Source of the DNA: Escherichia coli | Lineage (GTDB): Bacteria > Pseudomonadota > Gammaproteobacteria > Enterobacterales > Enterobacteriaceae | Length of the DNA: 64,000 nt | Direction: 5' to 3' (one strand) | Assembly (NCBI RefSeq): GCF_009931435.1 | Contig: NZ_CP043414.1 | Made by a program: the position numbers and the translations under genes | Notes under the pieces: generated by a model | What the model was told of the DNA's origin: nothing | The model's input: only the letters and a program-made list of their open reading frames with translations | Databases searched by the model: none | In this document: one piece after another, positions 1-64,000 of the stretch | How the letters are laid out: each line of letters starts with the position of its first letter | Numbering within the stretch: the first letter of the stretch is position 1

Positions 1-309
<309 letters not shown>

Positions 310-416
310 AATTGCCTCACTTAAAGCACGCGGATGAGAGACAGCCTCCTCTCCTCCGTGTGTTACTATAAAAGTTATCTCCCTTCTCGTTCATCGTTCC
401 ATATTTGAGAAACAGT

Positions 417-956
417 ATGTCTTCCAGAGTTTTGACCCCGGACGTCGTTGGTATTGACGCCCTGGTACACGATCACCAAACCGTTCTGGCAAAAGCTGAA
501 GGCGGTGTGGTTGCCGTATTTGCTAACAATGCCCCGGCGTTTTATGCCGTCACGCCTGCGCGCCTGGCTGAACTGCTGGCGCTGGAAGAAAAGCTGGCGC
601 GTCCAGGAAGCGATGTCGCTCTGGACGATCAACTCTATCAGGAACCGCAAGCCGCTCCCGTTGCTGTACCCATGGGGAAATTCGCCATGTATCCGGACTG
701 GCAACCCGATGCCGACTTTATCCGCCTGGCGGCGCTATGGGGCGTGGCGCTAAAAGAGCCGGTGACCACCGAAGAACTGGCCTCATTCATTGCCTACTGG
801 CAGGCGGAAGGTAAAGTCTTTCACCATGTACAGTGGCAACAAAAACTGGCGCGCAGCCTGCAAATCGGCCGTGCCAGCAACGGCGGACTGCCGAAACGAG
901 ATGTGAATACGGTCAGCGAACCTGACAGCCAAATTCCACCAGGATTCAGAGGGTAA
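417..956 (+). CDS. dnaT: Primosomal protein DnaT
   Basis: Translation from ATG 417 ([21 protein letters not shown]..., 179 aa) matches DnaT as I recall it; ORF-track start at 405 is an N-terminal extension; stop 4 nt before dnaC start. Confidence 0.9.
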
Positions 957-958
957 CG

Positions 959-1696
959 ATGAAAAACGTTGGCGACCTGATGCAACGCCTGCAAAAAATG
1001 ATGCCTGCCCATATCAAACCTGCGTTTAAAACGGGTGAAGAACTACTGGCCTGGCAGAAAGAACAAGGGGCAATCCGCTCCGCCGCTCTCGAACGTGAAA
1101 ACCGGGCGATGAAAATGCAGCGCACCTTTAACCGCTCCGGTATTCGTCCACTGCATCAGAACTGCTCCTTTGAGAACTATCGCGTTGAGTGTGAAGGGCA
1201 GATGAATGCGTTAAGCAAAGCACGCCAGTATGTCGAAGAGTTTGACGGCAACATCGCCAGCTTCATCTTTTCTGGCAAGCCAGGAACCGGCAAAAACCAT
1301 CTGGCGGCGGCAATCTGCAACGAGCTACTGCTACGCGGTAAATCCGTATTGATCATCACCGTGGCCGATATTATGTCGGCGATGAAAGATACCTTCAGGA
1401 ATAGCGGTACCAGCGAAGAACAACTGCTTAACGATCTGAGCAACGTTGATCTGCTGGTGATCGATGAGATCGGTGTGCAGACCGAATCGAAATACGAAAA
1501 AGTGATCATCAACCAGATCGTCGATCGCCGCTCTTCTTCCAAACGCCCAACCGGGATGCTGACCAACAGTAATATGGAAGAGATGACCAAGTTGCTGGGC
1601 GAACGCGTGATGGACCGTATGCGCCTGGGCAACAGTTTGTGGGTGATCTTCAACTGGGATAGCTACCGTAGCCGGGTAACGGGTAAAGAGTATTAA
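959..1696 (+). CDS. dnaC: Helicase loader DnaC
   Basis: 245 aa; Walker A GKPGTGKNHLAAA and Walker B LLVIDEIG; tightly coupled to dnaT. Confidence 0.93.
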   Translation: MKNVGDLMQRLQKMMPAHIKPAFKTGEELLAWQKEQGAIRSAALERENRAMKMQRTFNRSGIRPLHQNCSFENYRVECEGQMNALSKARQYVEEFDGNIASFIFSGKPGTGKNHLAAAICNELLLRGKSVLIITVADIMSAMKDTFRNSGTSEEQLLNDLSNVDLLVIDEIGVQTESKYEKVIINQIVDRRSSSKRPTGMLTNSNMEEMTKLLGERVMDRMRLGNSLWVIFNWDSYRSRVTGKEY

Positions 1697-1741
1697 TCCC
1701 AATTTCTGGCGGTATACTGCGACACAATTCCACCTTGAGTA

Positions 1742-2239
1742 ATGATGATGAAAACTGTTAAACATCTTCTGTGCTGTGCCATTGCTGCCAGCGCATTAAT
1801 TTCCACCGGGGTGCATGCTGCGTCCTGGAAAGATGCGCTCTCCAGCGCCGCCAGCGAACTTGGCAACCATAACAGCACGACACAAGAAGGCGGTTGGTCA
1901 CTCGCTTCATTAACTAGCTTGCTTAGCAGCGGGAACCAGGCCTTAAGCGCAGATAACATGAACAATGCCGCAGGCATACTGCAATACTGCGCGAAGCAGA
2001 AGTTGGCTTCGGTAACCGATGCCGAAAACATCAAGAACCAGGTGCTGGAAAAGCTGGGCCTGAACAGTGAAGAGCAAAAAGAAGACACCAACTATCTGGA
2101 TGGCATTCAGGGTTTGCTGAAAACCAAAGATGGTCAGCAACTCAATCTGGATAACATCGGAACGACTCCGCTGGCAGAAAAGGTGAAAACCAAGGCCTGT
2201 GATCTGGTGTTAAAGCAGGGGCTAAACTTCATTTCCTGA
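1742..2239 (+). CDS. yjjA: YjjA, secreted protein with predicted signal peptide (DUF2501-like)
   Basis: 165-aa ORF with N-terminal signal-like segment ending in HAAS; synteny between dnaC and opgB. Confidence 0.75.
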   Translation: MMMKTVKHLLCCAIAASALISTGVHAASWKDALSSAASELGNHNSTTQEGGWSLASLTSLLSSGNQALSADNMNNAAGILQYCAKQKLASVTDAENIKNQVLEKLGLNSEEQKEDTNYLDGIQGLLKTKDGQQLNLDNIGTTPLAEKVKTKACDLVLKQGLNFIS

Positions 2240-2492
2240 TCCGCGAAACGCCGCGTTTTAGCTGTTACCCGGCTGACGCGGCTCTCTCCTGCCCTTTTCC
2301 CTGCTCCTGGACGGTTTTCCCCCTGTTACACGGGAAGCGACCGTAATCAAAAAAGTCTGTTTATAAACTAATTCCTAACAACATCGCATTTTTTTGACAC
2401 TAGAATTGCAGCAATATGGCGACGCCATTACATTGTGCTTCTCAAAAAGCTTAAACGTTGGCTAAACGGCCCGGTTTAGTGAGGATCGCCCG

Positions 2493-4784
2493 TTGTCAGA
2501 ACTACTCTCTTTCGCCCTTTTTCTCGCCTCTGTGCTGATTTACGCATGGAAAGCGGGACGTAACACCTGGTGGTTTGCAGCCACGTTAACGGTGCTGGGG
2601 CTATTTGTCGTTTTAAATATCACCCTGTTTGCCAGCGACTATTTTACTGGTGATGGTATTAACGACGCGGTTCTCTATACCTTAACCAACAGCCTGACCG
2701 GTGCTGGTGTCAGCAAATACATTCTGCCGGGTATCGGCATTGTGCTGGGGCTGACGGCGGTGTTCGGTGCTCTGGGCTGGATCCTGCGCCGTCGTCGTCA
2801 TCATCCGCACCATTTTGGTTACAGCCTGCTGGCACTCTTACTGGCGCTGGGTTCAGTGGATGCCAGCCCGGCATTTCGTCAGATAACGGAACTGGTGAAA
2901 TCCCAGTCACGCGACGGCGACCCGGACTTCGCGGCTTATTATAAAGAGCTGTCGAAAACTATCCCTGACCCGAAACTCAACCTGGTTTATATCTACGGCG
3001 AAAGCCTCGAGCGGACCTATTTTGATAACGAAGCTTTCCCGGATCTCACGCCTGAACTGGGCGCGTTGAAAAATGAAGGCCTGGATTTCAGCCATACGCA
3101 GCAGCTGCCGGGAACGGATTACACGATTGCAGGCATGGTGGCTTCTCAGTGCGGCATTCCGCTGTTTGCTCCCTTTGAAGGCAACGCCTCCGCTTCTGTT
3201 TCCAGCTTCTTCCCACAGAACATCTGCCTGGGCGATATCCTGAAGAACTCGGGTTATCAGAACTATTTCGTGCAGGGCGCGAATCTGCGTTTTGCCGGTA
3301 AAGATGTGTTCCTGAAGTCGCACGGCTTCGACCATTTATATGGCTCAGAAGAGCTGAAAAGCGTGGTGGCAGACCCACACTATCGCAACGACTGGGGATT
3401 CTACGACGATACCGTTCTCGATGAAGCGTGGAAAAAGTTTGAAGAGCTTTCCCGCTCTGGCCAGCGATTCTCACTGTTTACCCTGACAGTCGATACCCAT
3501 CACCCGGATGGTTTTATCTCGCGTACCTGTAACCGCAAAAAATATGATTTTGACGGTAAGCCGAATCAGTCATTCAGTGCGGTAAGTTGCAGCCAGGAGA
3601 ATATCGCGGCGTTTATCAACAAAATCAAAGCGTCACCGTGGTTTAAAGATACCGTTATCGTCGTCTCATCTGACCATTTAGCGATGAACAACACGGCGTG
3701 GAAATACCTCAATAAGCAAGATCGCAATAATCTGTTTTTCGTCATTCGTGGCGACAAGCCGCAGCAAGAAACGCTGGCGGTGAAGCGTAATACGATGGAT
3801 AACGGCGCGACGGTGCTGGACATTCTCGGTGGCGATAACTATCTCGGACTTGGTCGTAGCAGTTTATCCGGGCAGTCAATGTCGGAAATCTTCCTCAATA
3901 TCAAAGAGAAAACGTTGGCGTGGAAGCCGGATATCATCCGCCTGTGGAAATTCCCTAAAGAGATGAAAGAGTTCACCATCGACCAGCAGAAAAACATGAT
4001 TGCCTTCTCAGGTAGCCATTTCCGTTTGCCGCTGCTGTTGCGGGTTTCAGACAAACGCGTGGAACCGCTGCCGGAAAGTGAATACTCAGCACCGCTGCGT
4101 TTCCAGTTGGCCGATTTTGCTCCACGCGACAATTTCGTCTGGGTTGACCGTTGCTATAAGATGGCACAACTCTGGGCTCCGGAACTGGCACTTTCCACCG
4201 ACTGGTGTGTCTCGCAAGGGCAGCTTGGCGGTCAGCAAATTGTCCAGCATGTTGATAAAACAACATGGAAGGGCAAAACGGCATTTAAAGATACGGTCAT
4301 CGACATGGCGCGTTACAAAGGCAATGTCGATACGCTGAAGATTGTTGATAACGATATTCGCTACAAAGCCGACAGTTTCATCTTTAACGTCGCCGGTGCG
4401 CCAGAAGAGGTGAAACAGTTTAGCGGGATTTCTCGTCCGGAGTCGTGGGGCCGCTGGTCCAACGCACAGTTGGGCGACGAAGTAAAAATCGAGTACAAGC
4501 ATCCGCTGCCGAAGAAATTTGACCTGGTGATTACCGCCAAAGCATACGGCAATAATGCCAGCCGCCCTATTCCGGTACGCGTAGGCAATGAAGAACAAAC
4601 CCTTGTGCTGGGCAATGAAGTAACCACCACTACGCTGCATTTCGATAACCCAACCGATGCTGACACGCTGGTGATTGTGCCACCTGAACCCGTCTCAACC
4701 AACGAAGGGAATATCCTCGGACACTCGCCGCGTAAGCTTGGTATCGGCATGGTGGAAATTAAAGTGGTGGAACGTGAAGGGTAA
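2493..4784 (+). CDS. opgB: Phosphoglycerol transferase I (osmoregulated periplasmic glucan biosynthesis)
   Basis: 763 aa; N-terminal transmembrane segments followed by sulfatase-like domain; TTG start codon at 2493; matches OpgB/MdoB. Confidence 0.9.
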
Positions 4785-4798
4785 TTCCTGACTGATTT

Positions 4799-4823
4799 GT
4801 AGGTCGCATAAGGTGCGACCTAC
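4799..4823. terminator. Perfect 10-bp stem hairpin (gtaggtcgca / tgcgacctac, loop taagg) between convergent opgB and lgoD
   Basis: Inverted repeat read directly from sequence; no clear U-tract, so may act as a bidirectional terminator or RNA-stability element. Confidence 0.4.
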
Positions 4824-4918
4824 ACACCTTCTCCGGCTCACAACACATTATTAAGAAACAAAAAAAACAGCGCCCAACACTTCCCCGGACGCTGCATGGC
4901 AACTTTAATAATCTCGCC

Positions 4919-5944
4919 TTATAAGAAAGTAATTACACCCTTAATCAACTCACGGTTGTTAATCACATCGCGCTCATAGGTTTCTGCCAGCGTGGCGAAC
5001 GGATAGCGATGGGTTAACATCATGTCGGCAGTGATTTTTCCTTCCGCCATCAGTCGACCGACTTTAGCGAAATCTTCCGGCGTGGCGTTGCGGCTGCCCA
5101 TCATCGTCGTTTCTTTTTTATGGAATTCCGGATCGGAGAACTGCAACTCACCTTTAAACAGACCGACAAACACCACCGTGCCGCCGTGACGAATCAGATT
5201 CACGGTGTTATTCATTGCATGTTGATTACCTGTCGCGTCGATCACTTTCTGCGCCAGCGAACCACCAAACTGCGCCCGCAGCTGCGCGTCAAAATCTTCG
5301 GCTGACGGGTCCAGCACGGGCAACTCCAGACGCGTTGCCACATGTTCTCGGCGTGCCGGACTGGTATCCGCCACCACCACCTGTGCGCCATCAGCTTTAG
5401 CGATTGCCGCCGCGCCCAGACCAATTGGCCCCGCCCCGACCACCAGCACCTGCTCGCCGGGAGCAATAGCCGCACGACGCACCGCATGAGCGCTAATAGC
5501 GAAAGGTTCAATCAATGCTGCCGCCTGCGGGTCAATACCGTCTGCGGGCAAAATGTTCGCCACCGGCACGCTCAAATACTCACTAAAACCACCATCCTGA
5601 TGCACACCAATAACTGAAATTTTTTCACAGCAATTGGTGCGACCGCTTTTACATGCCGGGCATTGCTGACAGGCAACATAAGGGATCACAGCAACTTGCT
5701 GACCATTTTTAAGATCAGCAATATTTTTACCCAGCCCAACAATCTCCCCACATATTTCATGGCCTAAAACGCGTGGATAACTAAAAAATGGTTGATTTCC
5801 ACCCCAGGCATGAATATCGGTACCGCAAATCCCGACAGACTTAATTTTTATTAATGCTTCATTGTCACCCGGAATAGGTATCTCGCGTTGTTTCCAGACT
5901 AATTCTTTCGGCTGCTGGCAAATTAAAACATTCATCGTAGACAT
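4919..5944 (-). CDS. lgoD: L-galactonate 5-dehydrogenase (Zn-dependent alcohol dehydrogenase family)
   Basis: Start chosen at MSTMNVLICQQP; GHEICGEIVGLG zinc-ADH motif and GAGPIGLG Rossmann motif. Confidence 0.85.
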   Translation of the reverse strand: MSTMNVLICQQPKELVWKQREIPIPGDNEALIKIKSVGICGTDIHAWGGNQPFFSYPRVLGHEICGEIVGLGKNIADLKNGQQVAVIPYVACQQCPACKSGRTNCCEKISVIGVHQDGGFSEYLSVPVANILPADGIDPQAAALIEPFAISAHAVRRAAIAPGEQVLVVGAGPIGLGAAAIAKADGAQVVVADTSPARREHVATRLELPVLDPSAEDFDAQLRAQFGGSLAQKVIDATGNQHAMNNTVNLIRHGGTVVFVGLFKGELQFSDPEFHKKETTMMGSRNATPEDFAKVGRLMAEGKITADMMLTHRYPFATLAETYERDVINNRELIKGVITFL

Positions 5945-6082
5945 GATTCGGCTCTCCATTTTTTGTTGCCTTAGATATCAATGAAAATGAAAAATGGCAG
6001 CGGAACGGAAAATCTGTTTTGTGAAAACACACGCATAAAAATGTTTTAAATCGGGTTTTAATGGACTCACAAGGAGGAAAAT

Positions 6083-6997
6083 ATGAGTCGCTCACAAAAT
6101 TTACGCCACAATGTGATTAACCAGGTCATTGATGATATGGCACGAGGTCATATCCCTTCGCCACTTCCATCGCAAAGTGCGCTGGCAGAAATGTACAACA
6201 TCAGCCGCACCACAGTGCGTCATATTCTCAGCCACTTACGCGAATGCGGCGTCTTGACGCAGGTTGGAAACGACTATGTTATTGCGCGTAAACCTGACCA
6301 TGATGACGGTTTCGCCTGTACTACCGCTTCAATGAGTGAACAAAACAAAGTGTTTGAGCAGGCTTTTTTTACGATGATAAACCAGCGCCAGTTACGCCCA
6401 GGAGAAACTTTTTCTGAACTGCAACTGGCTCGGGCCGCGGGTGTCAGCCCGGTTGTAGTAAGAGAATATCTTTTAAAATTCGGTCGTTATAATCTTATTC
6501 AGAGCGAAAAGCGCGGCCAGTGGAGCATGAAGCAATTCGATCAATCCTACGCCGAGCAGCTGTTTGAGCTACGCGAAATGCTCGAAACTCATTCACTTCA
6601 GCACTTTCTCAACCTGCCTGATCATGATCCCCGCTGGCTGCAGGCGAAAACCATGCTCGAACGTCATCGACTACTGCGTGACAACATCGGCAATAGCTTT
6701 CGCATGTTCTCGCAACTTGACAGAGATTTTCACTCCTTACTGCTTTCAGCTGCCGATAATATCTTTTTTGATCAATCGCTTGAGATCATCTCAGTCATCT
6801 TTCATTTTCACTATCAATGGGACGAAAGCGATCTTAAACAGCGCAATATCATTGCCGTCGATGAGCATATGACCATTCTCAGCGCTCTGATTTGCCGCAG
6901 TGACCTGGATGCCACCCTTGCGCTCCGTAACCATTTGAATTCAGCTAAACAATCAATGATTCGATCCATTAATGAGAACACGCGTTATGCTCATTAA
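6083..6997 (+). CDS. lgoR: GntR-family transcriptional regulator LgoR
   Basis: 304 aa; N-terminal winged-HTH region (SQSALAEMYNISRTTVRHIL); divergent from lgoD, upstream of lgoT. Confidence 0.8.
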   Translation: MSRSQNLRHNVINQVIDDMARGHIPSPLPSQSALAEMYNISRTTVRHILSHLRECGVLTQVGNDYVIARKPDHDDGFACTTASMSEQNKVFEQAFFTMINQRQLRPGETFSELQLARAAGVSPVVVREYLLKFGRYNLIQSEKRGQWSMKQFDQSYAEQLFELREMLETHSLQHFLNLPDHDPRWLQAKTMLERHRLLRDNIGNSFRMFSQLDRDFHSLLLSAADNIFFDQSLEIISVIFHFHYQWDESDLKQRNIIAVDEHMTILSALICRSDLDATLALRNHLNSAKQSMIRSINENTRYAH

Positions 6998-7211
6998 GTA
7001 CGGATTAAAAACAGCAAACTATTAGCGGGTGCACGGTTTTATCAAAAGATAAATACCGGAAAATTCCCGCTTACCTATGCTCACAATCAGTCGACTAAAA
7101 ATGTTTTTGTGAGCGGTAGTAAAGTCCTAAAACTTTCACCTGCCGTTAATGTCAACCTTGCGTAATGCACAATTACGTAAACAATTAAAATTATAAATAC
7201 AGGAGTCCGGC

Positions 7212-8573
7212 GTGGAAAAAGAAAATATCACCCTCGATCCGCGTTCTTCATTTACTCCATCTTCGTCGGCAGATATTCCCGTGCCACCAGATGGATTAGT
7301 TCAACGCAGTACCCGAATTAAACGCATTCAAACCACCGCCATGTTGTTATTATTTTTTGCGGCGGTAATCAATTATCTCGACCGCAGTTCACTGTCGGTA
7401 GCAAATTTAACGATTCGTGAAGAATTGGGATTAAGTGCCACCGAAATCGGCGCTTTGCTCTCCGTGTTTTCACTCGCTTACGGGATTGCGCAACTTCCTT
7501 GCGGCCCACTATTGGATCGTAAAGGCCCGCGCCTGATGCTGGGACTGGGGATGTTCTTCTGGTCACTGTTCCAGGCAATGTCTGGCATGGTGCACAGCTT
7601 TACGCAGTTCGTGTTGGTGCGTATCGGTATGGGAATTGGTGAAGCGCCGATGAACCCATGCGGTGTAAAAGTCATTAACGACTGGTTCAACATCAAAGAG
7701 CGCGGACGCCCGATGGGCTTCTTCAACGCAGCTTCTACCATTGGCGTTGCCGTAAGCCCACCGATTCTGGCGGCGATGATGCTGGTGATGGGCTGGCGCG
7801 GGATGTTTATTACCATTGGTGTACTGGGGATTTTTCTCGCCATTGGCTGGTATATGCTCTATCGCAACCGCGAGCACGTAGAACTGACTGCCGTTGAACA
7901 AGCTTATCTCAATGCAGGTAGCGTCAATGCCCGCCGTGATCCGCTCAGTTTTGCCGAATGGCGCAGCCTGTTCCGTAACCGCACAATGTGGGGAATGATG
8001 CTCGGATTCAGTGGCATCAACTACACTGCGTGGCTGTATCTGGCCTGGCTTCCTGGTTACCTGCAAACAGCCTATAACCTGGATTTAAAAAGCACAGGAT
8101 TGATGGCGGCTATCCCTTTCCTGTTTGGGGCTGCCGGGATGCTGGTCAACGGTTACGTTACCGACTGGCTGGTCAAAGGGGGAATGGCTCCGATTAAAAG
8201 CCGTAAGATCTGCATTATTGCCGGGATGTTCTGTTCTGCCGCCTTTACGCTGGTCGTACCGCAAGCGACAACATCCATGACAGCGGTTCTGCTGATTGGC
8301 ATGGCACTGTTCTGCATTCACTTTGCCGGAACATCCTGCTGGGGATTGATCCACGTCGCTGTCGCTTCTCGCATGACTGCATCGGTGGGCAGTATCCAGA
8401 ACTTTGCCAGCTTCATCTGCGCTTCTTTCGCGCCGATCATTACTGGTTTTATTGTCGATACCACCCACTCATTCCGTCTGGCGCTAATCATCTGCGGTTG
8501 CGTCACCGCGGCGGGTGCACTGGCATACATCTTCCTGGTTCGTCAGCCGATCAACGACCCACGTAAAGATTAA
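7212..8573 (+). CDS. lgoT: L-galactonate:H+ symporter, MFS family
   Basis: 453 aa, multiple transmembrane helices; GTG start; synteny. Confidence 0.8.
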   Translation: MEKENITLDPRSSFTPSSSADIPVPPDGLVQRSTRIKRIQTTAMLLLFFAAVINYLDRSSLSVANLTIREELGLSATEIGALLSVFSLAYGIAQLPCGPLLDRKGPRLMLGLGMFFWSLFQAMSGMVHSFTQFVLVRIGMGIGEAPMNPCGVKVINDWFNIKERGRPMGFFNAASTIGVAVSPPILAAMMLVMGWRGMFITIGVLGIFLAIGWYMLYRNREHVELTAVEQAYLNAGSVNARRDPLSFAEWRSLFRNRTMWGMMLGFSGINYTAWLYLAWLPGYLQTAYNLDLKSTGLMAAIPFLFGAAGMLVNGYVTDWLVKGGMAPIKSRKICIIAGMFCSAAFTLVVPQATTSMTAVLLIGMALFCIHFAGTSCWGLIHVAVASRMTASVGSIQNFASFICASFAPIITGFIVDTTHSFRLALIICGCVTAAGALAYIFLVRQPINDPRKD

Positions 8574-8621
8574 TTTCCCTATGCCCGATAACATTTTGCT
8601 TATCGGGCATTTTTATGGCGA

Positions 8622-10286
8622 TTAAAACGTTTCCCAGTTCTCTCCGCTATCTGCCACTGCCACTTTGCGCGGCGCAGATGGCGTCACAGTTTTTACTACT
8701 GCCGATGCTTCGCGCTGGCGTTGCTGCTCTTGCTGAATCCGGAACACTGCCACAGCTTCGGTCAGGCGACTGGCCTGCTCCTCCAGCGCGGCGGCGGCAG
8801 CGGCAGATTCTTCCACCAGCGCAGCGTTCTGTTGGGTTACCCGGTCCATCTCAGCAACCGCTAAGCCAACCTGATCGATACCACGGCTCTGCTCATCAGA
8901 AGCAGAAGCAATTTCGCCCATAATGTCCGTCACGCGGGTCACAGCGCTGACAATCTCCGCCATTGTTTCCCCGGCGCTTTCGACCAGCGTAGAGCCAACA
9001 TCCACTTTCCCCACCGAGTCTTCAATCAGGCTTTTAATTTCGCGAGCCGCCTGGGCGCTACGCTGGGCCAGATTACGCACTTCTCCCGCAACCACCGCAA
9101 AACCGCGCCCTTGCTCACCCGCACGCGCTGCTTCAACCGCCGCGTTCAAAGCCAGAATATTGGTCTGGAAGGCAATGCCGTCAATTACGCTGATAATATC
9201 GGCGATTTTCTGCGAGCTGGTGGAGATATCGCGCATGGTCTGCACCACGTTATCCACCACTTTGCCGCCACGTTGCGCCGTTTCGGAAGCACTTAACGCC
9301 AGGTGGCTGGCCTGACGCGCATTTTCGGCGTTCTGCTTCACCGTTGCGGTCAGTTGCTCCATGCTGGCTGCCGTCTCTTCCAGCGAAGCGGCCTGTTGCT
9401 CGGTGCGCGAAGAGAGATCGTTATTGCCGGTGGCGATTTCGCTGGCACCGCTATAGATAGCATTGGCCCCGTTGCGCACATCACCGACGGTACGCATCAG
9501 CTCTCCCTGCATATGGCGCAAACTCTCTGCCAGTTGCCCCATCTCATTAGAACCATCCACCTCAATCGGTTTCACCAGATCGCCACCTGCAATATGACGA
9601 ATGCTGTCAATCAGGCGATTCATTGGCGCTACCAACGAGGCTTTAATACCGAACCAGACGGCGAAGATGACCGCCAGTACGACGATCATCACGCCCACCA
9701 GAATCCACATCGCCTGGCTGTAGGAGGCATTATTATCGCTGACGGCGATATCATAGAGCCGATCGTTTTGCTCCATGTAAGCCACATACTGCTTCTCGAA
9801 ACCGTCCTGATATCCCTGAGTCGGCTGATCAAAGAATTCGTTGATTTTGCCTGCACCTAACAGTTGGATCAGTTCCGCCAGCGCATTGTGATAAATATCG
9901 TAATTACGTTTGATCTCTGCCGCTGCGGCGGTGCTCTGACGCGGGTCACGCGGCAATGCTTCGTAATCCGCCCAGTTTTTTTCCGCCTGTTTCAGCGAAA
10001 TACTGGCACTCTGCATCAGCTCGGCAACGGTTGAACCGCTACCAATATTGTTCTGATCCATCATGTAGCGGATACCCGCGCGGTTGAGGGTGTTACGCGT
10101 CTGCAACAACGCGACCCAGCTGCCATTCAGCGTGGATTGCTGCTGGCGAATGGTTTGTAAAACAGTGAAATTTTCTTTGTCATTCTTTAAGGCATTAAAG
10201 AACAGACCGCCTGATGTCAGTTGTAAAAGGCCAAAAACGGCCAAAACCAGCAGTAAGCTGGTCACGATCTTGATACGTTTTAACAT
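8622..10286 (-). CDS. tsr: Methyl-accepting chemotaxis protein I (serine chemoreceptor)
   Basis: Start chosen at [17 protein letters not shown] and highly conserved MCP signalling domain; C-terminal NWETF pentapeptide. Confidence 0.92.
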
Positions 10287-10425
10287 GGTTTCTCTTTCCA
10301 CTAGACAGATACACTGGTTGTCGGCCTGGTGGTGGAAAACTTTATGCTGTGGAAAAGCGTCGGCACTGCTTTTGTTGCAGCAAACTTGCGTTTTTTGTGA
10401 GGGTCACACTCTATAGCGGCAGTTT

Positions 10426-11331
10426 ATGGTACAAAGTATCAATCTTCTTCGAACCAGTGATACTCCTATGGCTTATAGCATCGATATCATCTCCTGCATT
10501 ACCGAACGATTTATGGCGTTAACAGCCACTGAAAAGCGTATCGCACAATTTATTCTTGATGACGTCTCTGCCGCAGTAGAGTTGCCAATTGCTGAGCTGG
10601 CACGGTTAACGCAAACCAGTCAGGCGTCGGTGACGCGTTTTGCCCGTGCACTGGGGTGCAAAGATGTCCGCGAGTTGAAAGTCAAACTGGCGCAGTCACT
10701 GGCTGTCGGGCAGCGGTTTATTCTCGATGTACCGGATCTTGACGGTGTTCAGGGGATCTACGAAGCGATTATTAGCGTGCTGGAAACGCATCGTCGTTCG
10801 CTGGATATGAATGCCATCAGCCAGGCTGTAAGCTGGTTAAGTCAGGCGCGGCAAATTCTTGCGTTAGGAACTGGCGGCGGTTCCACTATCTGTTCACAGG
10901 AGATTCAGTACCGTTTATTCCGTCTGGGGCTACCGGTGGTCAGTCAGAATGATGCCCTGATGATGAGAATGATGTGCTCGGCAGTGATGCCGCAGGATGT
11001 GGTGATTGTGCTGTCGCTGGGCGGTTATACACCGGAAATCATCGAAAGTGCGGCAATCGCCCGTCAGTATGGCGCGCGTGTTATTGCCATTACGCCAGCA
11101 CAAACACCGCTGGCGGAACAGGTGGATCTGGTATTGCCGTTACTGGTTCAGGAAAGTGATTACATCTTTAAGCCCACCCCTTCCCGCTACGCGATGTTAG
11201 CCATGGTCGATGTACTGGCAACAGAACTGGCAATGGCAAATAAAGCGCAGGCGAAAGATCGCCTGCGGCGGATAAAACTGGTGTTAGACAGCCACCGTGG
11301 GGGCGCTAACCGCCAGCCACTTGGCGATTAG
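10426..11331 (+). CDS. RpiR/MurR-family transcriptional regulator (HTH plus SIS domain)
   Basis: N-terminal HTH (AELARLTQTSQASVTRFARALG) and C-terminal SIS-like region; alternative start at M15 (10468). Confidence 0.7.
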   Translation: MVQSINLLRTSDTPMAYSIDIISCITERFMALTATEKRIAQFILDDVSAAVELPIAELARLTQTSQASVTRFARALGCKDVRELKVKLAQSLAVGQRFILDVPDLDGVQGIYEAIISVLETHRRSLDMNAISQAVSWLSQARQILALGTGGGSTICSQEIQYRLFRLGLPVVSQNDALMMRMMCSAVMPQDVVIVLSLGGYTPEIIESAAIARQYGARVIAITPAQTPLAEQVDLVLPLLVQESDYIFKPTPSRYAMLAMVDVLATELAMANKAQAKDRLRRIKLVLDSHRGGANRQPLGD

Positions 11332-11340
11332 CATTGTCGG

Positions 11341-12810
11341 TTATGCTTCTTCAGGTTTGGTGATCACGACACTCTGGTTTTCACGCTCATTGGTGATAAT
11401 AGCCAAAGCTTCTTCCCGGCTGACCTGACTTGCTGGCGTTACCAACGTCACCAGTACGCCAGCGACCAGGCTGCCCAGCACTGACGGAATACACGGGTTA
11501 CCCCAGTAAGCCAGCCAGTCGGCATTCATCAGCACCACAATTGACATCACCATACCGCTCACTAACGCCGCCAGCGCGCCCTGCCAGTTAAAGCGTAGCC
11601 AGAAGCGACCGAGAATCGAGCAGATAAACAGCCCGGACATCAGCATCGAAATCATTTTGGTAATGTAGCTGATGATGTCATTAGAGGTCAGAGCAAAGAC
11701 CAGCGCCAGGCCAATAACAAAGGTCAACATCCAGCGTGAGTAAGTAATGGCCTTGTCCTCCGGCGGCATTCTGCCGGTAATCATGGTGTAGACGTCGCGC
11801 ATCATAATCGCCACTGCCGCAATGGCATCAGAACTGGCAGAAGACATGGTGGCAGAAAGCCCGGCAATCAGCACCACCAGCCCAAGAATGGCAGGTAAGA
11901 AGCTGGTCGCGAACAAGAAGGCATAGTTACTGTTTTCCAGATTCGGGTTCATGGTGAACGCCGCCATGCCGATAATGGCAGGCAGAATCGAGAAGAACAG
12001 ATACAACACGCCAGTAATAACAAATGAACGCCGTACAGAGGGAACGTCTTTTCCCGAGTAAATACGCTGGCGATAAGATGGTGTGGCCAGTACGCCGACA
12101 CCAATAACCAGCGCCAGCGAAAGCGCAGGCAGCACGCCCATTTTATCAATCGCAAACAGGCTCATCGCTTTTGGGTCCATCGCCTGTTCAATCGCACTCC
12201 AGCCACCAACGTGAACAACGGCAAGAATAGCCATTAATATAAAGCCAAAGAACAGAATTAGGGCCTGAATAGTATCTGTCCACACTACCGCCGAATAACC
12301 GCCGATAATAACGTAAATCGCAAAAGCTAAGGCAATAATTAATTTTGCCACCGTAAGATCAATACCTGTCGCCCAGGCAAGATACATACTGCCACCTAAT
12401 ATATGCGCTCCCAGCCAGCCAATAGAGGCAATAAATATCATCAGGCCGACAATATTTTTAATTAAATGGCTGCCGCCAGTATAATAAGATATTTCTTCAC
12501 TCATGGTCATAAAACGTAATTTACGTACCGGTGCAAACAGCCACGCCACCAGTAATATACCTACGGCCCCACCGACGCCATAAAGCATTCCGGCCCAGCC
12601 ATTGCTGTAGCCAAAGCCCACTGCGCCCATACTGGAACCCGTGCCAACCATCGTGGCAACGGTTGACCCCAGCGTCAGAAACAGCGGCAGCGAACGCCCG
12701 CCCAACAGAAAATCTTCTCCGCTTTTCTGATTACGAGAAACAAACCAACCAAGCCAAATCATGGCGATGGCATAAATAATAAAGCCGACTAAAAAGATAT
12801 GACTGTTCAT
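11341..12810 (-). CDS. Sodium:solute symporter family transporter
   Basis: 489 aa polytopic membrane protein with SSS-like N-terminal region (GEDFLLGGRSLP). Confidence 0.75.
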   Translation of the reverse strand: MNSHIFLVGFIIYAIAMIWLGWFVSRNQKSGEDFLLGGRSLPLFLTLGSTVATMVGTGSSMGAVGFGYSNGWAGMLYGVGGAVGILLVAWLFAPVRKLRFMTMSEEISYYTGGSHLIKNIVGLMIFIASIGWLGAHILGGSMYLAWATGIDLTVAKLIIALAFAIYVIIGGYSAVVWTDTIQALILFFGFILMAILAVVHVGGWSAIEQAMDPKAMSLFAIDKMGVLPALSLALVIGVGVLATPSYRQRIYSGKDVPSVRRSFVITGVLYLFFSILPAIIGMAAFTMNPNLENSNYAFLFATSFLPAILGLVVLIAGLSATMSSASSDAIAAVAIMMRDVYTMITGRMPPEDKAITYSRWMLTFVIGLALVFALTSNDIISYITKMISMLMSGLFICSILGRFWLRFNWQGALAALVSGMVMSIVVLMNADWLAYWGNPCIPSVLGSLVAGVLVTLVTPASQVSREEALAIITNERENQSVVITKPEEA

Positions 12811-12912
12811 AATTCACATCCTGCCAGTAGAGAGAGAATAATGTAAGAGTTCCCGGAGTGCTGAATGTATTCAGCACTCAATTGCGGTCTGTTTTTTTAA
12901 TTCTTAAATTTA

Positions 12913-13308
12913 TTAGCGGGTCGCGTTATAACAGGTCACATCGACTTCGACTTTACAATCGACAACCAGATCAGCCACACAACAAATACGTGCAGGCGGA
13001 TTCTCGCCAAAAAATTCTCTGAATACTTTATTAAATGACTGGAAATAGCGGGCGTCGGTCAGGATCACTTTCACGTGAACCACATCCGCCAGGCTATAAC
13101 CGGCTTCAGTCATGATGTCGACACAGTTTTGGATCGCCAGTCGTGACTGTTCAACGATTCCGCCTTCTACCACTTCACCGTTTTTCATGGGTGTTTGCCC
13201 GGAGACGTACAGCCAGCCGCCCGCCTCAACCGCCCTGGCAAAAGGCAAATGCTGCCCGCCAGTGCCTGTTCCACCTTCCGTACCGTAACGTTTAATGCTC
13301 ATATTCAC
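12913..13308 (-). CDS. RidA/YjgF-family enamine/imine deaminase
   Basis: 131 aa, RidA-like size and sequence; real start may be the M at 13302. Confidence 0.7.
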   Translation of the reverse strand: MNMSIKRYGTEGGTGTGGQHLPFARAVEAGGWLYVSGQTPMKNGEVVEGGIVEQSRLAIQNCVDIMTEAGYSLADVVHVKVILTDARYFQSFNKVFREFFGENPPARICCVADLVVDCKVEVDVTCYNATR

Positions 13309-13311
13309 TCC

Positions 13312-14763
13312 TTAATGTGAGGTCTGCCGGCGCAGGAAGCGTCCCGCACGGCCTGTAATATGTTTATCGCGACCATAGCTCATAACGCCGTTCACCATCA
13401 CCGCCTCAATGCCATCTGCCGGGCGTTTGGGATCAGAAAAGCTGGCAACATCACGAATGGTTTGTGGATCGAACAACACCAGGTCCGCAAAATAACCGAC
13501 TTTCACCAGTCCACGCTGGGGCAGGCGAAAACGGCTGGCAGAAAGCCCGGTCATTTTGTGGATAGCCGTGGTCAGTGGGAATAAGCCTTCATCACGGCAA
13601 TAGTGGCCCAGCACACGAGGGAAGGCGCCCCATAAACGTGGATGCGGCATGGGATCATTGGGCAGGCCGTCAGAGCCAATCATACTGACCGGATAACTCA
13701 ACACTCGGCGGACGTCGCGCTCGTCCATGTTGTAATAGATAGCCCCGGCAGGCATTAGCAGCTTCGCGGCCTCCAGCATACTCATCTGCCAGTCGATGGC
13801 GATTTGCGCCAGTGTTTTCCCGGCCTGCTGCGGATGTGTTTGTGACCAGGTGATCATAATATCGAATTCGTCGGTGACTTGTTTGAGATCCAGCGTTGAA
13901 GAGCTGGCTGAGTAAGGGTAGACATCGCAGCCAATTTCCTGGTGTTGACGCATTTGGTCAAAAAAGGCCAACGTTTCTTTTGTCCGCCCCCAGTTTTTCG
14001 CCCCGGCGCATTTATGATGGGAAACCACGACAGGCACTTTGCCATGACGCCCAATACGAAACGCCTCATCCAGGGCATCGAGAATCGGTTCAAATTCAGA
14101 ACGCAGGTGGGTGGTATAAACGCCCTTCTCACCGGCTAATTCTTCCGCCAGCGCCATGACTTCTTCGGTAGTCGCCTGAAATGCTGTGGCATAGGCCAGC
14201 CCGGAACTTAACCCCAGCGCCCCCTGACTCAACGCCAGACGTAAGTCGGCGCGCATGGCGGCAATTTCATCCGCCGTCGCCGGGCGAAACAGGTCGTCCA
14301 TATGGTTATTACGCAGCGCCGTATGACCAATCAGCGTGCCAACGTTCAGTGACGGCCTGGCTGCTTCCACTGCCTGGGCATAGCTTTCAACGGTAGGATA
14401 AATAAAGTGCTCCGCTTCCCCCAACAGATTCATCGGGTCAGGAACTTCACCTTTCATTTTCGCCGACGCCGCACTGATCCCGCAGTTACCGACAATCACC
14501 GTAGTGATCCCCTGACTGATCTTTGGCAGATATTCCGGGATGCGAATAACGTTGATATCGTCATGGGTATGAACGTCGATAAACCCTGGTGCCAGCACCC
14601 GCCCTTCCCCGTCAATGACCTGCTGCGCCGTAGCGTTAAGCGCAGGGGCAATATCGACAATCCGATCACCTGTTATTGCCACGTCACCGCGAAATTCAGG
14701 GCCGCCGCTACCGTCGATAACGGTCACATTTTTGATTAACCAGTCAACCTGCATGTTCGTCAC
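13312..14763 (-). CDS. N-acyl-D-amino-acid deacylase (D-aminoacylase), amidohydrolase superfamily
   Basis: 483 aa; metal-binding HTHDD motif near N-terminus (GFIDVHTHDD); D-aminoacylase-like overall. Confidence 0.72.
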   Translation of the reverse strand: MTNMQVDWLIKNVTVIDGSGGPEFRGDVAITGDRIVDIAPALNATAQQVIDGEGRVLAPGFIDVHTHDDINVIRIPEYLPKISQGITTVIVGNCGISAASAKMKGEVPDPMNLLGEAEHFIYPTVESYAQAVEAARPSLNVGTLIGHTALRNNHMDDLFRPATADEIAAMRADLRLALSQGALGLSSGLAYATAFQATTEEVMALAEELAGEKGVYTTHLRSEFEPILDALDEAFRIGRHGKVPVVVSHHKCAGAKNWGRTKETLAFFDQMRQHQEIGCDVYPYSASSSTLDLKQVTDEFDIMITWSQTHPQQAGKTLAQIAIDWQMSMLEAAKLLMPAGAIYYNMDERDVRRVLSYPVSMIGSDGLPNDPMPHPRLWGAFPRVLGHYCRDEGLFPLTTAIHKMTGLSASRFRLPQRGLVKVGYFADLVLFDPQTIRDVASFSDPKRPADGIEAVMVNGVMSYGRDKHITGRAGRFLRRQTSH

Positions 14764-14954
14764 TCCATTTCTGCAATGGTGACAAGTTAACCATTTACAA
14801 GGACGAAAAACAGTGGAAAACTACGCAAAACCCAGATGATTTTCTGATACTTTTATTCATAAACTATAAGATAAATAAACTAAATATTTATATTTCATTT
14901 AGTTACAAATGATACTCACATCCGATACGGTGAAAAACTTAAAAGGTAAATGTT

Positions 14955-16175
14955 ATGAAATACCACTCAGAACCTCTGGTTCCCCATAAATCGGCCCTGA
15001 TGCAAATGCCCGCAAATCTCCTTGCCGAAGATGTCTGTTTACCTGCCGCGATCATTAAAAAGCAGGCCCTGGAGAACAACATTACGTGGATGCAGCGTTA
15101 TGCTGACGCGCGCGGCGTTTCGCTGGCACCGCACGGTAAAACCACCATGACGCCGTGGATTTTTCAGGCGCAGCAGGCAGCTGGTGCCTGGGCAATAGGT
15201 GTCGGTAGCGCATGGCAGGCTGGTGCGGCAATGGCGAGCGGTATTCAGCGAGTGCTGATGGTTAACCAGCTGGTCGGCAAGGCGAATATGCAGTTGATTG
15301 CCCAGTTGCAACGACATTACCCGACGGTCGATTTTATCTGCTGTATCGACAGCATTGAGAACGCCCGCGCTTTGTCTGCCTTTTTTGCCAGTCAGCAACA
15401 GACACTGAACGTGATGATTGAGTTGGGTGTCCCCGGCGGACGCTGTGGCTGCCGCTCAACGGATGCCGCACTGGCACTGGCTAAACAGGCGGCCCAATTA
15501 CCAGGGCTACGTCTGCGCGGGCTTGAGTTATATGAAGGTGTTTTACACGGTGACGATCCACAACCGCAGGTAGAAGCACTGCTGCGGGATGCCGCACAAC
15601 TGGCCTGTGATATGGCAAGTCTGGTTGATGGCGAATTTATTCTCACCGGAGCAGGCACGGTCTGGTATGACGTGGTGTGCAATATCTGGCTGGCGGCAGA
15701 AAAGCCTGATAACTGCCGCATTGTTATTCGCCCTGGCTGCTACATCACTCACGACACCGGGATCTACGACGCGGCACAACAACAGTTGCTTGCCCGCGAT
15801 CCTGTGGCCTGCGATCTGGCAGGCGATCTCACATCTGCGCTGGAACTGGTCGCCATGGTGCAATCGGTGCCGGAAGCTGATCGTGCGGTGGTAAATTTTG
15901 GTAAGCGTGATTGCGCCTTCGACGCCGGACTGCCGCAACCAGTCGCCCACTACCGCAACGGCAAATCACTGGCATTTGATCCACAGGCGATTCGCAGTAC
16001 AGGCATTATGGATCAGCACTGCATGTTGCAACTGTCAGCTAATAGCGACGTGCAAGTGGGGGATATTCTGGTGTTTGGCACATCGCATCCGTGCCTGACC
16101 TTCGACAAATGGAAAGCGTTGTTATTGACTGATGACGACTACAACGTACTGGCGGAATTAGACACTCTCTTCTAA
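14955..16175 (+). CDS. PLP-dependent alanine-racemase-fold enzyme, DSD1-like (D-serine / D-threo-hydroxy-amino-acid dehydratase or aldolase type)
   Basis: 406 aa; PHGKTT motif with candidate PLP lysine; divergent from the aminoacylase operon. Confidence 0.65.
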   Translation: MKYHSEPLVPHKSALMQMPANLLAEDVCLPAAIIKKQALENNITWMQRYADARGVSLAPHGKTTMTPWIFQAQQAAGAWAIGVGSAWQAGAAMASGIQRVLMVNQLVGKANMQLIAQLQRHYPTVDFICCIDSIENARALSAFFASQQQTLNVMIELGVPGGRCGCRSTDAALALAKQAAQLPGLRLRGLELYEGVLHGDDPQPQVEALLRDAAQLACDMASLVDGEFILTGAGTVWYDVVCNIWLAAEKPDNCRIVIRPGCYITHDTGIYDAAQQQLLARDPVACDLAGDLTSALELVAMVQSVPEADRAVVNFGKRDCAFDAGLPQPVAHYRNGKSLAFDPQAIRSTGIMDQHCMLQLSANSDVQVGDILVFGTSHPCLTFDKWKALLLTDDDYNVLAELDTLF

Positions 16176-16180
16176 GAATA

Positions 16181-16214
16181 CCCCTTCGGTTAATTATCGA
16201 AGGGGCATTTTTAT
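16181..16214 (+). terminator. Rho-independent terminator after the DSD1-like gene
   Basis: ccccttcg ... cgaagggg stem followed by cattttta T-run. Confidence 0.55.
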
Positions 16215-16442
16215 TGTGATCTCAATCACATATCCACCCGACGAATAATTCTTGCCCAACCGCTCACCGCCATTCCTGACCGCTTACGTCCCAAATATAA
16301 CCACTCAGTTATTTACCTTACTTTACGCGCGCGTAACTCTGGCAACATCACTGCAGGATAGCGGTCAATTTACCTCCTCAAACGCAACGCAAACCTAGAA
16401 CGGCTTCGGCCAACTATTAATCAATACATGCCAGGTTTTACT

Positions 16443-18593
16443 ATGGATACTAAAAAGATATTCAAGCACATACCCTGGGTGATTCTTGGAATCATCGGTG
16501 CATTCTGCCTCGCGGTAGTTGCATTACGTCGGGGGGAGCACGTCAGCGCCCTGTGGATCGTGGTCGCCTCTGTGTCGGTGTATCTGGTGGCTTATCGCTA
16601 CTACAGTCTGTACATCGCCCAGAAGGTGATGAAACTCGACCCCACGCGCGCGACGCCTGCGGTTATTAACAATGACGGTCTGAACTATGTTCCGACCAAC
16701 CGTTACGTGTTGTTTGGTCACCACTTCGCCGCTATCGCCGGTGCGGGTCCGCTGGTTGGTCCGGTTCTCGCCGCGCAGATGGGTTACCTGCCTGGCACAC
16801 TGTGGCTGCTGGCGGGGGTAGTGCTGGCCGGTGCGGTACAGGACTTTATGGTGCTGTTTATCTCTTCTCGCCGTAACGGCGCATCTCTCGGTGAGATGAT
16901 CAAAGAAGAGATGGGGCCAGTACCGGGGACTATCGCGCTGTTTGGCTGTTTCTTAATCATGATCATCATCCTCGCCGTTCTGGCGCTGATTGTGGTTAAA
17001 GCCCTGGCCGAAAGTCCGTGGGGGGTCTTCACCGTTTGCTCAACCGTACCGATTGCGCTGTTCATGGGTATCTACATGCGCTTTATCCGTCCGGGGCGTG
17101 TAGGTGAAGTCTCTGTTATTGGTATCGTGCTGCTGGTTGCCTCTATCTACTTCGGTGGCGTGATTGCTCACGATCCGTACTGGGGTCCGGCACTGACCTT
17201 TAAAGACACCACAATTACCTTCGCACTGATTGGCTATGCGTTTGTTTCCGCACTGCTGCCGGTGTGGCTGATCCTCGCACCGCGCGACTATCTGGCAACC
17301 TTCCTGAAAATCGGCGTTATCGTCGGCCTGGCGCTGGGTATCGTGGTGCTGAACCCGGAACTGAAAATGCCTGCGATGACCCAGTACATTGACGGTACTG
17401 GCCCGTTGTGGAAAGGCGCTCTGTTCCCGTTCCTGTTCATCACCATCGCCTGTGGTGCGGTATCTGGCTTCCACGCGCTGATCTCTTCCGGTACAACGCC
17501 GAAATTGCTGGCTAACGAAACCGACGCGCGTTTCATTGGCTACGGCGCAATGCTGATGGAGTCCTTCGTGGCGATTATGGCGCTGGTTGCTGCGTCCATC
17601 ATCGAACCGGGTCTTTACTTCGCGATGAATACCCCGCCTGCGGGCCTTGGCATCACCATGCCTAACCTGCATGAAATGGGTGGCGAGAACGCGCCGATCA
17701 TCATGGCGCAGCTGAAAGACGTTACCGCACACGCGGCAGCGACTGTCAGCTCCTGGGGCTTCGTGATTTCGCCAGAGCAGATCCTGCAAACCGCGAAAGA
17801 CATTGGTGAGCCTTCTGTCCTGAACCGTGCAGGTGGTGCGCCGACGCTGGCGGTAGGTATCGCTCACGTGTTCCACAAAGTGCTGCCGATGGCTGACATG
17901 GGCTTCTGGTATCACTTCGGTATTCTGTTCGAAGCCCTGTTCATCCTGACCGCGCTGGATGCGGGTACCCGTTCTGGCCGCTTTATGCTGCAAGACCTGC
18001 TGGGTAACTTCATCCCGTTCCTGAAAAAAACCGACTCTCTGGTTGCCGGCATCATCGGTACTGCGGGCTGTGTGGGTCTGTGGGGCTACCTGCTGTATCA
18101 GGGCGTGGTCGATCCGCTGGGCGGCGTTAAGAGCCTGTGGCCGCTGTTCGGTATCTCCAACCAGATGCTGGCAGCCGTAGCGCTGGTACTGGGCACCGTT
18201 GTGCTGATTAAGATGAAGCGCACCCAATACATCTGGGTGACTGTTGTTCCGGCTGTATGGCTGCTTATCTGCACCACCTGGGCGCTGGGCCTGAAACTGT
18301 TCAGCACCAACCCGCAGATGGAAGGCTTCTTCTACATGGCAAGCCAGTACAAAGAGAAGATTGCTAACGGTACTGACCTGACGGCACAGCAGATTGCCAA
18401 CATGAACCACATCGTTGTGAACAACTACACCAACGCGGGTCTGAGTATTCTGTTCCTGATTGTGGTGTACAGCATCATCTTCTACGGTTTCAAAACCTGG
18501 CTGAAGGTGCGTAACAGCGACAAACGTACTGACAAAGAAACTCCGTACGTTCCAATCCCGGAAGGCGGCGTGAAGATCTCTTCGCACCACTAA
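16443..18593 (+). CDS. btsT: Pyruvate/H+ symporter BtsT (CstA family)
   Basis: Start chosen at MDTKKIFKHIPWVILG (716 aa); large polytopic CstA-like protein. Confidence 0.9.
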   Translation: MDTKKIFKHIPWVILGIIGAFCLAVVALRRGEHVSALWIVVASVSVYLVAYRYYSLYIAQKVMKLDPTRATPAVINNDGLNYVPTNRYVLFGHHFAAIAGAGPLVGPVLAAQMGYLPGTLWLLAGVVLAGAVQDFMVLFISSRRNGASLGEMIKEEMGPVPGTIALFGCFLIMIIILAVLALIVVKALAESPWGVFTVCSTVPIALFMGIYMRFIRPGRVGEVSVIGIVLLVASIYFGGVIAHDPYWGPALTFKDTTITFALIGYAFVSALLPVWLILAPRDYLATFLKIGVIVGLALGIVVLNPELKMPAMTQYIDGTGPLWKGALFPFLFITIACGAVSGFHALISSGTTPKLLANETDARFIGYGAMLMESFVAIMALVAASIIEPGLYFAMNTPPAGLGITMPNLHEMGGENAPIIMAQLKDVTAHAAATVSSWGFVISPEQILQTAKDIGEPSVLNRAGGAPTLAVGIAHVFHKVLPMADMGFWYHFGILFEALFILTALDAGTRSGRFMLQDLLGNFIPFLKKTDSLVAGIIGTAGCVGLWGYLLYQGVVDPLGGVKSLWPLFGISNQMLAAVALVLGTVVLIKMKRTQYIWVTVVPAVWLLICTTWALGLKLFSTNPQMEGFFYMASQYKEKIANGTDLTAQQIANMNHIVVNNYTNAGLSILFLIVVYSIIFYGFKTWLKVRNSDKRTDKETPYVPIPEGGVKISSHH

Positions 18594-18601
18594 CCGTGTT
18601 T

Positions 18602-18629
18602 AGCCCCGCTTCGGCGGGGCTTTGTTCTT
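18602..18629 (+). terminator. Hairpin agccccgc-ttcg-gcggggct followed by T-rich tract, between btsT and yjiX
   Basis: GC stem, tetraloop and ttgttctt read directly. Confidence 0.5.
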
Positions 18630-18642
18630 ATCAGAGTGAACT

Positions 18643-18846
18643 ATGTTTGGTAACTTAGGACAGGCAAAAAAATATCTCGGCCAGGCGGCGAAGATGTTGA
18701 TTGGCATTCCAGACTACGACAACTACGTCGAGCATATGAAGACCAACCATCCCGACAAGCCGTACATGAGCTATGAAGAATTCTTCCGCGAACGCCAGAA
18801 CGCGCGCTACGGCGGCGATGGTAAAGGCGGTATGCGCTGTTGTTAA
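18643..18846 (+). CDS. yjiX: Small protein YjiX (DUF466)
   Basis: 67-aa ORF directly downstream of the cstA-family gene, the conserved pairing. Confidence 0.8.
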
Positions 18847-18856
18847 TGGAGAGAGC

Positions 18857-19813
18857 ATGAACCCGATTGCAGTTACCCTACTCACCGGTTTTTTAGGCGC
18901 AGGCAAAACCACCCTGCTGCGCCATATTCTTAATGAACAGCACGGCTACAAGATTGCCGTGATTGAAAACGAATTCGGCGAAGTCTCCGTTGATGATCAA
19001 CTGATTGGCGACCGCGCCACGCAGATCAAAACGCTGACCAACGGCTGCATCTGTTGTTCGCGCTCCAACGAGCTGGAGGACGCGCTACTCGACCTGCTGG
19101 ATAATCTCGACAAGGGCAATATTCAGTTCGATCGTCTGGTCATTGAATGCACCGGCATGGCCGATCCCGGCCCGATTATTCAGACCTTTTTCTCCCATGA
19201 GATTTTATGCCAGCGTTACCTGCTGGACGGCGTGATTGCGCTGGTGGATGCGGTACATGCCGATGAGCAGATGAACCAGTTCACCATCGCCCAGTCACAG
19301 GTTGGCTACGCCGACCGCATTCTGCTGACCAAAACCGACGTCGCAGGCGAAGCAGAAAAACTGCGTGAACGCCTGGCACGCATCAACGCCCGCGCACCGG
19401 TCTACACCGTCACCCACGGCGACATCGATCTGGGCCTGCTGTTCAACACCAACGGTTTTATGCTGGAAGAAAACGTCGTCAGCACCAAACCGCGTTTCCA
19501 CTTTATCGCGGATAAACAAAACGATATTTCGTCGATTGTGGTAGAACTGGATTACCCGGTAGATATCAGCGAAGTTTCCCGCGTGATGGAAAACCTGCTG
19601 CTGGAGTCGGCGGATAAACTGCTGCGTTACAAAGGGATGCTATGGATTGACGGCGAACCAAATCGCCTGCTGTTCCAGGGCGTCCAGCGCCTCTACAGCG
19701 CCGACTGGGACCGCCCGTGGGGCGATGAAAAACCGCATAGCACGATGGTGTTTATCGGGATTCAGCTGCCGGAGGAAGAGATTCGGGCTGCGTTTGCGGG
19801 GTTGAGGAAGTAA
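18857..19813 (+). CDS. yjiA: CobW/P47K-family GTPase YjiA
   Basis: Start at MNPIAVTLLTGFLGAGKTTLL (P-loop); 318 aa; ORF-track start at 18773 overlaps yjiX and is rejected. Confidence 0.9.
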   Translation: MNPIAVTLLTGFLGAGKTTLLRHILNEQHGYKIAVIENEFGEVSVDDQLIGDRATQIKTLTNGCICCSRSNELEDALLDLLDNLDKGNIQFDRLVIECTGMADPGPIIQTFFSHEILCQRYLLDGVIALVDAVHADEQMNQFTIAQSQVGYADRILLTKTDVAGEAEKLRERLARINARAPVYTVTHGDIDLGLLFNTNGFMLEENVVSTKPRFHFIADKQNDISSIVVELDYPVDISEVSRVMENLLLESADKLLRYKGMLWIDGEPNRLLFQGVQRLYSADWDRPWGDEKPHSTMVFIGIQLPEEEIRAAFAGLRK

Positions 19814-19827
19814 AATTTCACATTTTT

Positions 19828-19863
19828 CTTAAGCCGGAAGATATATATACCCCACCGGCTTAA
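19828..19863. terminator. Inverted repeat cttaagccgg / ccggcttaag between convergent yjiA and the 249-aa gene
   Basis: 10-bp perfect inverted repeat with 16-nt AT-rich spacer; candidate bidirectional terminator. Confidence 0.35.
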
Positions 19864-19878
19864 GAAAGTGCAATTCTC

Positions 19879-20628
19879 TTATGAAACATCACGAAATACA
19901 CAGGTAAGTTCTTTAGGACTTGCTTTCCATATATGGTCAAAGCCACTCGACAGCATGACTTCTATTTTTCCTTCCGGACTTTCAATTAGTAAATAGCGAT
20001 CATGGCAGTTTGTATATTTGGGATTTGTAGTGATTTGCACACTCCATTCAGGATGGATACAATGAACAAAATTACTATTTATTTTACTTCCGTTTTGGAC
20101 TGCAGCGACACCTACTGCGATTTCTGAAAATTCAATAACAAGCTCTTTTCTAGGTAGTACGGAATGAAATAAGCTGCATGTATTCTCCCAATTCTGTGCA
20201 AAGTAATTATCGCATATAATTACTTTTTTTGCATTGCAACATAGCATTTCCAGATACTTTTTTAAATATATTCTATTATCTGTAGGGCTTAATGTAACGG
20301 TAACTTGATTATTAACCATACCTTTTTTATAATGTACAAAGGGAAGTGATAAATTATCATTCTCAGTAAGGATTATTTTCAACAACGATTTAGATGCTAA
20401 AGTAACAAGATCATCATCACTTTCAGGCTGACTTGCTAACATAGATAAATATTGTCGATATTCTAACTCCGGCATCTTCAATCCTAAATTTCTTGCCTCA
20501 ATCCATTGCCTTTTGTTAGTTAAATAAGGTAGTACTAGTTTTTTATGTAATCTCTTCACCTTATTCTTATCATCCATATTTTCATATGCAACTAATAAAG
20601 ATGTATCAAGAACCATTTGATAAGACAT
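19879..20628 (-). CDS. Hypothetical 249-aa protein, third gene of the DUF262-ATPase operon (candidate effector)
   Basis: ATG at 20628 lies 4 nt after the ATPase stop with GAGG RBS inside the upstream gene; AT-rich; no motif I can assign. Confidence 0.6.
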   Translation of the reverse strand: MSYQMVLDTSLLVAYENMDDKNKVKRLHKKLVLPYLTNKRQWIEARNLGLKMPELEYRQYLSMLASQPESDDDLVTLASKSLLKIILTENDNLSLPFVHYKKGMVNNQVTVTLSPTDNRIYLKKYLEMLCCNAKKVIICDNYFAQNWENTCSLFHSVLPRKELVIEFSEIAVGVAAVQNGSKINSNFVHCIHPEWSVQITTNPKYTNCHDRYLLIESPEGKIEVMLSSGFDHIWKASPKELTCVFRDVS

Positions 20629-20632
20629 TTCT

Positions 20633-21682
20633 TTACCTCATCTTCATCAAATCATCTAAGGTTGCATCAAAAAAACCTAAAGGGAATCCCGTAACATTCT
20701 CTTGCAGATCGGTAAATTTCCCACCTTCATTAACTCTCATCGAGATAAAATCTTTATCCACATCAGGTTTATAATGTACAGAAATATCCTCAGAAGTTAT
20801 AACATCTTCATAAACCAAATACGCAAGTTTATTGATTAAATGTTCACAATGCGTTTCTACAATAATCTGGATACCCTTACTTGCTACAAATGCTAAAAAA
20901 ATTGCCAAATGAGACTGCGCTTTCGGATGCAATTGAATTTCGGGATTTTCTAGCAAAATAAGATCGCCTTTTTTTGCCATCAAACAAATAATCAAAACCT
21001 TTGCAATATAACTCATCCCAGCCCCAAGATTAAGAGGAGAAACATTTCCTTCAAGCTCTTTTAAGGTAAAAGCGACCTTAATCTGGTCACCAACTTTTTC
21101 AGTAACTAATTCAGACGTCGTTCCTGTAATCAGTTTCAACCAATAAGATAATTGATATGCAAGTGTTGTAGATTCGTGAACTTTCACCAGATATTCAGGT
21201 ACTGGCAAATGTTTCATTTTATCAAATGTTGAAAACAAGAATTCTCCTGCAACACCTACTCGACGTTCTGCGGTGGGCACAAATTCTTGTGCCCCCAAGC
21301 GGTTGGCATTCAGATAGAGCAACTCAGGTTCACTACCAGGCACTCTTGGCTCGTATTGATATCCCAGACGACTATCAATTTCGATATTTTCTGAGTTGAG
21401 CGTTAACGAATGAGAATTTTTTTCTGTATCCTGGACTGTTATAACAATAGATTTTGCGTTATTTTTTTTATTTCTAATAACAGGAAAATCAGCTAGAAAT
21501 CGGATAACTTCTTCCATACTATACTGATTAACAGAAGCGCTATTTTTAATTAGTAACATCAATGCCTGAATAACGCTGGATTTACCAGAAGAGTTAGTTC
21601 CAGTTAAAATGGTCAGTGGTGATAACACCAGACTTGTTGAGCCTAAACTTTTAAATCCTTGAATGTTAATATTTGTAAGCAT
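20633..21682 (-). CDS. P-loop ATPase (ABC/AAA_21-like), second gene of the DUF262-ATPase operon
   Basis: Walker A GTNSSGKSS near N-terminus; Walker B-like DLILLENPEIQLHP; start overlaps upstream gene by 17 nt. Confidence 0.75.
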   Translation of the reverse strand: MLTNINIQGFKSLGSTSLVLSPLTILTGTNSSGKSSVIQALMLLIKNSASVNQYSMEEVIRFLADFPVIRNKKNNAKSIVITVQDTEKNSHSLTLNSENIEIDSRLGYQYEPRVPGSEPELLYLNANRLGAQEFVPTAERRVGVAGEFLFSTFDKMKHLPVPEYLVKVHESTTLAYQLSYWLKLITGTTSELVTEKVGDQIKVAFTLKELEGNVSPLNLGAGMSYIAKVLIICLMAKKGDLILLENPEIQLHPKAQSHLAIFLAFVASKGIQIIVETHCEHLINKLAYLVYEDVITSEDISVHYKPDVDKDFISMRVNEGGKFTDLQENVTGFPLGFFDATLDDLMKMR

Positions 21683-22796
21683 TTTTAATCCTTTCCATTA
21701 TTTCCTTCGCAAAATCAAAACGCATATTTACATATTGTGTTGTATCAATTGCACCAGAAAAAATACCAATCTCATCAAAATTATACTTGTATTGTTCAAT
21801 AAGCTGTTTTAATTCAATATTTTTTGATAAAAATTCAAAACTTATCTGACTGAATACCATAACTAACACTTCGAATAATCCCATATTCACTGGTCGCCTT
21901 TTAGCACCTGATTTTGTTGAAAATCTAAATGCTTCTGAACCCAACGCTTTATAGACATTAGTCATACCAGTTATACAAGCATCTTCAACTTCTTCCAGTA
22001 ACTCATCATCAGCTTTTGTATTAATGAATTTCATCGCAGATGCTAAAAAAGCATCAATATCAGACCTAAATTCAACACCTGGCATTTGATTTGTTACAAG
22101 CAAATAAAATCCTACGAACCGCAAAACCAGATATCTGTCTCGCATACGCTCAGATTTTACGCCATTACCTGTTGCAAGCCTGAAAGACTCGTGTTCAGCG
22201 AGATCCTTAATTAACTTTGTGGCCTTGCCTTGATAAAGAGCATGCCGCATTTCCTGTTTATTTAGATTAATACCACTTCGATTTACACGCTCAAAAATAT
22301 TAAATTTCACATATTCAGGTGTTGGGGGTTGAATCACATAAGAATGTAACTGGCAATCTTCAAGCTTTGCTTGTAATAATGGAGGAATATCAGAAAATTT
22401 TTTTCCTCTCAAGTCAGGCAACATAGATAAATCAGTTAAAGAAAATTCATTGTTAACATAGCGTTTCAATGCAGATATTCGTTGTTTGCCATCAATGATT
22501 TGCCTGACACCATTTTCATCCTCAAAAAGATAAATTAATGGAATAGGAATCCCCATTAAAATAGATTCAATTAATTCTGACTGGTGTTTTCTATCCCAGA
22601 CAAGTTTACGCTGAAAATCTGGAGCAAGAACCAGTTGCCCACGAGCTTCGCGACGGAGTAATTCGAAAACACTGGATTGCTCTTTTGCAATTCGAACCTC
22701 AGTATCTGTCCCCATTTGATGCGGATGAGATGTTAACTCAAGCTCTTCTTGATCTTCGAGTTCAATGCTGTCGTTTTCTACATCCGCATTACTCAT
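21666..22796 (-). CDS. DUF262 (ParB/Srx-like) domain protein, first gene of the three-gene operon
   Basis: DUF262 motifs in order: PDFQRKLVW, IIDGKQR (DGQQR-type), NIFERVNRSGINLNKQE; acidic N-terminus; ATG at 22796. Confidence 0.8.
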   Translation of the reverse strand: MSNADVENDSIELEDQEELELTSHPHQMGTDTEVRIAKEQSSVFELLRREARGQLVLAPDFQRKLVWDRKHQSELIESILMGIPIPLIYLFEDENGVRQIIDGKQRISALKRYVNNEFSLTDLSMLPDLRGKKFSDIPPLLQAKLEDCQLHSYVIQPPTPEYVKFNIFERVNRSGINLNKQEMRHALYQGKATKLIKDLAEHESFRLATGNGVKSERMRDRYLVLRFVGFYLLVTNQMPGVEFRSDIDAFLASAMKFINTKADDELLEEVEDACITGMTNVYKALGSEAFRFSTKSGAKRRPVNMGLFEVLVMVFSQISFEFLSKNIELKQLIEQYKYNFDEIGIFSGAIDTTQYVNMRFDFAKEIMERIKNAYKY

Positions 22797-23036
22797 GGTA
22801 AAATTACCTTTAAAAATTTATCGAATTATTTATTCATAAAAATAGGGCGCTGAATCAAAATTTCAGCCCCTTAATCAACATGAATTATACCCTAACTTCC
22901 TTCTTGACTGCGACCTTCACTGCACCATTATGCGAGTTATCTCCAGAACATAATGCTCTCATACCGCCCTAAGTCATAGCCAGGCTATTGATTTTATGTA
23001 CAATCAGAATCGTCCTGATAAAAGCGAGAATACCCC

Positions 23037-25469
23037 ATGGCGGAACTGAACCTAAGTAACCTGACGGAAGCAGACATCATTACCAAATGCGTTATGCCAG
23101 CCATTCTCAATGCAGGCTGGGACAACACAACGCAAATCAGACAGGAGGTCAAACTCCGGGACGGTAAAGTCATCGTACGTGGTAAAGTTGCGGCACGCAG
23201 AACGGTAAAATCTGCTGACATCGTGCTGTATCACAAACCAGGCATTCCCTTAGCCGTGATTGAAGCAAAAGCCAACAAACATGAAATTGGCAAAGGGATG
23301 CAACAGGGCATTGAATATGCGCGCCTGCTGGACGTTCCTTTTGTTTTTGCCACCAACGGGGATGGCTTTATCTTCCGCGATGCCACCGCAGCCGAAGGTG
23401 AATGCCTTGAAAAGCAAATAACGCTGGATGACTTCCCCTCCCCCGCTGAACTCTGGCAAAAATTCTGCCTCTGGAAAGGATACACACAAGCTCAGCTTCC
23501 GGTGATTACTCAGGACTATTACGACGATGGCAGCGGTAAATCGCCACGTTATTACCAGCTTCAGGCAATCAACAAAACCATTGAAGCCGTCTCCAACGGG
23601 CAAAACCGCGTTCTGTTGGTCATGGCGACCGGAACAGGGAAAACCTATACCGCATTCCAGATCATCTGGCGCCTGTGGAAATCAAAAAATAAAAAACGCA
23701 TTCTGTTCCTTGCCGATCGCAACATTCTGGTCGACCAAACCAAAAATAATGATTTCCAGCCATTTGGTACGGCAATGACCAAAGTCAGCGGACGCACCAT
23801 TGATCCCGCTTATGAAATTCACCTCGCGCTCTATCAGGCTATAACTGGCCCGGAGGAAGACCAAAAAGCGTTTAAACAAGTCGCACCAGATTTCTTCGAT
23901 CTGATAGTCATCGACGAATGCCATCGCGGCAGCGCATCCGAAGACAGCGCCTGGCGAGAGATCCTTGATTATTTCAGTTCCGCCACCCAAATTGGCTTAA
24001 CCGCCACGCCAAAAGAGACGCATGAAGTCTCCAGCACGGATTACTTCGGCGATCCGGTTTACGTCTACTCGCTAAAAGAAGGGATCGAAGACGGCTTCCT
24101 CGCCCCTTATAAAGTTGTCCGTGTTGATATTGATGTTGATCTGCAAGGCTGGCGCCCAACCAAAGGGCAAACTGACTTAAACGGCGAAGTGATCGACGAT
24201 CGTATCTATAACCAGAAAGATTTCGATCGCACGATGGTAATCGACGAACGCACAGAACTGGTTGCCAGAACCATTACCGACTACCTCAAGCGCACCAATC
24301 CGATGGATAAAACCATCGTCTTCTGTAACGACATCGATCATGCAGAACGTATGCGCCGCGCCCTGGTTAATCTCAACTCGGAGCAGGTGAAAAAGAACGA
24401 CAAATACGTCATGAAAATCACCGGCGATGATGAAATTGGCAAAGCTCAGTTGGATAACTTCATCAACCCGAAAAAACCGTACCCGGTTATCGCGACCACT
24501 TCAGAGCTGATGACCACCGGTGTGGATGCTAAAACCTGCAAACTGGTAGTACTGGACCAGAACATCCAGTCGATGACCAAATTCAAGCAGATTATCGGTC
24601 GTGGTACACGCATCGACGAACGTTACGGCAAACTCTGGTTTACCATCCTCGACTTTAAAAAAGCCACCGAACTGTTTGCCGATGAGCGTTTCGATGGCAT
24701 TCCCGAAAAAGTCATGGATACCACACCAGAGGATATCACCGATCCAGAATCTGATTTTGAAGAGAAACTCGAAGAAATCAGCGAACATGACGACGAACAG
24801 GTAACGGGCGTTGATGAACCGCCTGCGCCACCATACCAGGTTACCGATACCGATGATGTCGGCCCACTTCCGGAAGAAGACGAGAAGAAAATCCGCAAGT
24901 TTCACGTCAACGGTGTCGCGGTGGGCGTTATTGCGCAGCGTGTTCAGTATTACGATGCCGACGGTAAACTGGTTACCGAATCTTTTAAAGATTACACCCG
25001 CAAAACACTGCTCAAAGAATATGCCTCGCTGGATGACTTTACCCGCAAGTGGCAGGACGCCGATCGCAAAGAAGCGATCATTCACGAGCTGGAGCAACAG
25101 GGGATCATCTGGGAAGTACTGGCAGAAGAAGTCGGTAAAGATCTCGACCCGTTCGACATGCTTTGCCACGTAGTGTATGGTCAGCCGCCGTTAACCCGCA
25201 AAGAGCGCGCCGAGAACGTGCGCAAGCGGAACTACTTCACAAAATACTCTGAAGCAGCGCAAGCCGTGCTCGATAATCTGCTGGATAAATACGCCGATGC
25301 GGGCGTACAGGAGATCGAAAGTATTCAGGTGCTGAAACTTAAACCATTCGACAGCATGGGCACTTTACCGGAGATTATTAAAACCGGATTTGGCGACCGT
25401 AACGGGTATAATCAGGCGCTCAGCGAGCTGGAAAACGAAATCTACCAATTACCGCCCCGCTCTGCTTAA
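23037..25469 (+). CDS. hsdR: Type I restriction enzyme R subunit (HsdR), non-K-12 family (likely IB-like)
   Basis: 810 aa; N-terminal HsdR nuclease region; helicase motif [11 protein letters not shown] and motif [10 protein letters not shown]; hsdR-hsdM-hsdS order. Confidence 0.9.
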
Positions 25470-25499
25470 CAACTCTCTTTTGCGCCTTCTGCAACCATC

Positions 25500-27005
25500 A
25501 TGTTGCAGAAGGCCTTGTTTTTCATGGAATACAACATGTCTATCAGCTCAGTAATCAAATCATTACAAGATATTATGCGCAAAGATGCCGGTGTGGATGG
25601 CGATGCGCAGCGTCTCGGTCAGCTCTCCTGGCTGCTGTTTTTGAAAATCTTCGATGCCCAGGAAGAGGCGCTGGAACTGGAGCAGGATAACTATCAATAT
25701 CCGATCCCACAGCGTTATTTGTGGCGCAGTTGGGCCGCCAACGCGCAGGGCATTACCGGTGATTCCCTGCTGGAATTCGTTAATGATGATCTGTTCCCGG
25801 CGTTGAAAAACCTCACTGCGCCTATCGATAAAAACCCACGCGGCTACGTGGTGAAGCAGGCGTTCAGCGATGCCTATAACTATATGAAAAACGGTACGCT
25901 ACTGCGTCAGGTGATCAACAAGCTGAACGAAATTGACTTTACCAGCGCCAGCGAACGCCATCTGTTTGGTGATATTTACGAACAGATCCTTAAAGATCTG
26001 CAATCTGCGGGCAATGCTGGCGAATTCTATACTCCACGCGCCGTCACTCGCTTTATGGTGGATCGCGTTGATCCGAAACTCGGCGAATCCATTATGGACC
26101 CGGCCTGCGGTACGGGCGGTTTTCTTGCCTGCGCATTTGATCATGTAAAGAACAAATACGTGAAGAGCGTCGCCGATCATCAGACTCTGCAACAACAGAT
26201 CCACGGTGTCGAGAAAAAACAGCTTCCGCACCTGCTGGCGACCACCAATATGCTGCTGCACGGCATTGAAGTACCGGTACAAATTCGTCACGACAACACC
26301 CTGAATAAACCGCTTTCCTCCTGGGATGAGCAACTGGATGTGATTGTTACCAACCCGCCATTTGGTGGCACGGAAGAAGACGGTATTGAGAAGAACTTTC
26401 CGGCAGAGATGCAAACCCGCGAAACGGCGGATCTGTTCCTGCAACTGATTGTGGAAGTACTGGCGAAAAACGGTCGCGCGGCGGTGGTATTGCCGGATGG
26501 CACACTATTTGGCGAAGGCGTTAAAACCAAAATCAAAAAACTGCTTACCGAAGAGTGCAACCTGCATACCATCGTGCGTTTACCGAATGGGGTGTTTAAC
26601 CCCTATACCGGCATTAAAACCAACCTGTTGTTCTTTACCAAAGGTCAGCCAACCAAAGAGATTTGGTTCTATGAGCATCCGTATCCGGCGGGCGTGAAAA
26701 ATTACAGTAAAACCAAGCCGATGAAGTTTGAAGAGTTTCAGGCGGAGATCGACTGGTGGGGGAACGAGGCCGATGGTTTTGCCAGCCGCGTCGAGAATGA
26801 GCAGGCGTGGAAAGTCAGCATTGATGACGTGATTGCGCGTAACTTCAATCTGGATATTAAAAACCCACATCAGGCGGAAACCGTTAGCCATGATCCGGAC
26901 GAGCTGTTAGCGCAGTATGCAAAGCAGCAGGCGGAGATCCAGACGCTGCGTAATCAACTGCGCGATATTCTTGGCGCTGCGCTGTCTGGCAAGGAGGTTA
27001 ACTGA
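25500..27005 (+). CDS. hsdM: Type I restriction-modification N6-adenine methyltransferase subunit (HsdM)
   Basis: AdoMet motif DPACGTGGFL and catalytic NPPFGG; alternative starts at 25524 or 25536; stop overlaps hsdS start by 1 nt. Confidence 0.9.
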   Translation: MLQKALFFMEYNMSISSVIKSLQDIMRKDAGVDGDAQRLGQLSWLLFLKIFDAQEEALELEQDNYQYPIPQRYLWRSWAANAQGITGDSLLEFVNDDLFPALKNLTAPIDKNPRGYVVKQAFSDAYNYMKNGTLLRQVINKLNEIDFTSASERHLFGDIYEQILKDLQSAGNAGEFYTPRAVTRFMVDRVDPKLGESIMDPACGTGGFLACAFDHVKNKYVKSVADHQTLQQQIHGVEKKQLPHLLATTNMLLHGIEVPVQIRHDNTLNKPLSSWDEQLDVIVTNPPFGGTEEDGIEKNFPAEMQTRETADLFLQLIVEVLAKNGRAAVVLPDGTLFGEGVKTKIKKLLTEECNLHTIVRLPNGVFNPYTGIKTNLLFFTKGQPTKEIWFYEHPYPAGVKNYSKTKPMKFEEFQAEIDWWGNEADGFASRVENEQAWKVSIDDVIARNFNLDIKNPHQAETVSHDPDELLAQYAKQQAEIQTLRNQLRDILGAALSGKEVN

Positions 27006-28753
27006 TGAGTGTGGAAAAGCTGATCGTTGATCATATGGAAACCTGGACCTCGGCGTTGCAAACCCGTTCCACCGCCGGGCGCGGCAGTTCCGGAAAAATT
27101 GATTTATATGGCATTAAGAAATTACGTGAGCTGATTCTGGAACTGGCTGTGCGCGGTAAACTGGTGCCGCAGGATCCGAATGATGAACCGGCGTCGGAGC
27201 TGCTGAAGCGTAATGAAGAACGGAAAAAAGAATTAGCGCGCAATAATGGTATGAAAACCACAGCAAGCACTAATATCCATGGAAATGAATATTATATCGA
27301 TACCCCCGAAAAGTGGTCATGGATAAGACTTGGTAATTTAGCTAAATTCATCGATTACCGAGGGAAAACACCACATAAAAAAGAAAATGGTATAAGGCTT
27401 ATAACAGCAAAAAATATCAGAAAGGGCTGTATTGATCTCAATCCAGAAGAATTCATATCTGAAGAAGATTACATATCATGGATGACAAGAGGCTTTCCTA
27501 AATGTGGTGATATTTTATTCACAACTGAAGCACCACTGGGGAATGCAGCGATTATTGATTTAGACGGAAAGTTCGCTCTTGCTCAACGTTCTATCTGTTT
27601 TCAATGGCATACTCCAGAGATAAGCCCTTTTATGCTTATTCAAATCCTGGCGATCCCCTTCCAGTCACAACTAAGTGACAAATCTACAGGCATGACCGCA
27701 ACAGGAATAAAAGCGTCTAAGTTAAAAGAGATCCCTGTTATTTTACCACCTTACCAAGAACAAATACGTATTGTATCCAAAGTACAGGAGTTCATGTCCC
27801 TATGTGACCAACTGGAACAGCAATCCCTGACCACTCTGGACGCACATCAGCAACTGGTTGAAACCCTGTTGGGAACGCTTACAGACAGCCAAAACGCCGA
27901 GGAACTGGCTGAAAACTGGGCGCGTATTAGCGAGCATTTCGACACCCTATTTACCACCGAAGCCAGCGTGGATGCGTTAAAACAGACCATTCTGCAACTG
28001 GCCGTAATGGGCAAACTTGTGCCGCATGATCCGAATGACGAACCAGCCTCTGAACTGCTCAAACGAATTGCGCAGGAAAAAGCTCAACTGGTGAAAGAAG
28101 GAAAAATAAAAAAACAAAAACCGTTGCCGCCGATTAGCGATGAGGAAAAACCTTTTGAACTGCCGGAAGGGTGGGAATGGATTAGACTAGGAAATATTGG
28201 TGAAGTTAAAGGGGGCGGAACCCCAAGTAAAAACAATCCTGATTTTTGGAAAGGTAATATTCCATGGGTTTCACCAAAGGATATGAAGGTTAATTACATC
28301 TCCAAAAGTCAACTAAATATTTCAAAAGAGGCTGTATTGGAGAGTTCAGTACATCTAATTCCTGAAAATAGTCTTATTTTTGTTGTCCGAGGCATGATTT
28401 TAGCCCATACATTCCCCGTAGCAATAACAAAAAAAGAAGTCACTATTAATCAAGATATGAAAGCCATATCAACTAATCAATTAAATACTGATTTTTTAAT
28501 TTACTTACTTAAAGCAAACGAGACTCGAGTAATATGCTTAGTTGACCGCTCCTCTCATGGCACATGTAAACTTGTTTCAGATAAACTTTTCAATTTGGTT
28601 TTACCGTTGCCTCCATTAGAAGAACAATTTCGTATTACAGAACGAATAAATATGCTATTAGCTTATTGTGATAGATTGAAAAATTATATAAATCTAAAAA
28701 AACAAACCCAACTGCACCTTGCAGATGCACTCACTGACGCGGCGATAAACTAA
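27005..28753 (+). CDS. hsdS: Type I restriction-modification specificity subunit (HsdS) with two target-recognition domains
   Basis: 582 aa; duplicated conserved segment LAVRGKLVPQDPNDEPASELLKR / LAVMGKLVPHDPNDEPASELLKR flanking AT-rich variable TRDs. Confidence 0.88.
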   Translation: MSVEKLIVDHMETWTSALQTRSTAGRGSSGKIDLYGIKKLRELILELAVRGKLVPQDPNDEPASELLKRNEERKKELARNNGMKTTASTNIHGNEYYIDTPEKWSWIRLGNLAKFIDYRGKTPHKKENGIRLITAKNIRKGCIDLNPEEFISEEDYISWMTRGFPKCGDILFTTEAPLGNAAIIDLDGKFALAQRSICFQWHTPEISPFMLIQILAIPFQSQLSDKSTGMTATGIKASKLKEIPVILPPYQEQIRIVSKVQEFMSLCDQLEQQSLTTLDAHQQLVETLLGTLTDSQNAEELAENWARISEHFDTLFTTEASVDALKQTILQLAVMGKLVPHDPNDEPASELLKRIAQEKAQLVKEGKIKKQKPLPPISDEEKPFELPEGWEWIRLGNIGEVKGGGTPSKNNPDFWKGNIPWVSPKDMKVNYISKSQLNISKEAVLESSVHLIPENSLIFVVRGMILAHTFPVAITKKEVTINQDMKAISTNQLNTDFLIYLLKANETRVICLVDRSSHGTCKLVSDKLFNLVLPLPPLEEQFRITERINMLLAYCDRLKNYINLKKQTQLHLADALTDAAIN

Positions 28754-28777
28754 TTTTCTCGCCCTCATAAAACCAAT

Positions 28778-28803
28778 AAAGCGGCTAAATAGCCGCTTTA
28801 TTC
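28778..28803 (+). terminator. Rho-independent terminator after hsdS
   Basis: aaagcggct-aaat-agccgcttt hairpin followed by AT-rich tract. Confidence 0.5.
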
Positions 28804-28878
28804 ACATCACCAAAAATTATATTTTACGCTAATTTTCATCTTATTTTCATTAATTTTTAGCTGGACTTTCCCCATATT

Positions 28879-28898
28879 TACTGATGATATGTCCAGGT
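28879..28898. promoter_or_regulatory. Candidate LexA operator (SOS box) upstream of symE
   Basis: tactgatgatatgtccaggt contains CTG-N10-CAG spacing about 75 nt upstream of the symE ATG. Confidence 0.45.
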
Positions 28899-28899
28899 A

Positions 28900-28980
28900 T
28901 TTAGCGCGGTGCGAATGTGCGCCAACACACCCGCACCGCTCATCACAATCCCTATTTCACGAGAATAGTAATCATGACTG
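28900..28980 (-). ncRNA. symR: Putative SymR antisense sRNA (antitoxin of SymE), approximate coordinates
   Basis: Inferred from established symE/SymR arrangement (cis-antisense RNA over the symE 5' UTR and start codon); ends not determinable by eye. Confidence 0.3.
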
Positions 28981-29315
28981 ACACGCATTCTATTGCACAA
29001 CCGTTCGAAGCAGAAGTCTCCCCGGCAAATAACCGTCAATTAACCGTGAGTTATGCGAGCCGCTACCCGGATTACAGCCGTATTCCCGCCATCACTCTGA
29101 AAGGTCAGTGGCTGGAAACCGCCGGTTTTACCACCGGCACGGCGGTAGATGTCAAAGTGATGGAAGGCTGTATTGTCCTCACCGCCCAACCACCCGCCGC
29201 CGAGGAGAGCGAACTGATGCAGTCACTGCGCCAGGTGTGCAAACTGTCAGCGCGTAAACAGAAGCAGGTGCAGGAGTTTATTGGGGTGATTGCCGGTAAA
29301 CAGAAAGTCGCCTGA
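28974..29315 (+). CDS. symE: SOS-induced type I toxin SymE
   Basis: Translation from ATG 28974 ([34 protein letters not shown]..., 113 aa) matches SymE; ORF-track start 28917 rejected. Confidence 0.9.
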
Positions 29316-29323
29316 TACATTGA

Positions 29324-29347
29324 CCCGGTAGCGCCAGTGCTACCGGG
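29324..29347. terminator. Hairpin cccggtagc-gccagt-gctaccggg between convergent symE and the GmrSD-like gene
   Basis: 9-bp GC-rich stem followed by tattatt. Confidence 0.45.
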
Positions 29348-29361
29348 TATTATTCGCCACG

Positions 29362-31110
29362 TTATACCAACGCGCTCTCCATCTGTTTTTCAAATGCCTG
29401 ACGGATTAATCCCATAATGTAAGGAAGTTGTGCGAGGTCGCTGAAACCAATTTCTACATCGCCATTGCCCCAGCGCCCAACATTTGTCACATCTTTGGCA
29501 ATACCTTTCGGATCGACCAGTTCATGAAACTGCATATTAAGCGACAATCGCAGTCGGCTTTTTTGCGGCACAACATCAACAAAATTCGTTTCCGCTTTAA
29601 ACGCAATATAGAGCTTCAATACTTCCTGCGTGATCCCTGCGTCCAGGCGCAAAACTTCATCGCTAAGATGATCGAATAACACCCGGCTATGCGAACCATC
29701 AGCAAGAAAAGGATAATCACTCAGGCTGTAACTGGTTTTGTTTTCCGGCTGCCCCCGATAAACAGCTAAAACCTCTTCAGGAAGAGAAGGCGCTTGCCAG
29801 ACCTGAACCGCGAGATCGGCCAGACGATCGGCTCGGGCGTGAATGGCAGCTTCATCCCATTTTTCGCACTGTCCAAGACCGATATTCAAATAAAGCGGGC
29901 TATGCTTAAAGCCGTCTTCAATATCGCGTTTTTCCGCGAAAGGTCTGTCACTGTAGCGGGAGTTATAGCGCGTTAAAGTGAGATTCCCCAACGTATGCAA
30001 CAATTCTTTATGAATACGCTGCCAGTCGCTTCCCAGCTCTTCGCGCCATTTAGCCGACAAATTTTCGTTCTGCGGCATAATGTGCTCAATCGTAAACTCT
30101 TCCACGCGCTCTCTGCGTTTATTGTTTTCCAGTCGTCGTAACCAGTAACTGCGACTGCGGAAGTTATAGAGATCGCGAACTTTTAATTCCCGTTTAAATT
30201 CATCATCGTTGGGGAAACGACGATATGAAGGTAGATTCAGAAAATGTACCTGAATACTTTCCAGATAATTTTCTTTATTAATAACTTTATAAAAAGTGGC
30301 AAACGTCTTGTTAAGAGAATTTGTTGGAATCGCACATACTGCACGGCGGAAAACATAAGATTCAATTAAACGAATTATGCTCAGGAAATCTTCACGAGAC
30401 AAAACGCCATTTTTATAGTCATGATAAAGCGCCAGTAAGAAAGGATACGCCACATCGACTTTTAACTCGCGCAAATCCTGAAAAGCCGTAGCAAGCGATT
30501 TGTCACTTTCTTTTCCCAATGCCATTGCACAGTAATACTCCGCGTAGATGTGAATATCTTCAACCAGCCGATCTACGCCTTTTTCAGCAACACTCTGGCT
30601 ACGGGCATGGAGTTTAAAAGCCTCATAGACTTCATCTGTCCGAGGGATCTCCCCCGTTTTTACCGTCAGATAATGACGCATAAAACTGTCAAAATATTCG
30701 CTGTAACCTTGCTGACCAAAGGCGACTTCCATGGGTCGCCAGTGATCTTCATACAACCGGGTTTGATGCTCTGGTTCGAGACCCATCAGAATAAAATTGC
30801 GCACCAGATCGGCCTGACTTAACGCCTTACCGGTGGAGTTCATACTTTCAAAAATCAGTTGCGGATTATCCTGACCACGATTAAGCGCCACATCGACAAT
30901 TAATAACTTTGCTAACCCACGACATAAGGGGATCAAGTCATCACCGAGTTTGGCAATTTGTTCATCAAAGAAAGTAAAGTTTTCCATTATTCGATGGGAA
31001 TAGTTTTCTGGCATTGGTCTTTGTTTTATTAACGCCAGCAAACTGTCTTTATCAGTCTCGGTAAGCAGTAATTTAAATCCTTTCTCGCCGGACTCATAAG
31101 GATTGAGCAA
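29362..31110 (-). CDS. GmrSD-family-like protein (DUF262 C-terminal portion plus DUF1524/HNH), probably 5'-truncated; candidate type IV restriction remnant
   Basis: C-terminal region has EHIMPQNENLSAKWREELG (DUF1524 His-Me type); N-terminal region has only the distal DUF262 motif (IFESMNSTGKALSQADLVRNF); first in-frame codon is TTG with a stop 8 codons upstream. Confidence 0.6.
   Translation of the reverse strand: MLNPYESGEKGFKLLLTETDKDSLLALIKQRPMPENYSHRIMENFTFFDEQIAKLGDDLIPLCRGLAKLLIVDVALNRGQDNPQLIFESMNSTGKALSQADLVRNFILMGLEPEHQTRLYEDHWRPMEVAFGQQGYSEYFDSFMRHYLTVKTGEIPRTDEVYEAFKLHARSQSVAEKGVDRLVEDIHIYAEYYCAMALGKESDKSLATAFQDLRELKVDVAYPFLLALYHDYKNGVLSREDFLSIIRLIESYVFRRAVCAIPTNSLNKTFATFYKVINKENYLESIQVHFLNLPSYRRFPNDDEFKRELKVRDLYNFRSRSYWLRRLENNKRRERVEEFTIEHIMPQNENLSAKWREELGSDWQRIHKELLHTLGNLTLTRYNSRYSDRPFAEKRDIEDGFKHSPLYLNIGLGQCEKWDEAAIHARADRLADLAVQVWQAPSLPEEVLAVYRGQPENKTSYSLSDYPFLADGSHSRVLFDHLSDEVLRLDAGITQEVLKLYIAFKAETNFVDVVPQKSRLRLSLNMQFHELVDPKGIAKDVTNVGRWGNGDVEIGFSDLAQLPYIMGLIRQAFEKQMESALV

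Positions 31111-64000: not shown

Follow-up and report, generated by a model that had tools for sequence, protein, structure and literature searches.

In the window (the whole 64,000-nucleotide stretch of Escherichia coli contig NZ_CP043414.1 that we analysed), we found that the interval between tsr and btsT holds five intact open reading frames, ongR, ongIT, ongD, ongB and ongC, where the initial annotation had drawn a five-gene block; their start codons were set as in the PGAP annotation and the orthologues. The layout is also as described there: ongB-ongD-ongIT form a minus-strand operon, the gene for a PLP enzyme (ongC) is divergent from it and the gene for an RpiR/SIS regulator (ongR) is convergent. 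The gaps are 9 bp between ongB and ongD, 102 bp between ongD and ongIT and 200 bp between ongB and ongC. The block had been expected to be missing from K-12 MG1655, and it is: btsT and tsr are neighbours there, with 377 bp between them. When we compared the K-12 btsT-tsr interval with the window by blastn, alongside the K-12 annotation, homology ended at position 10346 and restarted at 16260, so that 5,913 bp in the window (10347–16259, which takes in all five genes together with their control regions) stand for 135 bp of K-12. Across E. coli, the block was present (at least 80% of the query covered) in only 193 of 5,426 complete genomes (3.6%, roughly 4%), and ongC by itself in 194. In each of four E. 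coli genomes that we compared, all five reading frames are unbroken, and dN/dS among E. coli alleles for the five genes jointly is 0.04–0.08, in the same range as tsr, which shows that the genes are under purifying selection.

When we searched 80 loci with the five proteins by tblastn, we found all five together in a Pseudoalteromonas locus (L004; OngC 44%, OngR 44%, OngB 53%, OngD 84% and OngIT 57% identical), whose OngB is 91% identical to that of P. prydzensis (PpOngB), and also grouped in Vibrio and many other genera; reading-frame lengths in L004 and L005 agree with those of the published ong proteins. Judged by sequence and gene order, the five block proteins are orthologous to, and syntenic with, OngR, OngIT, OngD, OngB and OngC. 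Marine bacteria eat N-acetyl-D-glucosaminic acid (GlcNAc1A), an oxidised chitin sugar, by means of ong. In P. prydzensis ACAM 620, GlcNAc1A induces the ong cluster of eight genes, which the bacterium needs to grow on this acid, and the RpiR-repressed pathway runs from uptake through deacetylation to deamination to 2-keto-3-deoxygluconate (Jiang 2022, PMC9537276). Among Vibrio isolates, 5 of 5 with the cluster and 0 of 6 without it grew on GlcNAc1A. The reaction logic of the initial annotation (uptake, de-N-acylation, PLP-dependent elimination and deamination, a RidA partner) is that of this characterised homologue.

The gene ongIT (11341–12810, minus strand) matches the SSS superfamily model of Na+/solute symporters and is predicted to encode an inner-membrane sugar-acid importer; the protein is 69% identical to its Vibrio counterpart, and OngIT is required for growth of P. 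prydzensis on GlcNAc1A (Jiang 2022, PMC9537276). The product of ongD (12913–13302, minus strand) matches Rid family models, and is 84–87% identical to Pseudoalteromonas and Vibrio OngD; a direct reading of the sequence shows the PAR motif and, within it, the RidA arginine. It is predicted to be the enamine/imine deaminase partner of OngC, and in P. prydzensis deletion of ongD abolishes growth on GlcNAc1A (Jiang 2022, PMC9537276). The product of ongC (14955–16175, plus strand; Pfam PF01168 and PF14031) is a predicted fold-type III PLP ammonia-lyase that would convert an amino-hexonate to a 2-keto-3-deoxy-hexonate. It is 42–51% identical to syntenic OngC proteins, and its nearest solved relative is a Burkholderia xenovorans protein labelled 'D-serine deaminase' (3GWQ, 361 bits). 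In P. prydzensis, OngC was demonstrated to yield KDG and NH3 (Jiang 2022, PMC9537276). A terminator-like hairpin with a 10-bp stem and a T run (16181–16215, plus strand; from a consensus scan only) begins 6 nt past the ongC stop codon.

The regulator gene ongR (10468–11331, plus strand) is assigned by model match and orthology to the MurR/RpiR family (HTH_6 and SIS domains); its product has HexR as top NCBIfam match, with a score under the HexR cutoff, and is 55% identical to Vibrio and 86% to Leclercia OngR. OngR acts as a repressor in P. prydzensis (Jiang 2022, PMC9537276), and the same role over the cluster is predicted here. The initial annotation had the gene right and its start wrong: the ATG chosen there, at 10426, lies farther upstream in the same frame and overlaps a conserved palindrome, and we place the start at 10468. 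Immediately 5' of this start lies a candidate OngR operator (10427–10464, plus strand), made up of the palindrome TGGTAC-AAA-GTATCA (10427–10441) and a TGATACT element (10458–10464). The palindrome is kept in position in Citrobacter and Leclercia (both perfect TGGTACAAAGTACCA) and in Klebsiella, and the downstream TGATAC is retained in Citrobacter and Klebsiella and reads TGATTC in Leclercia; OngR may bind at the palindrome. Between ongB and ongC, an alignment of six enterobacterial intergenic regions points to a divergent control region (14755–14954), with blocks identical across the six at 14806–14830 (the 25-nt TTTTGCGTAGTTTTCCACTGTTTTT, read on the ongB strand), 14786–14799 and 14845–14859, which may be regulatory, and an additional GTATCA half-site at 14910–14916.

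From a PDB search and residue conservation, ongB (13312–14754, minus strand) is predicted to encode a metal-dependent de-N-acetylase of the D-aminoacylase fold; the search gave 935 bits for Klebsiella KleDacyl, 562 for PpOngB and 461 for an Alcaligenes D-aminoacylase. PpOngB deacetylates GlcNAc1A (Jiang 2022, PMC9537276) with a kcat/Km of 1.6 per s per mM, and neither it nor two homologues acted on any of ten N-acetyl-D-amino acids; its structure was described by Wang et al. (2025, PMC12017989). We found that the residues that contact GlcNAc1A in the PpOngB complex are all kept in E. coli OngB (L116, Y194, E226, K254, Y285, S290–S292, Q298, D368, L370 and R379), including the Glu226 that binds the C4 hydroxyl in PpOngB; position 348 alone differs. 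A193 and A256, small residues of the cavity, are likewise kept. Where true D-aminoacylases have Thr with Leu/Arg and Phe with Met, E. coli OngB has Ser with Gln and Ala with Ala; at these positions, the E. coli enzyme retains the residues that set GlcNAc1A deacetylases apart from D-aminoacylases. E. coli and all enteric copies have Asn at position 348; the validated PpOngB has Gly there, as do the four most similar Pseudoalteromonas loci, and the residue is Cys in the Vibrio clade with isolates that grow on GlcNAc1A. In the structure of KleDacyl, the equivalent Asn342 touches bound glycerol. KleDacyl (PDB 9G5M), 85% identical to E. coli OngB, was published as a D-acylase and assayed on N-acetyl-D-amino acids only, with weak activity (PMC12149444).

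A seven-gene form of the cluster in Citrobacter, Leclercia and Klebsiella adjoins the same flanking genes (tsr and/or lgoT): the Citrobacter freundii cluster occupies the identical btsT/tsr-lgoT position, the Leclercia cluster adjoins tsr and the Klebsiella cluster is near lgoT. Comparison with Citrobacter L086 places dgoK-like and dgoA-like genes where E. coli has a 9-bp spacer (11332–11340) between the convergent ongIT and ongR stop codons. In seven enteric-type loci outside E. coli (Citrobacter, Klebsiella, Leclercia, L088, Buttiauxella, Serratia odorifera and Pseudomonas sp. M30-35), ongB-ongD-ongIT-DGOK-aldolase is one tightly packed or overlapping string, and 0 complete E. coli genomes have the dgoK-like or dgoA-like genes at the locus. 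By this comparison, E. coli has cleanly lost two operon-embedded genes, for a DgoK-type kinase and a DgoA-type aldolase; Franconibacter likewise has the five-gene form. Nucleotide identity between C. freundii and E. coli is 76–83% in the cluster and 78–88% in flanking genes, and we found no tRNA, integrase, flanking repeat or GC anomaly at the block. Because the Citrobacter position is identical, the divergence is like that of the flanks and marks of mobility are missing, the 'inserted' islet of the initial annotation is doubtful; the block is probably not an insertion, and retention in few lineages with loss in most is the simpler reading.

Taken together, orthology, synteny, active-site conservation and purifying selection make it likely that the five genes encode an E. 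coli version of the ong pathway, with an oxidised N-acetyl amino sugar (a 2-acetamido-2-deoxy-D-hexonic acid) as its substrate; the block would be a stripped-down copy of a known kind of sugar-acid pathway, whose reactions are known from Pseudoalteromonas enzymes only. The free sugar acid would pass the outer membrane through general porins and be taken in by the symporter OngIT; OngB, as a mononuclear metal amidohydrolase, would strip the acetyl group; and OngC, with PLP, would bring about loss of the C3 hydroxyl and amino group by elimination, with a 2-keto-3-deoxy-hexonate and ammonia as products, while OngD would presumably quicken enamine/imine hydrolysis. Core enzymes outside the block would then phosphorylate the keto-deoxy acid and cleave it to pyruvate and glyceraldehyde-3-phosphate, KdgK/Eda (kdgK and eda are core E. 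coli genes) for a gluco product and DgoK/DgoA for a galacto product. OngR would silence the divergently placed promoters of ongB and ongC, and probably its own promoter too, as long as neither the substrate nor a downstream phospho-intermediate is present. Since E. coli has no LPMO, GH20 hexosaminidase or TonB receptor here, it could only scavenge the monomer, which might come from other organisms or from chemical oxidation. Because the block is orthologous to ong, it would be a sugar-acid and not a D-amino-acid pathway, and the SIS-domain regulator, called unusual before, would be the expected OngR repressor. The earlier interpretation stands for the K-12 absence, the layout and the reaction logic, and is mistaken or falls short on the substrate class, the unusual regulator, the insertion and the statement that the substrate is unknown, which published ong work had largely answered. 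In Supplementary Data 3 of Jiang 2022, 14 E. coli strains, E. fergusonii and an Escherichia sp. already appear with exactly ongC, ongR, ongB, ongD and ongIT; lpmo, ongOT-1, kdgK and ongA are absent from these entries. Our analysis adds to that listing the probable non-insertion, the loss of kinase and aldolase and the possible galacto epimer.

We give GlcNAc1A somewhat less than an even chance of being the main substrate, and its C4 epimer GalNAc1A, or both epimers, a lower but substantial one; the remainder falls to something else, and each weight is a portion of the whole probability, not to be multiplied by our confidence in the pathway family. Asn348 and the lack of a kinase and aldolase in the block count against the ong explanation. 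The nearest relatives of the block carry DgoK/DgoA-type genes, whereas Gly348 or Cys348 loci carry KdgK/Eda-type genes, so that GlcNAc1A itself may not be the substrate. The cluster kinase of the relatives is 55% identical to E. coli DgoK, and their aldolase is 58–69% identical to DgoA as compared to 26% to Eda and has Val at DgoA position 154 (Thr in the Vibrio cluster aldolase and Eda), a position that we take, from the KDPGal aldolase literature, to bear on stereochemistry. Along with Asn348, these genes suggest the galacto epimer as a possible substrate of the enteric branch. A substrate variant nested in the ong explanation would make that branch, block included, specific for this epimer, with N-acetyl-D-galactosaminic acid converted to D-galactosaminate and on to 2-keto-3-deoxy-D-galactonate for the DgoK/DgoA (De Ley-Doudoroff) lower pathway; we consider such specificity tentative, with a real but minority chance. 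It would fit the glycerol contact of KleDacyl Asn342 and the core dgoK-dgoA genes, kept in at least 5,020 of 5,426 E. coli genomes. However, Glu226 and all other contact residues are unaltered, the operon kinase and aldolase count as a single evolutionary event, both were lost from E. coli itself, Asn348-bearing sequences are not monophyletic, and a literature search on galactosaminate catabolism found none; in Paraburkholderia, the neighbouring DgoK/DgoA genes belong to a unit of their own, which is under an IclR regulator and includes a sugar ABC transporter, and the link to Asn348 in that genus may be fortuitous.

A module for N-acyl-D-amino acids or D-amino acids (D-serine, D-threonine, hydroxy-D-amino acids), as initially annotated, now seems very improbable. 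KleDacyl is D-specific and cleaves N-acetyl-D-Met, N-acetyl-D-Phe and N-acetyl-D-Trp, but it is a poor D-acylase (Km 19–32 mM, kcat/Km 1.5–2.8 per min per mM; 32 mM and 2.8 for N-acetyl-D-Met; PMC12149444), about 30-fold under PpOngB on GlcNAc1A. Pseudoalteromonas OngC also deaminates D-serine and D-threonine (Jiang 2022, PMC9537276); however, the hydrophobic D-aminoacylase pocket (Phe191, Met254, Leu298, Met346 and Thr for Ser292) is replaced throughout, the tested OngB enzymes are inactive on N-acetyl-D-amino acids, the transporter falls among sugar and sialic-acid symporters, the SIS protein that serves as regulator is of the sugar-phosphate type and keto-deoxy-sugar-acid enzymes are embedded in the relatives' operons. 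N-acetyl-D-glucosaminic acid is formally an N-acetyl-D-alpha-amino acid, yet a sugar acid. Still less probable is a decaying remnant of the seven-gene cluster, with no working pathway in E. coli because kinase and aldolase are gone; their presence in the seven enteric-type relatives and the rarity of the block in E. coli would fit this, but the intact reading frames, a dN/dS equal to that of tsr, the conserved promoter-region blocks, the Franconibacter five-gene form and the core kdgK/eda and dgoK/dgoA genes, which can fill the missing steps, argue against it.

As a likely E. coli form of ong, the block most resembles the seven-gene enteric cluster (Citrobacter freundii, Klebsiella, Leclercia, Buttiauxella and Serratia odorifera) in layout, promoter blocks and proteins (76–96% identical to the Leclercia copies), and differs in lacking the two genes, dgoK-like and dgoA-like, that the enteric cluster has between ongIT and ongR. 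With P. prydzensis ong it shares, in synteny, the RpiR repressor, SSS importer, D-aminoacylase-fold deacetylase, fold-III PLP deaminase and RidA protein, together with the Ser292/Gln298 specificity pair and substrate contacts of OngB; in contrast, it has no TonB receptor, GH20 OngA or PfkB KdgK (and the genome no LPMO), OngB position 348 is Asn instead of Gly, the lower-pathway genes of its nearest relatives are DgoK/DgoA-type instead of KdgK/Eda-type, and ongC is divergent from ongB-ongD-ongIT with ongR convergent, where P. prydzensis has ongCRBD plus ongIT-kdgK-ongA. D-aminoacylases share the fold, the Cys/His/His metal site, the catalytic Asp and about 47% identity with OngB, but their pocket is hydrophobic or basic (Phe, Met, Thr, Leu/Arg, Met), whereas that of E. 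coli OngB is polar (Ala, Ala, Ser, Gln, Asn) and its specificity loop is unrelated in sequence. A 'D-glucosaminate degradation' pathway (PWY-7310) has been predicted in E. coli STc95. The Salmonella dga system for D-glucosaminate (a PTS permease, the DgaE ammonia-lyase and the DgaF aldolase) also leads from an amino-sugar acid through a keto-deoxy acid to an Entner-Doudoroff lower pathway; unlike the ong block, it lies at another locus, has unrelated proteins and logic, no deacetylase and sigma-54 control, and phosphorylates its substrate at PTS uptake, ahead of deamination.

In the window, we found five intact ORFs between tsr (8622–10286, minus strand) and btsT (16443–18593, plus strand). 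In K-12 MG1655, btsT and tsr are neighbours with 377 bp between them, and by blastn the K-12 homology stops at 10346 and restarts at 16260, so that 5,913 bp lie in place of 135 bp of K-12; the initial annotation was right that five genes stand at this position and that K-12 MG1655 does not have them. The genes are named here after the ong cluster for catabolism of N-acetyl-D-glucosaminic acid (GlcNAc1A) in Pseudoalteromonas prydzensis ACAM 620 (Jiang 2022, PMC9537276). The RpiR/SIS regulator gene ongR (10468–11331, plus strand) converges with the Na+/solute symporter gene ongIT (11341–12810, minus strand), their stop codons 9 bp apart. The three minus-strand genes, ongIT, ongD (RidA-family protein, 12913–13302) and ongB (D-aminoacylase-fold amidohydrolase, 13312–14754), are separated by gaps of 102 and 9 bp, and ongC (fold-type III PLP enzyme, 14955–16175, plus strand) diverges from them across 200 bp and is followed by a terminator-like hairpin in a consensus scan. 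We took start codons from the PGAP annotation of a 99.1%-identical E. coli genome. The longest ongR ORF begins at ATG 10426, a codon that overlaps a conserved palindrome, whereas PGAP and the orthologues begin at 10468; the longest ORFs over-extend the deacetylase (GTG 14763) by three codons and the RidA-family protein (GTG 13308) by two.

To place the block within a gene family, we collected 80 loci with genes for OngB relatives and queried them with each of the five E. coli proteins; for all five there are co-located homologues. P. prydzensis is absent among the 80 loci, and P. haloplanktis ATCC 14393, whose OngB is 91% identical to that of P. prydzensis (PpOngB), and P. neustonica served as stand-ins. 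In the reference-like Pseudoalteromonas locus L004, whose OngB is 91% identical to PpOngB, identities to the E. coli proteins are 44% for OngC, 44% for OngR, 53% for OngB, 84% for OngD and 57% for OngIT; in Vibrio they are 44–48%, 51–55%, 60–62%, 84–86% and 68–69%, respectively. ORF lengths in L004 and a second locus, L005, equal the published ong protein lengths. Five of the eight genes of the Pseudoalteromonas cluster are thus co-located in E. coli at 44–84% identity, where ong membership takes at least four co-located homologues (at least four co-occurring ACAM 620 homologues, each above 30% identity, in Jiang 2022; PMC9537276). We make no new family assignment, because Supplementary Data 3 of that study already scores as ong-positive 14 strains of E. 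coli, together with E. fergusonii ECD227 and an Escherichia sp.; in all of them ongC, ongR, ongB, ongD and ongIT are present and lpmo, ongOT-1, kdgK and ongA are absent. E. coli is not taken up in its main text (PMC9537276). Our homologue search likewise returned no LPMO, TonB-dependent receptor or GH20 OngA homologue in the E. coli loci, and a literature search found no published experiment on any enterobacterial ong member.

In P. prydzensis, OngIT is required for GlcNAc1A uptake, OngB deacetylates GlcNAc1A, OngC converts the deacetylated product to 2-keto-3-deoxygluconate (KDG) and ammonia, OngD is essential with its role unassigned, and OngR is a repressor (Jiang 2022, PMC9537276). The E. 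coli ongC product has the two DSD1-type domains, Ala_racemase_N (PF01168) and D-ser_dehydrat (PF14031), and its APHGKT motif aligns with 3GWQ at the PLP lysine; it groups with syntenic OngC proteins, and characterised D-serine dehydratases and D-threonine aldolases score at most 102 bits. The ongD product scores 82 bits against the Rid-family model TIGR00004, under the subfamily cutoff, and contains a PAR motif; the conserved RidA active-site arginine has a role established in the RidA literature. An SIS-domain regulator beside amino-acid enzymes had been thought unusual; the syntenic homology of all five proteins explains it, since the regulator is the counterpart of OngR in ong clusters. For E. 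coli STc95, a D-glucosaminate pathway has been reported, which we take to be the unrelated dga PTS system of the Salmonella type.

To distinguish a sugar-acid deacetylase from a D-aminoacylase, we compared OngB residues in an 84-sequence alignment. Against solved structures, E. coli OngB scores 562 bits with PpOngB, 461 bits with the Alcaligenes D-aminoacylase and 393 bits with the Bordetella N-acyl-D-glutamate deacylase. The PpOngB–GlcNAc1A structure names the contact residues and identifies as discriminators Ser292 (Thr in D-aminoacylases), Gln298 (Leu or Arg) and three small or polar residues, Ala193, Ala256 and Gly348, for which the Alcaligenes enzyme has Phe, Met and Met (PMC12017989). 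E. coli OngB keeps L116, A193, Y194, E226, K254, A256, Y285, S290, S291, S292, Q298, D368, L370 and R379 of PpOngB, a set comprising the residues that bind the acetamido, carboxylate and C3–C6 hydroxyl groups and the Ser292/Gln298 specificity determinants; the Alcaligenes enzyme departs from PpOngB at 193, 256, 290, 292, 298 and 348. The hydrophobic D-aminoacylase pocket (Phe191, Met254, Leu298 and Met346, with Thr for Ser292) is replaced in E. coli by Ala, Ala, a Gln-containing loop, Asn and Ser. At cavity position 348, where PpOngB has a small Gly, E. coli has Asn, as do Klebsiella, Leclercia, Franconibacter and Burkholderiaceae, and the 42 other aligned OngB-like sequences have Gly or Cys. 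PpOngB and two homologues are active on GlcNAc1A only and hydrolyse none of ten N-acetyl-D-amino acids (PMC12017989). The proposal of a D-amino-acid catabolic module had the reaction chemistry right in outline; judged by the OngB residues and the ong synteny, its substrate class was wrong.

The top PDB match of E. coli OngB (935 bits, about 85% identity) is KleDacyl from Klebsiella pneumoniae (9G5M), which its authors presented as a D-acylase for making D-amino acids and assayed on hydrophobic N-acetyl amino acids only (PMC12149444). On N-acetyl-D-amino acids its Km is 19–32 mM and its kcat/Km 1.5–2.8 per min per mM, the N-acetyl-D-Met values being 32 mM and 2.8 per min per mM (PMC12149444); for PpOngB on GlcNAc1A, kcat/Km is 1.6 per s per mM (PMC12017989). 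A Klebsiella-type contig (locus L087, 1458–2897) encodes a 479-aa protein, the native length of KleDacyl, that shares 85% identity with E. coli OngB, and its gene lies inside a seven-gene ong-like operon. Judged against these published kinetics, hydrolysis of N-acyl-D-amino acids by KleDacyl looks like a side activity; the kinetics are weak, and the physiological substrate has therefore probably been missed so far. The assignment of the block corrects misleading database names and would put 9G5M, published as a D-acylase, within a sugar-acid operon.

The block had been described as an inserted islet, a view that its surroundings do not support. In Citrobacter freundii, the cluster occupies the identical position, in the order yjiA-yjiX-btsT, cluster, tsr-lgoT-lgoR; in Leclercia, it lies between the hpa (4-hydroxyphenylacetate) cluster and tsr-lgoT, and in Klebsiella it lies near lgoT. 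Nucleotide identity between E. coli and Citrobacter is 76–83% for the five genes, like that of the flanks (tsr 78%, lgoT 82%, btsT 88%, yjiA 86%). We found no tRNA, boundary direct repeats, mobility ORF or integrase at the block, and its GC content (0.43–0.57) resembles that of the flanks with no composition anomaly, so that it has none of the marks of a genomic island (mobility gene, tRNA or repeat site, atypical composition). The data fit recent insertion less well than inheritance from an enterobacterial ancestor followed by loss from most lineages of E. coli, and the block has possibly been exchanged between lineages by recombination as well. When we compared the five genes with three other E. 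coli alleles, dN/dS was 0.044–0.079 (0.03–0.07 for tsr) and the ORFs were intact in all alleles compared; the five genes are under purifying selection. Taken together, the block is a genuine catabolic module of the accessory genome, kept by selection, in a recently characterised family.

The tsr–btsT interval (10287–16442), which we compared with that of three fetched loci (L002, L084 and L064), holds alternative modules in E. coli: ong, hpa and a hydroxyproline-type cluster. In strains B and C the interval is occupied by the hpa cluster; of 5,426 complete genomes, 2,072 have hpaB, its location checked in C41(DE3) only, where it lies in the interval. In ETEC TW10598, a hydroxyproline-type cluster follows the ong block and adjoins ongC (Ldh-family oxidoreductase, APC permease, aldehyde dehydrogenase, DHDPS-family protein, AraC regulator and 4-hydroxyproline epimerase), and Leclercia has both hpa and ong. 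After the ongC terminator, 63 bp (16197–16259) are common to hpa-type strains and not found in K-12. Within this segment, upstream of btsT, there is a CRP-like site, TGTGATCTCAATCACA (16215–16230), and the 135-bp segment of K-12 has a similar CRP-like TGTGATATGAATCACA. Right after yjiA (about 19800–21000), GC drops to 0.31–0.38; the counterpart is the mrr/hsd restriction region in K-12 and mcrBC in Citrobacter. An interval of differentially retained catabolic modules is useful for nutrient-niche studies of E. coli lineages.

In an alignment of six enterobacterial ongC–ongB intergenic regions, there are invariant blocks on the ongB side, and the remaining spacer has diverged. Upstream of ongB, the 25-nt TTTTGCGTAGTTTTCCACTGTTTTT (14806–14830, minus-strand sense) is invariant across six genera, as compared to about 76% coding identity; TGTAAATGGTTAAC (14786–14799) and TGAATAAAAGTATCA (14845–14859) are also invariant, and the conserved non-coding blocks had no Rfam match. 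Just upstream of the ongR start is the palindrome TGGTAC-AAA-GTAYCA (10427–10441), also present in Citrobacter, Leclercia and Klebsiella, and 16 nt past it in E. coli is a TGATAC element within TGATACT (10458–10464) that is kept in Citrobacter and Klebsiella; Leclercia has TGATTC in its place. The 64-kb window has nine copies of AGTATCA/TGATACT, and four of them fall within the short intergenic regions of the block. The palindrome, the TGATAC element and these copies are candidate OngR operators. A promoter scan gave no more sites than in shuffled sequence, and we called no promoter.

When we searched 5,426 complete E. coli genomes, the block (at least 80% coverage) was present in 193, about 3.6%, and ongC in 194. 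Among the 60 best-matching carriers, 29 (about half) come from birds (chickens, turkeys and others), which may be a clonal sampling effect; O6:H16 ETEC form another carrier group among these 60, and one 98.5% allele is common to many carriers, including APEC O78:H4 and APEC O2-211. The block would be a strain-variable nutrient trait that lets E. coli scavenge oxidised amino sugars set free by the LPMOs of other organisms, or by oxidation, without chitinolytic machinery of its own.

Outside E. coli, seven enteric-type loci (Citrobacter, Klebsiella, Leclercia, L088, Buttiauxella agrestis, Serratia odorifera and Pseudomonas sp. M30-35) have two extra genes between ongIT and ongR, tightly packed against or overlapping their neighbours, one for a kinase of the DGOK family (PF05035) and one for an aldolase with PF01081. 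E. coli DgoK and the kinase share 55% identity; the aldolase is 58–69% identical to E. coli DgoA as compared to 26% to Eda, and it scores 302 bits against the NCBIfam KDPGal-aldolase model (cutoff 207). Position 154 of DgoA decides between KDPG and KDPGal stereochemistry; the extra aldolase has Val there, like DgoA, and the residue is Thr in Eda and in the aldolase of the Vibrio cluster. In the E. coli block, kinase and aldolase are cleanly missing with a 9-bp spacer left, and a search with Citrobacter dgoK-dgoA DNA found the seven-gene form at the locus in none of the 5,426 genomes; this DNA matches only the core dgo operon (66–67% identity), and at least 5,020 of the genomes have the core dgoK-dgoA. 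Franconibacter pulveris (about 9793–14376 of its locus) also has the five-gene form, with no room for kinase or aldolase between ongIT and ongR, which would mean that the two genes were lost a second time, independently.

With DgoK/DgoA-type genes in its enteric relatives, the block poses a concrete question of gluco versus galacto: the enteric branch may yield 2-keto-3-deoxy-galactonate, and its substrate may therefore be the galacto epimer. Among the 80 loci, PfkB KdgK is encoded in 20 of 41 with Gly or Cys at OngB position 348 and DgoK together with DgoA in none of the 41 (one has a DgoK-like gene alone, about 9 kb away), while KdgK is encoded in no Asn348 locus. This correlation is weaker than it appears, because Asn348 sequences are monophyletic in 0 of 200 neighbour-joining bootstraps, the enteric clade (200/200) groups with Vibrio in only 133 of 200, and the Paraburkholderia DgoK/DgoA genes lie 2.3 kb away in a unit of their own that is IclR-regulated and includes an AraGH-like ABC transporter; for the first and last of these reasons, we dropped the argument that Asn348 co-occurs with DgoK/DgoA in two independent lineages. 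Against the galacto epimer, E. coli OngB keeps every GlcNAc1A contact, even the Glu for the C4 hydroxyl, the position at which N-acetyl-D-galactosaminic acid (GalNAc1A) differs. We regard it as nearly an even call that the substrate would be the gluco epimer, and as plausible, short of probable, that it would be the galacto epimer or both.

At about the same odds as the galacto epimer, the whole enteric ong branch, including the E. coli block and KleDacyl, may be an undescribed GalNAc1A (or both-epimer) pathway, rather than a GlcNAc1A pathway, that feeds 2-keto-3-deoxy-galactonate to DgoK/DgoA; a literature search on galactosaminate catabolism returned nothing relevant. If so, gut Enterobacteriaceae would have a nutrient in oxidised GalNAc, with mucin and other glycans rich in GalNAc as examples of its source, and E. 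coli would run a GalNAc1A pathway on its core dgo genes. As compared to the ong cluster of P. prydzensis, the E. coli block lacks the PfkB KDG kinase gene (kdgK), and its closest relatives carry a DGOK-family kinase instead.

Follow-up and report, generated by a model that had tools for sequence, protein, structure and literature searches.

Gene content and boundaries of the yjiA|hsdR interval

The window analyzed here is a stretch of 64,000 nucleotides of Escherichia coli DNA (contig NZ_CP043414.1), and the ORF listing shows three minus-strand reading frames between its yjiA and hsdR genes, which we identify below as nsnA (376 aa), nsnB (349 aa) and nsnC (249 aa) (Table 1). The first two genes overlap and the last two are separated by 4 nt, so that coordinates, strand and spacing agree with a preliminary description of this DNA. 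That description had also placed the operon in the mrr slot. K-12 MG1655 indeed has the order yjiA - mrr - hsdR, and its mrr and the nsn operon share one orientation relative to the neighboring genes; in O157:H7, a split GmrSD-like gene occupies the slot. At the yjiA edge, homology to O157:H7 and K-12 stops precisely at the yjiA stop codon (19813), while at the hsdR edge homology to O157 returns from 22963, 74 bp ahead of hsdR, and the flanks on either side are E. coli DNA (~99% identity). This 3.1-kb cassette, which fills the yjiA|hsdR slot within the immigration control region (ICR), is horizontally acquired, as had been suspected from its AT-richness. The GC content is 0.347 in the operon, whereas the window as a whole has 0.489, btsT-yjiA 0.551 and hsdRMS 0.471. 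The cassette is chromosomal with restriction systems on both sides, and contains no integrase, replication or partition-site features and, by Rfam, no RNA families. A neighboring GmrSD-like gene in the same island is a truncated remnant, and decay therefore does happen in this island.

Table 1. Features of the nsn cassette in window coordinates.
Feature	Position	Strand	Description
Whole Menshen cassette	19814..22962	-	DNA in place of mrr (K-12) or the split GmrSD-like gene (O157:H7)
Perfect 13-bp inverted repeat, TTTCTTAAGCCGG - 17 nt - CCGGCTTAAGAAA	19825..19867	.	Between the convergent nsnC and yjiA stops
nsnC	19879..20628	-	
nsnC, C-terminal half (~residues 119-249 and stop codon)	19879..20274	-	PLD-superfamily PB-PLD1 domain, predicted phosphodiesterase/nuclease
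NsnC codons H209-D210-R211	19996..20004	-	HKD-like (H-x-R) catalytic signature
nsnC, N-terminal half (~residues 1-118)	20275..20628	-	inPIN, a PIN-like fold that lacks the catalytic acidic tetrad; predicted docking/target-recognition module
nsnB	20633..21682	-	ABC/OLD-type ATPase with a predicted role in signal transduction; first 17 nt lie within the 3' end of nsnA
nsnA	21666..22796	-	Predicted sensor: ParB-like DUF262 NTPase domain and C-terminal NsnA-type domain
nsnA leader	22797..22962	-	Putative promoter region, cassette-specific; TATAAT 22884..22889; hairpin and T-run 22849..22867

Profile searches identify the trio as Menshen

PADLOC assigns the proteins, in the correct order and each along its entire length, to its NsnA, NsnB and NsnC profiles. 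These profiles are specific, in that PADLOC NsnA leaves the neighboring GmrSD-like ORF of the DUF262 family unmatched. The domain families and effector classes of Menshen were described by Li et al. (NAR 2025; PMC12065111) in a set of 1,997 systems, and the validated representative is the S. silvestris homolog, for which these sources report protection against phage (Millman et al., 2022, as cited in PMC12065111 and PMC10952713). The molecular mechanism of Menshen is a bioinformatic model only (PMC12065111), and no solved structure of any Menshen component was detectable by sequence.

The operon is thus an already catalogued system with nothing new architecturally. The preliminary description was right to see a horizontally acquired three-gene defense operon in the mrr slot of the ICR and to entertain a Menshen-like identity. 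However, it had put forward an uncharacterized defense system, possibly a new combination, and this headline is unsupported because the profiles assign all three genes to one catalogued system of exactly this architecture, the outcome that it had itself named as counting against novelty. An uncatalogued system sharing only its DUF262 and ABC-ATPase modules with known ones would fit the public annotation, which uses the labels 'DUF262 domain-containing protein', 'AAA family ATPase' and 'hypothetical protein' and gives no system name, as well as the blank NCBIfam and Pfam results for gene 3. We find this scarcely credible in view of the very strong, full-length Menshen profile matches and of a third protein that fits the published NsnC effector class in fold and motif.

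NsnA is a DUF262 protein of the Type I form

NsnA matches its PADLOC profile with E = 2e-110 and 368 bits (residues 8-371 on profile positions 21-383 of 385), and Pfam places GmrSD_N/DUF262 in this protein alone (residues 45-188, E = 4.4e-24). The motifs of the NsnA family, QRxxxW, DGxQR and FxxxN, are all present as QRKLVW at residue 62 (inside DFQRKLVW), DGKQR at 102 and FERVN(RSG) at 168, in agreement with the DFQR, DGKQR and FERVNRSG set reported in the preliminary description. Judging from the coverage of the C-terminal half by the PADLOC profile, the C-terminal (ParBDB) region is present as well. In Type II Menshen, NsnA carries an extra globular sensor domain N-terminal to DUF262 (PMC12065111). 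Here, neither Pfam nor PADLOC finds a domain in the ~44 acidic, low-complexity residues ahead of DUF262, and since DUF262 starts at about residue 45 after this domain-free stretch, we assign the system to Type I rather than Type II.

The same protein could also be read as part of PD-T4-2 or of a GmrSD/BrxU/SspE-like Type IV (modification-dependent) restriction enzyme, with DUF262 acting directly on an HNH nuclease that is fused to it or encoded next to it. In line with this, NsnA matches Pfam GmrSD_N and, in PADLOC, PD-T4-2_A, SspE and REase_II, and the slot holds mrr in K-12 and a GmrSD-like gene in O157:H7. However, the PD-T4-2_A match is far weaker than the NsnA match (6e-32 and 109 bits versus 368 bits), neither gene 2 nor gene 3 has a match among the PD-T4-2 or GmrSD components, and Pfam detects DUF1524/HNH in none of the three proteins, as already observed for DUF1524/HNH in the preliminary description. 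We therefore regard a Type IV enzyme or PD-T4-2 as highly improbable.

NsnB has the variant ATPase motifs of its family

NsnB matches its PADLOC profile with E = 1.5e-78 (residues 1-348 on profile positions 1-342 of 345), and Pfam matches it to AAA_15, AAA_21 and SMC_N; NCBIfam yields sub-threshold ATPase families only for gene 2 and none for genes 1 and 3. The Walker A motif GTNSSGKS lies at residue 28 and the Walker B motif LILL-EN (in LILLENPE) at 241, which bears out the earlier motif calls (Walker A GTNSSGKSS and Walker B-like LLENPEIQLHP), and GAG at 220 replaces SGG. The GAG and LILLEN of this protein agree with the NsnB-specific variants, namely 'EN' for 'DE' in Walker B and GxG for SGG (PMC12065111). 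A C-terminal DUF3696 is matched by Pfam at E = 2.2 only (residues 329-347); the PADLOC NsnB profile reaches the C-terminus, and a Campylobacter homolog carries a DUF3696 annotation. NsnB is homologous to the ATPases AriA (1.7e-27), GajA (5e-14) and Old (1e-15) (PDB 6p74).

NsnC combines a PIN-like half with a PLD-type effector domain

The preliminary description could assign no domain to gene 3, and Pfam indeed returns no family even at E <= 10. NsnC nevertheless matches its PADLOC Menshen profile over its full length and fits the known inPIN + PB-PLD1 class (PMC12065111): a PIN-like domain without the D-E-D-D residues is followed by a C-terminal effector domain that agrees with PB-PLD1 in both fold and motif. 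Among the aligned homologs, H209-D210-R211 and G229 are invariant (99 of 99), and D140 (98%), Y212 (98%) and S228 (96%) are nearly so. We considered the PIN-like half, which opens with 'VLDTS', as an active RNase and rejected this candidate because conservation does not extend to the acidic tetrad.

The nearest structural relative of the effector domain is MIT_C of MITD1, which is a membrane-binding module, and we know of no demonstrated catalysis by it; for this reason the nuclease activity of the NsnC C-terminal domain is something that we infer. Nuc, NucT, Zucchini and BfiI carry one HKD motif per chain, and NsnC likewise has a single HKD-like motif. Two NsnC C-terminal domains would therefore probably have to pair into one active site, a deduction of our own.

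Distribution of the cassette

Neither megablast nor sensitive blastn found a copy of the operon in 5,426 complete RefSeq E. coli genomes. Near-absence from E. coli was rejected by exact-protein look-ups: identical protein sequences occur on about 240-280 contigs, with 628 blocks of the collection and two complete chromosomes in GenBank also carrying the cassette. On this basis we conclude that it is not absent but either rare in the RefSeq set or unsampled there. Eight E. coli carriers show 0-10 mismatches over the 3,149-bp cassette, compared with 31-77 over 3,386 bp of the btsT-yjiA flank. The preliminary description had proposed that conservation of the trio as a unit be examined, and it does stay together in distantly related taxa, both on Klebsiella conjugative plasmids, in a related form, and in metagenomic loci (L004, L005 and L007-L009).

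The plasmid copies, the ParB superfamily membership of NsnA and the resemblance of NsnB to SMC/RecF-type ABC ATPases could be taken to suggest a DNA-handling module without a role in defense, one that helps to partition or maintain a mobile element, for example, or acts as a toxin-antitoxin-like addiction cassette. We consider the likelihood of this negligible: the cassette sits on the chromosome amid restriction systems without integrase, replication or partition-site features, the plasmid copy adjoins a retron in a defense island, away from the replicon, and a Menshen homolog, that of S. silvestris, is reported in these sources to protect against phage (PMC12065111; PMC10952713).

Flanking signals and integrity of the operon

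A promoter had been proposed within 22797..23036. We could not confirm it: a consensus scan detected no sigma-70 site on the minus strand of this region, the perfect minus-strand TATAAT is accompanied by a poor -35, and a promoter/terminator scan returned no more sites than shuffled controls. Behind nsnC, the tail inverted repeat folds at -28.7 kcal/mol in context, is kept in 8/8 E. coli carriers and is possibly a transcription-stopping stem-loop. It is not a canonical terminator, because neither strand has a T-run after the stem, and since the Klebsiella copy also lacks this repeat, having a different hairpin at its position, we claim no function for it.

The undetected consensus promoter and the terminator-like hairpin in the leader would fit a decayed or silent remnant that is Menshen by descent and no longer defends the window strain, as would the shortened NsnB of some carriers (338 aa in CP027520.1, through a 1-bp indel) and the truncation of the neighboring GmrSD-like gene. 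In the window, however, all three ORFs are full length against the profiles with every catalytic motif intact, and identical proteins recur across the contigs noted above, so that we judge decay to be improbable.

Discussion

Taken together, we consider it very likely that these three genes form a complete anti-phage Menshen system of Type I, with an NsnC of inPIN + PB-PLD1 composition, on a 3.1-kb cassette that was horizontally acquired and occupies the yjiA|hsdR slot. By comparison with the published model, the mechanism is likely to run as follows. NsnA, with its ParB-like DUF262 NTPase and DNA-binding C-terminal domain, would sense invading phage DNA, possibly in modified form, the kind of DNA that related DUF262 sensors recognize. 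Its signal may shift the nucleotide state of an NsnB ABC-ATPase oligomer, the putative route of transduction, which would hold NsnC through contacts between the NsnB C-terminal tail and the NsnC PIN-like domain. NsnC would then be activated or released, and control over the pairing of its C-terminal domains could provide a natural on-switch. The HDR (HKD-like) site would hydrolyze phosphodiester bonds of nucleic acids and thereby stop phage replication directly or by aborting the infected cell.

Within this framework, the PB-PLD1 subtype might be a DNA restriction enzyme of three components that senses modification and takes over the function of Mrr or GmrSD in their shared chromosomal slot, rather than the RNA-targeting abortive system to which the general Menshen model points; we think this reading rather unlikely. 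NsnA would read modified phage DNA, NsnB would couple NTP hydrolysis, and two NsnC PLD half-sites would dimerize and cut DNA; in BfiI and SauUSI, PLD half-sites dimerize to cut DNA. As a rarer alternative, the MIT_C-like domain may attack membrane phospholipid. If true, DNA restriction or phospholipid attack would be the first mechanism for Menshen, and in a native E. coli host.

The discovery value of the locus is small, since either PADLOC or DefenseFinder, run routinely, would name the operon Menshen. Its practical value is modest: the cassette provides a Menshen of the PLD-effector class that is native to E. coli, is compact at 3.1 kb and has exact boundaries, in a host in which genetics and phage panels, including T-even phages, are easy, which makes it a convenient model for work on Menshen structure and mechanism. 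In Table 3 of an ICR census (PMC12707154), only Type I, Mrr, McrBC and GmrSD are given at this slot and Menshen in yjiA|hsdR goes unmentioned; relative to that table, our analysis adds Menshen to the known cargo of the slot.

Compared with known systems, the window operon does not differ in architecture from the inPIN + PB-PLD1 class of Type I Menshen (PMC12065111). The S. silvestris system has a different effector, the RNase-like inPIN11 + PB-BECR1 (PMC12065111), whereas the predicted effector NsnC is PLD-type. The operon shares with GmrSD, BrxU and SspE the DUF262 NTPase sensor, the same three motifs and the same island. Unlike these single-chain DUF262-DUF1524 proteins, it lacks DUF1524/HNH, has a separate PLD-like effector and interposes an ABC ATPase. 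The homology of NsnB also links the system to the ATPases of PARIS (AriAB), Septu (PtuAB), Gabija (GajAB) and the OLD nucleases, and in the published Menshen model an ATPase oligomer holds and gates a nuclease effector in a comparable manner (PMC12065111). In contrast to the Toprim/HNH effectors of those systems, that of Menshen here is PLD-like, and the DUF262 sensor protein is an additional component. Finally, NsnC resembles MIT_C in its HDR, with Arg for the canonical Lys, a replacement that sets it apart from the PLD nucleases with one HKD per chain (Nuc, NucT, Zucchini, BfiI, NgoAVII and the SauUSI N-domain). It differs from both those nucleases and MIT_C in a longer hairpin between the His motif and S-G and in the fusion of its PLD domain, with predicted catalysis, to a PIN-like module.

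Identity and layout of the operon

All three proteins were searched against the PADLOC defence-protein profiles, and each was assigned end to end to the corresponding Menshen (NsnABC) profile; runners-up were far weaker for NsnA (PD-T4-2_A, 6e-32) and NsnB (AriA, 2e-27), and NsnC matched no second PADLOC family. Menshen is an anti-phage system that Millman et al. 2022 discovered; its Solibacillus silvestris homolog protects against T2, T4, T6 and Fado (according to PMC12065111), a resistance abolished by mutation or deletion of the DUF262 gene (PMC10952713). Li et al. (NAR 2025; PMC12065111) catalogued 1,997 loci, and Menshen has previously been reported from defence hotspots of E. coli (PMC10121019). 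The preliminary description was thus right to see a defence operon and to consider a Menshen-like one, but its proposal of an uncharacterised or new system falls, since all three genes belong to one catalogued system.

Features of the window and PADLOC matches of the operon
Feature	Coordinates	Strand	Description	PADLOC profile	E	Profile positions
btsT-yjiA flank	16428..19813		yjiA stop codon at 19813
cassette	19814..22962		DNA between yjiA and hsdR
inverted repeat	19825..19867		13 bp, perfect; 17-nt AT-rich loop
nsnC (gene 3)	19879..20628	-	intact ORF, 249 aa	NsnC	2.2e-71	1-241 of 242
nsnB (gene 2)	20633..21682	-	intact ORF, 349 aa	NsnB	1.5e-78	1-342 of 345
nsnA (gene 1)	21666..22796	-	intact ORF, 376 aa	NsnA	2e-110	21-383 of 385
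hairpin and T-run	22849..22867	-	terminator-like, nsnA leader
TATAAT	22884..22889	-	perfect, nsnA leader
hsdR-hsdM-hsdS	23037..29315		EcoAI family (Type IB), complete
symR	28903..28979		antisense RNA, Rfam RF01809, 88.9 bits
GmrSD-like ORF	29362..31110	-	5'-truncated remnant	Orf5	6e-174	104-542 of 543
yjiS	31174..31353
very long ORF	44419..49659	+	1,746 aa

Membership was judged by the features that Li et al. defined: for NsnA, the DUF262 motifs QRxxxW, DGxQR and FxxxN plus a C-terminal domain; for NsnB, an ABC ATPase with EN replacing DE in Walker B and GxG replacing SGG; and for NsnC, an inactive PIN-like N-domain joined to one of 15 effector C-domains (PMC12065111). NsnA has the C-terminal domain and all three motifs, as QRKLVW (inside DFQRKLVW), DGKQR and FERVN, and its Pfam match is GmrSD_N/DUF262 alone, in agreement with the earlier reading of a DUF262 protein without a nuclease partner domain. 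NsnB, described beforehand as ABC/AAA_21-like, matches AAA_15/AAA_21/SMC_N in Pfam and carries GTNSSGKS and LILLENPE, with EN following LILL (residue 241) and GAG as the GxG (residue 220), and NsnC shows both of its domains. As NsnA has no additional N-terminal domain, the system is Type I; judged from these features, the operon is a textbook case of Type I Menshen, carrying a PB-PLD1 effector, a class of the PLD superfamily.

The gene coordinates first proposed coincide exactly with the intact ORFs, as do the 17-nt overlap of the nsnB start with nsnA and the 4 nt between the nsnB stop and the nsnC start. The operon is also AT-rich as described, with a GC content of 0.347, lower than that of the window (0.489), btsT-yjiA (0.551) and hsdRMS (0.471). 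In the nsnA leader, the TATAAT has no recognisable -35 and is followed, some 50 nt ahead of the start codon, by the terminator-like hairpin, which could be an attenuator or could have arisen by chance, since a promoter and terminator scan gave no excess over shuffled sequence. The inverted repeat lies where yjiA and nsnC converge, between their stop codons, and has no T-run after its stem on either strand; it is part of the cassette in all eight E. coli carriers and is not conserved in the Klebsiella copy.

NsnC combines a PIN-like and a PLD-like half

An exhaustive HMMER search recovered NsnC homologs in 137 clusters, nearly all of 230-260 aa. In an alignment of 99 of these, H209, D210, R211 and G229 are invariant and D140, Y212 and S228 are 96-98% conserved, giving the signature H-x-R-x4-[D/E] followed by a conserved S-G, which reads as an HKD-like motif with Arg replacing Lys, one per chain. 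The sole solved protein matched by the alignment profile is human MITD1, through its MIT_C domain (4a5z, E = 0.027), and the match takes in the D-x-Y strand as well as the HDR motif. Because it maps to profile positions 127-227, we place the PLD-fold matches in the C-terminal half. The PIN matches we place in the N-terminal half, and the Foldseek results agree.

Structural relatives of NsnC
Relative	Score	Second value
MIT_C, 2ymb	10.9	11.4
SauUSI PLD nuclease domain	9.7
Zucchini	8.4
NucT, 6ehi	8.2	8.9
Tdp1	8.1	8.7
BfiI	7.3
Nuc	6.5
VapC/PIN toxins	5.2-6.2

The same relatives at similar scores, together with the conserved acidic residue and HDR motif, characterise the PB-PLD1 class of Li et al. 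(PMC12065111). No conserved D-E-D-D tetrad appears in the PIN-like half across the 99 homologs, as is likewise the case for inPIN domains, the PIN-like domains described without it. The preliminary description could assign no domain to this protein, and Pfam indeed returns no match; with the PADLOC assignment and the inPIN and PB-PLD1 features, it is nevertheless assignable.

The trio is conserved and its cassette is probably mobile

On IncFIB/IncHI1B conjugative Klebsiella pneumoniae plasmids, beside a retron, the whole trio recurs at 67% identity, again with nsnA and nsnB overlapping by 17 nt. From NsnA to NsnC, protein identity declines (70%, 58%, 51%), in line with the fast diversification reported for NsnC. 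Even for NsnC homologs at 24-32% identity an AAA_15/AAA_21 ATPase gene lies directly upstream, preceded in three metagenomic loci (L007-L009) by a 373-aa GmrSD_N protein; the plasmid copy and these loci keep the three-gene order, bearing out co-occurrence of the trio. On plasmid pINF192.3 (L002, 1..10892) the diverged copy forms part of a small island of defence genes that also holds a reverse transcriptase of the retron St85 family with an AAA ATPase, and a second gene cluster with an AAA ATPase.

K-12 MG1655 has mrr between yjiA and hsdR in the same relative orientation, so the term "mrr slot" is accurate; in O157:H7 a split DUF262 + HNH (GmrSD-like) gene occupies it. Both cassette limits are exact: K-12 and O157:H7 homology stops at the yjiA stop codon, and O157 homology resumes at 22963. 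The flanks are ordinary E. coli (~99% identical, and found in 5,425 of 5,426 complete genomes), and none of the 5,426 complete RefSeq E. coli genomes holds the cassette. Identical protein sequences are nevertheless found on roughly 240-280 public contigs, nearly all of them from E. coli, two of the carrier records being complete GenBank chromosomes. In all eight distinct contexts inspected the cassette occupies the yjiA|hsdR (EcoAI family) slot, and beyond btsT these contexts show at least three distinct backgrounds. Mismatches among the carriers number 0-10 over the 3,149 bp of the cassette, against 31-77 per 3,386 bp in btsT-yjiA, and hsdR is intermediate (1-24 per 2,507 bp). This low divergence, together with the low GC, indicates recent horizontal spread through recombination in the conserved flanks, in keeping with the acquisition suggested earlier and as documented for the immigration control region (PMC12707154); the cassette, often along with hsdR, appears to have moved recently between lineages. 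In one complete E. coli chromosome (CP027520.1; gene at 6946..7962 of locus L018) a 1-bp indel leaves an NsnB of only 338 aa, and several other database entries hold NsnA or NsnB fragments, so some carriers may have an inactivated system, or these differences may be assembly errors.

Neighbouring features of the window

The GmrSD-like ORF adjoins symE; since its Orf5 match begins only at position 104 and yjiS begins 64 bp upstream, the ORF lacks the nucleotide-binding core of DUF262. A separate match, to candidate family PDC-S18, covers its C-terminal 100 residues (476-573), and its O157:H7 homologue is split in two. In the adjacent hsd system, the REase_I profile match spans hsdR completely and the GC of hsdS drops to 0.37-0.45, as expected for swapped target-recognition domains; symE, with its antisense RNA symR, follows.

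Proposed mechanism and relation to known systems

The analysis shows the identity, architecture and intact catalytic motifs of NsnABC; every mechanistic step below except the pairing of NsnC is taken from the published model. Our literature search found no newer mechanistic Menshen paper, and no Menshen protein with a solved structure was detectable by sequence. NsnA would use its ParB-like NTPase and DNA-binding domains to detect invading DNA. NsnB, a predicted GajA-like tetramer, would bind the PIN-like domain of NsnC through its C-terminal tail and couple ATP binding or hydrolysis to NsnC activation or release, whereupon NsnC would hydrolyse nucleic acid. The substrate could be DNA or RNA, the latter favoured as the Menshen target in general by Li et al. 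(PMC12065111); lipid, raised by the kinship with MIT_C, seems less likely. For the PLD subtype we further propose that two NsnC C-domains would have to pair to form one active site, since each chain carries only one HKD-like motif, like those of Nuc, NucT, Zucchini and BfiI; this pairing would make a plausible switch. Being a textbook case, the locus is already known and of low interest as a discovery; it would chiefly serve as a convenient native E. coli system in which to work out the predicted mechanism of Menshen.

Follow-up and report, generated by a model that had tools for sequence, protein, structure and literature searches.

Does the short intergenic region that separates a leftward defence operon from the rightward hsdR gene in this Escherichia coli genome serve as one control region for both systems, or does it join two units that each carry their own expression signals? 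The window, i.e. the whole stretch of DNA analysed here, is 64 kb in length (64,000 nucleotides), and the ORF list together with the sequence places the gap at exactly 22797-23036, a length of 240 bp, between a minus-strand operon of three genes (19879-20628, 20633-21682 and 21666-22796) and the plus-strand gene hsdR (23037-25469), which is followed by hsdM and hsdS. The operon is closely packed, with its first two genes (nsnA and nsnB) overlapping by 17 nt and the second and third (nsnB and nsnC) separated by 4 nt. A preliminary description of the gap as an AT-rich divergent region agrees with these limits and with its G+C content of 37.1%, as against 48.9% for the whole 64-kb window; the leftward operon itself stands at 34.7%, so that the gap is not more AT-rich than the operon it adjoins. 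Inside the gap the G+C content steps from 34.3% (22797-22962) to 43.2% (22963-23036). The same description held that this single region must contain the promoters of both the operon and hsdRMS, and that co-regulation of the two systems, including restriction alleviation, could be exerted here. We regard it as probable instead that the gap is the junction of two self-contained transcription units, which cassette exchange in the Immigration Control Region brought into a back-to-back position.

The leftward operon, originally noted as a candidate defence operon, is a known system, namely the Menshen (NsnABC) anti-phage system: all three genes match the PADLOC models NsnA, NsnB and NsnC near the full profile length and in the canonical gene order. 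The first gene, nsnA (21666-22796, minus strand), codes for a DUF262/ParB-like protein of 376 aa (PADLOC NsnA 2e-110, profile positions 21-383 of 385; Pfam GmrSD_N 8.5e-25), whose start codon and N-terminus are kept in relatives. It is followed on the same strand by nsnB (20633-21682), which codes for an ABC/AAA_15-AAA_21 ATPase of 349 aa (PADLOC NsnB 1.5e-78, full length; Pfam AAA_15 and AAA_21), and by nsnC (19879-20628), whose product of 249 aa matches the PADLOC NsnC profile over positions 1-241 of 242 (2.2e-71) and has no match in Pfam. On these matches the operon is predicted to protect against phages. An association of Menshen neighbourhoods with type I restriction-modification (R-M) systems, BREX and methylases has already been published, with 27.9% of Menshen operons neighbouring such systems and part of these being type I R-M (PMC12065111); the present operon, with its canonical NsnA/B/C order and its position next to a type I R-M system, conforms to this account. 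Between the convergent yjiA and nsnC genes lies an inverted repeat with a 13-bp stem (TTTCTTAAGCCGG ... CCGGCTTAAGAAA; 19823-19865), and other Menshen cassettes have a different hairpin at the same place after nsnC.

The rightward genes are those of an EcoAI-family (type IB) R-M system, as judged from their sequence matches. HsdR (gene at 23037-25469, plus strand) scores 1193.8 bits against the NCBIfam equivalog restrict_EcoAI (cut-off 550), contains the Pfam domains ResIII and EcoEI_R_C, and is 99.6% identical to a RefSeq-annotated HsdR of the EcoAI/FtnUII family. It is adjoined by hsdM (25536-27005, plus strand; 489 aa; N6_Mtase and HsdM_N) and by hsdS (27005-28753, plus strand; 582 aa; PADLOC Specificity_I 9.6e-219), in which Pfam Methylase_S is matched in two stretches, with two target-recognition domains.

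Both systems sit in a familiar setting. To the left of the operon are a cstA/btsT-like gene, yjiX and yjiA, and to the right of the hsd genes are symE/symR, a GmrSD-like gene, a MocR-like gene in the yjiR position and an Rpn-family gene, an order that matches the annotated loci L001, L013 and L035. The locus is the enterobacterial Immigration Control Region, with variable defence cargo beside yjiA, in the slot that mrr occupies in E. coli K-12. This region has been described as a defence island with replaceable cargo (PMC2481252; PMC12707154), and the present locus shares with the mrr-hsdR arrangement of K-12 the slot beside yjiA, the replaceable content and an hsdR gene that points away from a divergent defence gene (PMC2481252; PMC12707154). 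Unlike in K-12, the left cargo is a three-gene Menshen operon rather than mrr or a GmrSD-like gene, and the hsd genes are of type IB rather than IA. Some features of the right arm of the island were noted in passing. At 28903-29315, immediately downstream of hsdS and in keeping with other E. coli loci, the beginning of symE (NCBIfam SymE 9.9e-69) is overlapped by the symR antisense RNA (Rfam 88.9 bits). The GmrSD-like gene (29362-31110, minus strand) has a C-terminal DUF5655 and a TTG start; the PADLOC Orf5/HEC-06 models align with it only from profile position ~104, so its DUF262 N-terminus looks shortened, and the ORF is longer than the 1164-nt GmrSD-domain gene at the corresponding place after symE in the reference loci. 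The Rpn-family gene (33169-34125, minus strand), which resembles recombination-promoting nucleases/transposases, lies at the island's far edge, a position that it also has in E. coli C.

The strongest evidence on the nature of the gap comes from its inheritance. In a comparison with 5426 complete RefSeq E. coli genomes (megablast and blastn), 970 matched the hsdR side, i.e. were type IB carriers, and none matched nsnA or the left 166 bp of the gap. The match begins at 22963 in 563 of these 970 genomes and, in most of the remaining ~400, at about 23026, which is 11-14 bp before the hsdR start codon. The 22963-type loci that were inspected (a urinary isolate, O157:H7 and E. coli C) have as left neighbour one DUF262 gene of the GmrSD-like kind, which is split in O157:H7 and intact in the other two; in E. 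coli C hsdR itself is only a truncated remnant. In the one locus of the second type that was inspected the left neighbours are an antitoxin gene and a hypothetical gene. Alignment with the GmrSD-context and antitoxin-context loci shows a sharp break of homology at 22962/22963, and the 74-bp block to its right (22963-23036, plus strand), which holds the predicted promoter, 5' UTR and ribosome-binding site, is 96-99% identical upstream of hsdR in the 563 Menshen-free genomes. As this block occurs with hsdR beside unrelated left-hand cargo, the alignments assign these 74 bp to hsdR and not to Menshen.

The left part of the gap shows the complementary behavior. Relatives at 79-81% identity are found in varied loci with no nearby hsd genes, namely in Serratia (where nsnABC lies between LysR and LacI), an Enterobacter lambdoid prophage, a P2-like prophage, Yersinia and Dickeya, and viral contigs too hold Menshen cassettes that lack an hsd neighbour. 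The upstream sequence travels with these cassettes: the Serratia and Dickeya loci are homologous from 22917 as far as the nsnA start codon, at 74-77% identity, which delimits a core module of promoter and leader (22797-22917, minus strand), and the Enterobacter-prophage and viral-contig copies have the same conserved upstream blocks. Hence the gap is not inherited as one unit: 563 genomes have its right 74 bp but no Menshen, and its left ~120 bp are found in at least five contexts that lack hsd. The modular structure is directly seen in these comparisons, and the idea of a single shared control region fares poorly against it. Between the two core modules lies linker DNA (22918-22975, minus strand), which is common to Salmonella and the metagenome contig L020, both of which adjoin hsdR, and to Yersinia and Dickeya, with the Yersinia homology established by an alignment that reaches 22975 and that of Dickeya by the multiple alignment. 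Downstream of nsnC a 3' fragment of yjiA is present in Yersinia (L018, 7918-8130) and a shorter one in Dickeya (L031, about 6918-7000), and the upstream homology in Yersinia stops two bases short of the predicted hsdR -35 element. Because the yjiA fragment is kept and the upstream homology ends before that element, the Yersinia and Dickeya copies look like cassettes taken out of an Immigration Control Region locus, with hsdR and its promoter left behind.

The distribution of the cassette shows some further peculiarities. The exact NsnA protein is present in 575 blocks of a public assembly collection, and the eight places that were read have the same context and a nearly identical gap; the cassette (19879-22962) is absent from all 5426 complete RefSeq E. 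coli genomes despite these 575 blocks. One complete GenBank chromosome (L011) carries it with a frameshifted nsnB. The ~80% identical prophage cassettes (L016/L017, L023, L024 and L029/L030) occupy cargo positions: in the lambdoid prophage Menshen lies between the replication genes (O/P) and the DinI/RusA/antiterminator genes, and in the P2-like prophage it is flanked by gpA, the replication gene, and by the portal gene. The plasmid collection yielded only ~67% identical Menshen operons, in which homology ends inside nsnA and which are uninformative for the gap.

The particular pairing of Menshen with hsdR is by no means recent. Salmonella loci have the same arrangement (hsdSMR, nsnABC, yjiA, yjiX, cstA), with a gap of 242 bp that is 78% identical to that of the window over its full length, and in contig L020 hsdR stands head to head with nsnA across an alignable gap. 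As the same arrangement and an alignable gap recur in both, the Menshen-hsdR junction is, on the sequence comparisons, old and inherited. The Salmonella proteins are 74% (NsnA), 86% (NsnB), 80% (NsnC), 90% (HsdR) and 97% (HsdM) identical to those of the window. Some functional linkage of the pair is possible in view of a junction that has been kept in E. coli, Salmonella (with NsnA at 74% and HsdR at 90%) and the metagenome contig.

What expression signals might each module contain? Scans alone are of limited use for this purpose. Consensus promoter-like sites number 20 over 10 kb against 20.0 expected, with no enrichment over shuffles, and the consensus scan finds no minus-strand match in the gap. 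With a weight matrix, the gap has two plus-strand sites with scores of 9 or more, against an expectation of 0.27 for 240 bp of one strand, and the best minus-strand sites score 7.7-7.9. As the consensus sites are not enriched and the minus-strand weight-matrix scores are weak, we base our promoter calls on conservation and not on scores. Conserved footprints of the -10/-35 type occur on both strands, and they suggest that the gap very probably holds a promoter of the leftward operon and a promoter of hsdR.

On the hsdR side the candidate promoter (22977-23004, plus strand) comprises a -35 element TAGCCA (22977-22982), a 16-nt spacer and a -10 element TACAAT (22999-23004), with a weight-matrix score of 9.1 and a match in the consensus scan. 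In an alignment of four E. coli contexts (including E. coli C and O157), Salmonella and contig L020, the segment TCATAGCCAG, which contains TAGCCA, is invariant; it is followed by five columns of which four vary, and then by a second invariant segment, TGATTTTATGTACAATC, which contains TACAAT. The 5' UTR and a GAGAA ribosome-binding site 3' of the -10 element are likewise conserved. This footprint in 22963-23036 is the pattern expected of a promoter and agrees with the consensus scans. We infer that the block is hsdR's own weak sigma-70-type promoter, from which transcription would start near 23011 and yield a 5' UTR of ~25 nt. Literature searches found no mapped EcoAI promoter with which it could be compared. 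The invariant -10 region also contains a palindrome, TGTACA (within 22986-23007), which in Salmonella and L020 has CTGAT...ATCAG arms; it could be a protein-binding site or merely promoter sequence. The best-scoring site of the gap was also considered as the hsdR promoter. This second plus-strand site, TTGACT-16-CATTAT (22904-22931, score 9.8), lies in the Menshen module, and as its TTGACT is kept neither in Salmonella nor in other Menshen modules, we rejected it as probably fortuitous.

On the Menshen side the upstream regions of relatives show a common order: a box AAGGTCGCAGT, 11 variable bases, the conserved segment TTAGGGTATAAT, ~13 variable bases, a hairpin, usually a T-run, the motif GATAAAT.ATAC, a ribosome-binding site and the nsnA start codon. 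Within TTAGGGTATAAT lies the predicted -10 element TATAAT (22884-22889, minus strand), which has a weight-matrix score of 7.7 with a poor -35 and is called on its conservation. The 14-nt block AGTTAGGGTATAAT has a mean column identity of 0.94 across nine lineages, as against 0.65-0.68 for the spacer and flanks, and the -10 hexamer is TATAAT or its only variant TACAAT in all nine. From this element transcription would start near 22877. The box AAGGTCGCAGT (22907-22917, minus strand), after which the next 11 nt vary, is kept in the nine lineages at the position of a -35 element and is unlike TTGACA: the candidate hexamers CGCAGT, TCGCAG and GTCGCA match TTGACA at no more than three of six positions, and the weight-matrix -35 score is -1.1. 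Thus, by the usual features of sigma-70 promoters, there is a conserved -10 but no TTGACA-like -35 16-18 nt upstream of it, although that position is conserved nonetheless. The consensus scans missed this promoter because the box is unlike TTGACA. It is conceivable that the promoter needs a further factor or that the conserved box serves another purpose.

Several other readings of these conserved elements were examined. The 10-nt core of the box, AGGTCGCAGT, has a single exact copy in the 64-kb window, and one-mismatch matches to it occur at the chance level, which speaks against a repeated site for a host factor. A small leader ORF (...NDSH...KVAV...RV) that ends in the TAA of the TATAAT looked conserved on visual inspection, yet just four of 10 sequences have it intact with a start codon, and its stop codon is lost in the TACAAT variants; as TACAAT keeps the critical positions of a -10 element and destroys the TAA, we read the conserved hexamer as a -10 and not as a stop codon. 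An Rfam search of the gap (E up to 1) returned only a chance-level match, of 19.9 bits against a gathering score of 97. A scan of the collection with the pattern GTCGCRGT-N11-TTARGGTATAAT added only two Menshen loci, both of the prophage type; three further metagenome matches lie in coding DNA and were set aside as chance. The published account of Menshen does not contain the word "promoter" (PMC12065111), and in this respect the box, the -10 element and the leader hairpin of the enterobacterial lineage are described here only.

The hairpin of the nsnA leader (22844-22871, minus strand) has a predicted stability of -13.9 kcal/mol (z -3.0) and was also recovered in the inverted-repeat scan (as I4) and in the terminator-like scan. 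It is followed by a U-rich run, UAUUUUUAU (22835-22843, minus strand), which according to the terminator scan and folding gives the whole the form of an intrinsic terminator. Given the start near 22877, the hairpin would begin ~6 nt into the transcript, and hairpin and U-run would fall within its first ~45 nt, ahead of the nsnA start codon and the weak ribosome-binding site that precedes it. All 10 of the aligned leaders are able to form the hairpin. Compensatory changes are seen at three of its pairs, the share of cells that pair is 92.6% as against 12-49% in slid controls, and the covariation score was reached by none of 500 shuffles; with a small sample of related sequences this covariation is supportive rather than conclusive of a conserved structure. 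In the window, as in Salmonella, Serratia, Yersinia and Dickeya, the U-run comes straight after a G+C-containing stem-loop; the prophage/viral variants L016, L023 and L024 have lost the U-run, and the P2-like copy L029 has no hairpin. The structure may act as a leaky terminator, stabilise the 5' end or shield the operon from leftward read-through, and most likely it would limit or stabilise expression of the operon and stop leftward transcription that enters from upstream. Termination cannot be its only conserved role, because there are prophage variants without the U-run and a P2-like copy without the hairpin. In its stable stem a few nucleotides after the predicted start, followed by a U-run, it resembles the 5'-proximal stem-loops and leader terminators of bacterial mRNAs. 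It differs in that some variants lack the U-run and in that no alternative structure for anti-termination came to light; the role assigned to it here is a predicted one. In E. coli a second allele of the gap (L006, L009) has four substitutions and one deletion, all in or around the hairpin (window 22845-22875), and is identical in the rest of the gap.

The lack of resemblance between the conserved AAGGTCGCAGT box and TTGACA raises the alternative that the box, the hairpin palindrome or both are operators on the DNA, bound by a protein such as an autorepressing NsnA, rather than a surrogate -35 and an RNA element. In its favour, a published account presents NsnA as a DNA-binding protein of the ParB-like kind (PMC12065111), the Yersinia and Dickeya hairpins are palindromic almost throughout, and the prophage variants can dispense with the U-run. 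However, the stem and loop change with compensation, from GCTGAA/TTCAGC with a 7-nt loop in the window to GCTCTG/CAGAGC with a 4-nt loop in Yersinia and Dickeya, which fits a structure in RNA or DNA and not a sequence-specific operator, and the P2-like variant does without the hairpin entirely. We consequently give the operator reading little credence.

The orientation of hairpin and U-run, which would stop leftward transcription, also bears on the possibility that the two units are physically coupled with no shared regulator, either by divergent supercoiling or through a leftward promoter within the hsdR block (TTATCA-19-TAAAAT, 23021 to 22991) that feeds Menshen and is attenuated at the hairpin. 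The units stand back to back and the pair has long been kept together, divergent promoters ~130 bp apart can interact via supercoiling, and TTATCA-19-TAAAAT, with a score of 7.9, is the best minus-strand site and lies in sequence conserved across three lineages. Against this, its 19-nt spacer is poor, the presence of the hsdR promoter and 5' UTR on the opposite strand accounts equally well for its conservation, and Menshen cassettes keep their own -10 and box where the hsdR block is absent. A coupling of this kind seems unlikely to us.

The proposal that one regulator or an overlapping pair of promoters co-regulates Menshen and hsdRMS, restriction alleviation included, draws on the divergence of the genes from one common 240-bp gap, on the junction kept in E. 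coli, Salmonella and contig L020, and on the frequency with which Menshen adjoins R-M systems (PMC12065111). Comparable layouts exist among type II R-M systems (CfrBI, Ecl18kI/SsoII and the C-protein systems), where divergent defence genes likewise flank a short gap. In those systems the promoters overlap and are mutually exclusive, or are served by one operator (PMC12707154), whereas here the promoters lie apart, the halves are separable and there is no regulator gene. The predicted -10 elements (22884-22889, minus strand, and 22999-23004, plus strand) are ~110 bp apart and do not overlap. Inverted-repeat and weight-matrix scans of the gap found no palindrome, repeat or operator common to both modules, nothing in the sequence ties both promoters to one regulator, and no regulator gene lies in or beside the gap. 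Together with the occurrence of each half without the other and a terminator-like hairpin after hsdR, these observations make shared control very improbable.

That last hairpin (25484-25513, plus strand), with a 12-bp stem and a T-run, was found by the terminator scan just after the hsdR stop codon and is retained in Salmonella, where each arm has its outer 9 bp unchanged and the inner part of the stem, though altered, can still base-pair. The start of hsdM given in the ORF list, 25500, falls in its loop and is probably an artefact, with 25536 as the conserved start: the PADLOC match begins at residue 13 of the longer ORF, and identical DNA elsewhere is annotated as coding for 489 aa. In EcoKI there are two weak promoters, one before hsdR, which is followed by a terminator, and a second one for hsdMS (PMC12707154). 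The present locus resembles EcoKI in the order hsdR-hsdM-hsdS, in a weak-looking promoter before hsdR and in the terminator-like hairpin after it; it differs in belonging to family IB, in its unrelated upstream sequence and in having only a candidate for the second promoter. Transcription from the hsdR promoter would meet this conserved hairpin, and by analogy with EcoKI hsdM and hsdS probably have a promoter of their own or are reached by read-through. A perfect TATAAT in the 3' end of hsdR (25407-25412), which like that of the Menshen promoter follows a GGG, is a possible -10 element for hsdMS; no good -35 was seen for it. Of the initial expectation that the gap must hold promoters in both directions, the two footprints uphold the part that concerns the operon and hsdR, and the part in which one promoter there serves all of hsdRMS is too strong in the light of the conserved hairpin with its T-run and of the two-promoter precedent of EcoKI (PMC12707154). 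Nor is there support for restriction alleviation being exerted in the gap. In types IA and IB alleviation, like establishment in a new host, proceeds post-translationally by ClpXP degradation of HsdR (PMC3874165; PMC12707154), which also counts against shared control of this type IB system, and the restriction activity encoded here would be expected to come under the same ClpXP control.

Both defence systems and the island that houses them were already known, and the conserved promoter-leader module of Menshen is a small new detail. A more speculative, and in our view doubtful, extension would be that the AAGGTCGCAGT box and the covarying hairpin form a portable switch of the Menshen lineage, acting by NsnA autoregulation or by an attenuation that infection relieves, and that the pairing with hsdR could reflect a real coupling of expression. 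On the reading that we prefer, of two units joined by cassette exchange, co-regulation does not follow simply from two defence systems being neighbours in a hotspot, as each here carries its own promoter piece, and the breakpoint of the exchange can be placed, with a precision of a few bases, 74 bp ahead of hsdR. A promoter-leader unit of ~120 bp accompanies the enterobacterial Menshen cassettes as they move among the Immigration Control Region, prophages of the lambdoid and P2-like types and other islands; this unit is a defined minimal native fragment for their expression, and the conserved box at its -35 position poses a small regulatory puzzle.

Follow-up and report, generated by a model that had tools for sequence, protein, structure and literature searches.

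A predicted EcoAI-family (type IB) restriction-modification operon with a mosaic specificity subunit at the immigration control locus of an Escherichia coli chromosome

Introduction

The families of type I restriction-modification (R-M) systems were classically defined by complementation and antibody cross-reaction, and in type IB enzymes the methylated adenines lie 9 bp apart. At the level of sequence, identity exceeds 90% within a family (the HsdR of EcoEI, at 77%, being an exception) whereas it amounts to 17–33% between families; against EcoKI, type IB HsdR subunits are 17–26% and HsdM subunits 25–33% identical (PMC2481252). EcoAO83I was shown to be a type IB enzyme by complementation and with an anti-EcoAI antibody, and the systems of strains CFT073 and 536 are 99% identical to EcoAO83I, their HsdR likewise to EcoAI (PMC2481252). 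The HsdS subunits of this family are organised as D2-S1-D1-S2, with a long conserved N-terminus, a conserved centre and a direct repeat near residues 50 and 325 (PMC3874165, PMC2481252).

Here we analyse a 64-kb stretch of DNA, referred to as the window, which is an E. coli chromosomal segment carrying the ICR ("immigration control" locus) in a common type IB haplotype. Judged from sequence, we consider it about 90% probable that the locus would encode an intact EcoAI-family enzyme with a mosaic HsdS, and that mcrBC and mrr are absent, a Menshen cassette takes the mrr slot and a GmrSD-family gene is most likely dead. The locus is an ordinary intact type IB operon, and its features belong to known biology and leave current understanding unchanged.

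Results

Organisation of the locus and absence of mcrBC and mrr

The K-12 framework genes btsT, yjiX, yjiA, symE/symR, yjiS and yjiR are all matched in the window at 95–100% identity (tblastn). On the left, the ICR is bordered by yjiA (18857–19813, + strand; 318 aa, 99.4% identity to K-12 YjiA, 683 bits with the GTPase model PRK11537 of NCBIfam) and on the right by yjiS (31174–31338, − strand; 54 aa, 98.1% identity to its K-12 counterpart), followed by yjiR (31515–32927, + strand; 470 aa, 98.5% identity to K-12 YjiR). The hsd genes lie between yjiA and symE/yjiS in the order hsdR-hsdM-hsdS, and all three are intact. Every protein has a residue-for-residue identical copy in public assemblies, and this hsd type is found in 999 of 5,426 complete E. 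coli genomes (about 18%).

The initial annotation had placed symE directly after hsdS, and this position holds, with a gap of 220 nt that contains the gene of the antisense sRNA antitoxin symR (28903–28979, − strand; 88.9 bits with Rfam RF01809, whose gathering score is 61, over model positions 1–77 of 77). The latter overlaps the start of symE at 28974, in agreement with a SymE/SymR type I toxin-antitoxin pair; symE itself (28974–29315, + strand) encodes 113 residues with 94.7% identity to K-12 SymE and scores 228 bits with NCBIfam PRK13605 (cut-off 132).

No match to K-12 McrB, McrC, Mrr, YjiT or the translated yjiV pseudogene was found anywhere in the 64-kb window (tblastn, E ≤ 0.01), the flanking K-12 genes, at 95–100% identity, and a K-12 control locus, with 100% matches, serving as positive controls. 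The absence of mcrBC and mrr proposed earlier is thereby confirmed for the window, and it is the norm for type IB ICRs: four reference loci of this type likewise lack these genes. On the other hand, the two slots are not empty, a point that the initial annotation overlooked, since that of mrr holds the Menshen genes nsnABC and that of mcrBC a 5′-deleted GmrSD-family gene; given these occupants, it does not follow that the host presents fewer barriers.

The wider proposal of an Mcr-minus and Mrr-minus host stands for the 64-kb window and for that window only. Other parts of the genome might encode McrBC or Mrr, or further enzymes of type IV, in which case the proposal would fail for the host as a whole. 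The examined stretch comprises 64 kb, and McrA of K-12 is encoded outside the ICR. Some E. coli moreover carry a prophage-borne GmrSD besides the ICR copy (PMC4437046). Against this, mcrBC and mrr classically sit in the ICR (PMC3874165), and the remaining large or low-GC ORFs in the window give no match to defence models, so that we regard additional type IV enzymes as unlikely.

The hsdR and hsdM genes

The restriction subunit gene hsdR (23037–25469, + strand) encodes an intact protein of 810 residues that scores 1193.8 bits with the EcoAI/FtnUII equivalog NF046051 of NCBIfam (cut-off 550) and aligns from residue 1 to 810 with positions 1–807 of 807 of the PADLOC REase_I profile. The nuclease motif (D61...E76-A-K78) is present, as are GTGKT at residue 199, DECH at 293 and QIIGR at 518. 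The nearest solved structure is 3H1T (E = 9.6e-159), and the Pfam domain EcoEI_R_C is recorded for an identical protein. Identity amounts to 99.5–99.6% with HsdR of CFT073 and 536, and to 27.1% with that of K-12 EcoKI.

The gene hsdM (25536–27005, + strand) encodes the type IB N6-adenine methyltransferase subunit, an intact protein of 489 residues. A longer frame opens at the first ATG (25500–27005, + strand, 501 aa), but this in-frame ATG at 25500 lies inside the loop of a terminator-like hairpin found 3′ of hsdR (25484–25513, + strand; 12-bp stem with 7 G-C pairs, 6-nt loop, tail CTTGTTTTTC). The family profiles start at residue 13 of the 501-residue ORF and 489 residues is the length of HsdM in most public annotations; the ATG at 25536 is the likely start. 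The protein matches positions 1–490 of 491 of the PADLOC MTase_I profile PDLC03021 (E = 2e-214) and contains motif I (DPACGTGGF) at residue 188 and motif IV (NPPF) at 273; it is 99.4–99.8% identical to HsdM of CFT073 and 536 and 28.6% identical to that of EcoKI. At the junction with hsdS, AAC-TGA-TG, the stop codon TGA (27003–27005) and the start codon ATG (27005–27007) share base 27005. The one-nucleotide overlap in the initial annotation is thus exact, as are its gene order and coordinates and the subunit sizes it gives for HsdR (810 residues) and HsdS (582 residues); its figure of about 490–500 residues for HsdM agrees with the 489, or 501 from the first ATG, found here.

By the established type I mechanism, the M2S1 core would methylate a bipartite target, one adenine per half, set by the two target recognition domains (TRDs) of HsdS, whereas at unmodified targets the R2M2S1 complex would translocate DNA with ATP and cut at a distance. 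The operon might instead be silent or inactive, representing a decayed system or giving a methylase-only phenotype. Only about 20 nt separate the terminator-like hairpin from the hsdM gene 3′ of it, no hsdMS promoter was identified and promoter signals do not rise above chance in a scan (10 found vs. 9.9 expected); inactivating missense changes, moreover, would be invisible in the sequence. Yet the three ORFs are full length with respect to the profiles and their motifs are intact. Identical HsdR copies occur on 164 contigs and identical HsdM copies on at least 1000, which suggests conserved, maintained alleles. In addition, EcoAO83I, a close relative (99% identity in both HsdR and HsdM by way of strain 536), is a functional enzyme (PMC2481252). 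Taken together, a silent or inactive operon appears distinctly improbable, and an intact EcoAI-family enzyme is the preferred reading.

HsdS as a mosaic of target recognition domains

The specificity subunit gene hsdS (27005–28753, + strand) encodes 582 residues, all of which align with positions 1–589 of 589 of the PADLOC Specificity_I profile PDLC03179 (E = 9.6e-219). The profile of conserved and variable positions divides the protein into a conserved N-terminal block (residues 1–75), TRD1 (76–255; 27230–27769, + strand), a conserved centre (256–390), TRD2 (391–570; 28175–28714, + strand) and a short conserved C-terminus (571–582). Residues 36–125 and 321–409 form an internal repeat with 46% identity, and both this repeat and the domain order are those of type IB HsdS subunits.

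The two TRDs have different relatives. TRD1 is 99% identical to TRD1 of the HsdS sequences P0087, P0089, P0092 and P0093, whose TRD2 is just 17–21% identical to the one found here, whereas TRD2 is 99–100% identical to that of P0082–P0086, P0088 and P0091, whose TRD1 shows just 17–23% identity. The TRD2 also matches the C-terminal TRD of EcoR124II HsdS (E = 4.4e-33). On these alignments HsdS is a natural mosaic, its TRD1 and TRD2 coming from different E. coli allele groups and being joined in the conserved centre, and, as such a recombinant, it should have a specificity that is a hybrid of two existing half-sites. When compared to CFT073 and 536, identity drops to 21% for TRD1 and to 18–25% for TRD2. 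Both TRDs being unrelated to those of these strains, the recognition sequence predicted from them must differ from that of the EcoAI-like CFT073 allele and from that of EcoAO83I. The different type I specificity announced in the initial annotation is retained in this sense only, as unlikeness to the TRDs of EcoAI-like CFT073 and EcoAO83I-like 536. The bipartite site specified by the mosaic might conceivably be new among the characterised type I specificities.

A 5′-deleted GmrSD-family gene in the mcrBC slot

The slot occupied by mcrBC in K-12 contains a 5′-truncated gene of the GmrSD family of type IV restriction enzymes (29362–31110, − strand; 582-aa ORF). Its product matches Pfam GmrSD_C (E = 4.8e-26) and, at the C-terminus, DUF5655, but only positions 102–198 of 199 of GmrSD_N, and the PADLOC match begins at profile position 104. 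With 98.6% identity it retains residues 114–697 of an intact protein of 697 residues, in which the motifs QRTYSW (residue 24) and DGQQR (residue 78) both fall within the deleted 378 bp. Accordingly, the N-terminal DUF262 motifs that serve nucleotide binding and hydrolysis in the family (QRxxxW, DGQQR) are missing whereas the motif of the C-terminal His-Me/HNH nuclease domain DUF1524, (D/E/H)HxxP, is present as EHIMP at residue 342 of the 582-residue ORF. The junction of the in-frame deletion (31110–31117) appears as an 8-bp overlap between two aligned pieces when compared by blastn to strain 2017-02-2CC (query 1–1802 and 1795–2199 on subject 1–1802 and 2173–2577). The deletion is common to L004 and L009 and absent from the sisters L005–L008; a junction aligned as a single piece does not occur among the top matches listed from 5,426 complete genomes. 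The event must be very recent, since those sisters in which the gene is intact are at least 99.97% identical to the window.

The deletion has cost this modification-dependent nuclease gene its start codon along with the initial ~113 codons. In BrxU, mutation of the DGQQR motif abolishes both DNA cleavage and phage defence (PMC8565348), and, by analogy with this distant member of the family, the truncated gene is most likely non-functional because it has lost the DUF262 nucleotide-binding motifs as well as its start codon. Expression from an internal start, giving a type IV nuclease that would keep modification-dependent restriction at the mcrBC position, is very unlikely. A frame of 582–590 codons with the HNH-type DUF1524 (EHIMP) and DUF5655 has accumulated no stops, and the stop-to-stop segment has in-frame ATGs at codon 41, at codon 50 and farther on. 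However, the deletion took away the original start codon and the region upstream of it together with DUF262 motifs I (QRxYxW) and II (DGQQR), and so recent an event makes the persisting open frame uninformative.

The family is otherwise represented at this place: the ICR homologs APECO1_2080 and ECP_4674 (PMC4437046) combine GmrSD_N with GmrSD_C and lie 3′ of symE in type IB ICRs, as here, and the CFT073 and 536 copies are about 99% identical to the part retained. Compared to the GmrSD/BrxU family, the gene described here lacks residues 1 to ~113 and the start codon but has the C-terminal DUF5655. No biochemical characterisation of an ICR copy was found in the literature consulted.

A Menshen cassette in the mrr slot

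In the slot of K-12 mrr, directly upstream of hsdR and divergent from it, lies a three-gene cassette in a region of low GC content (32–37% across 20001–23000). The gene nsnA (21666–22796, − strand) encodes a ParB-DUF262 sensor-type subunit of 376 residues that aligns with PADLOC NsnA (E = 2e-110, residues 8–371 on positions 21–383 of 385) and contains DUF262 motifs I (QRKLVW, residue 62) and II (DGKQR, residue 102); Pfam GmrSD_N is recorded for an identical protein. The ABC/AAA_15-type ATPase encoded by nsnB (20633–21682, − strand; 349 aa) matches PADLOC NsnB over its full length (E = 1.5e-78), with Walker A (GTNSSGKS) at residue 28 and Walker B (LILLEN) at 241, the latter with an EN dyad, a variant described for NsnB (PMC12065111). 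The effector-type subunit encoded by nsnC (19879–20628, − strand; 249 aa) has no Pfam match and aligns with PADLOC PDLC03880 (E = 2.2e-71, residues 1–248 on positions 1–241 of 242). The cassette thus combines the QRxxxW/DGxQR motifs of NsnA, the Walker A motif and EN dyad of NsnB, and nsnC in the same operon.

NsnA as sensor, NsnB as ATPase and NsnC as effector would form a predicted anti-phage cassette which, from its sequence, is probably active. Anti-phage activity of Menshen has been validated experimentally only in Solibacillus silvestris, with a distant homolog (Millman et al. 2022; PMC12065111); that system is a three-gene operon, as is the cassette analysed here. No description of NsnABC in the mrr slot of the ICR was found in the literature consulted. 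Menshen systems have been described next to type I R-M systems before (PMC12065111, Fig. 7), and NsnABC occupies the same position in all 10 other contexts, along with several HsdS alleles. One might imagine a functional coupling in which the NsnA sensor would read the methylation set by HsdMS, the two forming a single two-layer system; we give this little credence compared to mere neighbourhood in a defence hotspot. As a separate observation, the ICR varies in a cassette-like manner, with no fewer than four different occupants of the mrr slot and with TRD swapping as a source of diversity in HsdS.

Discussion

The comparisons support the assignment of the hsd operon to the EcoAI family (type IB), which would have replaced the type IA EcoKI genes allelically at the ICR, as the initial annotation had proposed. 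By sequence measures, HsdR and HsdM both belong to the family, identity to EcoKI is low and the genes occupy the ICR in the R-M-S order. That the genes belong instead to type IA or to another family (IC, ID or IE) has practically no probability and is refuted by the profile scores and identity figures: EcoKI HsdR and HsdM are recognisable as distant homologs (E about 1e-42), as would be the case with any type I system, whereas the NF046051 cut-off is passed more than twofold against just 217 bits for PRK11448 (cut-off 729), identity is 99% to the type IB subunits of CFT073 and 536 and only 27–29% to those of EcoKI, HsdR has 810 instead of 1170 residues, and R-M-S at the ICR is unlike the M-S-R order of type IC.

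The value of this assignment is practical and not conceptual, and concerns the transformation or phage typing of strains of this lineage. From the sequence, such strains should present an EcoAI-family type I barrier and a probably active Menshen system, and their ICR should contribute neither McrBC nor Mrr restriction. DNA propagated in K-12 would lack protection from the type IB enzyme, and DNA carrying 5mC or m6A would escape attack by ICR-encoded McrBC and Mrr.

Compared to the EcoKI ICR of K-12 (mrr-hsdRMS-symE-mcrCB), the chromosomal position, the framework genes and the R-M-S order are the same, but K-12 carries mrr, mcrB, mcrC, yjiT and yjiV, all of them missing here, and EcoKI has an HsdR of 1170 and an HsdS of 464 residues, in line with the sizes given in the initial annotation, against 810 and 582. 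The closest systems are EcoAI, the type IB prototype of E. coli 15T-, and its relatives EcoAO83I/Eco377I (E. coli A0 34/86 and strain 536), CFT073 and O157:H7, all of which share the position between yjiA and yjiS and the hsdR-hsdM-hsdS order. In CFT073 and 536, HsdR (810 residues) and HsdM (489 residues) are 99.4–99.8% identical to the subunits described here, the conserved regions of HsdS are 92–100% identical, the internal repeat typical of type IB is shared, hsd is likewise followed on its 3′ side by symE and a gene of the GmrSD family, and mcrBC and mrr are missing as well. The differences concern specificity and the flanking slots: the EcoAI-like HsdS of CFT073 (589 residues) and that of 536, an EcoAO83I isoschizomer (GGAN8ATGC), have TRDs that are both only 18–25% identical to those found here, the GmrSD gene that is 5′-deleted here is intact in both strains, and where the present locus carries NsnABC in the mrr slot, CFT073 and 536 carry a 550-residue DUF262 protein.

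The hsd genes and their surroundings

The three hsd genes, all on the plus strand, lie exactly where the initial annotation had placed them: hsdR at 23037–25469 (810 aa), hsdM at 25500–27005 when read from its first ATG (501 aa) and hsdS at 27005–28753 (582 aa). The 1-nt overlap between hsdM and hsdS is likewise confirmed, base 27005 being common to the hsdM stop TGA (27003–27005) and the hsdS ATG (27005–27007). Translation of hsdM almost certainly begins at the ATG at 25536, which gives a protein of 489 aa. The family profiles of PADLOC start at residue 13 of the 501-aa frame, the 489-aa form is the choice of most public annotations, and the ATG at 25500 falls inside the loop of a terminator-like hairpin, the strongest in the region (25484–25513, 12-bp stem, T-rich tail), found directly 3′ of hsdR, between hsdR and hsdM. 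Some public annotations carry the 501-aa HsdM and use this in-frame ATG within the hairpin. Since only about 20 nt separate the hairpin from the hsdM start, the hsdMS promoter must be located inside hsdR, or transcription must read through the hairpin; a promoter search for hsdR and hsdMS gave signals at chance level.

The surrounding genes are those of the K-12 backbone: the K-12 proteins LgoT, Tsr, BtsT, YjiX, YjiA, SymE, YjiS and YjiR match the window with 95–100% identity and in K-12 order. The gene symE (28974–29315) follows 220 nt after hsdS, and the antisense RNA symR (28903–28979, minus strand; Rfam score 88.9 bits vs. 61) lies in this gap. A contig of assembly GCA_002965045.1 shows 2 mismatches to the window over 17.8 kb.

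Assignment of the system to type IB

The initial annotation had taken the hsd genes of this immigration control region (ICR) for an allelic replacement of the EcoKI family by another, most consistent with type IB, and this assignment is supported. HsdR reaches 1193.8 bits against the NCBIfam model NF046051 ("EcoAI/FtnUII family type I restriction enzyme subunit R"), for which the curated cut-off is 550, whereas it obtains just 217 bits with the type I endonuclease model PRK11448 (cut-off 729). The window subunits are 99.5–99.6% (HsdR) and 99.4–99.8% (HsdM) identical to those of the CFT073 and 536 loci, but only 27.1% (HsdR) and 28.6% (HsdM) identical to those of EcoKI, whose HsdR and HsdS have 1170 aa and 464 aa, in agreement with the sizes in the initial annotation. 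Members of one type I family share more than 90% identity, against 17–33% across families (PMC2481252). The same work reports 99% identity in HsdR and HsdM between EcoAO83I and the systems of CFT073 and 536; complementation with EcoAI subunits and an anti-EcoAI antibody proved EcoAO83I to be a type IB enzyme, and its HsdR and HsdM are 99% and 98% identical, respectively, to those of EcoAI (PMC2481252).

HsdR, HsdM and HsdS each match their PADLOC type I profile over its whole length. The catalytic motifs of HsdR are intact (nuclease D61...E76-A-K78, GTGKT at 199, DECH at 293, QIIGR at 518), as are those of HsdM (DPACGTGGF at 188, NPPF at 273); among solved structures, the Vibrio vulnificus fragment 3H1T is closest to HsdR (E=9.6e-159). 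The HsdS protein is organised as Loenen et al. (PMC3874165) describe for type IB, with a conserved N-terminus (residues 1–75), a first target recognition region (TRD1, 76–255), a central conserved region (256–390), a second recognition region (TRD2, 391–570) and a short conserved tail; the internal repeat of type IB is also present, residues 36–125 aligning with 321–409 at 46% identity. Because profile scores, subunit identities, motifs, HsdS layout and repeat all point the same way, the system is placed in type IB on sequence-based criteria, and its three genes are intact with all catalytic motifs.

Of 5,426 complete E. coli genomes, 999 match the hsd region; in 759 of these the match spans 80% or more of the region, and identity is nearly always 95–99%. 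In public data, an identical HsdR is found on 164 contigs and an identical HsdM on at least 1000.

HsdS as a mosaic, and the expected specificity

The exact HsdS is rarer. It occurs on 18 contigs, and its 90%-identity cluster has no other member; a handful of near-identical variants form separate entries. Its TRD1 is 99% identical to that of the homologs P0087, P0089, P0092 and P0093, the TRD2 of which are only 17–21% identical, whereas its TRD2 is 99–100% identical to that of P0082–P0086, P0088 and P0091, the TRD1 of which show 17–23% identity. Among the homologs compared, both regions together are found only in the near-identical variants of the window protein. Judged from these alignments, HsdS is a clean mosaic of two allele groups; the swapping of recognition regions is the classical route by which type I enzymes gain new specificities (PMC3874165). 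The target of such a hybrid should thus consist of the half-site of the TRD1 donor joined to that of the TRD2 donor. NZ_CP015229.1 and NZ_OZ282453.1 are examples on the side of the TRD1 donors, N96 and NZ_CM169999.1 on that of the TRD2 donors.

For the recognition sequence, the TRDs were compared with two reference alleles, CFT073 (EcoAI-like, 589 aa) and 536 (an isoschizomer of EcoAO83I, GGAN8ATGC). The recognition regions of both are unrelated to those of the window, with identities of 18–25% over the two alleles jointly, and the target is therefore that of neither allele; it is in this sense that the different type I specificity proposed at the outset holds. In a search of PDB sequences, TRD2 (28175–28714) aligns with the C-terminal recognition region of HsdS from the type IC enzyme EcoR124II (half-site RTCG; E=4.4e-33), with roughly 50% identity over the first 100 or so residues, as counted from the printed alignment. 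This likeness across families might be a hint at the 3′ half-site; the alignment is too weak for RTCG to be called as the half-site of TRD2.

From what is known of type I enzymes (PMC3874165), HsdS would position two HsdM subunits on a bipartite target, with the 5′ half-site read by TRD1 and the 3′ half-site by TRD2. Sites that are modified or hemimethylated would be left alone or methylated, de novo methylation being a property of EcoAI itself, and at unmodified sites two HsdR subunits would be recruited, with ATP-driven translocation of DNA and cutting far from the site (PMC3874165).

Absence of mcrBC and mrr

No tblastn match to K-12 McrB, McrC, Mrr, YjiT or the translated yjiV pseudogene was obtained in the 64-kb window at E≤0.01, while all of these probes were recovered at the K-12 control locus. 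None was found in four type IB ICRs either (N96, 2017-02-2CC, CFT073 and 536). The absence of mcrBC and mrr, as initially annotated, is thus real, and it is usual for the type IB haplotype, not a peculiarity of the strain. The Mcr-minus and Mrr-minus phenotype deduced from it stands for the ICR, not for the genome as a whole. It is further qualified by the contents of the two positions, which the initial annotation had overlooked: a predicted defence system in that of mrr and a type IV gene in that of mcrBC. Ten other large or low-GC open reading frames of the window gave no PADLOC match to other defence or type IV genes.

A Menshen cassette at the mrr position

Between yjiA and hsdR, three genes of 32–37% GC on the minus strand (19879–22796) encode NsnC, NsnB and NsnA of the Menshen anti-phage system, with full-length PADLOC matches (NsnA E=2e-110, NsnB E=1.5e-78, NsnC E=2.2e-71). 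NsnA carries the DUF262 motifs QRKLVW and DGKQR, and NsnB a Walker A and an EN-type Walker B motif as in Li et al. (PMC12065111), whose bioinformatic model proposes a sensor role for NsnA, a transducer role for NsnB and an effector role for NsnC. The system is probably active.

The island has no near match in the 5,426 complete RefSeq genomes, where only the last 74 bp before hsdR are matched. It is nevertheless not new: the identical NsnA turns up in 575 indexed blocks of a wider collection, including the GenBank chromosomes CP027520.1 and OZ038830.1. In each of the ten contexts read, the cassette has yjiA on one side and a type IB hsdR on the other; the accompanying HsdS allele is 580, 583 or 584 aa long, and the upstream backgrounds vary. 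Given these 575 blocks and the constant position, it is an uncommon but established ICR haplotype.

In E. coli, the same interval (window 19814–23036) can be occupied in at least four ways: by mrr in K-12 (L001 16950–17864), by a 550-aa DUF262 protein in CFT073 (L010 46396–48048) and 536, by two hypothetical genes, 63 and 322 aa long, in N96 and 2017-02-2CC (L003 4361–5560), and by NsnABC in the window. Type IB strains share just about 74 bp upstream of hsdR.

A truncated GmrSD gene at the mcrBC position

Between symE and yjiS, where K-12 has mcrC-mcrB-yjiV-yjiT, the minus strand carries an open reading frame (29362–31110) of the GmrSD type IV restriction family. It retains GmrSD_C (DUF1524 nuclease) and DUF5655, but GmrSD_N (DUF262) is reduced to its last half, whereas relatives have an intact 697-aa gene at this position. 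The window shows an in-frame 5′ deletion of 378 bp with a junction overlap of 8 bp (31110–31117). Lost with it are the start codon and roughly the first 113 residues, among them the motifs QRTYSW (residue 24) and DGQQR (residue 78). The remnant is most likely inactive.

The deletion is not private to the window strain. Among assemblies with identical HsdS, it is common to the draft assemblies L004 and L009 and to about 14 similar places, whereas L005–L008 have the intact gene. As these sister assemblies are all at least 99.97% identical to the window, the deletion must be recent; no single-piece match to its junction appears among the top matches listed from the 5,426 complete genomes. Gene calls of 697, 582 and 387 aa, together with one missing call, suggested recurrent inactivation in the lineage. 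The 697-codon frame is, however, intact by tblastn in L005–L008, N96, 2017-02-2CC, CFT073 and 536, so that the 387-aa, pseudogene and missing calls are annotation artefacts and only two real states exist. The type IV gene is probably dead in this sub-lineage and intact in its closest sisters.

RefSeq annotates the ICR copy of GmrSD as two pieces, a "DUF262 pseudogene, missing C-terminus" and a 387-aa CDS, in 2017-02-2CC (L003 12047–14140), CFT073 (L010 37679–39772), 536 (L011 31991–34084) and N96 (L002 15329–17422), which looks like a systematic artefact of annotation.

Other features of the window

The interval of about 6 kb between tsr and btsT (10426–16175) contains an RpiR/HexR-type regulator, a sodium/solute symporter, an amidohydrolase and a 406-aa protein weakly matching a 3-hydroxy-D-aspartate aldolase model. 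K-12 has nothing there and other strains the hpa cluster, making it a second variable spot adjoining the ICR. Downstream of yjiL, an island of 36–42% GC encodes a 696-aa pentapeptide-repeat protein (39771–41861, plus strand), found in 2017-02-2CC too and matching no defence model. Between a yjiJ-like gene and kptA lies a 1746-aa open reading frame (44419–49659, plus strand), the N-terminal part of which matches the inverse autotransporter adhesin IatC at 1135 bits, below the cut-off of 2400, and which also matches intimin/invasin models; no such gene is annotated at that place in CFT073 or 536. A 303-aa open reading frame (54931–55842, plus strand) in a stretch of 38–40% GC has no NCBIfam or PADLOC match.

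Relation to known systems

The practical value of the locus lies in predicting barriers to transformation and phage, with a type I specificity that has no assigned target. All components of the locus can already be found in public databases, and features of this kind in the literature. Type IB systems at the ICR are textbook material (PMC3874165, PMC2481252), GmrSD homologs replacing McrBC there have been described (PMC4437046), and it has been remarked in general that Menshen occurs beside type I restriction-modification systems (PMC12065111).

Follow-up and report, generated by a model that had tools for sequence, protein, structure and literature searches.

Does the duplicated segment inside the hsdS gene of this Escherichia coli locus serve as a substrate for recombination that shuffles or deletes target recognition domains (TRDs), as a first-pass annotation of the sequence had proposed, or is it a fixed part of the protein? 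We examined this question in the window, the whole 64-kb stretch of DNA analyzed here. The best explanation, to which we give a probability of roughly 90%, is that a type IB operon carries the HsdS duplication characteristic of its family, that TRDs are exchanged between alleles, and that the two copies of the repeat are not an active recombination substrate.

The hsd operon and its location

The window holds a complete type IB (EcoAI/EcoEI family) hsdR-hsdM-hsdS operon at 23037-28753 on the plus strand. The first gene, hsdR (23037..25469, +), encodes a type IB (EcoAI/EcoEI family) restriction subunit of 810 aa. Residues 9-804 match the NCBIfam equivalog NF046051 restrict_EcoAI with 1193.8 bits (cut-off 550), the protein includes the Pfam domains ResIII and EcoEI_R_C (PF08463, E = 6e-37), and its counterparts in homologous loci are annotated as EcoAI/FtnUII family subunit R. 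The second gene, hsdM (25536..27005, +), encodes a short type IB methyltransferase subunit of 489 aa with Pfam HsdM_N and N6_Mtase domains; its ORF opens at 25500, and the start given here is the one used in homologous annotated loci (L001-L003). The TGA stop of hsdM (27003-27005) and the ATG of hsdS (27005-27007) overlap by 1 nt in the sequence TGATG at 27003-27007. The third gene, hsdS (27005..28753, +), encodes a protein of 582 aa that matches Pfam Methylase_S (PF01420) in two stretches (E = 2.6e-33) and is ordered as conserved region, TRD1, conserved region, TRD2 and short conserved tail.

In type IB systems HsdM is shorter, whereas HsdS is longer and has extra-long conserved regions (PMC3510504). 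The lengths of HsdM and HsdS, together with an N-terminal conserved region of ~69 aa and a central one of ~124 aa, fit this description. The type IB systems EcoAI, EcoEI and EcoAO83I of E. coli, whose HsdS proteins were described by Kannan et al. 1989 and in PMC2481252, resemble the operon in their HsdR family, short HsdM, long HsdS and chromosomal site, HsdS being compared by published description. Given the 95-98% DNA identity of the conserved regions to annotated loci, genetic complementation or antibody cross-reactivity with the EcoAI subunits is likely.

The operon sits in the immigration-control region of E. coli, and its surroundings are ~97-98% identical to many E. coli chromosomes. 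Upstream lie btsT/cstA and yjiA; downstream lie symE/symR, a GmrSD-like gene, yjiS, yjiR, an rpn gene and mdtM. The position between yjiA and yjiS/yjiR is the same site that is occupied by other E. coli hsd loci (cf. PMC3874165), and about 960-976 of 5,426 complete E. coli genomes carry the type IB family there. A perfect inverted repeat of 13 nt (28775..28802), terminator-like on both strands, separates hsdS from symE/symR.

Layout and composition of HsdS

The domains of hsdS, all on the plus strand, alternate sharply in base composition. The N-terminal conserved region (27005..27212, residues 1-69; GC 0.507, GC3 0.55) is followed by the TRD1 cassette (27213..27805, residues ~70-267; GC 0.38, GC3 0.30), which carries its own linker, NEERKKELARNNG..., and whose boundaries were set by the drop in identity against the allele of strain N96. 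Next come the central conserved region (27806..28176, residues ~268-391; GC 0.484, GC3 0.50), the TRD2 cassette (28177..28700, residues ~392-565; GC 0.355, GC3 0.26) and a short C-terminal conserved tail (28701..28753), QTQLHLADALTDAAIN. For comparison with the low-GC TRDs, the GC content of the whole window is 0.489. The first-pass annotation had described the TRDs as far more AT-rich than the conserved parts, and these values bear it out. In the N-terminal conserved region the DNA is 95-98% identical to that of other E. coli type IB alleles, and many alignment columns are invariant among 37 homologues.

The two halves of HsdS can be aligned with each other from end to end (BLOSUM62 local score 218), and the alignment takes in the TRD framework motifs PE(K/G)W(S/E)WIRLGN and LPPxxEQxRI. 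In type IB proteins the order of segments, D2-S1-D1-S2, is a circular permutation of the type IA order S1-D1-S2-D2, and circular permutation of EcoAI HsdS has been explored by experiment (reviewed by Loenen et al., PMC3874165).

The internal repeat

The duplicated segment is real, lies within a few bases of the position first assigned to it, and is identified here as the HsdS conserved-region repeat. Copy 1 spans 27134..27215 and copy 2 spans 27989..28070, both on the plus strand; they fall at residues 44-70 and 329-355, each just upstream of a low-GC TRD. The copies are direct and in frame, with an offset of 855 nt (285 codons). The peptide LAVRGKLVPQDPNDEPASELLKR (HsdS residues 47-69, 27143-27211) is identical at 21 of 23 residues to LAVMGKLVPHDPNDEPASELLKR (residues 332-354, 27998-28066), and the DNA of the two copies is identical at 64 of 82 nt (78%); the maximum reached in 30 shuffles of hsdS was 43 of 82. 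A blastn search of the window with hsdS recovered the repeat at E = 3.7e-13 and found no further copy elsewhere in the 64 kb. We also tested whether the segments might be unrelated to each other or to HsdS conserved regions, and found them related in both respects.

Between the copies, the 26 codons of residues 44-69 comprise 11 that are identical, 12 that differ only synonymously and 3 that change the amino acid. The longest exact run shared by the copies is 11 nt in the window allele and 9-12 nt in three other alleles.

A longer repeat, of 64 aa (192 nt), is found in most type IB alleles, where it extends from ILELAV... to ...PFELPxGWEW. In alleles other than that of the window the two 64-aa units are identical at 55-56 of 64 residues and at 76-79% of the DNA, and copy 1 is present at its full 192 nt in the alleles N96, strain 144 and P0010. 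The window allele departs from this pattern on the 3' side of copy 1, where the TRD1 cassette begins directly after ...ASELLKR (27213) with a differing linker, NEERKKELARNNGMKTT.... The linker supplied by this cassette truncates copy 1 to about 82 nt, so that about 27 residues remain in place of the usual 64. In copy 2 the family-wide 64-aa unit runs on to about 28180. HsdS proteins of the EcoAI family likewise have a long N-terminal conserved region and a direct repeat whose copies start near residues 50 and 325 (PMC3874165, PMC2481252).

Each copy has residues of its own. The differences E46 versus Q331 and R50 versus M335 are invariant in 37 of 37 aligned homologues from Escherichia, Klebsiella, Serratia, Salmonella and other genera, and because these copy-specific residues are held across enterobacterial genera, we conclude that the copies are not homogenized by gene conversion. 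P0054 (541 aa), a naturally occurring variant, is missing both the loop and the distal helix in copy 2; either this protein is inactive or that stretch can be spared at the central position. The repeat is the characteristic, long-known internal HsdS duplication of the type IB family, ancient and kept by selection on the protein.

The first-pass annotation had further reported the duplication as a minus-strand peptide repeated in two ORFs. Thirteen residues are indeed shared on that strand, but the exact peptide EAGSSFGSCGTSLP occurs only once, at 28009-28050 in copy 2; copy 1 gives DAGSSFGSCGTSLP, beginning DAGSS... where the other begins EAGSS.... The shared residues arise because the wobble position of the antisense frame falls on the wobble position of the sense frame. 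Since this phasing accounts for the repeated peptide, an antisense gene was rejected. A promoter scan gave chance level, with 10 found and 9.9 expected.

Predicted structure and role of the repeat

An AlphaFold2 model of HsdS, of moderate quality overall (mean pLDDT 68.9, pTM 0.48), has a secondary structure of two alpha/beta TRDs flanked by long helices. Model quality is adequate in the TRDs and for assigning the repeat to secondary-structure elements, and poor across much of the central helical region; pLDDT falls below 50 at residues 270-296 and 307-318, and the central helices are too weakly modeled for a fold search. In copy 1 the last part of helix 34-49 is joined by loop 50-62 to the first part of helix 63-79, and in copy 2 the equivalent elements are helix 319-334, loop 335-347 and helix 348-364. 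Each copy is thus modeled as a helix-loop-helix directly before a TRD, with a 13-residue loop, KLVPxDPNDEPAS.

HsdS is built from two homologous halves, in each of which a variable TRD comes after a conserved helical segment. The type IB chain begins inside the second helical region, which leaves one conserved copy at the N-terminus and the other in the center. From the M2S1 architecture, and from the pseudo-two-fold symmetry that HsdS shows, we infer that both copies have an equivalent structural task in their respective halves, that of positioning one TRD, and each probably contacts one of the two HsdM subunits. Such a shared task would account for a protein sequence that stays constant even though synonymous sites have diverged almost to saturation.

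How the extra-long segments first arose is a separate matter. It has been proposed that such segments of type IB HsdS were once the C-terminal end of a type IA/IC HsdM and passed into hsdS by a shift of the hsdM/hsdS boundary (PMC3510504); applied here, the repeat would be included in the segments gained, which would then have been duplicated along with the half-S unit. The short HsdM (489 aa), the long HsdS (582 aa) and the 1-nt overlap of their genes agree with such a shift, and fused M-tail/S-head sequences have been noted to be weakly similar to central conserved regions of some HsdS proteins (PMC3510504). However, a phmmer search of all PDB chains with the 125-residue central conserved region, at E values up to 10, matched no HsdM or HsdS chain, the inclusion of the HsdM chains of EcoKI (2y7c/2y7h) and EcoR124 (7bst) in that set being unconfirmed; it detected no solved structure similar to this region and returned chance matches only. 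We consider a derivation from the HsdM tail possible, with the odds somewhat against it. It concerns the origin of the repeat, and complements the explanation of a family-wide duplication with exchange of TRDs between alleles.

Unlikely recombination between the repeat copies

Direct repeats within a gene invite the suggestion that they recombine with one another. Unequal or intramolecular crossing-over between copy 1 and copy 2 would delete TRD1 and the central region, leaving a half-HsdS with a single TRD, or would duplicate them, and new specificities would result. The geometry allows it, since the copies have the same orientation and reading frame at a distance of 855 nt, and the crossover product would be an open frame of about 297 aa. 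Half-size type IC HsdS proteins that dimerize and recognize palindromes are also known (PMC3874165). However, exact identity between the copies extends over 12 nt at most, and 11 nt in the window allele, and the copy-specific residues fixed across genera give no sign of gene conversion between them. RecA-dependent recombination in E. coli has a minimal processing segment of roughly 23-27 bp. Recombination between the copies is disfavored because the exact runs fall well below this length.

Its products were also missing from the complete E. coli genomes searched. Genomes were searched with a two-block query, consisting of the 3' end of hsdM with the N-terminal region of hsdS and of the C-terminal tail with symE, which joins only if the gene is shorter by at least about 500 nt. 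In none of 5,426 complete E. coli genomes did the hsdM/N-terminal block lie within 1 kb of the C-terminal/symE block; length variants, suggested earlier as something to look for at this locus, were therefore absent as deletion alleles from this set. An artificial copy-1/copy-2 junction did match 951 genomes in one piece, but these matches do not represent deletions, because the 64-aa repeat of most alleles makes the sequence after copy 1 resemble that after copy 2. The split hsdS genes that were found are pseudogenes disrupted by IS elements or frameshifts. ET358 and CP131_Sichuan, each with two hsdS genes, were considered as length variants and rejected, as their genes are fragments of systems disrupted in this way.

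Published work points in the same direction. The described routes to half-size HsdS proteins are truncations, transposon insertion and frameshifts, the unequal crossing-over that has been published involves the 12-bp TAEL repeats of type IC, and the only homodimers of half-HsdS that the review reports belong to type IC (PMC3874165). A search for repeats over 26900-28900 found no type IC-style 12-bp TAEL tandem repeat in the central region, only dispersed repeats. The window hsdS thus differs from EcoR124I/II in lacking such a tandem repeat, its type IB copies being diverged and 855 nt apart. Taking these observations together, we regard crossing-over between the two copies as very improbable.

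More improbable still is a rare, RecA-independent deletion of TRD1 and the central region at short homologies, which would yield a homodimeric, single-TRD type IB HsdS with a palindromic site. To our knowledge, a specificity switch to a single-TRD homodimer has never been documented for type IB. In a milder form of this proposal, the present recombinant allele would encode an uncharacterized specificity, made up of the TRD1 half-site and an RTCG-like half-site.

The repeat might also be thought to belong to a phase-variable hsdS shufflon like SpnD39III, in which one TRD is swapped for another by site-specific recombination or by recombination at inverted repeats. Shufflons of that kind have extra silent hsdS copies, inverted conserved repeats and a nearby recombinase. 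The locus shares with them the presence of repeats inside hsdS and nothing beyond. It has one hsdS, with no silent hsdS fragment detected in the 64-kb window by tblastn and blastn; its repeats are direct, the inverted repeats within hsdS being weak and at chance level; and no recombinase gene was found among the ORFs or by domain scans around the operon. We consider switching of this type scarcely credible here.

Exchange between alleles

The distribution of the TRDs among other strains tells a different story from that of recombination within the gene. TRD1 is 99.3-99.5% identical in only 2 of 5,426 E. coli genomes (GPT24-02 and 06-00048), whose TRD2 is unrelated, and TRD2 is 99.7% identical in only 1 of 5,426 (N96), whose TRD1 is unrelated. 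The whole allele of the window occurs in none of these complete E. coli genomes. In NCBI, the exact HsdS protein is found on 18 contigs under the title 'MULTISPECIES: restriction endonuclease subunit S [Escherichia]'; the protein records EMD6621356.1 and MDO2729833.1 represent this allele. Among the best 120 homologues, a TRD1 of the window's class is found together with 20 TRD2 classes, and 24 TRD1 classes accompany a TRD2 of the window's class.

Two closer relatives from public assemblies allowed the junction to be mapped: L007 (protein P0012), with a TRD1 of the window type, and L008 (protein P0010), with a TRD2 of the window type. The window differs from L007 at 2 positions in 902 nt (27125-28026) and from L008 at 1 position in 870 nt (27884-28753). 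Outside these tracts, it differs from both by ~2% in hsdM and ~5% in the symE region, and the divergence of the tracts is significantly lower than that of the adjacent hsdM (Fisher p = 1e-4 and 4e-6). The last difference from L008 is at 27883 and the first from L007 at 28027, so that the window is identical to both relatives over the 143 nt of 27884..28026 (+), the putative inter-allelic crossover interval. This interval is inside the central conserved region and takes in the first 38 nt of repeat copy 2. L007 and L008 are stand-ins for the parents, and the comparison gives no direction or order of exchanges. The sequence comparisons strongly support the view that the window allele is a natural recombinant of two TRD cassettes known from other strains.

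Exchange of TRDs between alleles proceeds as follows. The conserved regions are 95-98% identical from one allele to another, and so provide the homology for ordinary recombination, which moves the low-GC TRD cassettes (~0.5-0.6 kb) on exchange tracts of ~0.9 kb; the TRD1 and TRD2 cassettes of the window were joined by the putative crossover within 27884-28026. Part of what was first proposed, that these repeats are substrates for TRD shuffling or deletion, is upheld in that conserved regions mediate exchange between alleles, with a crossover at this interval; recombination of copy 1 with copy 2 finds no support, given exact runs of at most 12 nt and fixed differences between the copies.

A close parallel is found in type IA, where StySQ and StySJ, natural and engineered TRD recombinants, also gained a new pairing of TRDs by crossover in the central conserved region. 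The crossover of StySP with StySB that gave StySQ lies within a conserved stretch of 130 nt (PMC3874165), compared to 143 nt for the window allele. They differ from the present case in family (IA rather than IB) and in how the recombinant was recognized, the window recombinant being deduced from natural alleles and theirs from a cross.

Predicted specificity

Type IB targets are bipartite, with 9 bp between the two methylated adenines. The TRDs of the window allele differ from those of EcoAI, EcoEI and EcoAO83I, and so its specificity should differ too. TRD2 has a homologue in the C-terminal TRD of EcoR124II, a type IC protein (7bst_A, E = 2e-32; identity ~39% overall and 48% over the first 100 aligned positions), and it also matches 1yf2_A. 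As the C-terminal TRD of EcoR124II reads CGAY (PMC3874165), a reasonable guess from the alignment is that TRD2 reads a related, RTCG-like 3' half-site. Sharing of TRDs across families, of this same kind, was already noted for TRD1 of StySKI. Matches to TRD1 are weak: the C-terminal TRD of EcoKI (2y7c_A) gives E = 2e-7, and PRK09737 gives 89 bits, far below its cut-off. A TRD1 specificity taken from EcoKI was rejected because the similarity is too weak to be predictive. The window allele probably specifies an uncharacterized methylation motif.

Conclusions

The repeat, the circular permutation of the family and the reassortment of TRDs by way of conserved regions are already known and have been textbook matters since 1989-1998. 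The new details are the TRD1-cassette linker that truncates copy 1, the mosaic pairing of TRDs, and the crossover at 27884-28026. The finding matters little beyond annotation. The allele is rare, with no occurrence among 5,426 complete E. coli genomes and 18 contigs in public data. As an example of natural TRD-cassette exchange the locus is a clean one, with both donor-like alleles identified and the interval of crossover mapped, and in comparisons of the window with its relatives the TRD cassettes show far less divergence than the DNA on either side. A loose statement often made about these genes is corrected as well: the conserved segments of hsdS promote exchange between alleles, not between the copies within a gene.

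Organization of the hsd operon and its flanks

At the junction of hsdM and hsdS the sequence TGATG (27003-27007) joins the two genes, such that the TGA stop codon of hsdM and the ATG start codon of hsdS share one base. The same 1-nt overlap is found in EcoKI, where it is accompanied by translational coupling (PMC3510504). Directly 3' of hsdS lie the toxin gene symE (Pfam SymE_toxin) and symR, the antisense RNA to symE (Rfam RF01809, 88.9 bits), an arrangement shared with E. coli K-12; the pair covers 28903-28979 on the minus strand and about 28974-29315 on the plus strand. Between hsdS and this pair, a perfect 13-bp inverted repeat (28775-28802) bordered on either side by T/A runs resembles a bidirectional terminator.

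Between yjiA (18773-19813) and hsdR lie three genes in the same orientation (19879-22796, minus strand), whose products have 249, 349 and 376 amino acids. All three gave full-length PADLOC matches, to NsnC (2e-71), NsnB (1.5e-78) and NsnA (2e-110), respectively; the NsnB match is an AAA_15/AAA_21 ATPase and the NsnA match a DUF262/GmrSD_N protein. The trio is a candidate defence cassette in the variable slot of the immigration-control region. In two of the homologous E. coli type IB loci, L001 and L003, the slot between yjiA and hsdR holds a hypothetical gene and an antitoxin gene instead.

Downstream, a GmrSD-like ORF (GmrSD_C plus DUF5655; 29362-31110, minus strand) begins with TTG. Because its match to the GmrSD_N profile starts only at position 102 and that to PADLOC Orf5 at profile position 104, and because the homologous gene is intact, at 697 amino acids, in the closer relatives L007 and L008, the window copy is a probable pseudogene, missing some 100-115 residues from its N-terminus. 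The gene is also broken, in different ways, in the type IB loci L001-L003.

Variation among type IB systems

P0054, a natural type IB HsdS of 541 amino acids from another E. coli, has a central repeat copy that stops at ...LAVMGKL and is followed directly by an unrelated TRD2, lacking the VPQDPNDEPASELLKR loop and helix as well as the linker. Either these elements are dispensable at the central position, or the P0054 allele is inactive. The type IB operons of E. coli strains ET358 and CP131_Sichuan are decaying: in one, hsdS is split, an IS3 interrupts hsdM and an IS5 lies upstream of hsdR; in the other, an IS1 sits inside hsdS and hsdM is frameshifted.

Comparison of the window with L001-L003, L007 and L008 showed a divergence between strains of 0.2-0.7% in the TRD cassettes (27213-27805 and 28177-28700), versus 1-5% in the adjacent conserved hsdS, hsdM and symE DNA. 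That the cassettes are so much less diverged than their surroundings suggests that individual TRD cassettes have spread recently across older backbone polymorphism.

Follow-up and report, generated by a model that had tools for sequence, protein, structure and literature searches.

The closest described relative of the locus analysed here is the symE/symR pair of Escherichia coli K-12, described in 2007 by Kawano, Aravind and Storz, in which symE (yjiW) is overlapped by the gene for an antisense RNA, symR (RyjC). In K-12, overexpressed SymE is toxic and its repression by SymR is established (PMC1891008). The association of symE with a restriction island was also noted in that study (Kawano 2007, PMC1891008), and a 2025 review lists the pair with the toxin-antitoxin systems that reside in the enteric immigration control region (PMC12707154).

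Other systems share parts of this design. In tisB/istR-1, as in symE/symR, LexA represses a toxin gene and a small RNA restrains its translation. TisB is a membrane peptide of 29 aa and IstR-1 is encoded divergently, with a short pairing region, whereas SymE is a soluble 113-aa AbrB-fold protein and SymR is fully complementary to its target. In hok/sok of plasmid R1, toxin translation is likewise repressed by a cis-encoded antisense RNA; that RNA, Sok, is unstable, and the toxin Hok, a membrane peptide, serves post-segregational killing. SymR is reportedly stable and present in excess, and we know of no addiction phenotype for symE. The tisB operator also differs from that of symE in being near consensus, with a heterology index (HI) of 1.8 (PMC11228462). 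Finally, the core of SymE and the swapped-hairpin DNA-binding domain of MazE are homologous (PMC1891008, PMC11894785), yet MazE is a protein antitoxin partnered with the toxin MazF, whereas SymE acts without a protein partner and inhibits growth itself.

Set beside these systems, the block that we analysed in a 64,000-nt stretch of E. coli DNA (the window, to which unlabelled coordinates refer) is very probably an allele, some 5% diverged from that of K-12, of the chromosomal symE/symR module in the Escherichia immigration control region. The two loci have the same gene order and the same overlap, a 77-nt SymR whose 5' end lies 3 nt past the symE ATG, a LexA box at -95, an identical symR promoter region and SymE proteins that are 95% identical, and in both chromosomes the module lies between yjiA and yjiR. 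Against these likenesses stand 6 amino-acid changes in SymE, 8 substitutions in SymR, a Shine-Dalgarno sequence that reads CGAGAA in the window and GGAGAA in K-12, and a LexA box with two substitutions (HI ~11.8 versus 7.9). The flanks differ as well: hsdRMS is of type IB (EcoAI family) in the window and of type IA in K-12, and a truncated GmrSD-like gene takes the place of mcrBC. The module as such has been known since 2007, and the window holds a textbook case of it in the usual restriction-gene island; the sole strain-specific point is its weaker operator allele.

The symE coding sequence (28974..29315, plus strand) runs from the ATG at 28974 through 113 codons to a TGA at 29313..29315. Its product matches Pfam PF08845 SymE_toxin with 75.1 bits (cut-off 29; profile positions 1-54 of 54) and the NCBIfam equivalog NF010128, 'endoribonuclease SymE', with 229.1 bits (cut-off 132; positions 1-112 of 113), and is identical to K-12 SymE at 107/113 residues (95%). 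Against six homologs dN/dS is 0.06-0.30, and symE is thus under purifying selection. A preliminary description of this DNA, made from its letters, had called symE intact, with 113 aa from this ATG, and the complete frame, the passed Pfam and NCBIfam cut-offs and the identity to K-12 uphold it. Synonymous divergence of the window gene (28974..29312) from the K-12 allele (L001) is dS = 0.14, which looks high within one species and would fit an old polymorphism in a hypervariable island. For the whole 608-bp region (28754..29361), the best E. coli match reaches just 96.5%.

On the opposite strand, Rfam RF01809 matches at 28903..28979 with 88.9 bits against a gathering score of 61, and it is the only Rfam family above its gathering score in the 64-kb window. 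The match is full-length (model positions 1-77 of 77) and predicts a 77-nt antisense RNA. SymR has full complementarity to symE from the 5' UTR through the Shine-Dalgarno region to the sixth nt of the coding sequence, its 5' end lying 3 nt beyond the ATG (28974..28976), just as the earlier expectation of an antisense RNA opposite the 5' UTR and start codon would have it. The symE Shine-Dalgarno region (GAGAA, 28961..28965, plus strand) faces the loop and the 3' arm of SymR hairpin 1; across 45 aligned loci this position reads [GA]GGAATAG or GAGAATAG. RefSeq does not annotate symR in the E. coli records that we compared.

Like K-12 SymR, the window SymR folds into two hairpins (-37.6 kcal/mol, z = -5.06), and our own covariance model, built from 15 sequences, gives the window SymR 92.9 bits and finds SymR at the same place, antisense over the symE start, in 46/48 sequences searched. 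Among the 46 homologs, 92.5% of cells are paired, 11 pairs have changed on both sides, and 8/14 pairs of hairpin 2 are compensatory; the covariation score, obtained on an alignment that was fitted to the model, was reached by 0/500 shuffles, and slid-register controls fell far lower. Several of these pairs are mainly G-U in the SymR sense and would turn into C-A mismatches in the mRNA; this asymmetry suggests that selection acts on the antisense strand.

Three further Rfam candidates fell far short of their gathering scores: IS128 (26 bits, threshold 80), sraL (22 bits, threshold 39) and the L20 leader (22 bits, threshold 59). We rejected them as chance matches driven by the hsdS terminator hairpin and the SymR hairpin. 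At the top of SymR hairpin 2, E. coli ST131 (L004, 5063..5096) and loci L031 and L045 have the usual sequence in exact reverse complement (GTGCGCCAACAC versus GTGTTGGCGCAC), an inversion that leaves the stem intact and accounts, in L004, for a partial plus-strand match of the covariance model. SymR was not detected, even with the covariance-model filters off, in the two most diverged symE homologs, those of Franconibacter helveticus (L040) and 'Enterobacter' pulveris (L042). Both carry near-consensus LexA boxes (L040 5860..5879, HI 5.4; L042 5881..5900, HI 3.05), and control of symE there may rest on LexA alone.

The predicted symR promoter lies inside symE itself. Its -10, TAGAAT (28987..28992, minus strand), falls within symE codons 5-7 and precedes the SymR 5' end by 7 nt. 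It is part of the first 65 nt of symE, which are identical to K-12; in K-12, a two-base change in this -10 abolished SymR (PMC1891008). At the -35 distance (16-18 nt spacer) lies the block ACTTCTG (29010..29016, minus strand), a poor match to TTGACA that conservation singles out: in 46 loci its complement CAGAAGT is nearly invariant, the synonymous positions of codons 13-14 included, and third-codon positions under the -10 and this block are 98-100% conserved versus 40-80% nearby. We accordingly treat ACTTCTG as the putative symR -35. For symE, the candidate -35 is TGGACT (28862..28867, plus strand). Across 45 aligned upstream regions it belongs to CTGGACTT, a block that hardly varies and that precedes the LexA box by 11 nt. 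A spacer of 17-18 nt would place the symE -10 within the LexA box, and symE transcription would then start just downstream of the box, around 28897..28903 and near the SymR 3' end.

A consensus sigma-70 and terminator scan of 28700..29420 called just the hairpin after hsdS and unrelated weak sites, leaving uncalled the symE promoter, the symR promoter and the hairpin after symE. The symR promoter was missed because its -35 is poor, and we have therefore placed both promoters by conservation. The hsdS hairpin, AATAAAGCGGCT-AAAT-AGCCGCTTTATT (28775..28802, plus strand; -16.6 kcal/mol), is a terminator-like site that marks the upstream boundary and lies outside the module proper. At the other end, a 10-bp GC-rich hairpin followed by TATTATT on the plus strand (29323..29348; -20.2 kcal/mol on the plus and -19.6 on the minus strand) stands between the convergent symE and GmrSD-like genes and is probably their shared terminator.

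Transcriptional control of symE would depend on the LexA (SOS) box TACTGATGATATGTCCAGGT (28879..28898), whose CTG-N10-CAG core, CTGATGATATGTCCAG, has an AT-rich spacer and occupies 28881..28896. The box lies 5 nt past the 3' end of SymR and, as in K-12, 95 nt upstream of the ATG; it aligns base for base with the K-12 yjiW/symE box TACTGATGATATATACAGGT, with 18/20 bases identical. The K-12 box is given as experimentally known in Kawano 2007 (PMC1891008), which cites Fernandez De Henestrosa 2000 for it. Both substitutions fall in the better half-site, turning the minus-strand ACCTGTATAT of K-12 into ACCTGGACAT in the window. The preliminary description had pointed to a LexA-like site at exactly these coordinates, and the site is the ortholog of the K-12 box. 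To score it we built an HI matrix from 18 published E. coli LexA boxes (PMC3009722 Table 4), symE not being among them; the matrix is a rebuilt one, distinct from the original of Lewis 1994, and its HI values are approximate. It returns 7.94 for the K-12 symE box on the better strand, against a published 7.9 (Courcelle 2001, as listed in PMC11228462). On this approximate scale the window box has an HI of 11.82 and ranks first of 63,981 positions in the window.

A rank of this kind invites the objection that the CTG-N10-CAG is a chance match without regulatory role, conserved only through promoter elements or the nearby symR 3' end. The bare pattern is indeed uninformative: the window holds 28 matches against 12.9 +/- 4.1 expected, a count that CTG/CAG-rich coding sequence probably inflates, and sites with HI <= 11.8 are expected about once per 64 kb, simulated 64-kb sequences having ~1 site this good and 60% of simulations at least one. 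The window's top-ranked site, however, falls in the one 220-nt region where a symE operator is expected, and only 0.6% of simulated 220-nt upstream regions contain a site this good; it is also orthologous to the reported K-12 LexA site (PMC1891008), and diverged species change its internal sequence while keeping CTG-N10-CAG and a LexA-like score. We therefore find a chance origin barely credible.

The comparison with other species covered 41 symE loci from Escherichia, Pseudocitrobacter, Citrobacter, Salmonella, Kosakonia, Raoultella, Pantoea, Enterobacter, Chimaeribacter and others. In 39/41 of them, the best LexA-like site within 200 nt upstream of symE lies at -87..-100. At this conserved site the median HI is 10.3, and 28/41 loci have an HI <= 12, versus 14 of 2,229 background 200-nt tiles (0.6%). 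The spacer varies between lineages while CTG-N10-CAG is kept, as in TACTGGTTAGATTTACAGGT (HI 6.6) and AACTGTATATAATCACAGTA (HI 3.1). It is because of K-12 orthology and this cross-species conservation, and not of the pattern count, that we take the operator as real; we conclude that the box is, by these comparisons, a genuine and conserved operator of which the window strain appears to carry a weak allele.

All the E. coli alleles of the box that we compared keep the 95-nt distance to the ATG, and they form a natural series with the window strain at the weak end: HI is 7.94 in K-12, 9.43 in O157, ST131 and ETEC1716, 9.94 in ABW_A19, and 11.82 in the window and NGF1. The O157 and ST131 operator reads ...ATATCCAGGT and the window operator ...ATGTCCAGGT. 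The exact 45-nt window allele is found in 47/5,426 complete E. coli genomes. With this series one could probe the weight of SOS control at a gene whose silencing also draws on an antisense RNA and a protease.

By matrix score the box is the best of 63,981 positions, but its HI of 11.82, besides arising about once per 64 kb by chance, is near the limit of 12.6, LexA binding having been reported for sites with an HI of 12.6 or lower (PMC3374874). That closeness to the limit makes 'candidate', the word used in the preliminary description, the right one. Judged by its bases, the window operator is clearly weaker than the K-12 allele, and we infer LexA binding to it. How weak it has become bears on a second alternative, in which the module is symE/symR as we describe it but its operator has decayed below functional affinity, so that symE would be a low-constitutive gene silenced by SymR and Lon only and no longer an SOS gene in this lineage. 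The rise in HI from 7.94 in K-12 through 9.4-9.9 in O157, ST131 and ABW_A19 to 11.82 in the window speaks for such decay, as does the fact that positions 6 and 8 now deviate in both half-sites. The weakest accepted boxes (polB, dinG, dinB, ftsK) score 11.4-12.8 in leave-one-out, a site elsewhere with an HI of 11.6 was unresponsive to SOS induction (PMC3374874), and the module holds no second LexA-like site with an HI below 13.

Both triplets, CTG and CAG, are nonetheless intact and correctly spaced, and the deviating bases have precedents in accepted boxes, the position-6 G in ruvA, cho and dinG and the position-8 C in sulA. The score also stays below 12.6, 47 complete genomes carry this allele, which is found in at least two different island contexts, and comparable scores occur at the same site in many other species, with the median of 10.3 given above. 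Loss of LexA control thus seems to us unlikely, though it deserves to be kept in mind, and we favour a weak but working operator. The K-12 gene, for its part, is induced 1.5-fold after AZT, modestly yet in a LexA-dependent manner (PMC11228462).

With a weak but working operator, regulation in the window strain would follow the K-12 scheme, by orthology with the system of Kawano 2007 (PMC1891008). LexA on its operator would keep the symE promoter off until DNA damage led, through RecA-stimulated LexA cleavage, to symE transcription. SymR, expressed constitutively, would pair with the leader of the symE mRNA, blocking translation and lowering the mRNA, and Lon would degrade the SymE that is made. 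SymE would then accumulate only after strong or prolonged damage and inhibit growth, either through RNA decay, as proposed in 2007, or by coating and condensing DNA, as the 2022 work would have it. The two substitutions in the good half-site lead us to predict weaker LexA repression in the window strain than in K-12, which would shift more of the silencing burden onto SymR and Lon.

What SymE does once made is disputed. The 2007 proposal was that it promotes RNA decay (PMC1891008); Thompson et al. 2022, in the summary given by PMC11894785, saw no endoribonuclease activity and reported that SymE binds DNA non-specifically and condenses the nucleoid. The phrase 'RNA-cleaving toxin' in the preliminary description accordingly agrees with the 2007 proposal and conflicts with the 2022 work in that summary. 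The later findings open the possibility that symE/symR is functionally no toxin-antitoxin system at all, SymE being a damage-induced, nucleoid-associated DNA-binding protein that is toxic only when artificially overexpressed, and SymR its tight translational regulator. Besides the lack of endoribonuclease activity, the non-specific DNA binding and the nucleoid compaction reported in 2022 (Thompson et al., via PMC11894785), this view has in its favour that Kawano 2007 (PMC1891008) saw no growth defect at chromosomally induced SymE levels and that SymE has a MazE/AbrB-type DNA-binding domain (Pfam description, PMC1891008). Toxicity on overexpression and repression by SymR are, however, experimentally established in K-12 (PMC1891008), Pfam, Rfam and NCBIfam still name the pair toxin and antitoxin, and the sequence holds nothing that distinguishes the two views. 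We consider the non-toxin role a serious possibility, a little on the doubtful side of even.

Across many Enterobacterales the operator, the antisense RNA and the internal promoter are conserved together while the neighbouring restriction genes vary. In megablast, matches to K-12-like genomes cover positions 90-558 of the query 28754..29361, and the alignment break points delimit a conserved block of ~470 bp (28843..29311, plus strand) that contains the symE promoter, LexA box, symR and symE; homology to K-12 is confined to about this block, which is flanked on both sides by DNA unrelated to K-12. Upstream in the window, the hsdS ORF (27005..28753; Pfam Methylase_S, type I specificity subunit) ends 220 nt before symE and is itself preceded by genes for HsdM (N6_Mtase) and HsdR, the latter assigned by NCBIfam to the EcoAI/FtnUII family, that is, type IB.

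In K-12, symE follows a type IA hsdS and precedes mcrBC; in the window, O157 and ABW_A19 it follows a type IB hsdS and precedes a GmrSD-like gene; and in NGF1 and ST131 it follows the hsdR of a system ordered M-S-R and precedes yjiS. By tblastn, a type I gene or an hsdS remnant lies immediately upstream in ~17/40 other-species loci with usable upstream sequence. The claim that placement after hsdS reflects a conserved coupling to the restriction locus therefore stands for the window, with hsdS 220 nt upstream in a restriction island, and has to be relaxed beyond it, given the hsdR neighbour in NGF1 and ST131 and the ~17/40 loci elsewhere. In these sequences, linkage of symE to restriction genes is common, not universal, and 'after hsdS' is one of several arrangements.

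The linkage of symE to three unrelated type I families, and the fact that some Pantoea keep just a 3' hsdS remnant beside symE, lead us to raise one further idea, although we think it improbable: the symE/symR block may work in partnership with the restriction systems beside it and be more than their neighbour, with SymE acting, for example, as a damage-triggered, nucleoid-condensing brake that limits self-restriction damage when a flanking cassette is swapped or lost. If SymE were such a brake, the LexA-box series within E. coli (HI 7.9, 9.4, 11.8) would tune the threshold of its trigger. The sharp homology break points on both sides of the ~470-bp block mean that it could also serve as a recombination anchor for cassette exchange.

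Several neighbouring features merit separate mention. At three Pantoea loci (L016, L017 and L025), a 40-81 aa 3' remnant of a type IA hsdS, 80-90% identical to K-12, lies ~270-510 nt upstream of symE, and no intact hsd genes were detected at these loci, which suggests that symE was inherited along with the 3' end of hsdS. In ETEC1716 (L006, 5132..5200), a deletion joins symE to mdtM and cuts symE after ~23 codons, with the LexA box and symR kept.

The GmrSD-like gene downstream of symE in the window (29362..31110, minus strand) looks 5'-truncated, ~370 bp present in O157:H7 (L005, 7357..7726) being absent. The loss amounts to ~113 N-terminal codons, the DUF262 DGQQR motif included, and the remaining ORF starts with TTG; Pfam GmrSD_N matches it over profile positions 102-198 only, just below the cut-off. 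The O157 copy of this gene is split into two ORFs.

Two loci, L009 and L012, titled 'MAG: Bacillota bacterium', carry an Escherichia-type restriction island, and HsdR and HsdM of L012 have 100% amino-acid identity to those of the window; both are almost certainly mis-binned enterobacterial DNA. On the far side of the window's restriction genes, between yjiA (CobW family, 18773..19813) and hsdR, lie three co-oriented genes (19879..22796, minus strand) that encode a DUF262/GmrSD_N protein (376 aa), an AAA_15/AAA_21 ATPase (349 aa) and a 249-aa protein without a Pfam match, a candidate defence operon at the place where K-12 has mrr.

Follow-up and report, generated by a model that had tools for sequence, protein, structure and literature searches.

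GmrSD-family proteins have a (D/E)HxxP nuclease motif (PMC4437046, PMC4619093) and carry an alpha-helical linker of 200–400 residues between their domains (PMC4619093). Eco94GmrSD and EcoCT596 GmrSD are type IV enzymes encoded by prophages, with glucosyl-hmC DNA as their substrate, and GmrSD homologs replace mcrBC in the enterobacterial immigration control region (ICR) of APEC O1, UTI89, CFT073, E. coli C, O157 (Z5943m), and others (He et al. 2015, PMC4437046). These ICR homologs are listed as full-length (APECO1_2080 at 733 aa as annotated), with O157 Z5943m frameshifted (PMC4437046), and a 2025 EcoSal Plus review places GmrSD in 12% of ICR loci (PMC12707154); experimental characterization of the listed ICR homologs was not found in the literature searched. 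GmrSD-like genes are also known to associate with type I systems (PMC4619093; bioRxiv 10.1101/2024.01.29.577857), and HEC-06 and BrxU (HEC-05) are GmrSD-like single-protein defenses that reside inside Hma, BREX, and type I R-M loci (bioRxiv 10.1101/2024.01.29.577857; PMC8565348). DndI (PDB 9JFL) and SspE (PDB 6JIV/7DRS) are phosphorothioate-sensing DUF262–DUF1524 nickases (PMC11662687).

The window, the whole 64,000-nucleotide stretch of E. coli DNA analyzed here, contains a member of this family in the order btsT, yjiA, NsnC/NsnB/NsnA-like genes, hsdR, hsdM, hsdS, symE, the truncated gene, yjiS, yjiR, and rpn. Three of these genes match PADLOC NsnC/NsnB/NsnA, hsdR is of type IB (EcoAI family), and symE comes with its antisense RNA, SymR. 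The truncated gene faces symE in convergent orientation, lies two genes from hsdS, and shares the placement inside or beside an hsdM–hsdS–hsdR cluster seen for type I R-M-embedded (RloF-like) genes. The locus is the enterobacterial ICR: the gene is orthologous to the ICR gmrSD homologs and sits, as they do, between yjiS and symE–hsdSMR in place of mcrBC, a gene order shared by the 12 other E. coli genomes sampled below (L001–L003, L009–L017). The initial annotation had already placed it where K-12 has mcrBC plus remnants, and in a K-12 derivative, yjiS is indeed followed at the equivalent position by yjiT, helicase pseudogenes, and mcrCB.

Domain content of the truncated ORF

The gene and its recognizable parts are as follows.

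29362..31110, minus strand: truncated GmrSD-like ORF, 582 codons plus stop, corresponding to codons 116–697 of the ancestral 697-aa gene
30790..31044, minus strand: residual distal half of DUF262/GmrSD_N (ParB/Srx-like), with the FESMNSTG block (Pfam)
29815..30213, minus strand: complete DUF1524/GmrSD_C His-Me-finger (HNH-type) nuclease domain (Pfam)
30073..30087, minus strand: EHIMP catalytic motif, which fits the family (D/E)HxxP (sequence and alignment)
29386..29685, minus strand: C-terminal DUF5655 domain, function not assigned (Pfam)

The initial annotation described a GmrSD-like gene that opens with TTG, is closed off by an in-frame stop eight codons upstream, retains only the distal DUF262 motif, and lacks DFQR- and DGQQR-type motifs; all of these readings held. 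The Pfam GmrSD_N match covers residues 23–107 of the ORF and model positions 102–198 of 199 (E 2.8e-7), and in PADLOC the alignment to the top profile, 'Orf5' (PDLC02693; 543 positions), starts no earlier than position 104. The peptide FESMNSTGKALSQADLVRNF occupies residues 87–106. By both Pfam and PADLOC, the 582 aa do not hold a complete DUF262 domain, and the YQR and DGQQR motifs, absent from the ORF, are present in the segment deleted relative to intact alleles. A complete DUF262 domain with (I/V)(I/V)DGQQRLTT is found in the intact alleles L001, L003, and L008 and not in the window ORF.

The C-terminal half, from which a DUF1524 His-Me-finger signature had been reported, carries the complete domain (GmrSD_C/DUF1524, PF07510; residues 300–432, model positions 2–137 of 138, E 4.8e-26), and EHIMPQNENLSAKWREELG begins at residue 342. 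The (D/E)HxxP motif is followed by the downstream Asn residues of the family, and alignment with homologs shows that the ORF keeps the invariant E457, H458, P461, N463, H487, and N491 (intact-allele numbering); indeed, every invariant residue within the retained 582 codons is kept. A third domain, DUF5655, had been overlooked (residues 476–575, E 2.2e-13), and this region also matches the C-terminus of PADLOC profile PDC-S18. A literature search on DUF5655 turned up only unrelated work, and neither the intact nor the truncated protein matched an NCBIfam family. On this domain content, the window copy is best classed as a truncated derivative of a GmrSD family member, not as an intact member.

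A 378-bp deletion between two copies of an octamer

Four further features lie around the ends of the ORF.

31110..31117, minus strand: deletion junction, the one surviving copy of the octamer TTATTATT (pairwise alignment and in-silico deletion)
31111..31173, minus strand: retained 5' part of the native yjiS–gmrSD spacer, colinear with L001 3228–3291 and with L008 up to 2538
31121..31127, minus strand: Shine–Dalgarno-like AAGGAAG (read directly from the sequence)
29323..29348, no strand assigned: inverted repeat with perfect 10-bp arms (ACCCGGTAGC ... GCTACCGGGT), lying where symE and the truncated ORF converge, between their stop codons

In E. coli, each of the best full-coverage matches has 378 bp more than the window in the interval from yjiS to the ORF (megablast, 5,426 complete genomes). 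Pairwise alignment locates the break at 31110–31117, where the two alignment blocks overlap by 8 nt. Intact alleles carry the octamer TTATTATT twice, 378 bp apart (L008 2531–2538 and 2909–2916), and an in-silico deletion between the two copies in L008 reproduces the window junction exactly. Since the octamer is duplicated in intact alleles and single in the window, and the junction can be reproduced in silico, this is the signature of a single clean microhomology-mediated (slippage-type) deletion.

The deletion removed a leader of about 32 bp just before the ancestral ATG, including the ribosome-binding region, together with codons 1–115. The 5' truncation proposed for this gene is thereby borne out, and alignment with full-length homologs, the check suggested at the time, identifies the missing residues as those encoded by codons 1–115. 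The TTG 'start' is composed of the last T of the octamer and the following TG, and corresponds to Leu116 of the 697-aa protein (…RNYY-LLNPYES…). A search of the 63-bp spacer at 31111–31173 for out-of-frame remnants of the 5' end, also suggested initially, yielded none; the spacer after yjiS is unaltered native sequence, so there are no such remnants to find.

The deletion moved AAGGAAG from about 44 nt upstream of the ATG, its place in intact alleles, to 10 nt upstream of the TTG. Read as AAGGAAGTG, this Shine–Dalgarno-like site agrees with AAGGAGGTG at 8 of 9 positions, and it could permit weak translation of the truncated ORF. On the minus strand from yjiS to the ORF, a scan gave no sigma70-like promoter or terminator match, with overall counts no different from shuffles, so the scan says nothing about transcription either way. 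At the other end of the ORF, the inverted repeat at 29323..29348 is likely to form a bidirectional terminator hairpin; it has no T-run and was therefore not scored in the terminator scan.

Turning to the content of the deleted block, the intact allele matches GmrSD_N over model positions 3–198 (residues 10–222, E 7e-34, Pfam) and covers positions 1–542 of 543 of PADLOC 'Orf5'. Lost with the deletion were Pfam GmrSD_N model positions 1–101 and PADLOC Orf5 profile positions 1–103. We mapped this loss from profile coordinates and not from an AlphaFold2 model of the intact allele, in which DUF262 is largely at pLDDT <50 (shallow alignment) and the linker, nuclease, and DUF5655 are usable. The endpoint falls inside the DUF262 domain, not at a domain boundary, and the remaining half-domain would be unlikely to fold. 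The deleted segment held two nearly invariant blocks, I20-P-I-Y-Q-R-T-Y-S-W29 and I77-D-G-Q-Q-R-L-T-T85, as judged on an alignment of the intact allele with 26 homologs of 68–84% identity.

The same two conserved regions were described in the GmrS domain by Machnicka et al., who found DGQQR in nearly 100% of family members and assigned it to NTP binding and hydrolysis (PMC4619093). Substitutions in this motif of BrxU (Q101A, R102A) abolish phage resistance (PMC8565348), as do Q79A and R80A in HEC-06 (bioRxiv 10.1101/2024.01.29.577857), and in DndI (structure 9JFL) the motif for NTP hydrolysis is D83GQQR87 (PMC11662687). An N-terminal deletion mutant of any family member was not found in the literature searched.

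Conservation of the intact gene and distribution of the deletion

The intact gene belongs to a strongly conserved family. Its 120 best homologs (68–98% identity) range from Enterobacteria to Kiritimatiellota and cyanobacteria, with those in other phyla still 68–74% identical; all but three are 696–731 aa in length (117 of 120), and none has the short N-terminus of the window ORF. Widespread homologs of that short length, which the initial annotation had named as grounds for rejecting a truncation, are accordingly not seen. The homologs of about 700 aa all carry DUF262, DUF1524, and DUF5655, an architecture for which no experimental characterization was found in the searched literature. In the AlphaFold2 model of the intact allele, residues 228–444 are almost entirely helical, in agreement with the 200–400-residue helical linker of the GmrSD family. 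Five of six distant homolog loci lie within or abutting a type I R-M cluster: in four, stop and start codons overlap, and in the fifth (the P0022 allele from E. coli) the gene and hsdM are divergent; the sixth locus is a defense island, where the gene adjoins Mks-like genes. Members of this DUF262–DUF1524–DUF5655 family are often found within type I R-M operons, in translational coupling with their neighbors. Neither dnd nor ssp modification genes were present within about 10 kb of the window gene or in the distant-homolog contexts examined.

Within E. coli, the gene is present in about 1,286 of 5,426 complete genomes (megablast). From these matches, 12 genomes were fetched as an even-step sample; nine hold an intact 697-aa ORF (L001, L003, L009–L012, L015–L017), two O157:H7-type genomes carry a 1-bp frameshift (L002, L013), and L014 is interrupted by an early stop. 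Eight intact alleles compared in pairs give dN/dS values of 0.03–0.11. From these values and the nine intact ORFs, most carriers maintain a functional gene, and the inactivations, of which the window allele is one, are sporadic and independent. Across the retained part, the window is 96.3–98.3% identical in nucleotide sequence to these E. coli alleles and 99.9% identical to its closest intact allele, L008 (GCA_009820115.1).

RefSeq/PGAP splits every sampled locus into a 'DUF262 domain-containing protein' and a 387/388-aa 'GmrSD restriction endonuclease domain-containing protein', with the DUF262 piece flagged as an incomplete pseudogene at all sampled loci except those of the O157-type genomes. 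For the nine loci that hold an uninterrupted 697-aa ORF, this two-feature annotation is an artifact, and surveys of annotated proteins will miscount or misclassify an intact 697-aa defense gene.

The deleted form is rare. None of the best full-coverage matches in the 5,426 complete E. coli genomes is a one-piece (378-bp-deleted) match, a 40-mer across the junction has no match in GTDB species-representative genomes, and the exact 582-aa product occurs in only about nine near-identical contigs in the protein collection. One NCBI assembly (L005, GCA_002965045.1) is 100% identical to the window over 4.1 kb, deletion included, and the identical junction is also present in two independent SRA read-set assemblies (L006, L007). 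Because the same junction recurs in independently assembled samples, the deletion is real, and it is common to a small lineage.

L008 retains an undeleted, uninterrupted 697-aa ORF; of the 1749 nt compared, two distinguish it from the window ORF. The first is non-synonymous and, by comparison with seven further alleles, the derived state is that of L008. The second is synonymous. The truncated allele has gained at most one silent change since the split. With only 2 of 1749 nt separating it from an intact allele, the loss is very recent, with no further decay so far, though two substitutions are too few to measure selection on the truncated allele. Left of the junction, across yjiS–yjiR, identity to L008 falls to 97.1%, which points to a recombination mosaic boundary near the junction. 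L008 hsdS/hsdM is 99.8% identical to the window (all of hsdS, part of hsdM). The idea that the nuclease was lost because it clashed with methylation by the linked type I system was rejected as far as this comparison reaches, as L008 pairs near-identical hsdS/hsdM with an intact gene. L008 and the window allele form a near-isogenic pair that would serve as a ready-made test of gene function.

Interpretation and comparison with known systems

We propose that the ancestor was a 697-aa single-chain GmrSD-family defense nuclease, composed of a DUF262 ParB/Srx-like NTPase or sensor, a helical linker, DUF1524, and DUF5655. The intact protein most likely works on its own as an NTP-gated nuclease against incoming modified DNA (type IV-like), complementing the adjoining type I system; a 'self-mark sensing' mode like that of DndI/SspE may also apply. 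Slippage or illegitimate recombination between the two TTATTATT octamers eliminated 378 bp, and with them the native start, its ribosome-binding site region, and the DUF262 block that is conserved first in the sequence (YQRxYSW, IDGQQRLTT), whose motifs in relatives bind and hydrolyze the NTP that gates the nuclease. The truncated product would presumably be unable to run an NTP-gated reaction cycle, and the outcome would most likely be a loss of modified-DNA or phage restriction, leaving a fresh pseudogene whose remaining frame is still open only because the event is so recent. Taken as a whole, a recent 378-bp deletion that most likely left a dead type IV-like restriction gene is in our view a highly probable account of this locus, with loss of function suggested by the DGQQR point mutants of BrxU and HEC-06, which lose phage defense. 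Of the initial description of a 'decaying' gene, the likely inactivation stands; gradual decay does not fit a single clean deletion whose remainder is two nucleotides from an intact allele.

The other readings turn on the same observations. In a functional shortened variant, which we consider improbable, read-through from yjiS or a promoter in the spacer, followed by translation from the TTG, would give a nuclease without NTPase gating, and such a protein could have residual or constitutive nicking, dominant-negative action, or a new DUF5655-based role. The open frame of 582 codons, the intact nuclease and DUF5655 domains with all their invariant residues, the AAGGAAG placed 10 nt upstream of the TTG, the lack of a predicted terminator from yjiS to the ORF, and the fact that gene callers do call the 582-aa product are all consistent with this possibility; moreover, DndI is nuclease-active whatever its sensing state (PMC11662687), which makes an ungated nuclease conceivable. 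Against it, the best 120 homologs include no conserved short architecture, the truncated allele is limited to about nine near-identical contigs, the cut lies within DUF262 and leaves a half-domain that would be unlikely to fold, and the DGQQR point mutants of BrxU and HEC-06 abolish defense. Initiation at TTG is weak, and the scan gave no promoter-like site upstream on the minus strand. The narrower version of this reading, a 582-aa NTPase-less protein actually expressed by way of AAGGAAG and TTG, and acting through its nuclease and DUF5655 domains as an ungated or differently regulated enzyme or as a dominant-negative subunit, is marginally less probable again; if true, it would provide a natural separation-of-function allele showing the roles of the DUF262 N-terminal block and of DUF5655.

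Nor is the window locus likely to be one step in a species-wide decay of the gene in Escherichia, to which we give little weight. The independent lesions in other strains (the frameshift in L002 and L013, the early stop in L014) and the RefSeq pairing of a DUF262 pseudogene with a 387/388-aa GmrSD fragment at all sampled loci could be read in that way, but the uninterrupted 697-aa ORF at 9 of 12 sampled loci, the strong purifying selection indicated by dN/dS among intact alleles, and homologs that remain 68–74% identical across phyla argue that decay is not general across E. coli. The reverse polarity, in which the short form is ancestral and the 378 bp were inserted elsewhere, and an assembly artifact at the junction are together almost certainly wrong. 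Only the bare presence/absence polymorphism speaks for them; yet, within a domain found across several phyla, the 378 bp code for the stretch that is most conserved, the junction has one octamer copy where intact alleles have two, as expected of a deletion, and an NCBI assembly and two SRA-run assemblies made independently share the same junction. Homolog lengths, conserved residues, the octamer signature, and the independent assemblies refute this reading.

The preferred account, a recent deletion that most likely killed the gene, means that a restriction or defense gene, one of several at the locus, has just been lost from a single Escherichia lineage, which is expected biology for the ICR, a locus known for rapid turnover. 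The RefSeq mis-annotation and the tri-domain subfamily embedded in type I loci may be worth more than the truncation itself.

The closest solved structures are those of DndI and SspE (DndI: phmmer E 5e-13, Foldseek E 5e-12). Identity to these proteins is only 14–19%, however, and the window gene lacks the adjoining dnd/ssp modification genes; linkage to dndBCDE or sspABCD, which marks those systems, is not seen in the window. Eco94GmrSD shares the two-domain logic and the (D/E)H...N catalytic motif class, but the ICR homolog is about 24% identical to it (PMC4437046), resides in another genomic context, and has the extra DUF5655. Like HEC-06 and BrxU (HEC-05), the intact gene joins a DGQQR-bearing DUF262 through a helical linker to a DUF1524 with (E/D)HxxP; the PADLOC profiles for HEC-06 align with it from end to end (E about 1e-66), and HEC-06 is the second-best PADLOC family. 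The similarity to HEC-06 and BrxU is nonetheless at the family level only, with an additional C-terminal DUF5655 in the subfamily of about 700 aa, and the N-terminal block found essential by mutagenesis of HEC-06 and BrxU is the one deleted from the window ORF. The nearest relatives are the ICR GmrSD homologs APECO1_2080, UTI89_C5048, c5421, Z5943m, and EcolC_3721, which represent the same gene in the same position beside symE–hsdSMR (He et al. 2015, PMC4437046, Fig. 8; PMC12707154). The gene family at this ICR position is thus already described, and the window allele differs from its published members in being without codons 1–115 and the native start.

Intact and inactivated alleles of the GmrSD-like gene

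An uninterrupted 697-aa ORF was present in nine of the 12 sampled complete E. coli genomes, yet is annotated as a single CDS in none. In these genomes, RefSeq/PGAP splits the 697-aa ORF into two features: a pseudogene fragment annotated as "DUF262 domain-containing protein" and a 387/388-aa "GmrSD restriction endonuclease domain-containing protein". Defence-system surveys built on annotated proteins will therefore miss the gene or place it in the wrong class. Within the same sample, the gene has been separately inactivated in other lineages, including O157:H7-type genomes, in which a frameshift divides it into 294-aa and 388-aa products.

Alleles in sampled complete E. coli genomes (L numbers denote loci)
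L001 3324-5417; L003 3663-5756; L009-L012 624-2717; L015-L017 463-2556: uninterrupted 697-aa ORF
L002 3324-5416; L013 624-2716: 1-bp frameshift, O157:H7-type genomes
L014 463-2556: early stop, strain PK8275

Mosaic structure and lineage of the flanks

Comparison with L008, the closest intact allele (GCA_009820115.1), showed a boundary between mosaic segments where yjiS meets gmrSD. The window and L008 are 99.8-99.9% identical over the gene, symE, hsdS and part of hsdM, whereas identity drops to 97.1% across yjiS-yjiR (window 31111-33000 versus L008 648-2538), a pattern consistent with cassette exchange within the immigration control region. The yjiJ-yjiN/mdtM flank (window 34200-44200) shares just 90-95% identity with the great majority of complete E. 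coli genomes (4,813 of 5,390), the highest value being 98.4%, so the window derives from a lineage, or bears an allele class, that is scarce among complete genomes.

Neighboring candidate defence genes and the symE/symR module

Features in the window
19879-22796, minus strand: three co-oriented Nsn-like genes (PADLOC matches), yjiA-hsdR interval
28903-28979, minus strand: SymR antitoxin sRNA (Rfam RF01809, 88.9 bits)
29323-29348: perfect 10-bp inverted repeat with a 6-nt loop, arms ACCCGGTAGC/GCTACCGGGT

The Nsn-like genes match NsnA (E 2e-110; N-terminus with weak DUF262-like matches), NsnB (an ABC/AAA ATPase; E 1.5e-78), and NsnC (E 2e-71), and are a candidate additional defence system that shares the immigration control region with the truncated ORF. 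SymR lies antisense to the symE 5' end, and the symE/symR module adjoining this ORF thus looks intact. The inverted repeat occupies the 46-bp gap separating the convergent symE and truncated-ORF stops and is likely a bidirectional terminator.

The DUF262-DUF1524-DUF5655 family in distant taxa

Homologs of approximately 700 aa share 68-74% identity between distant phyla; our literature search turned up no experimental study of either this subfamily or DUF5655.

Distant homologs
L018, L024, L026 6001-8103; L019, L021-L023 6001-8100: ~700-aa DUF262-DUF1524-DUF5655 proteins

These genes usually lie inside hsdM/S/R operons of type I systems, where stop and start codons overlap by 4 bp, an arrangement that suggests translational coupling.
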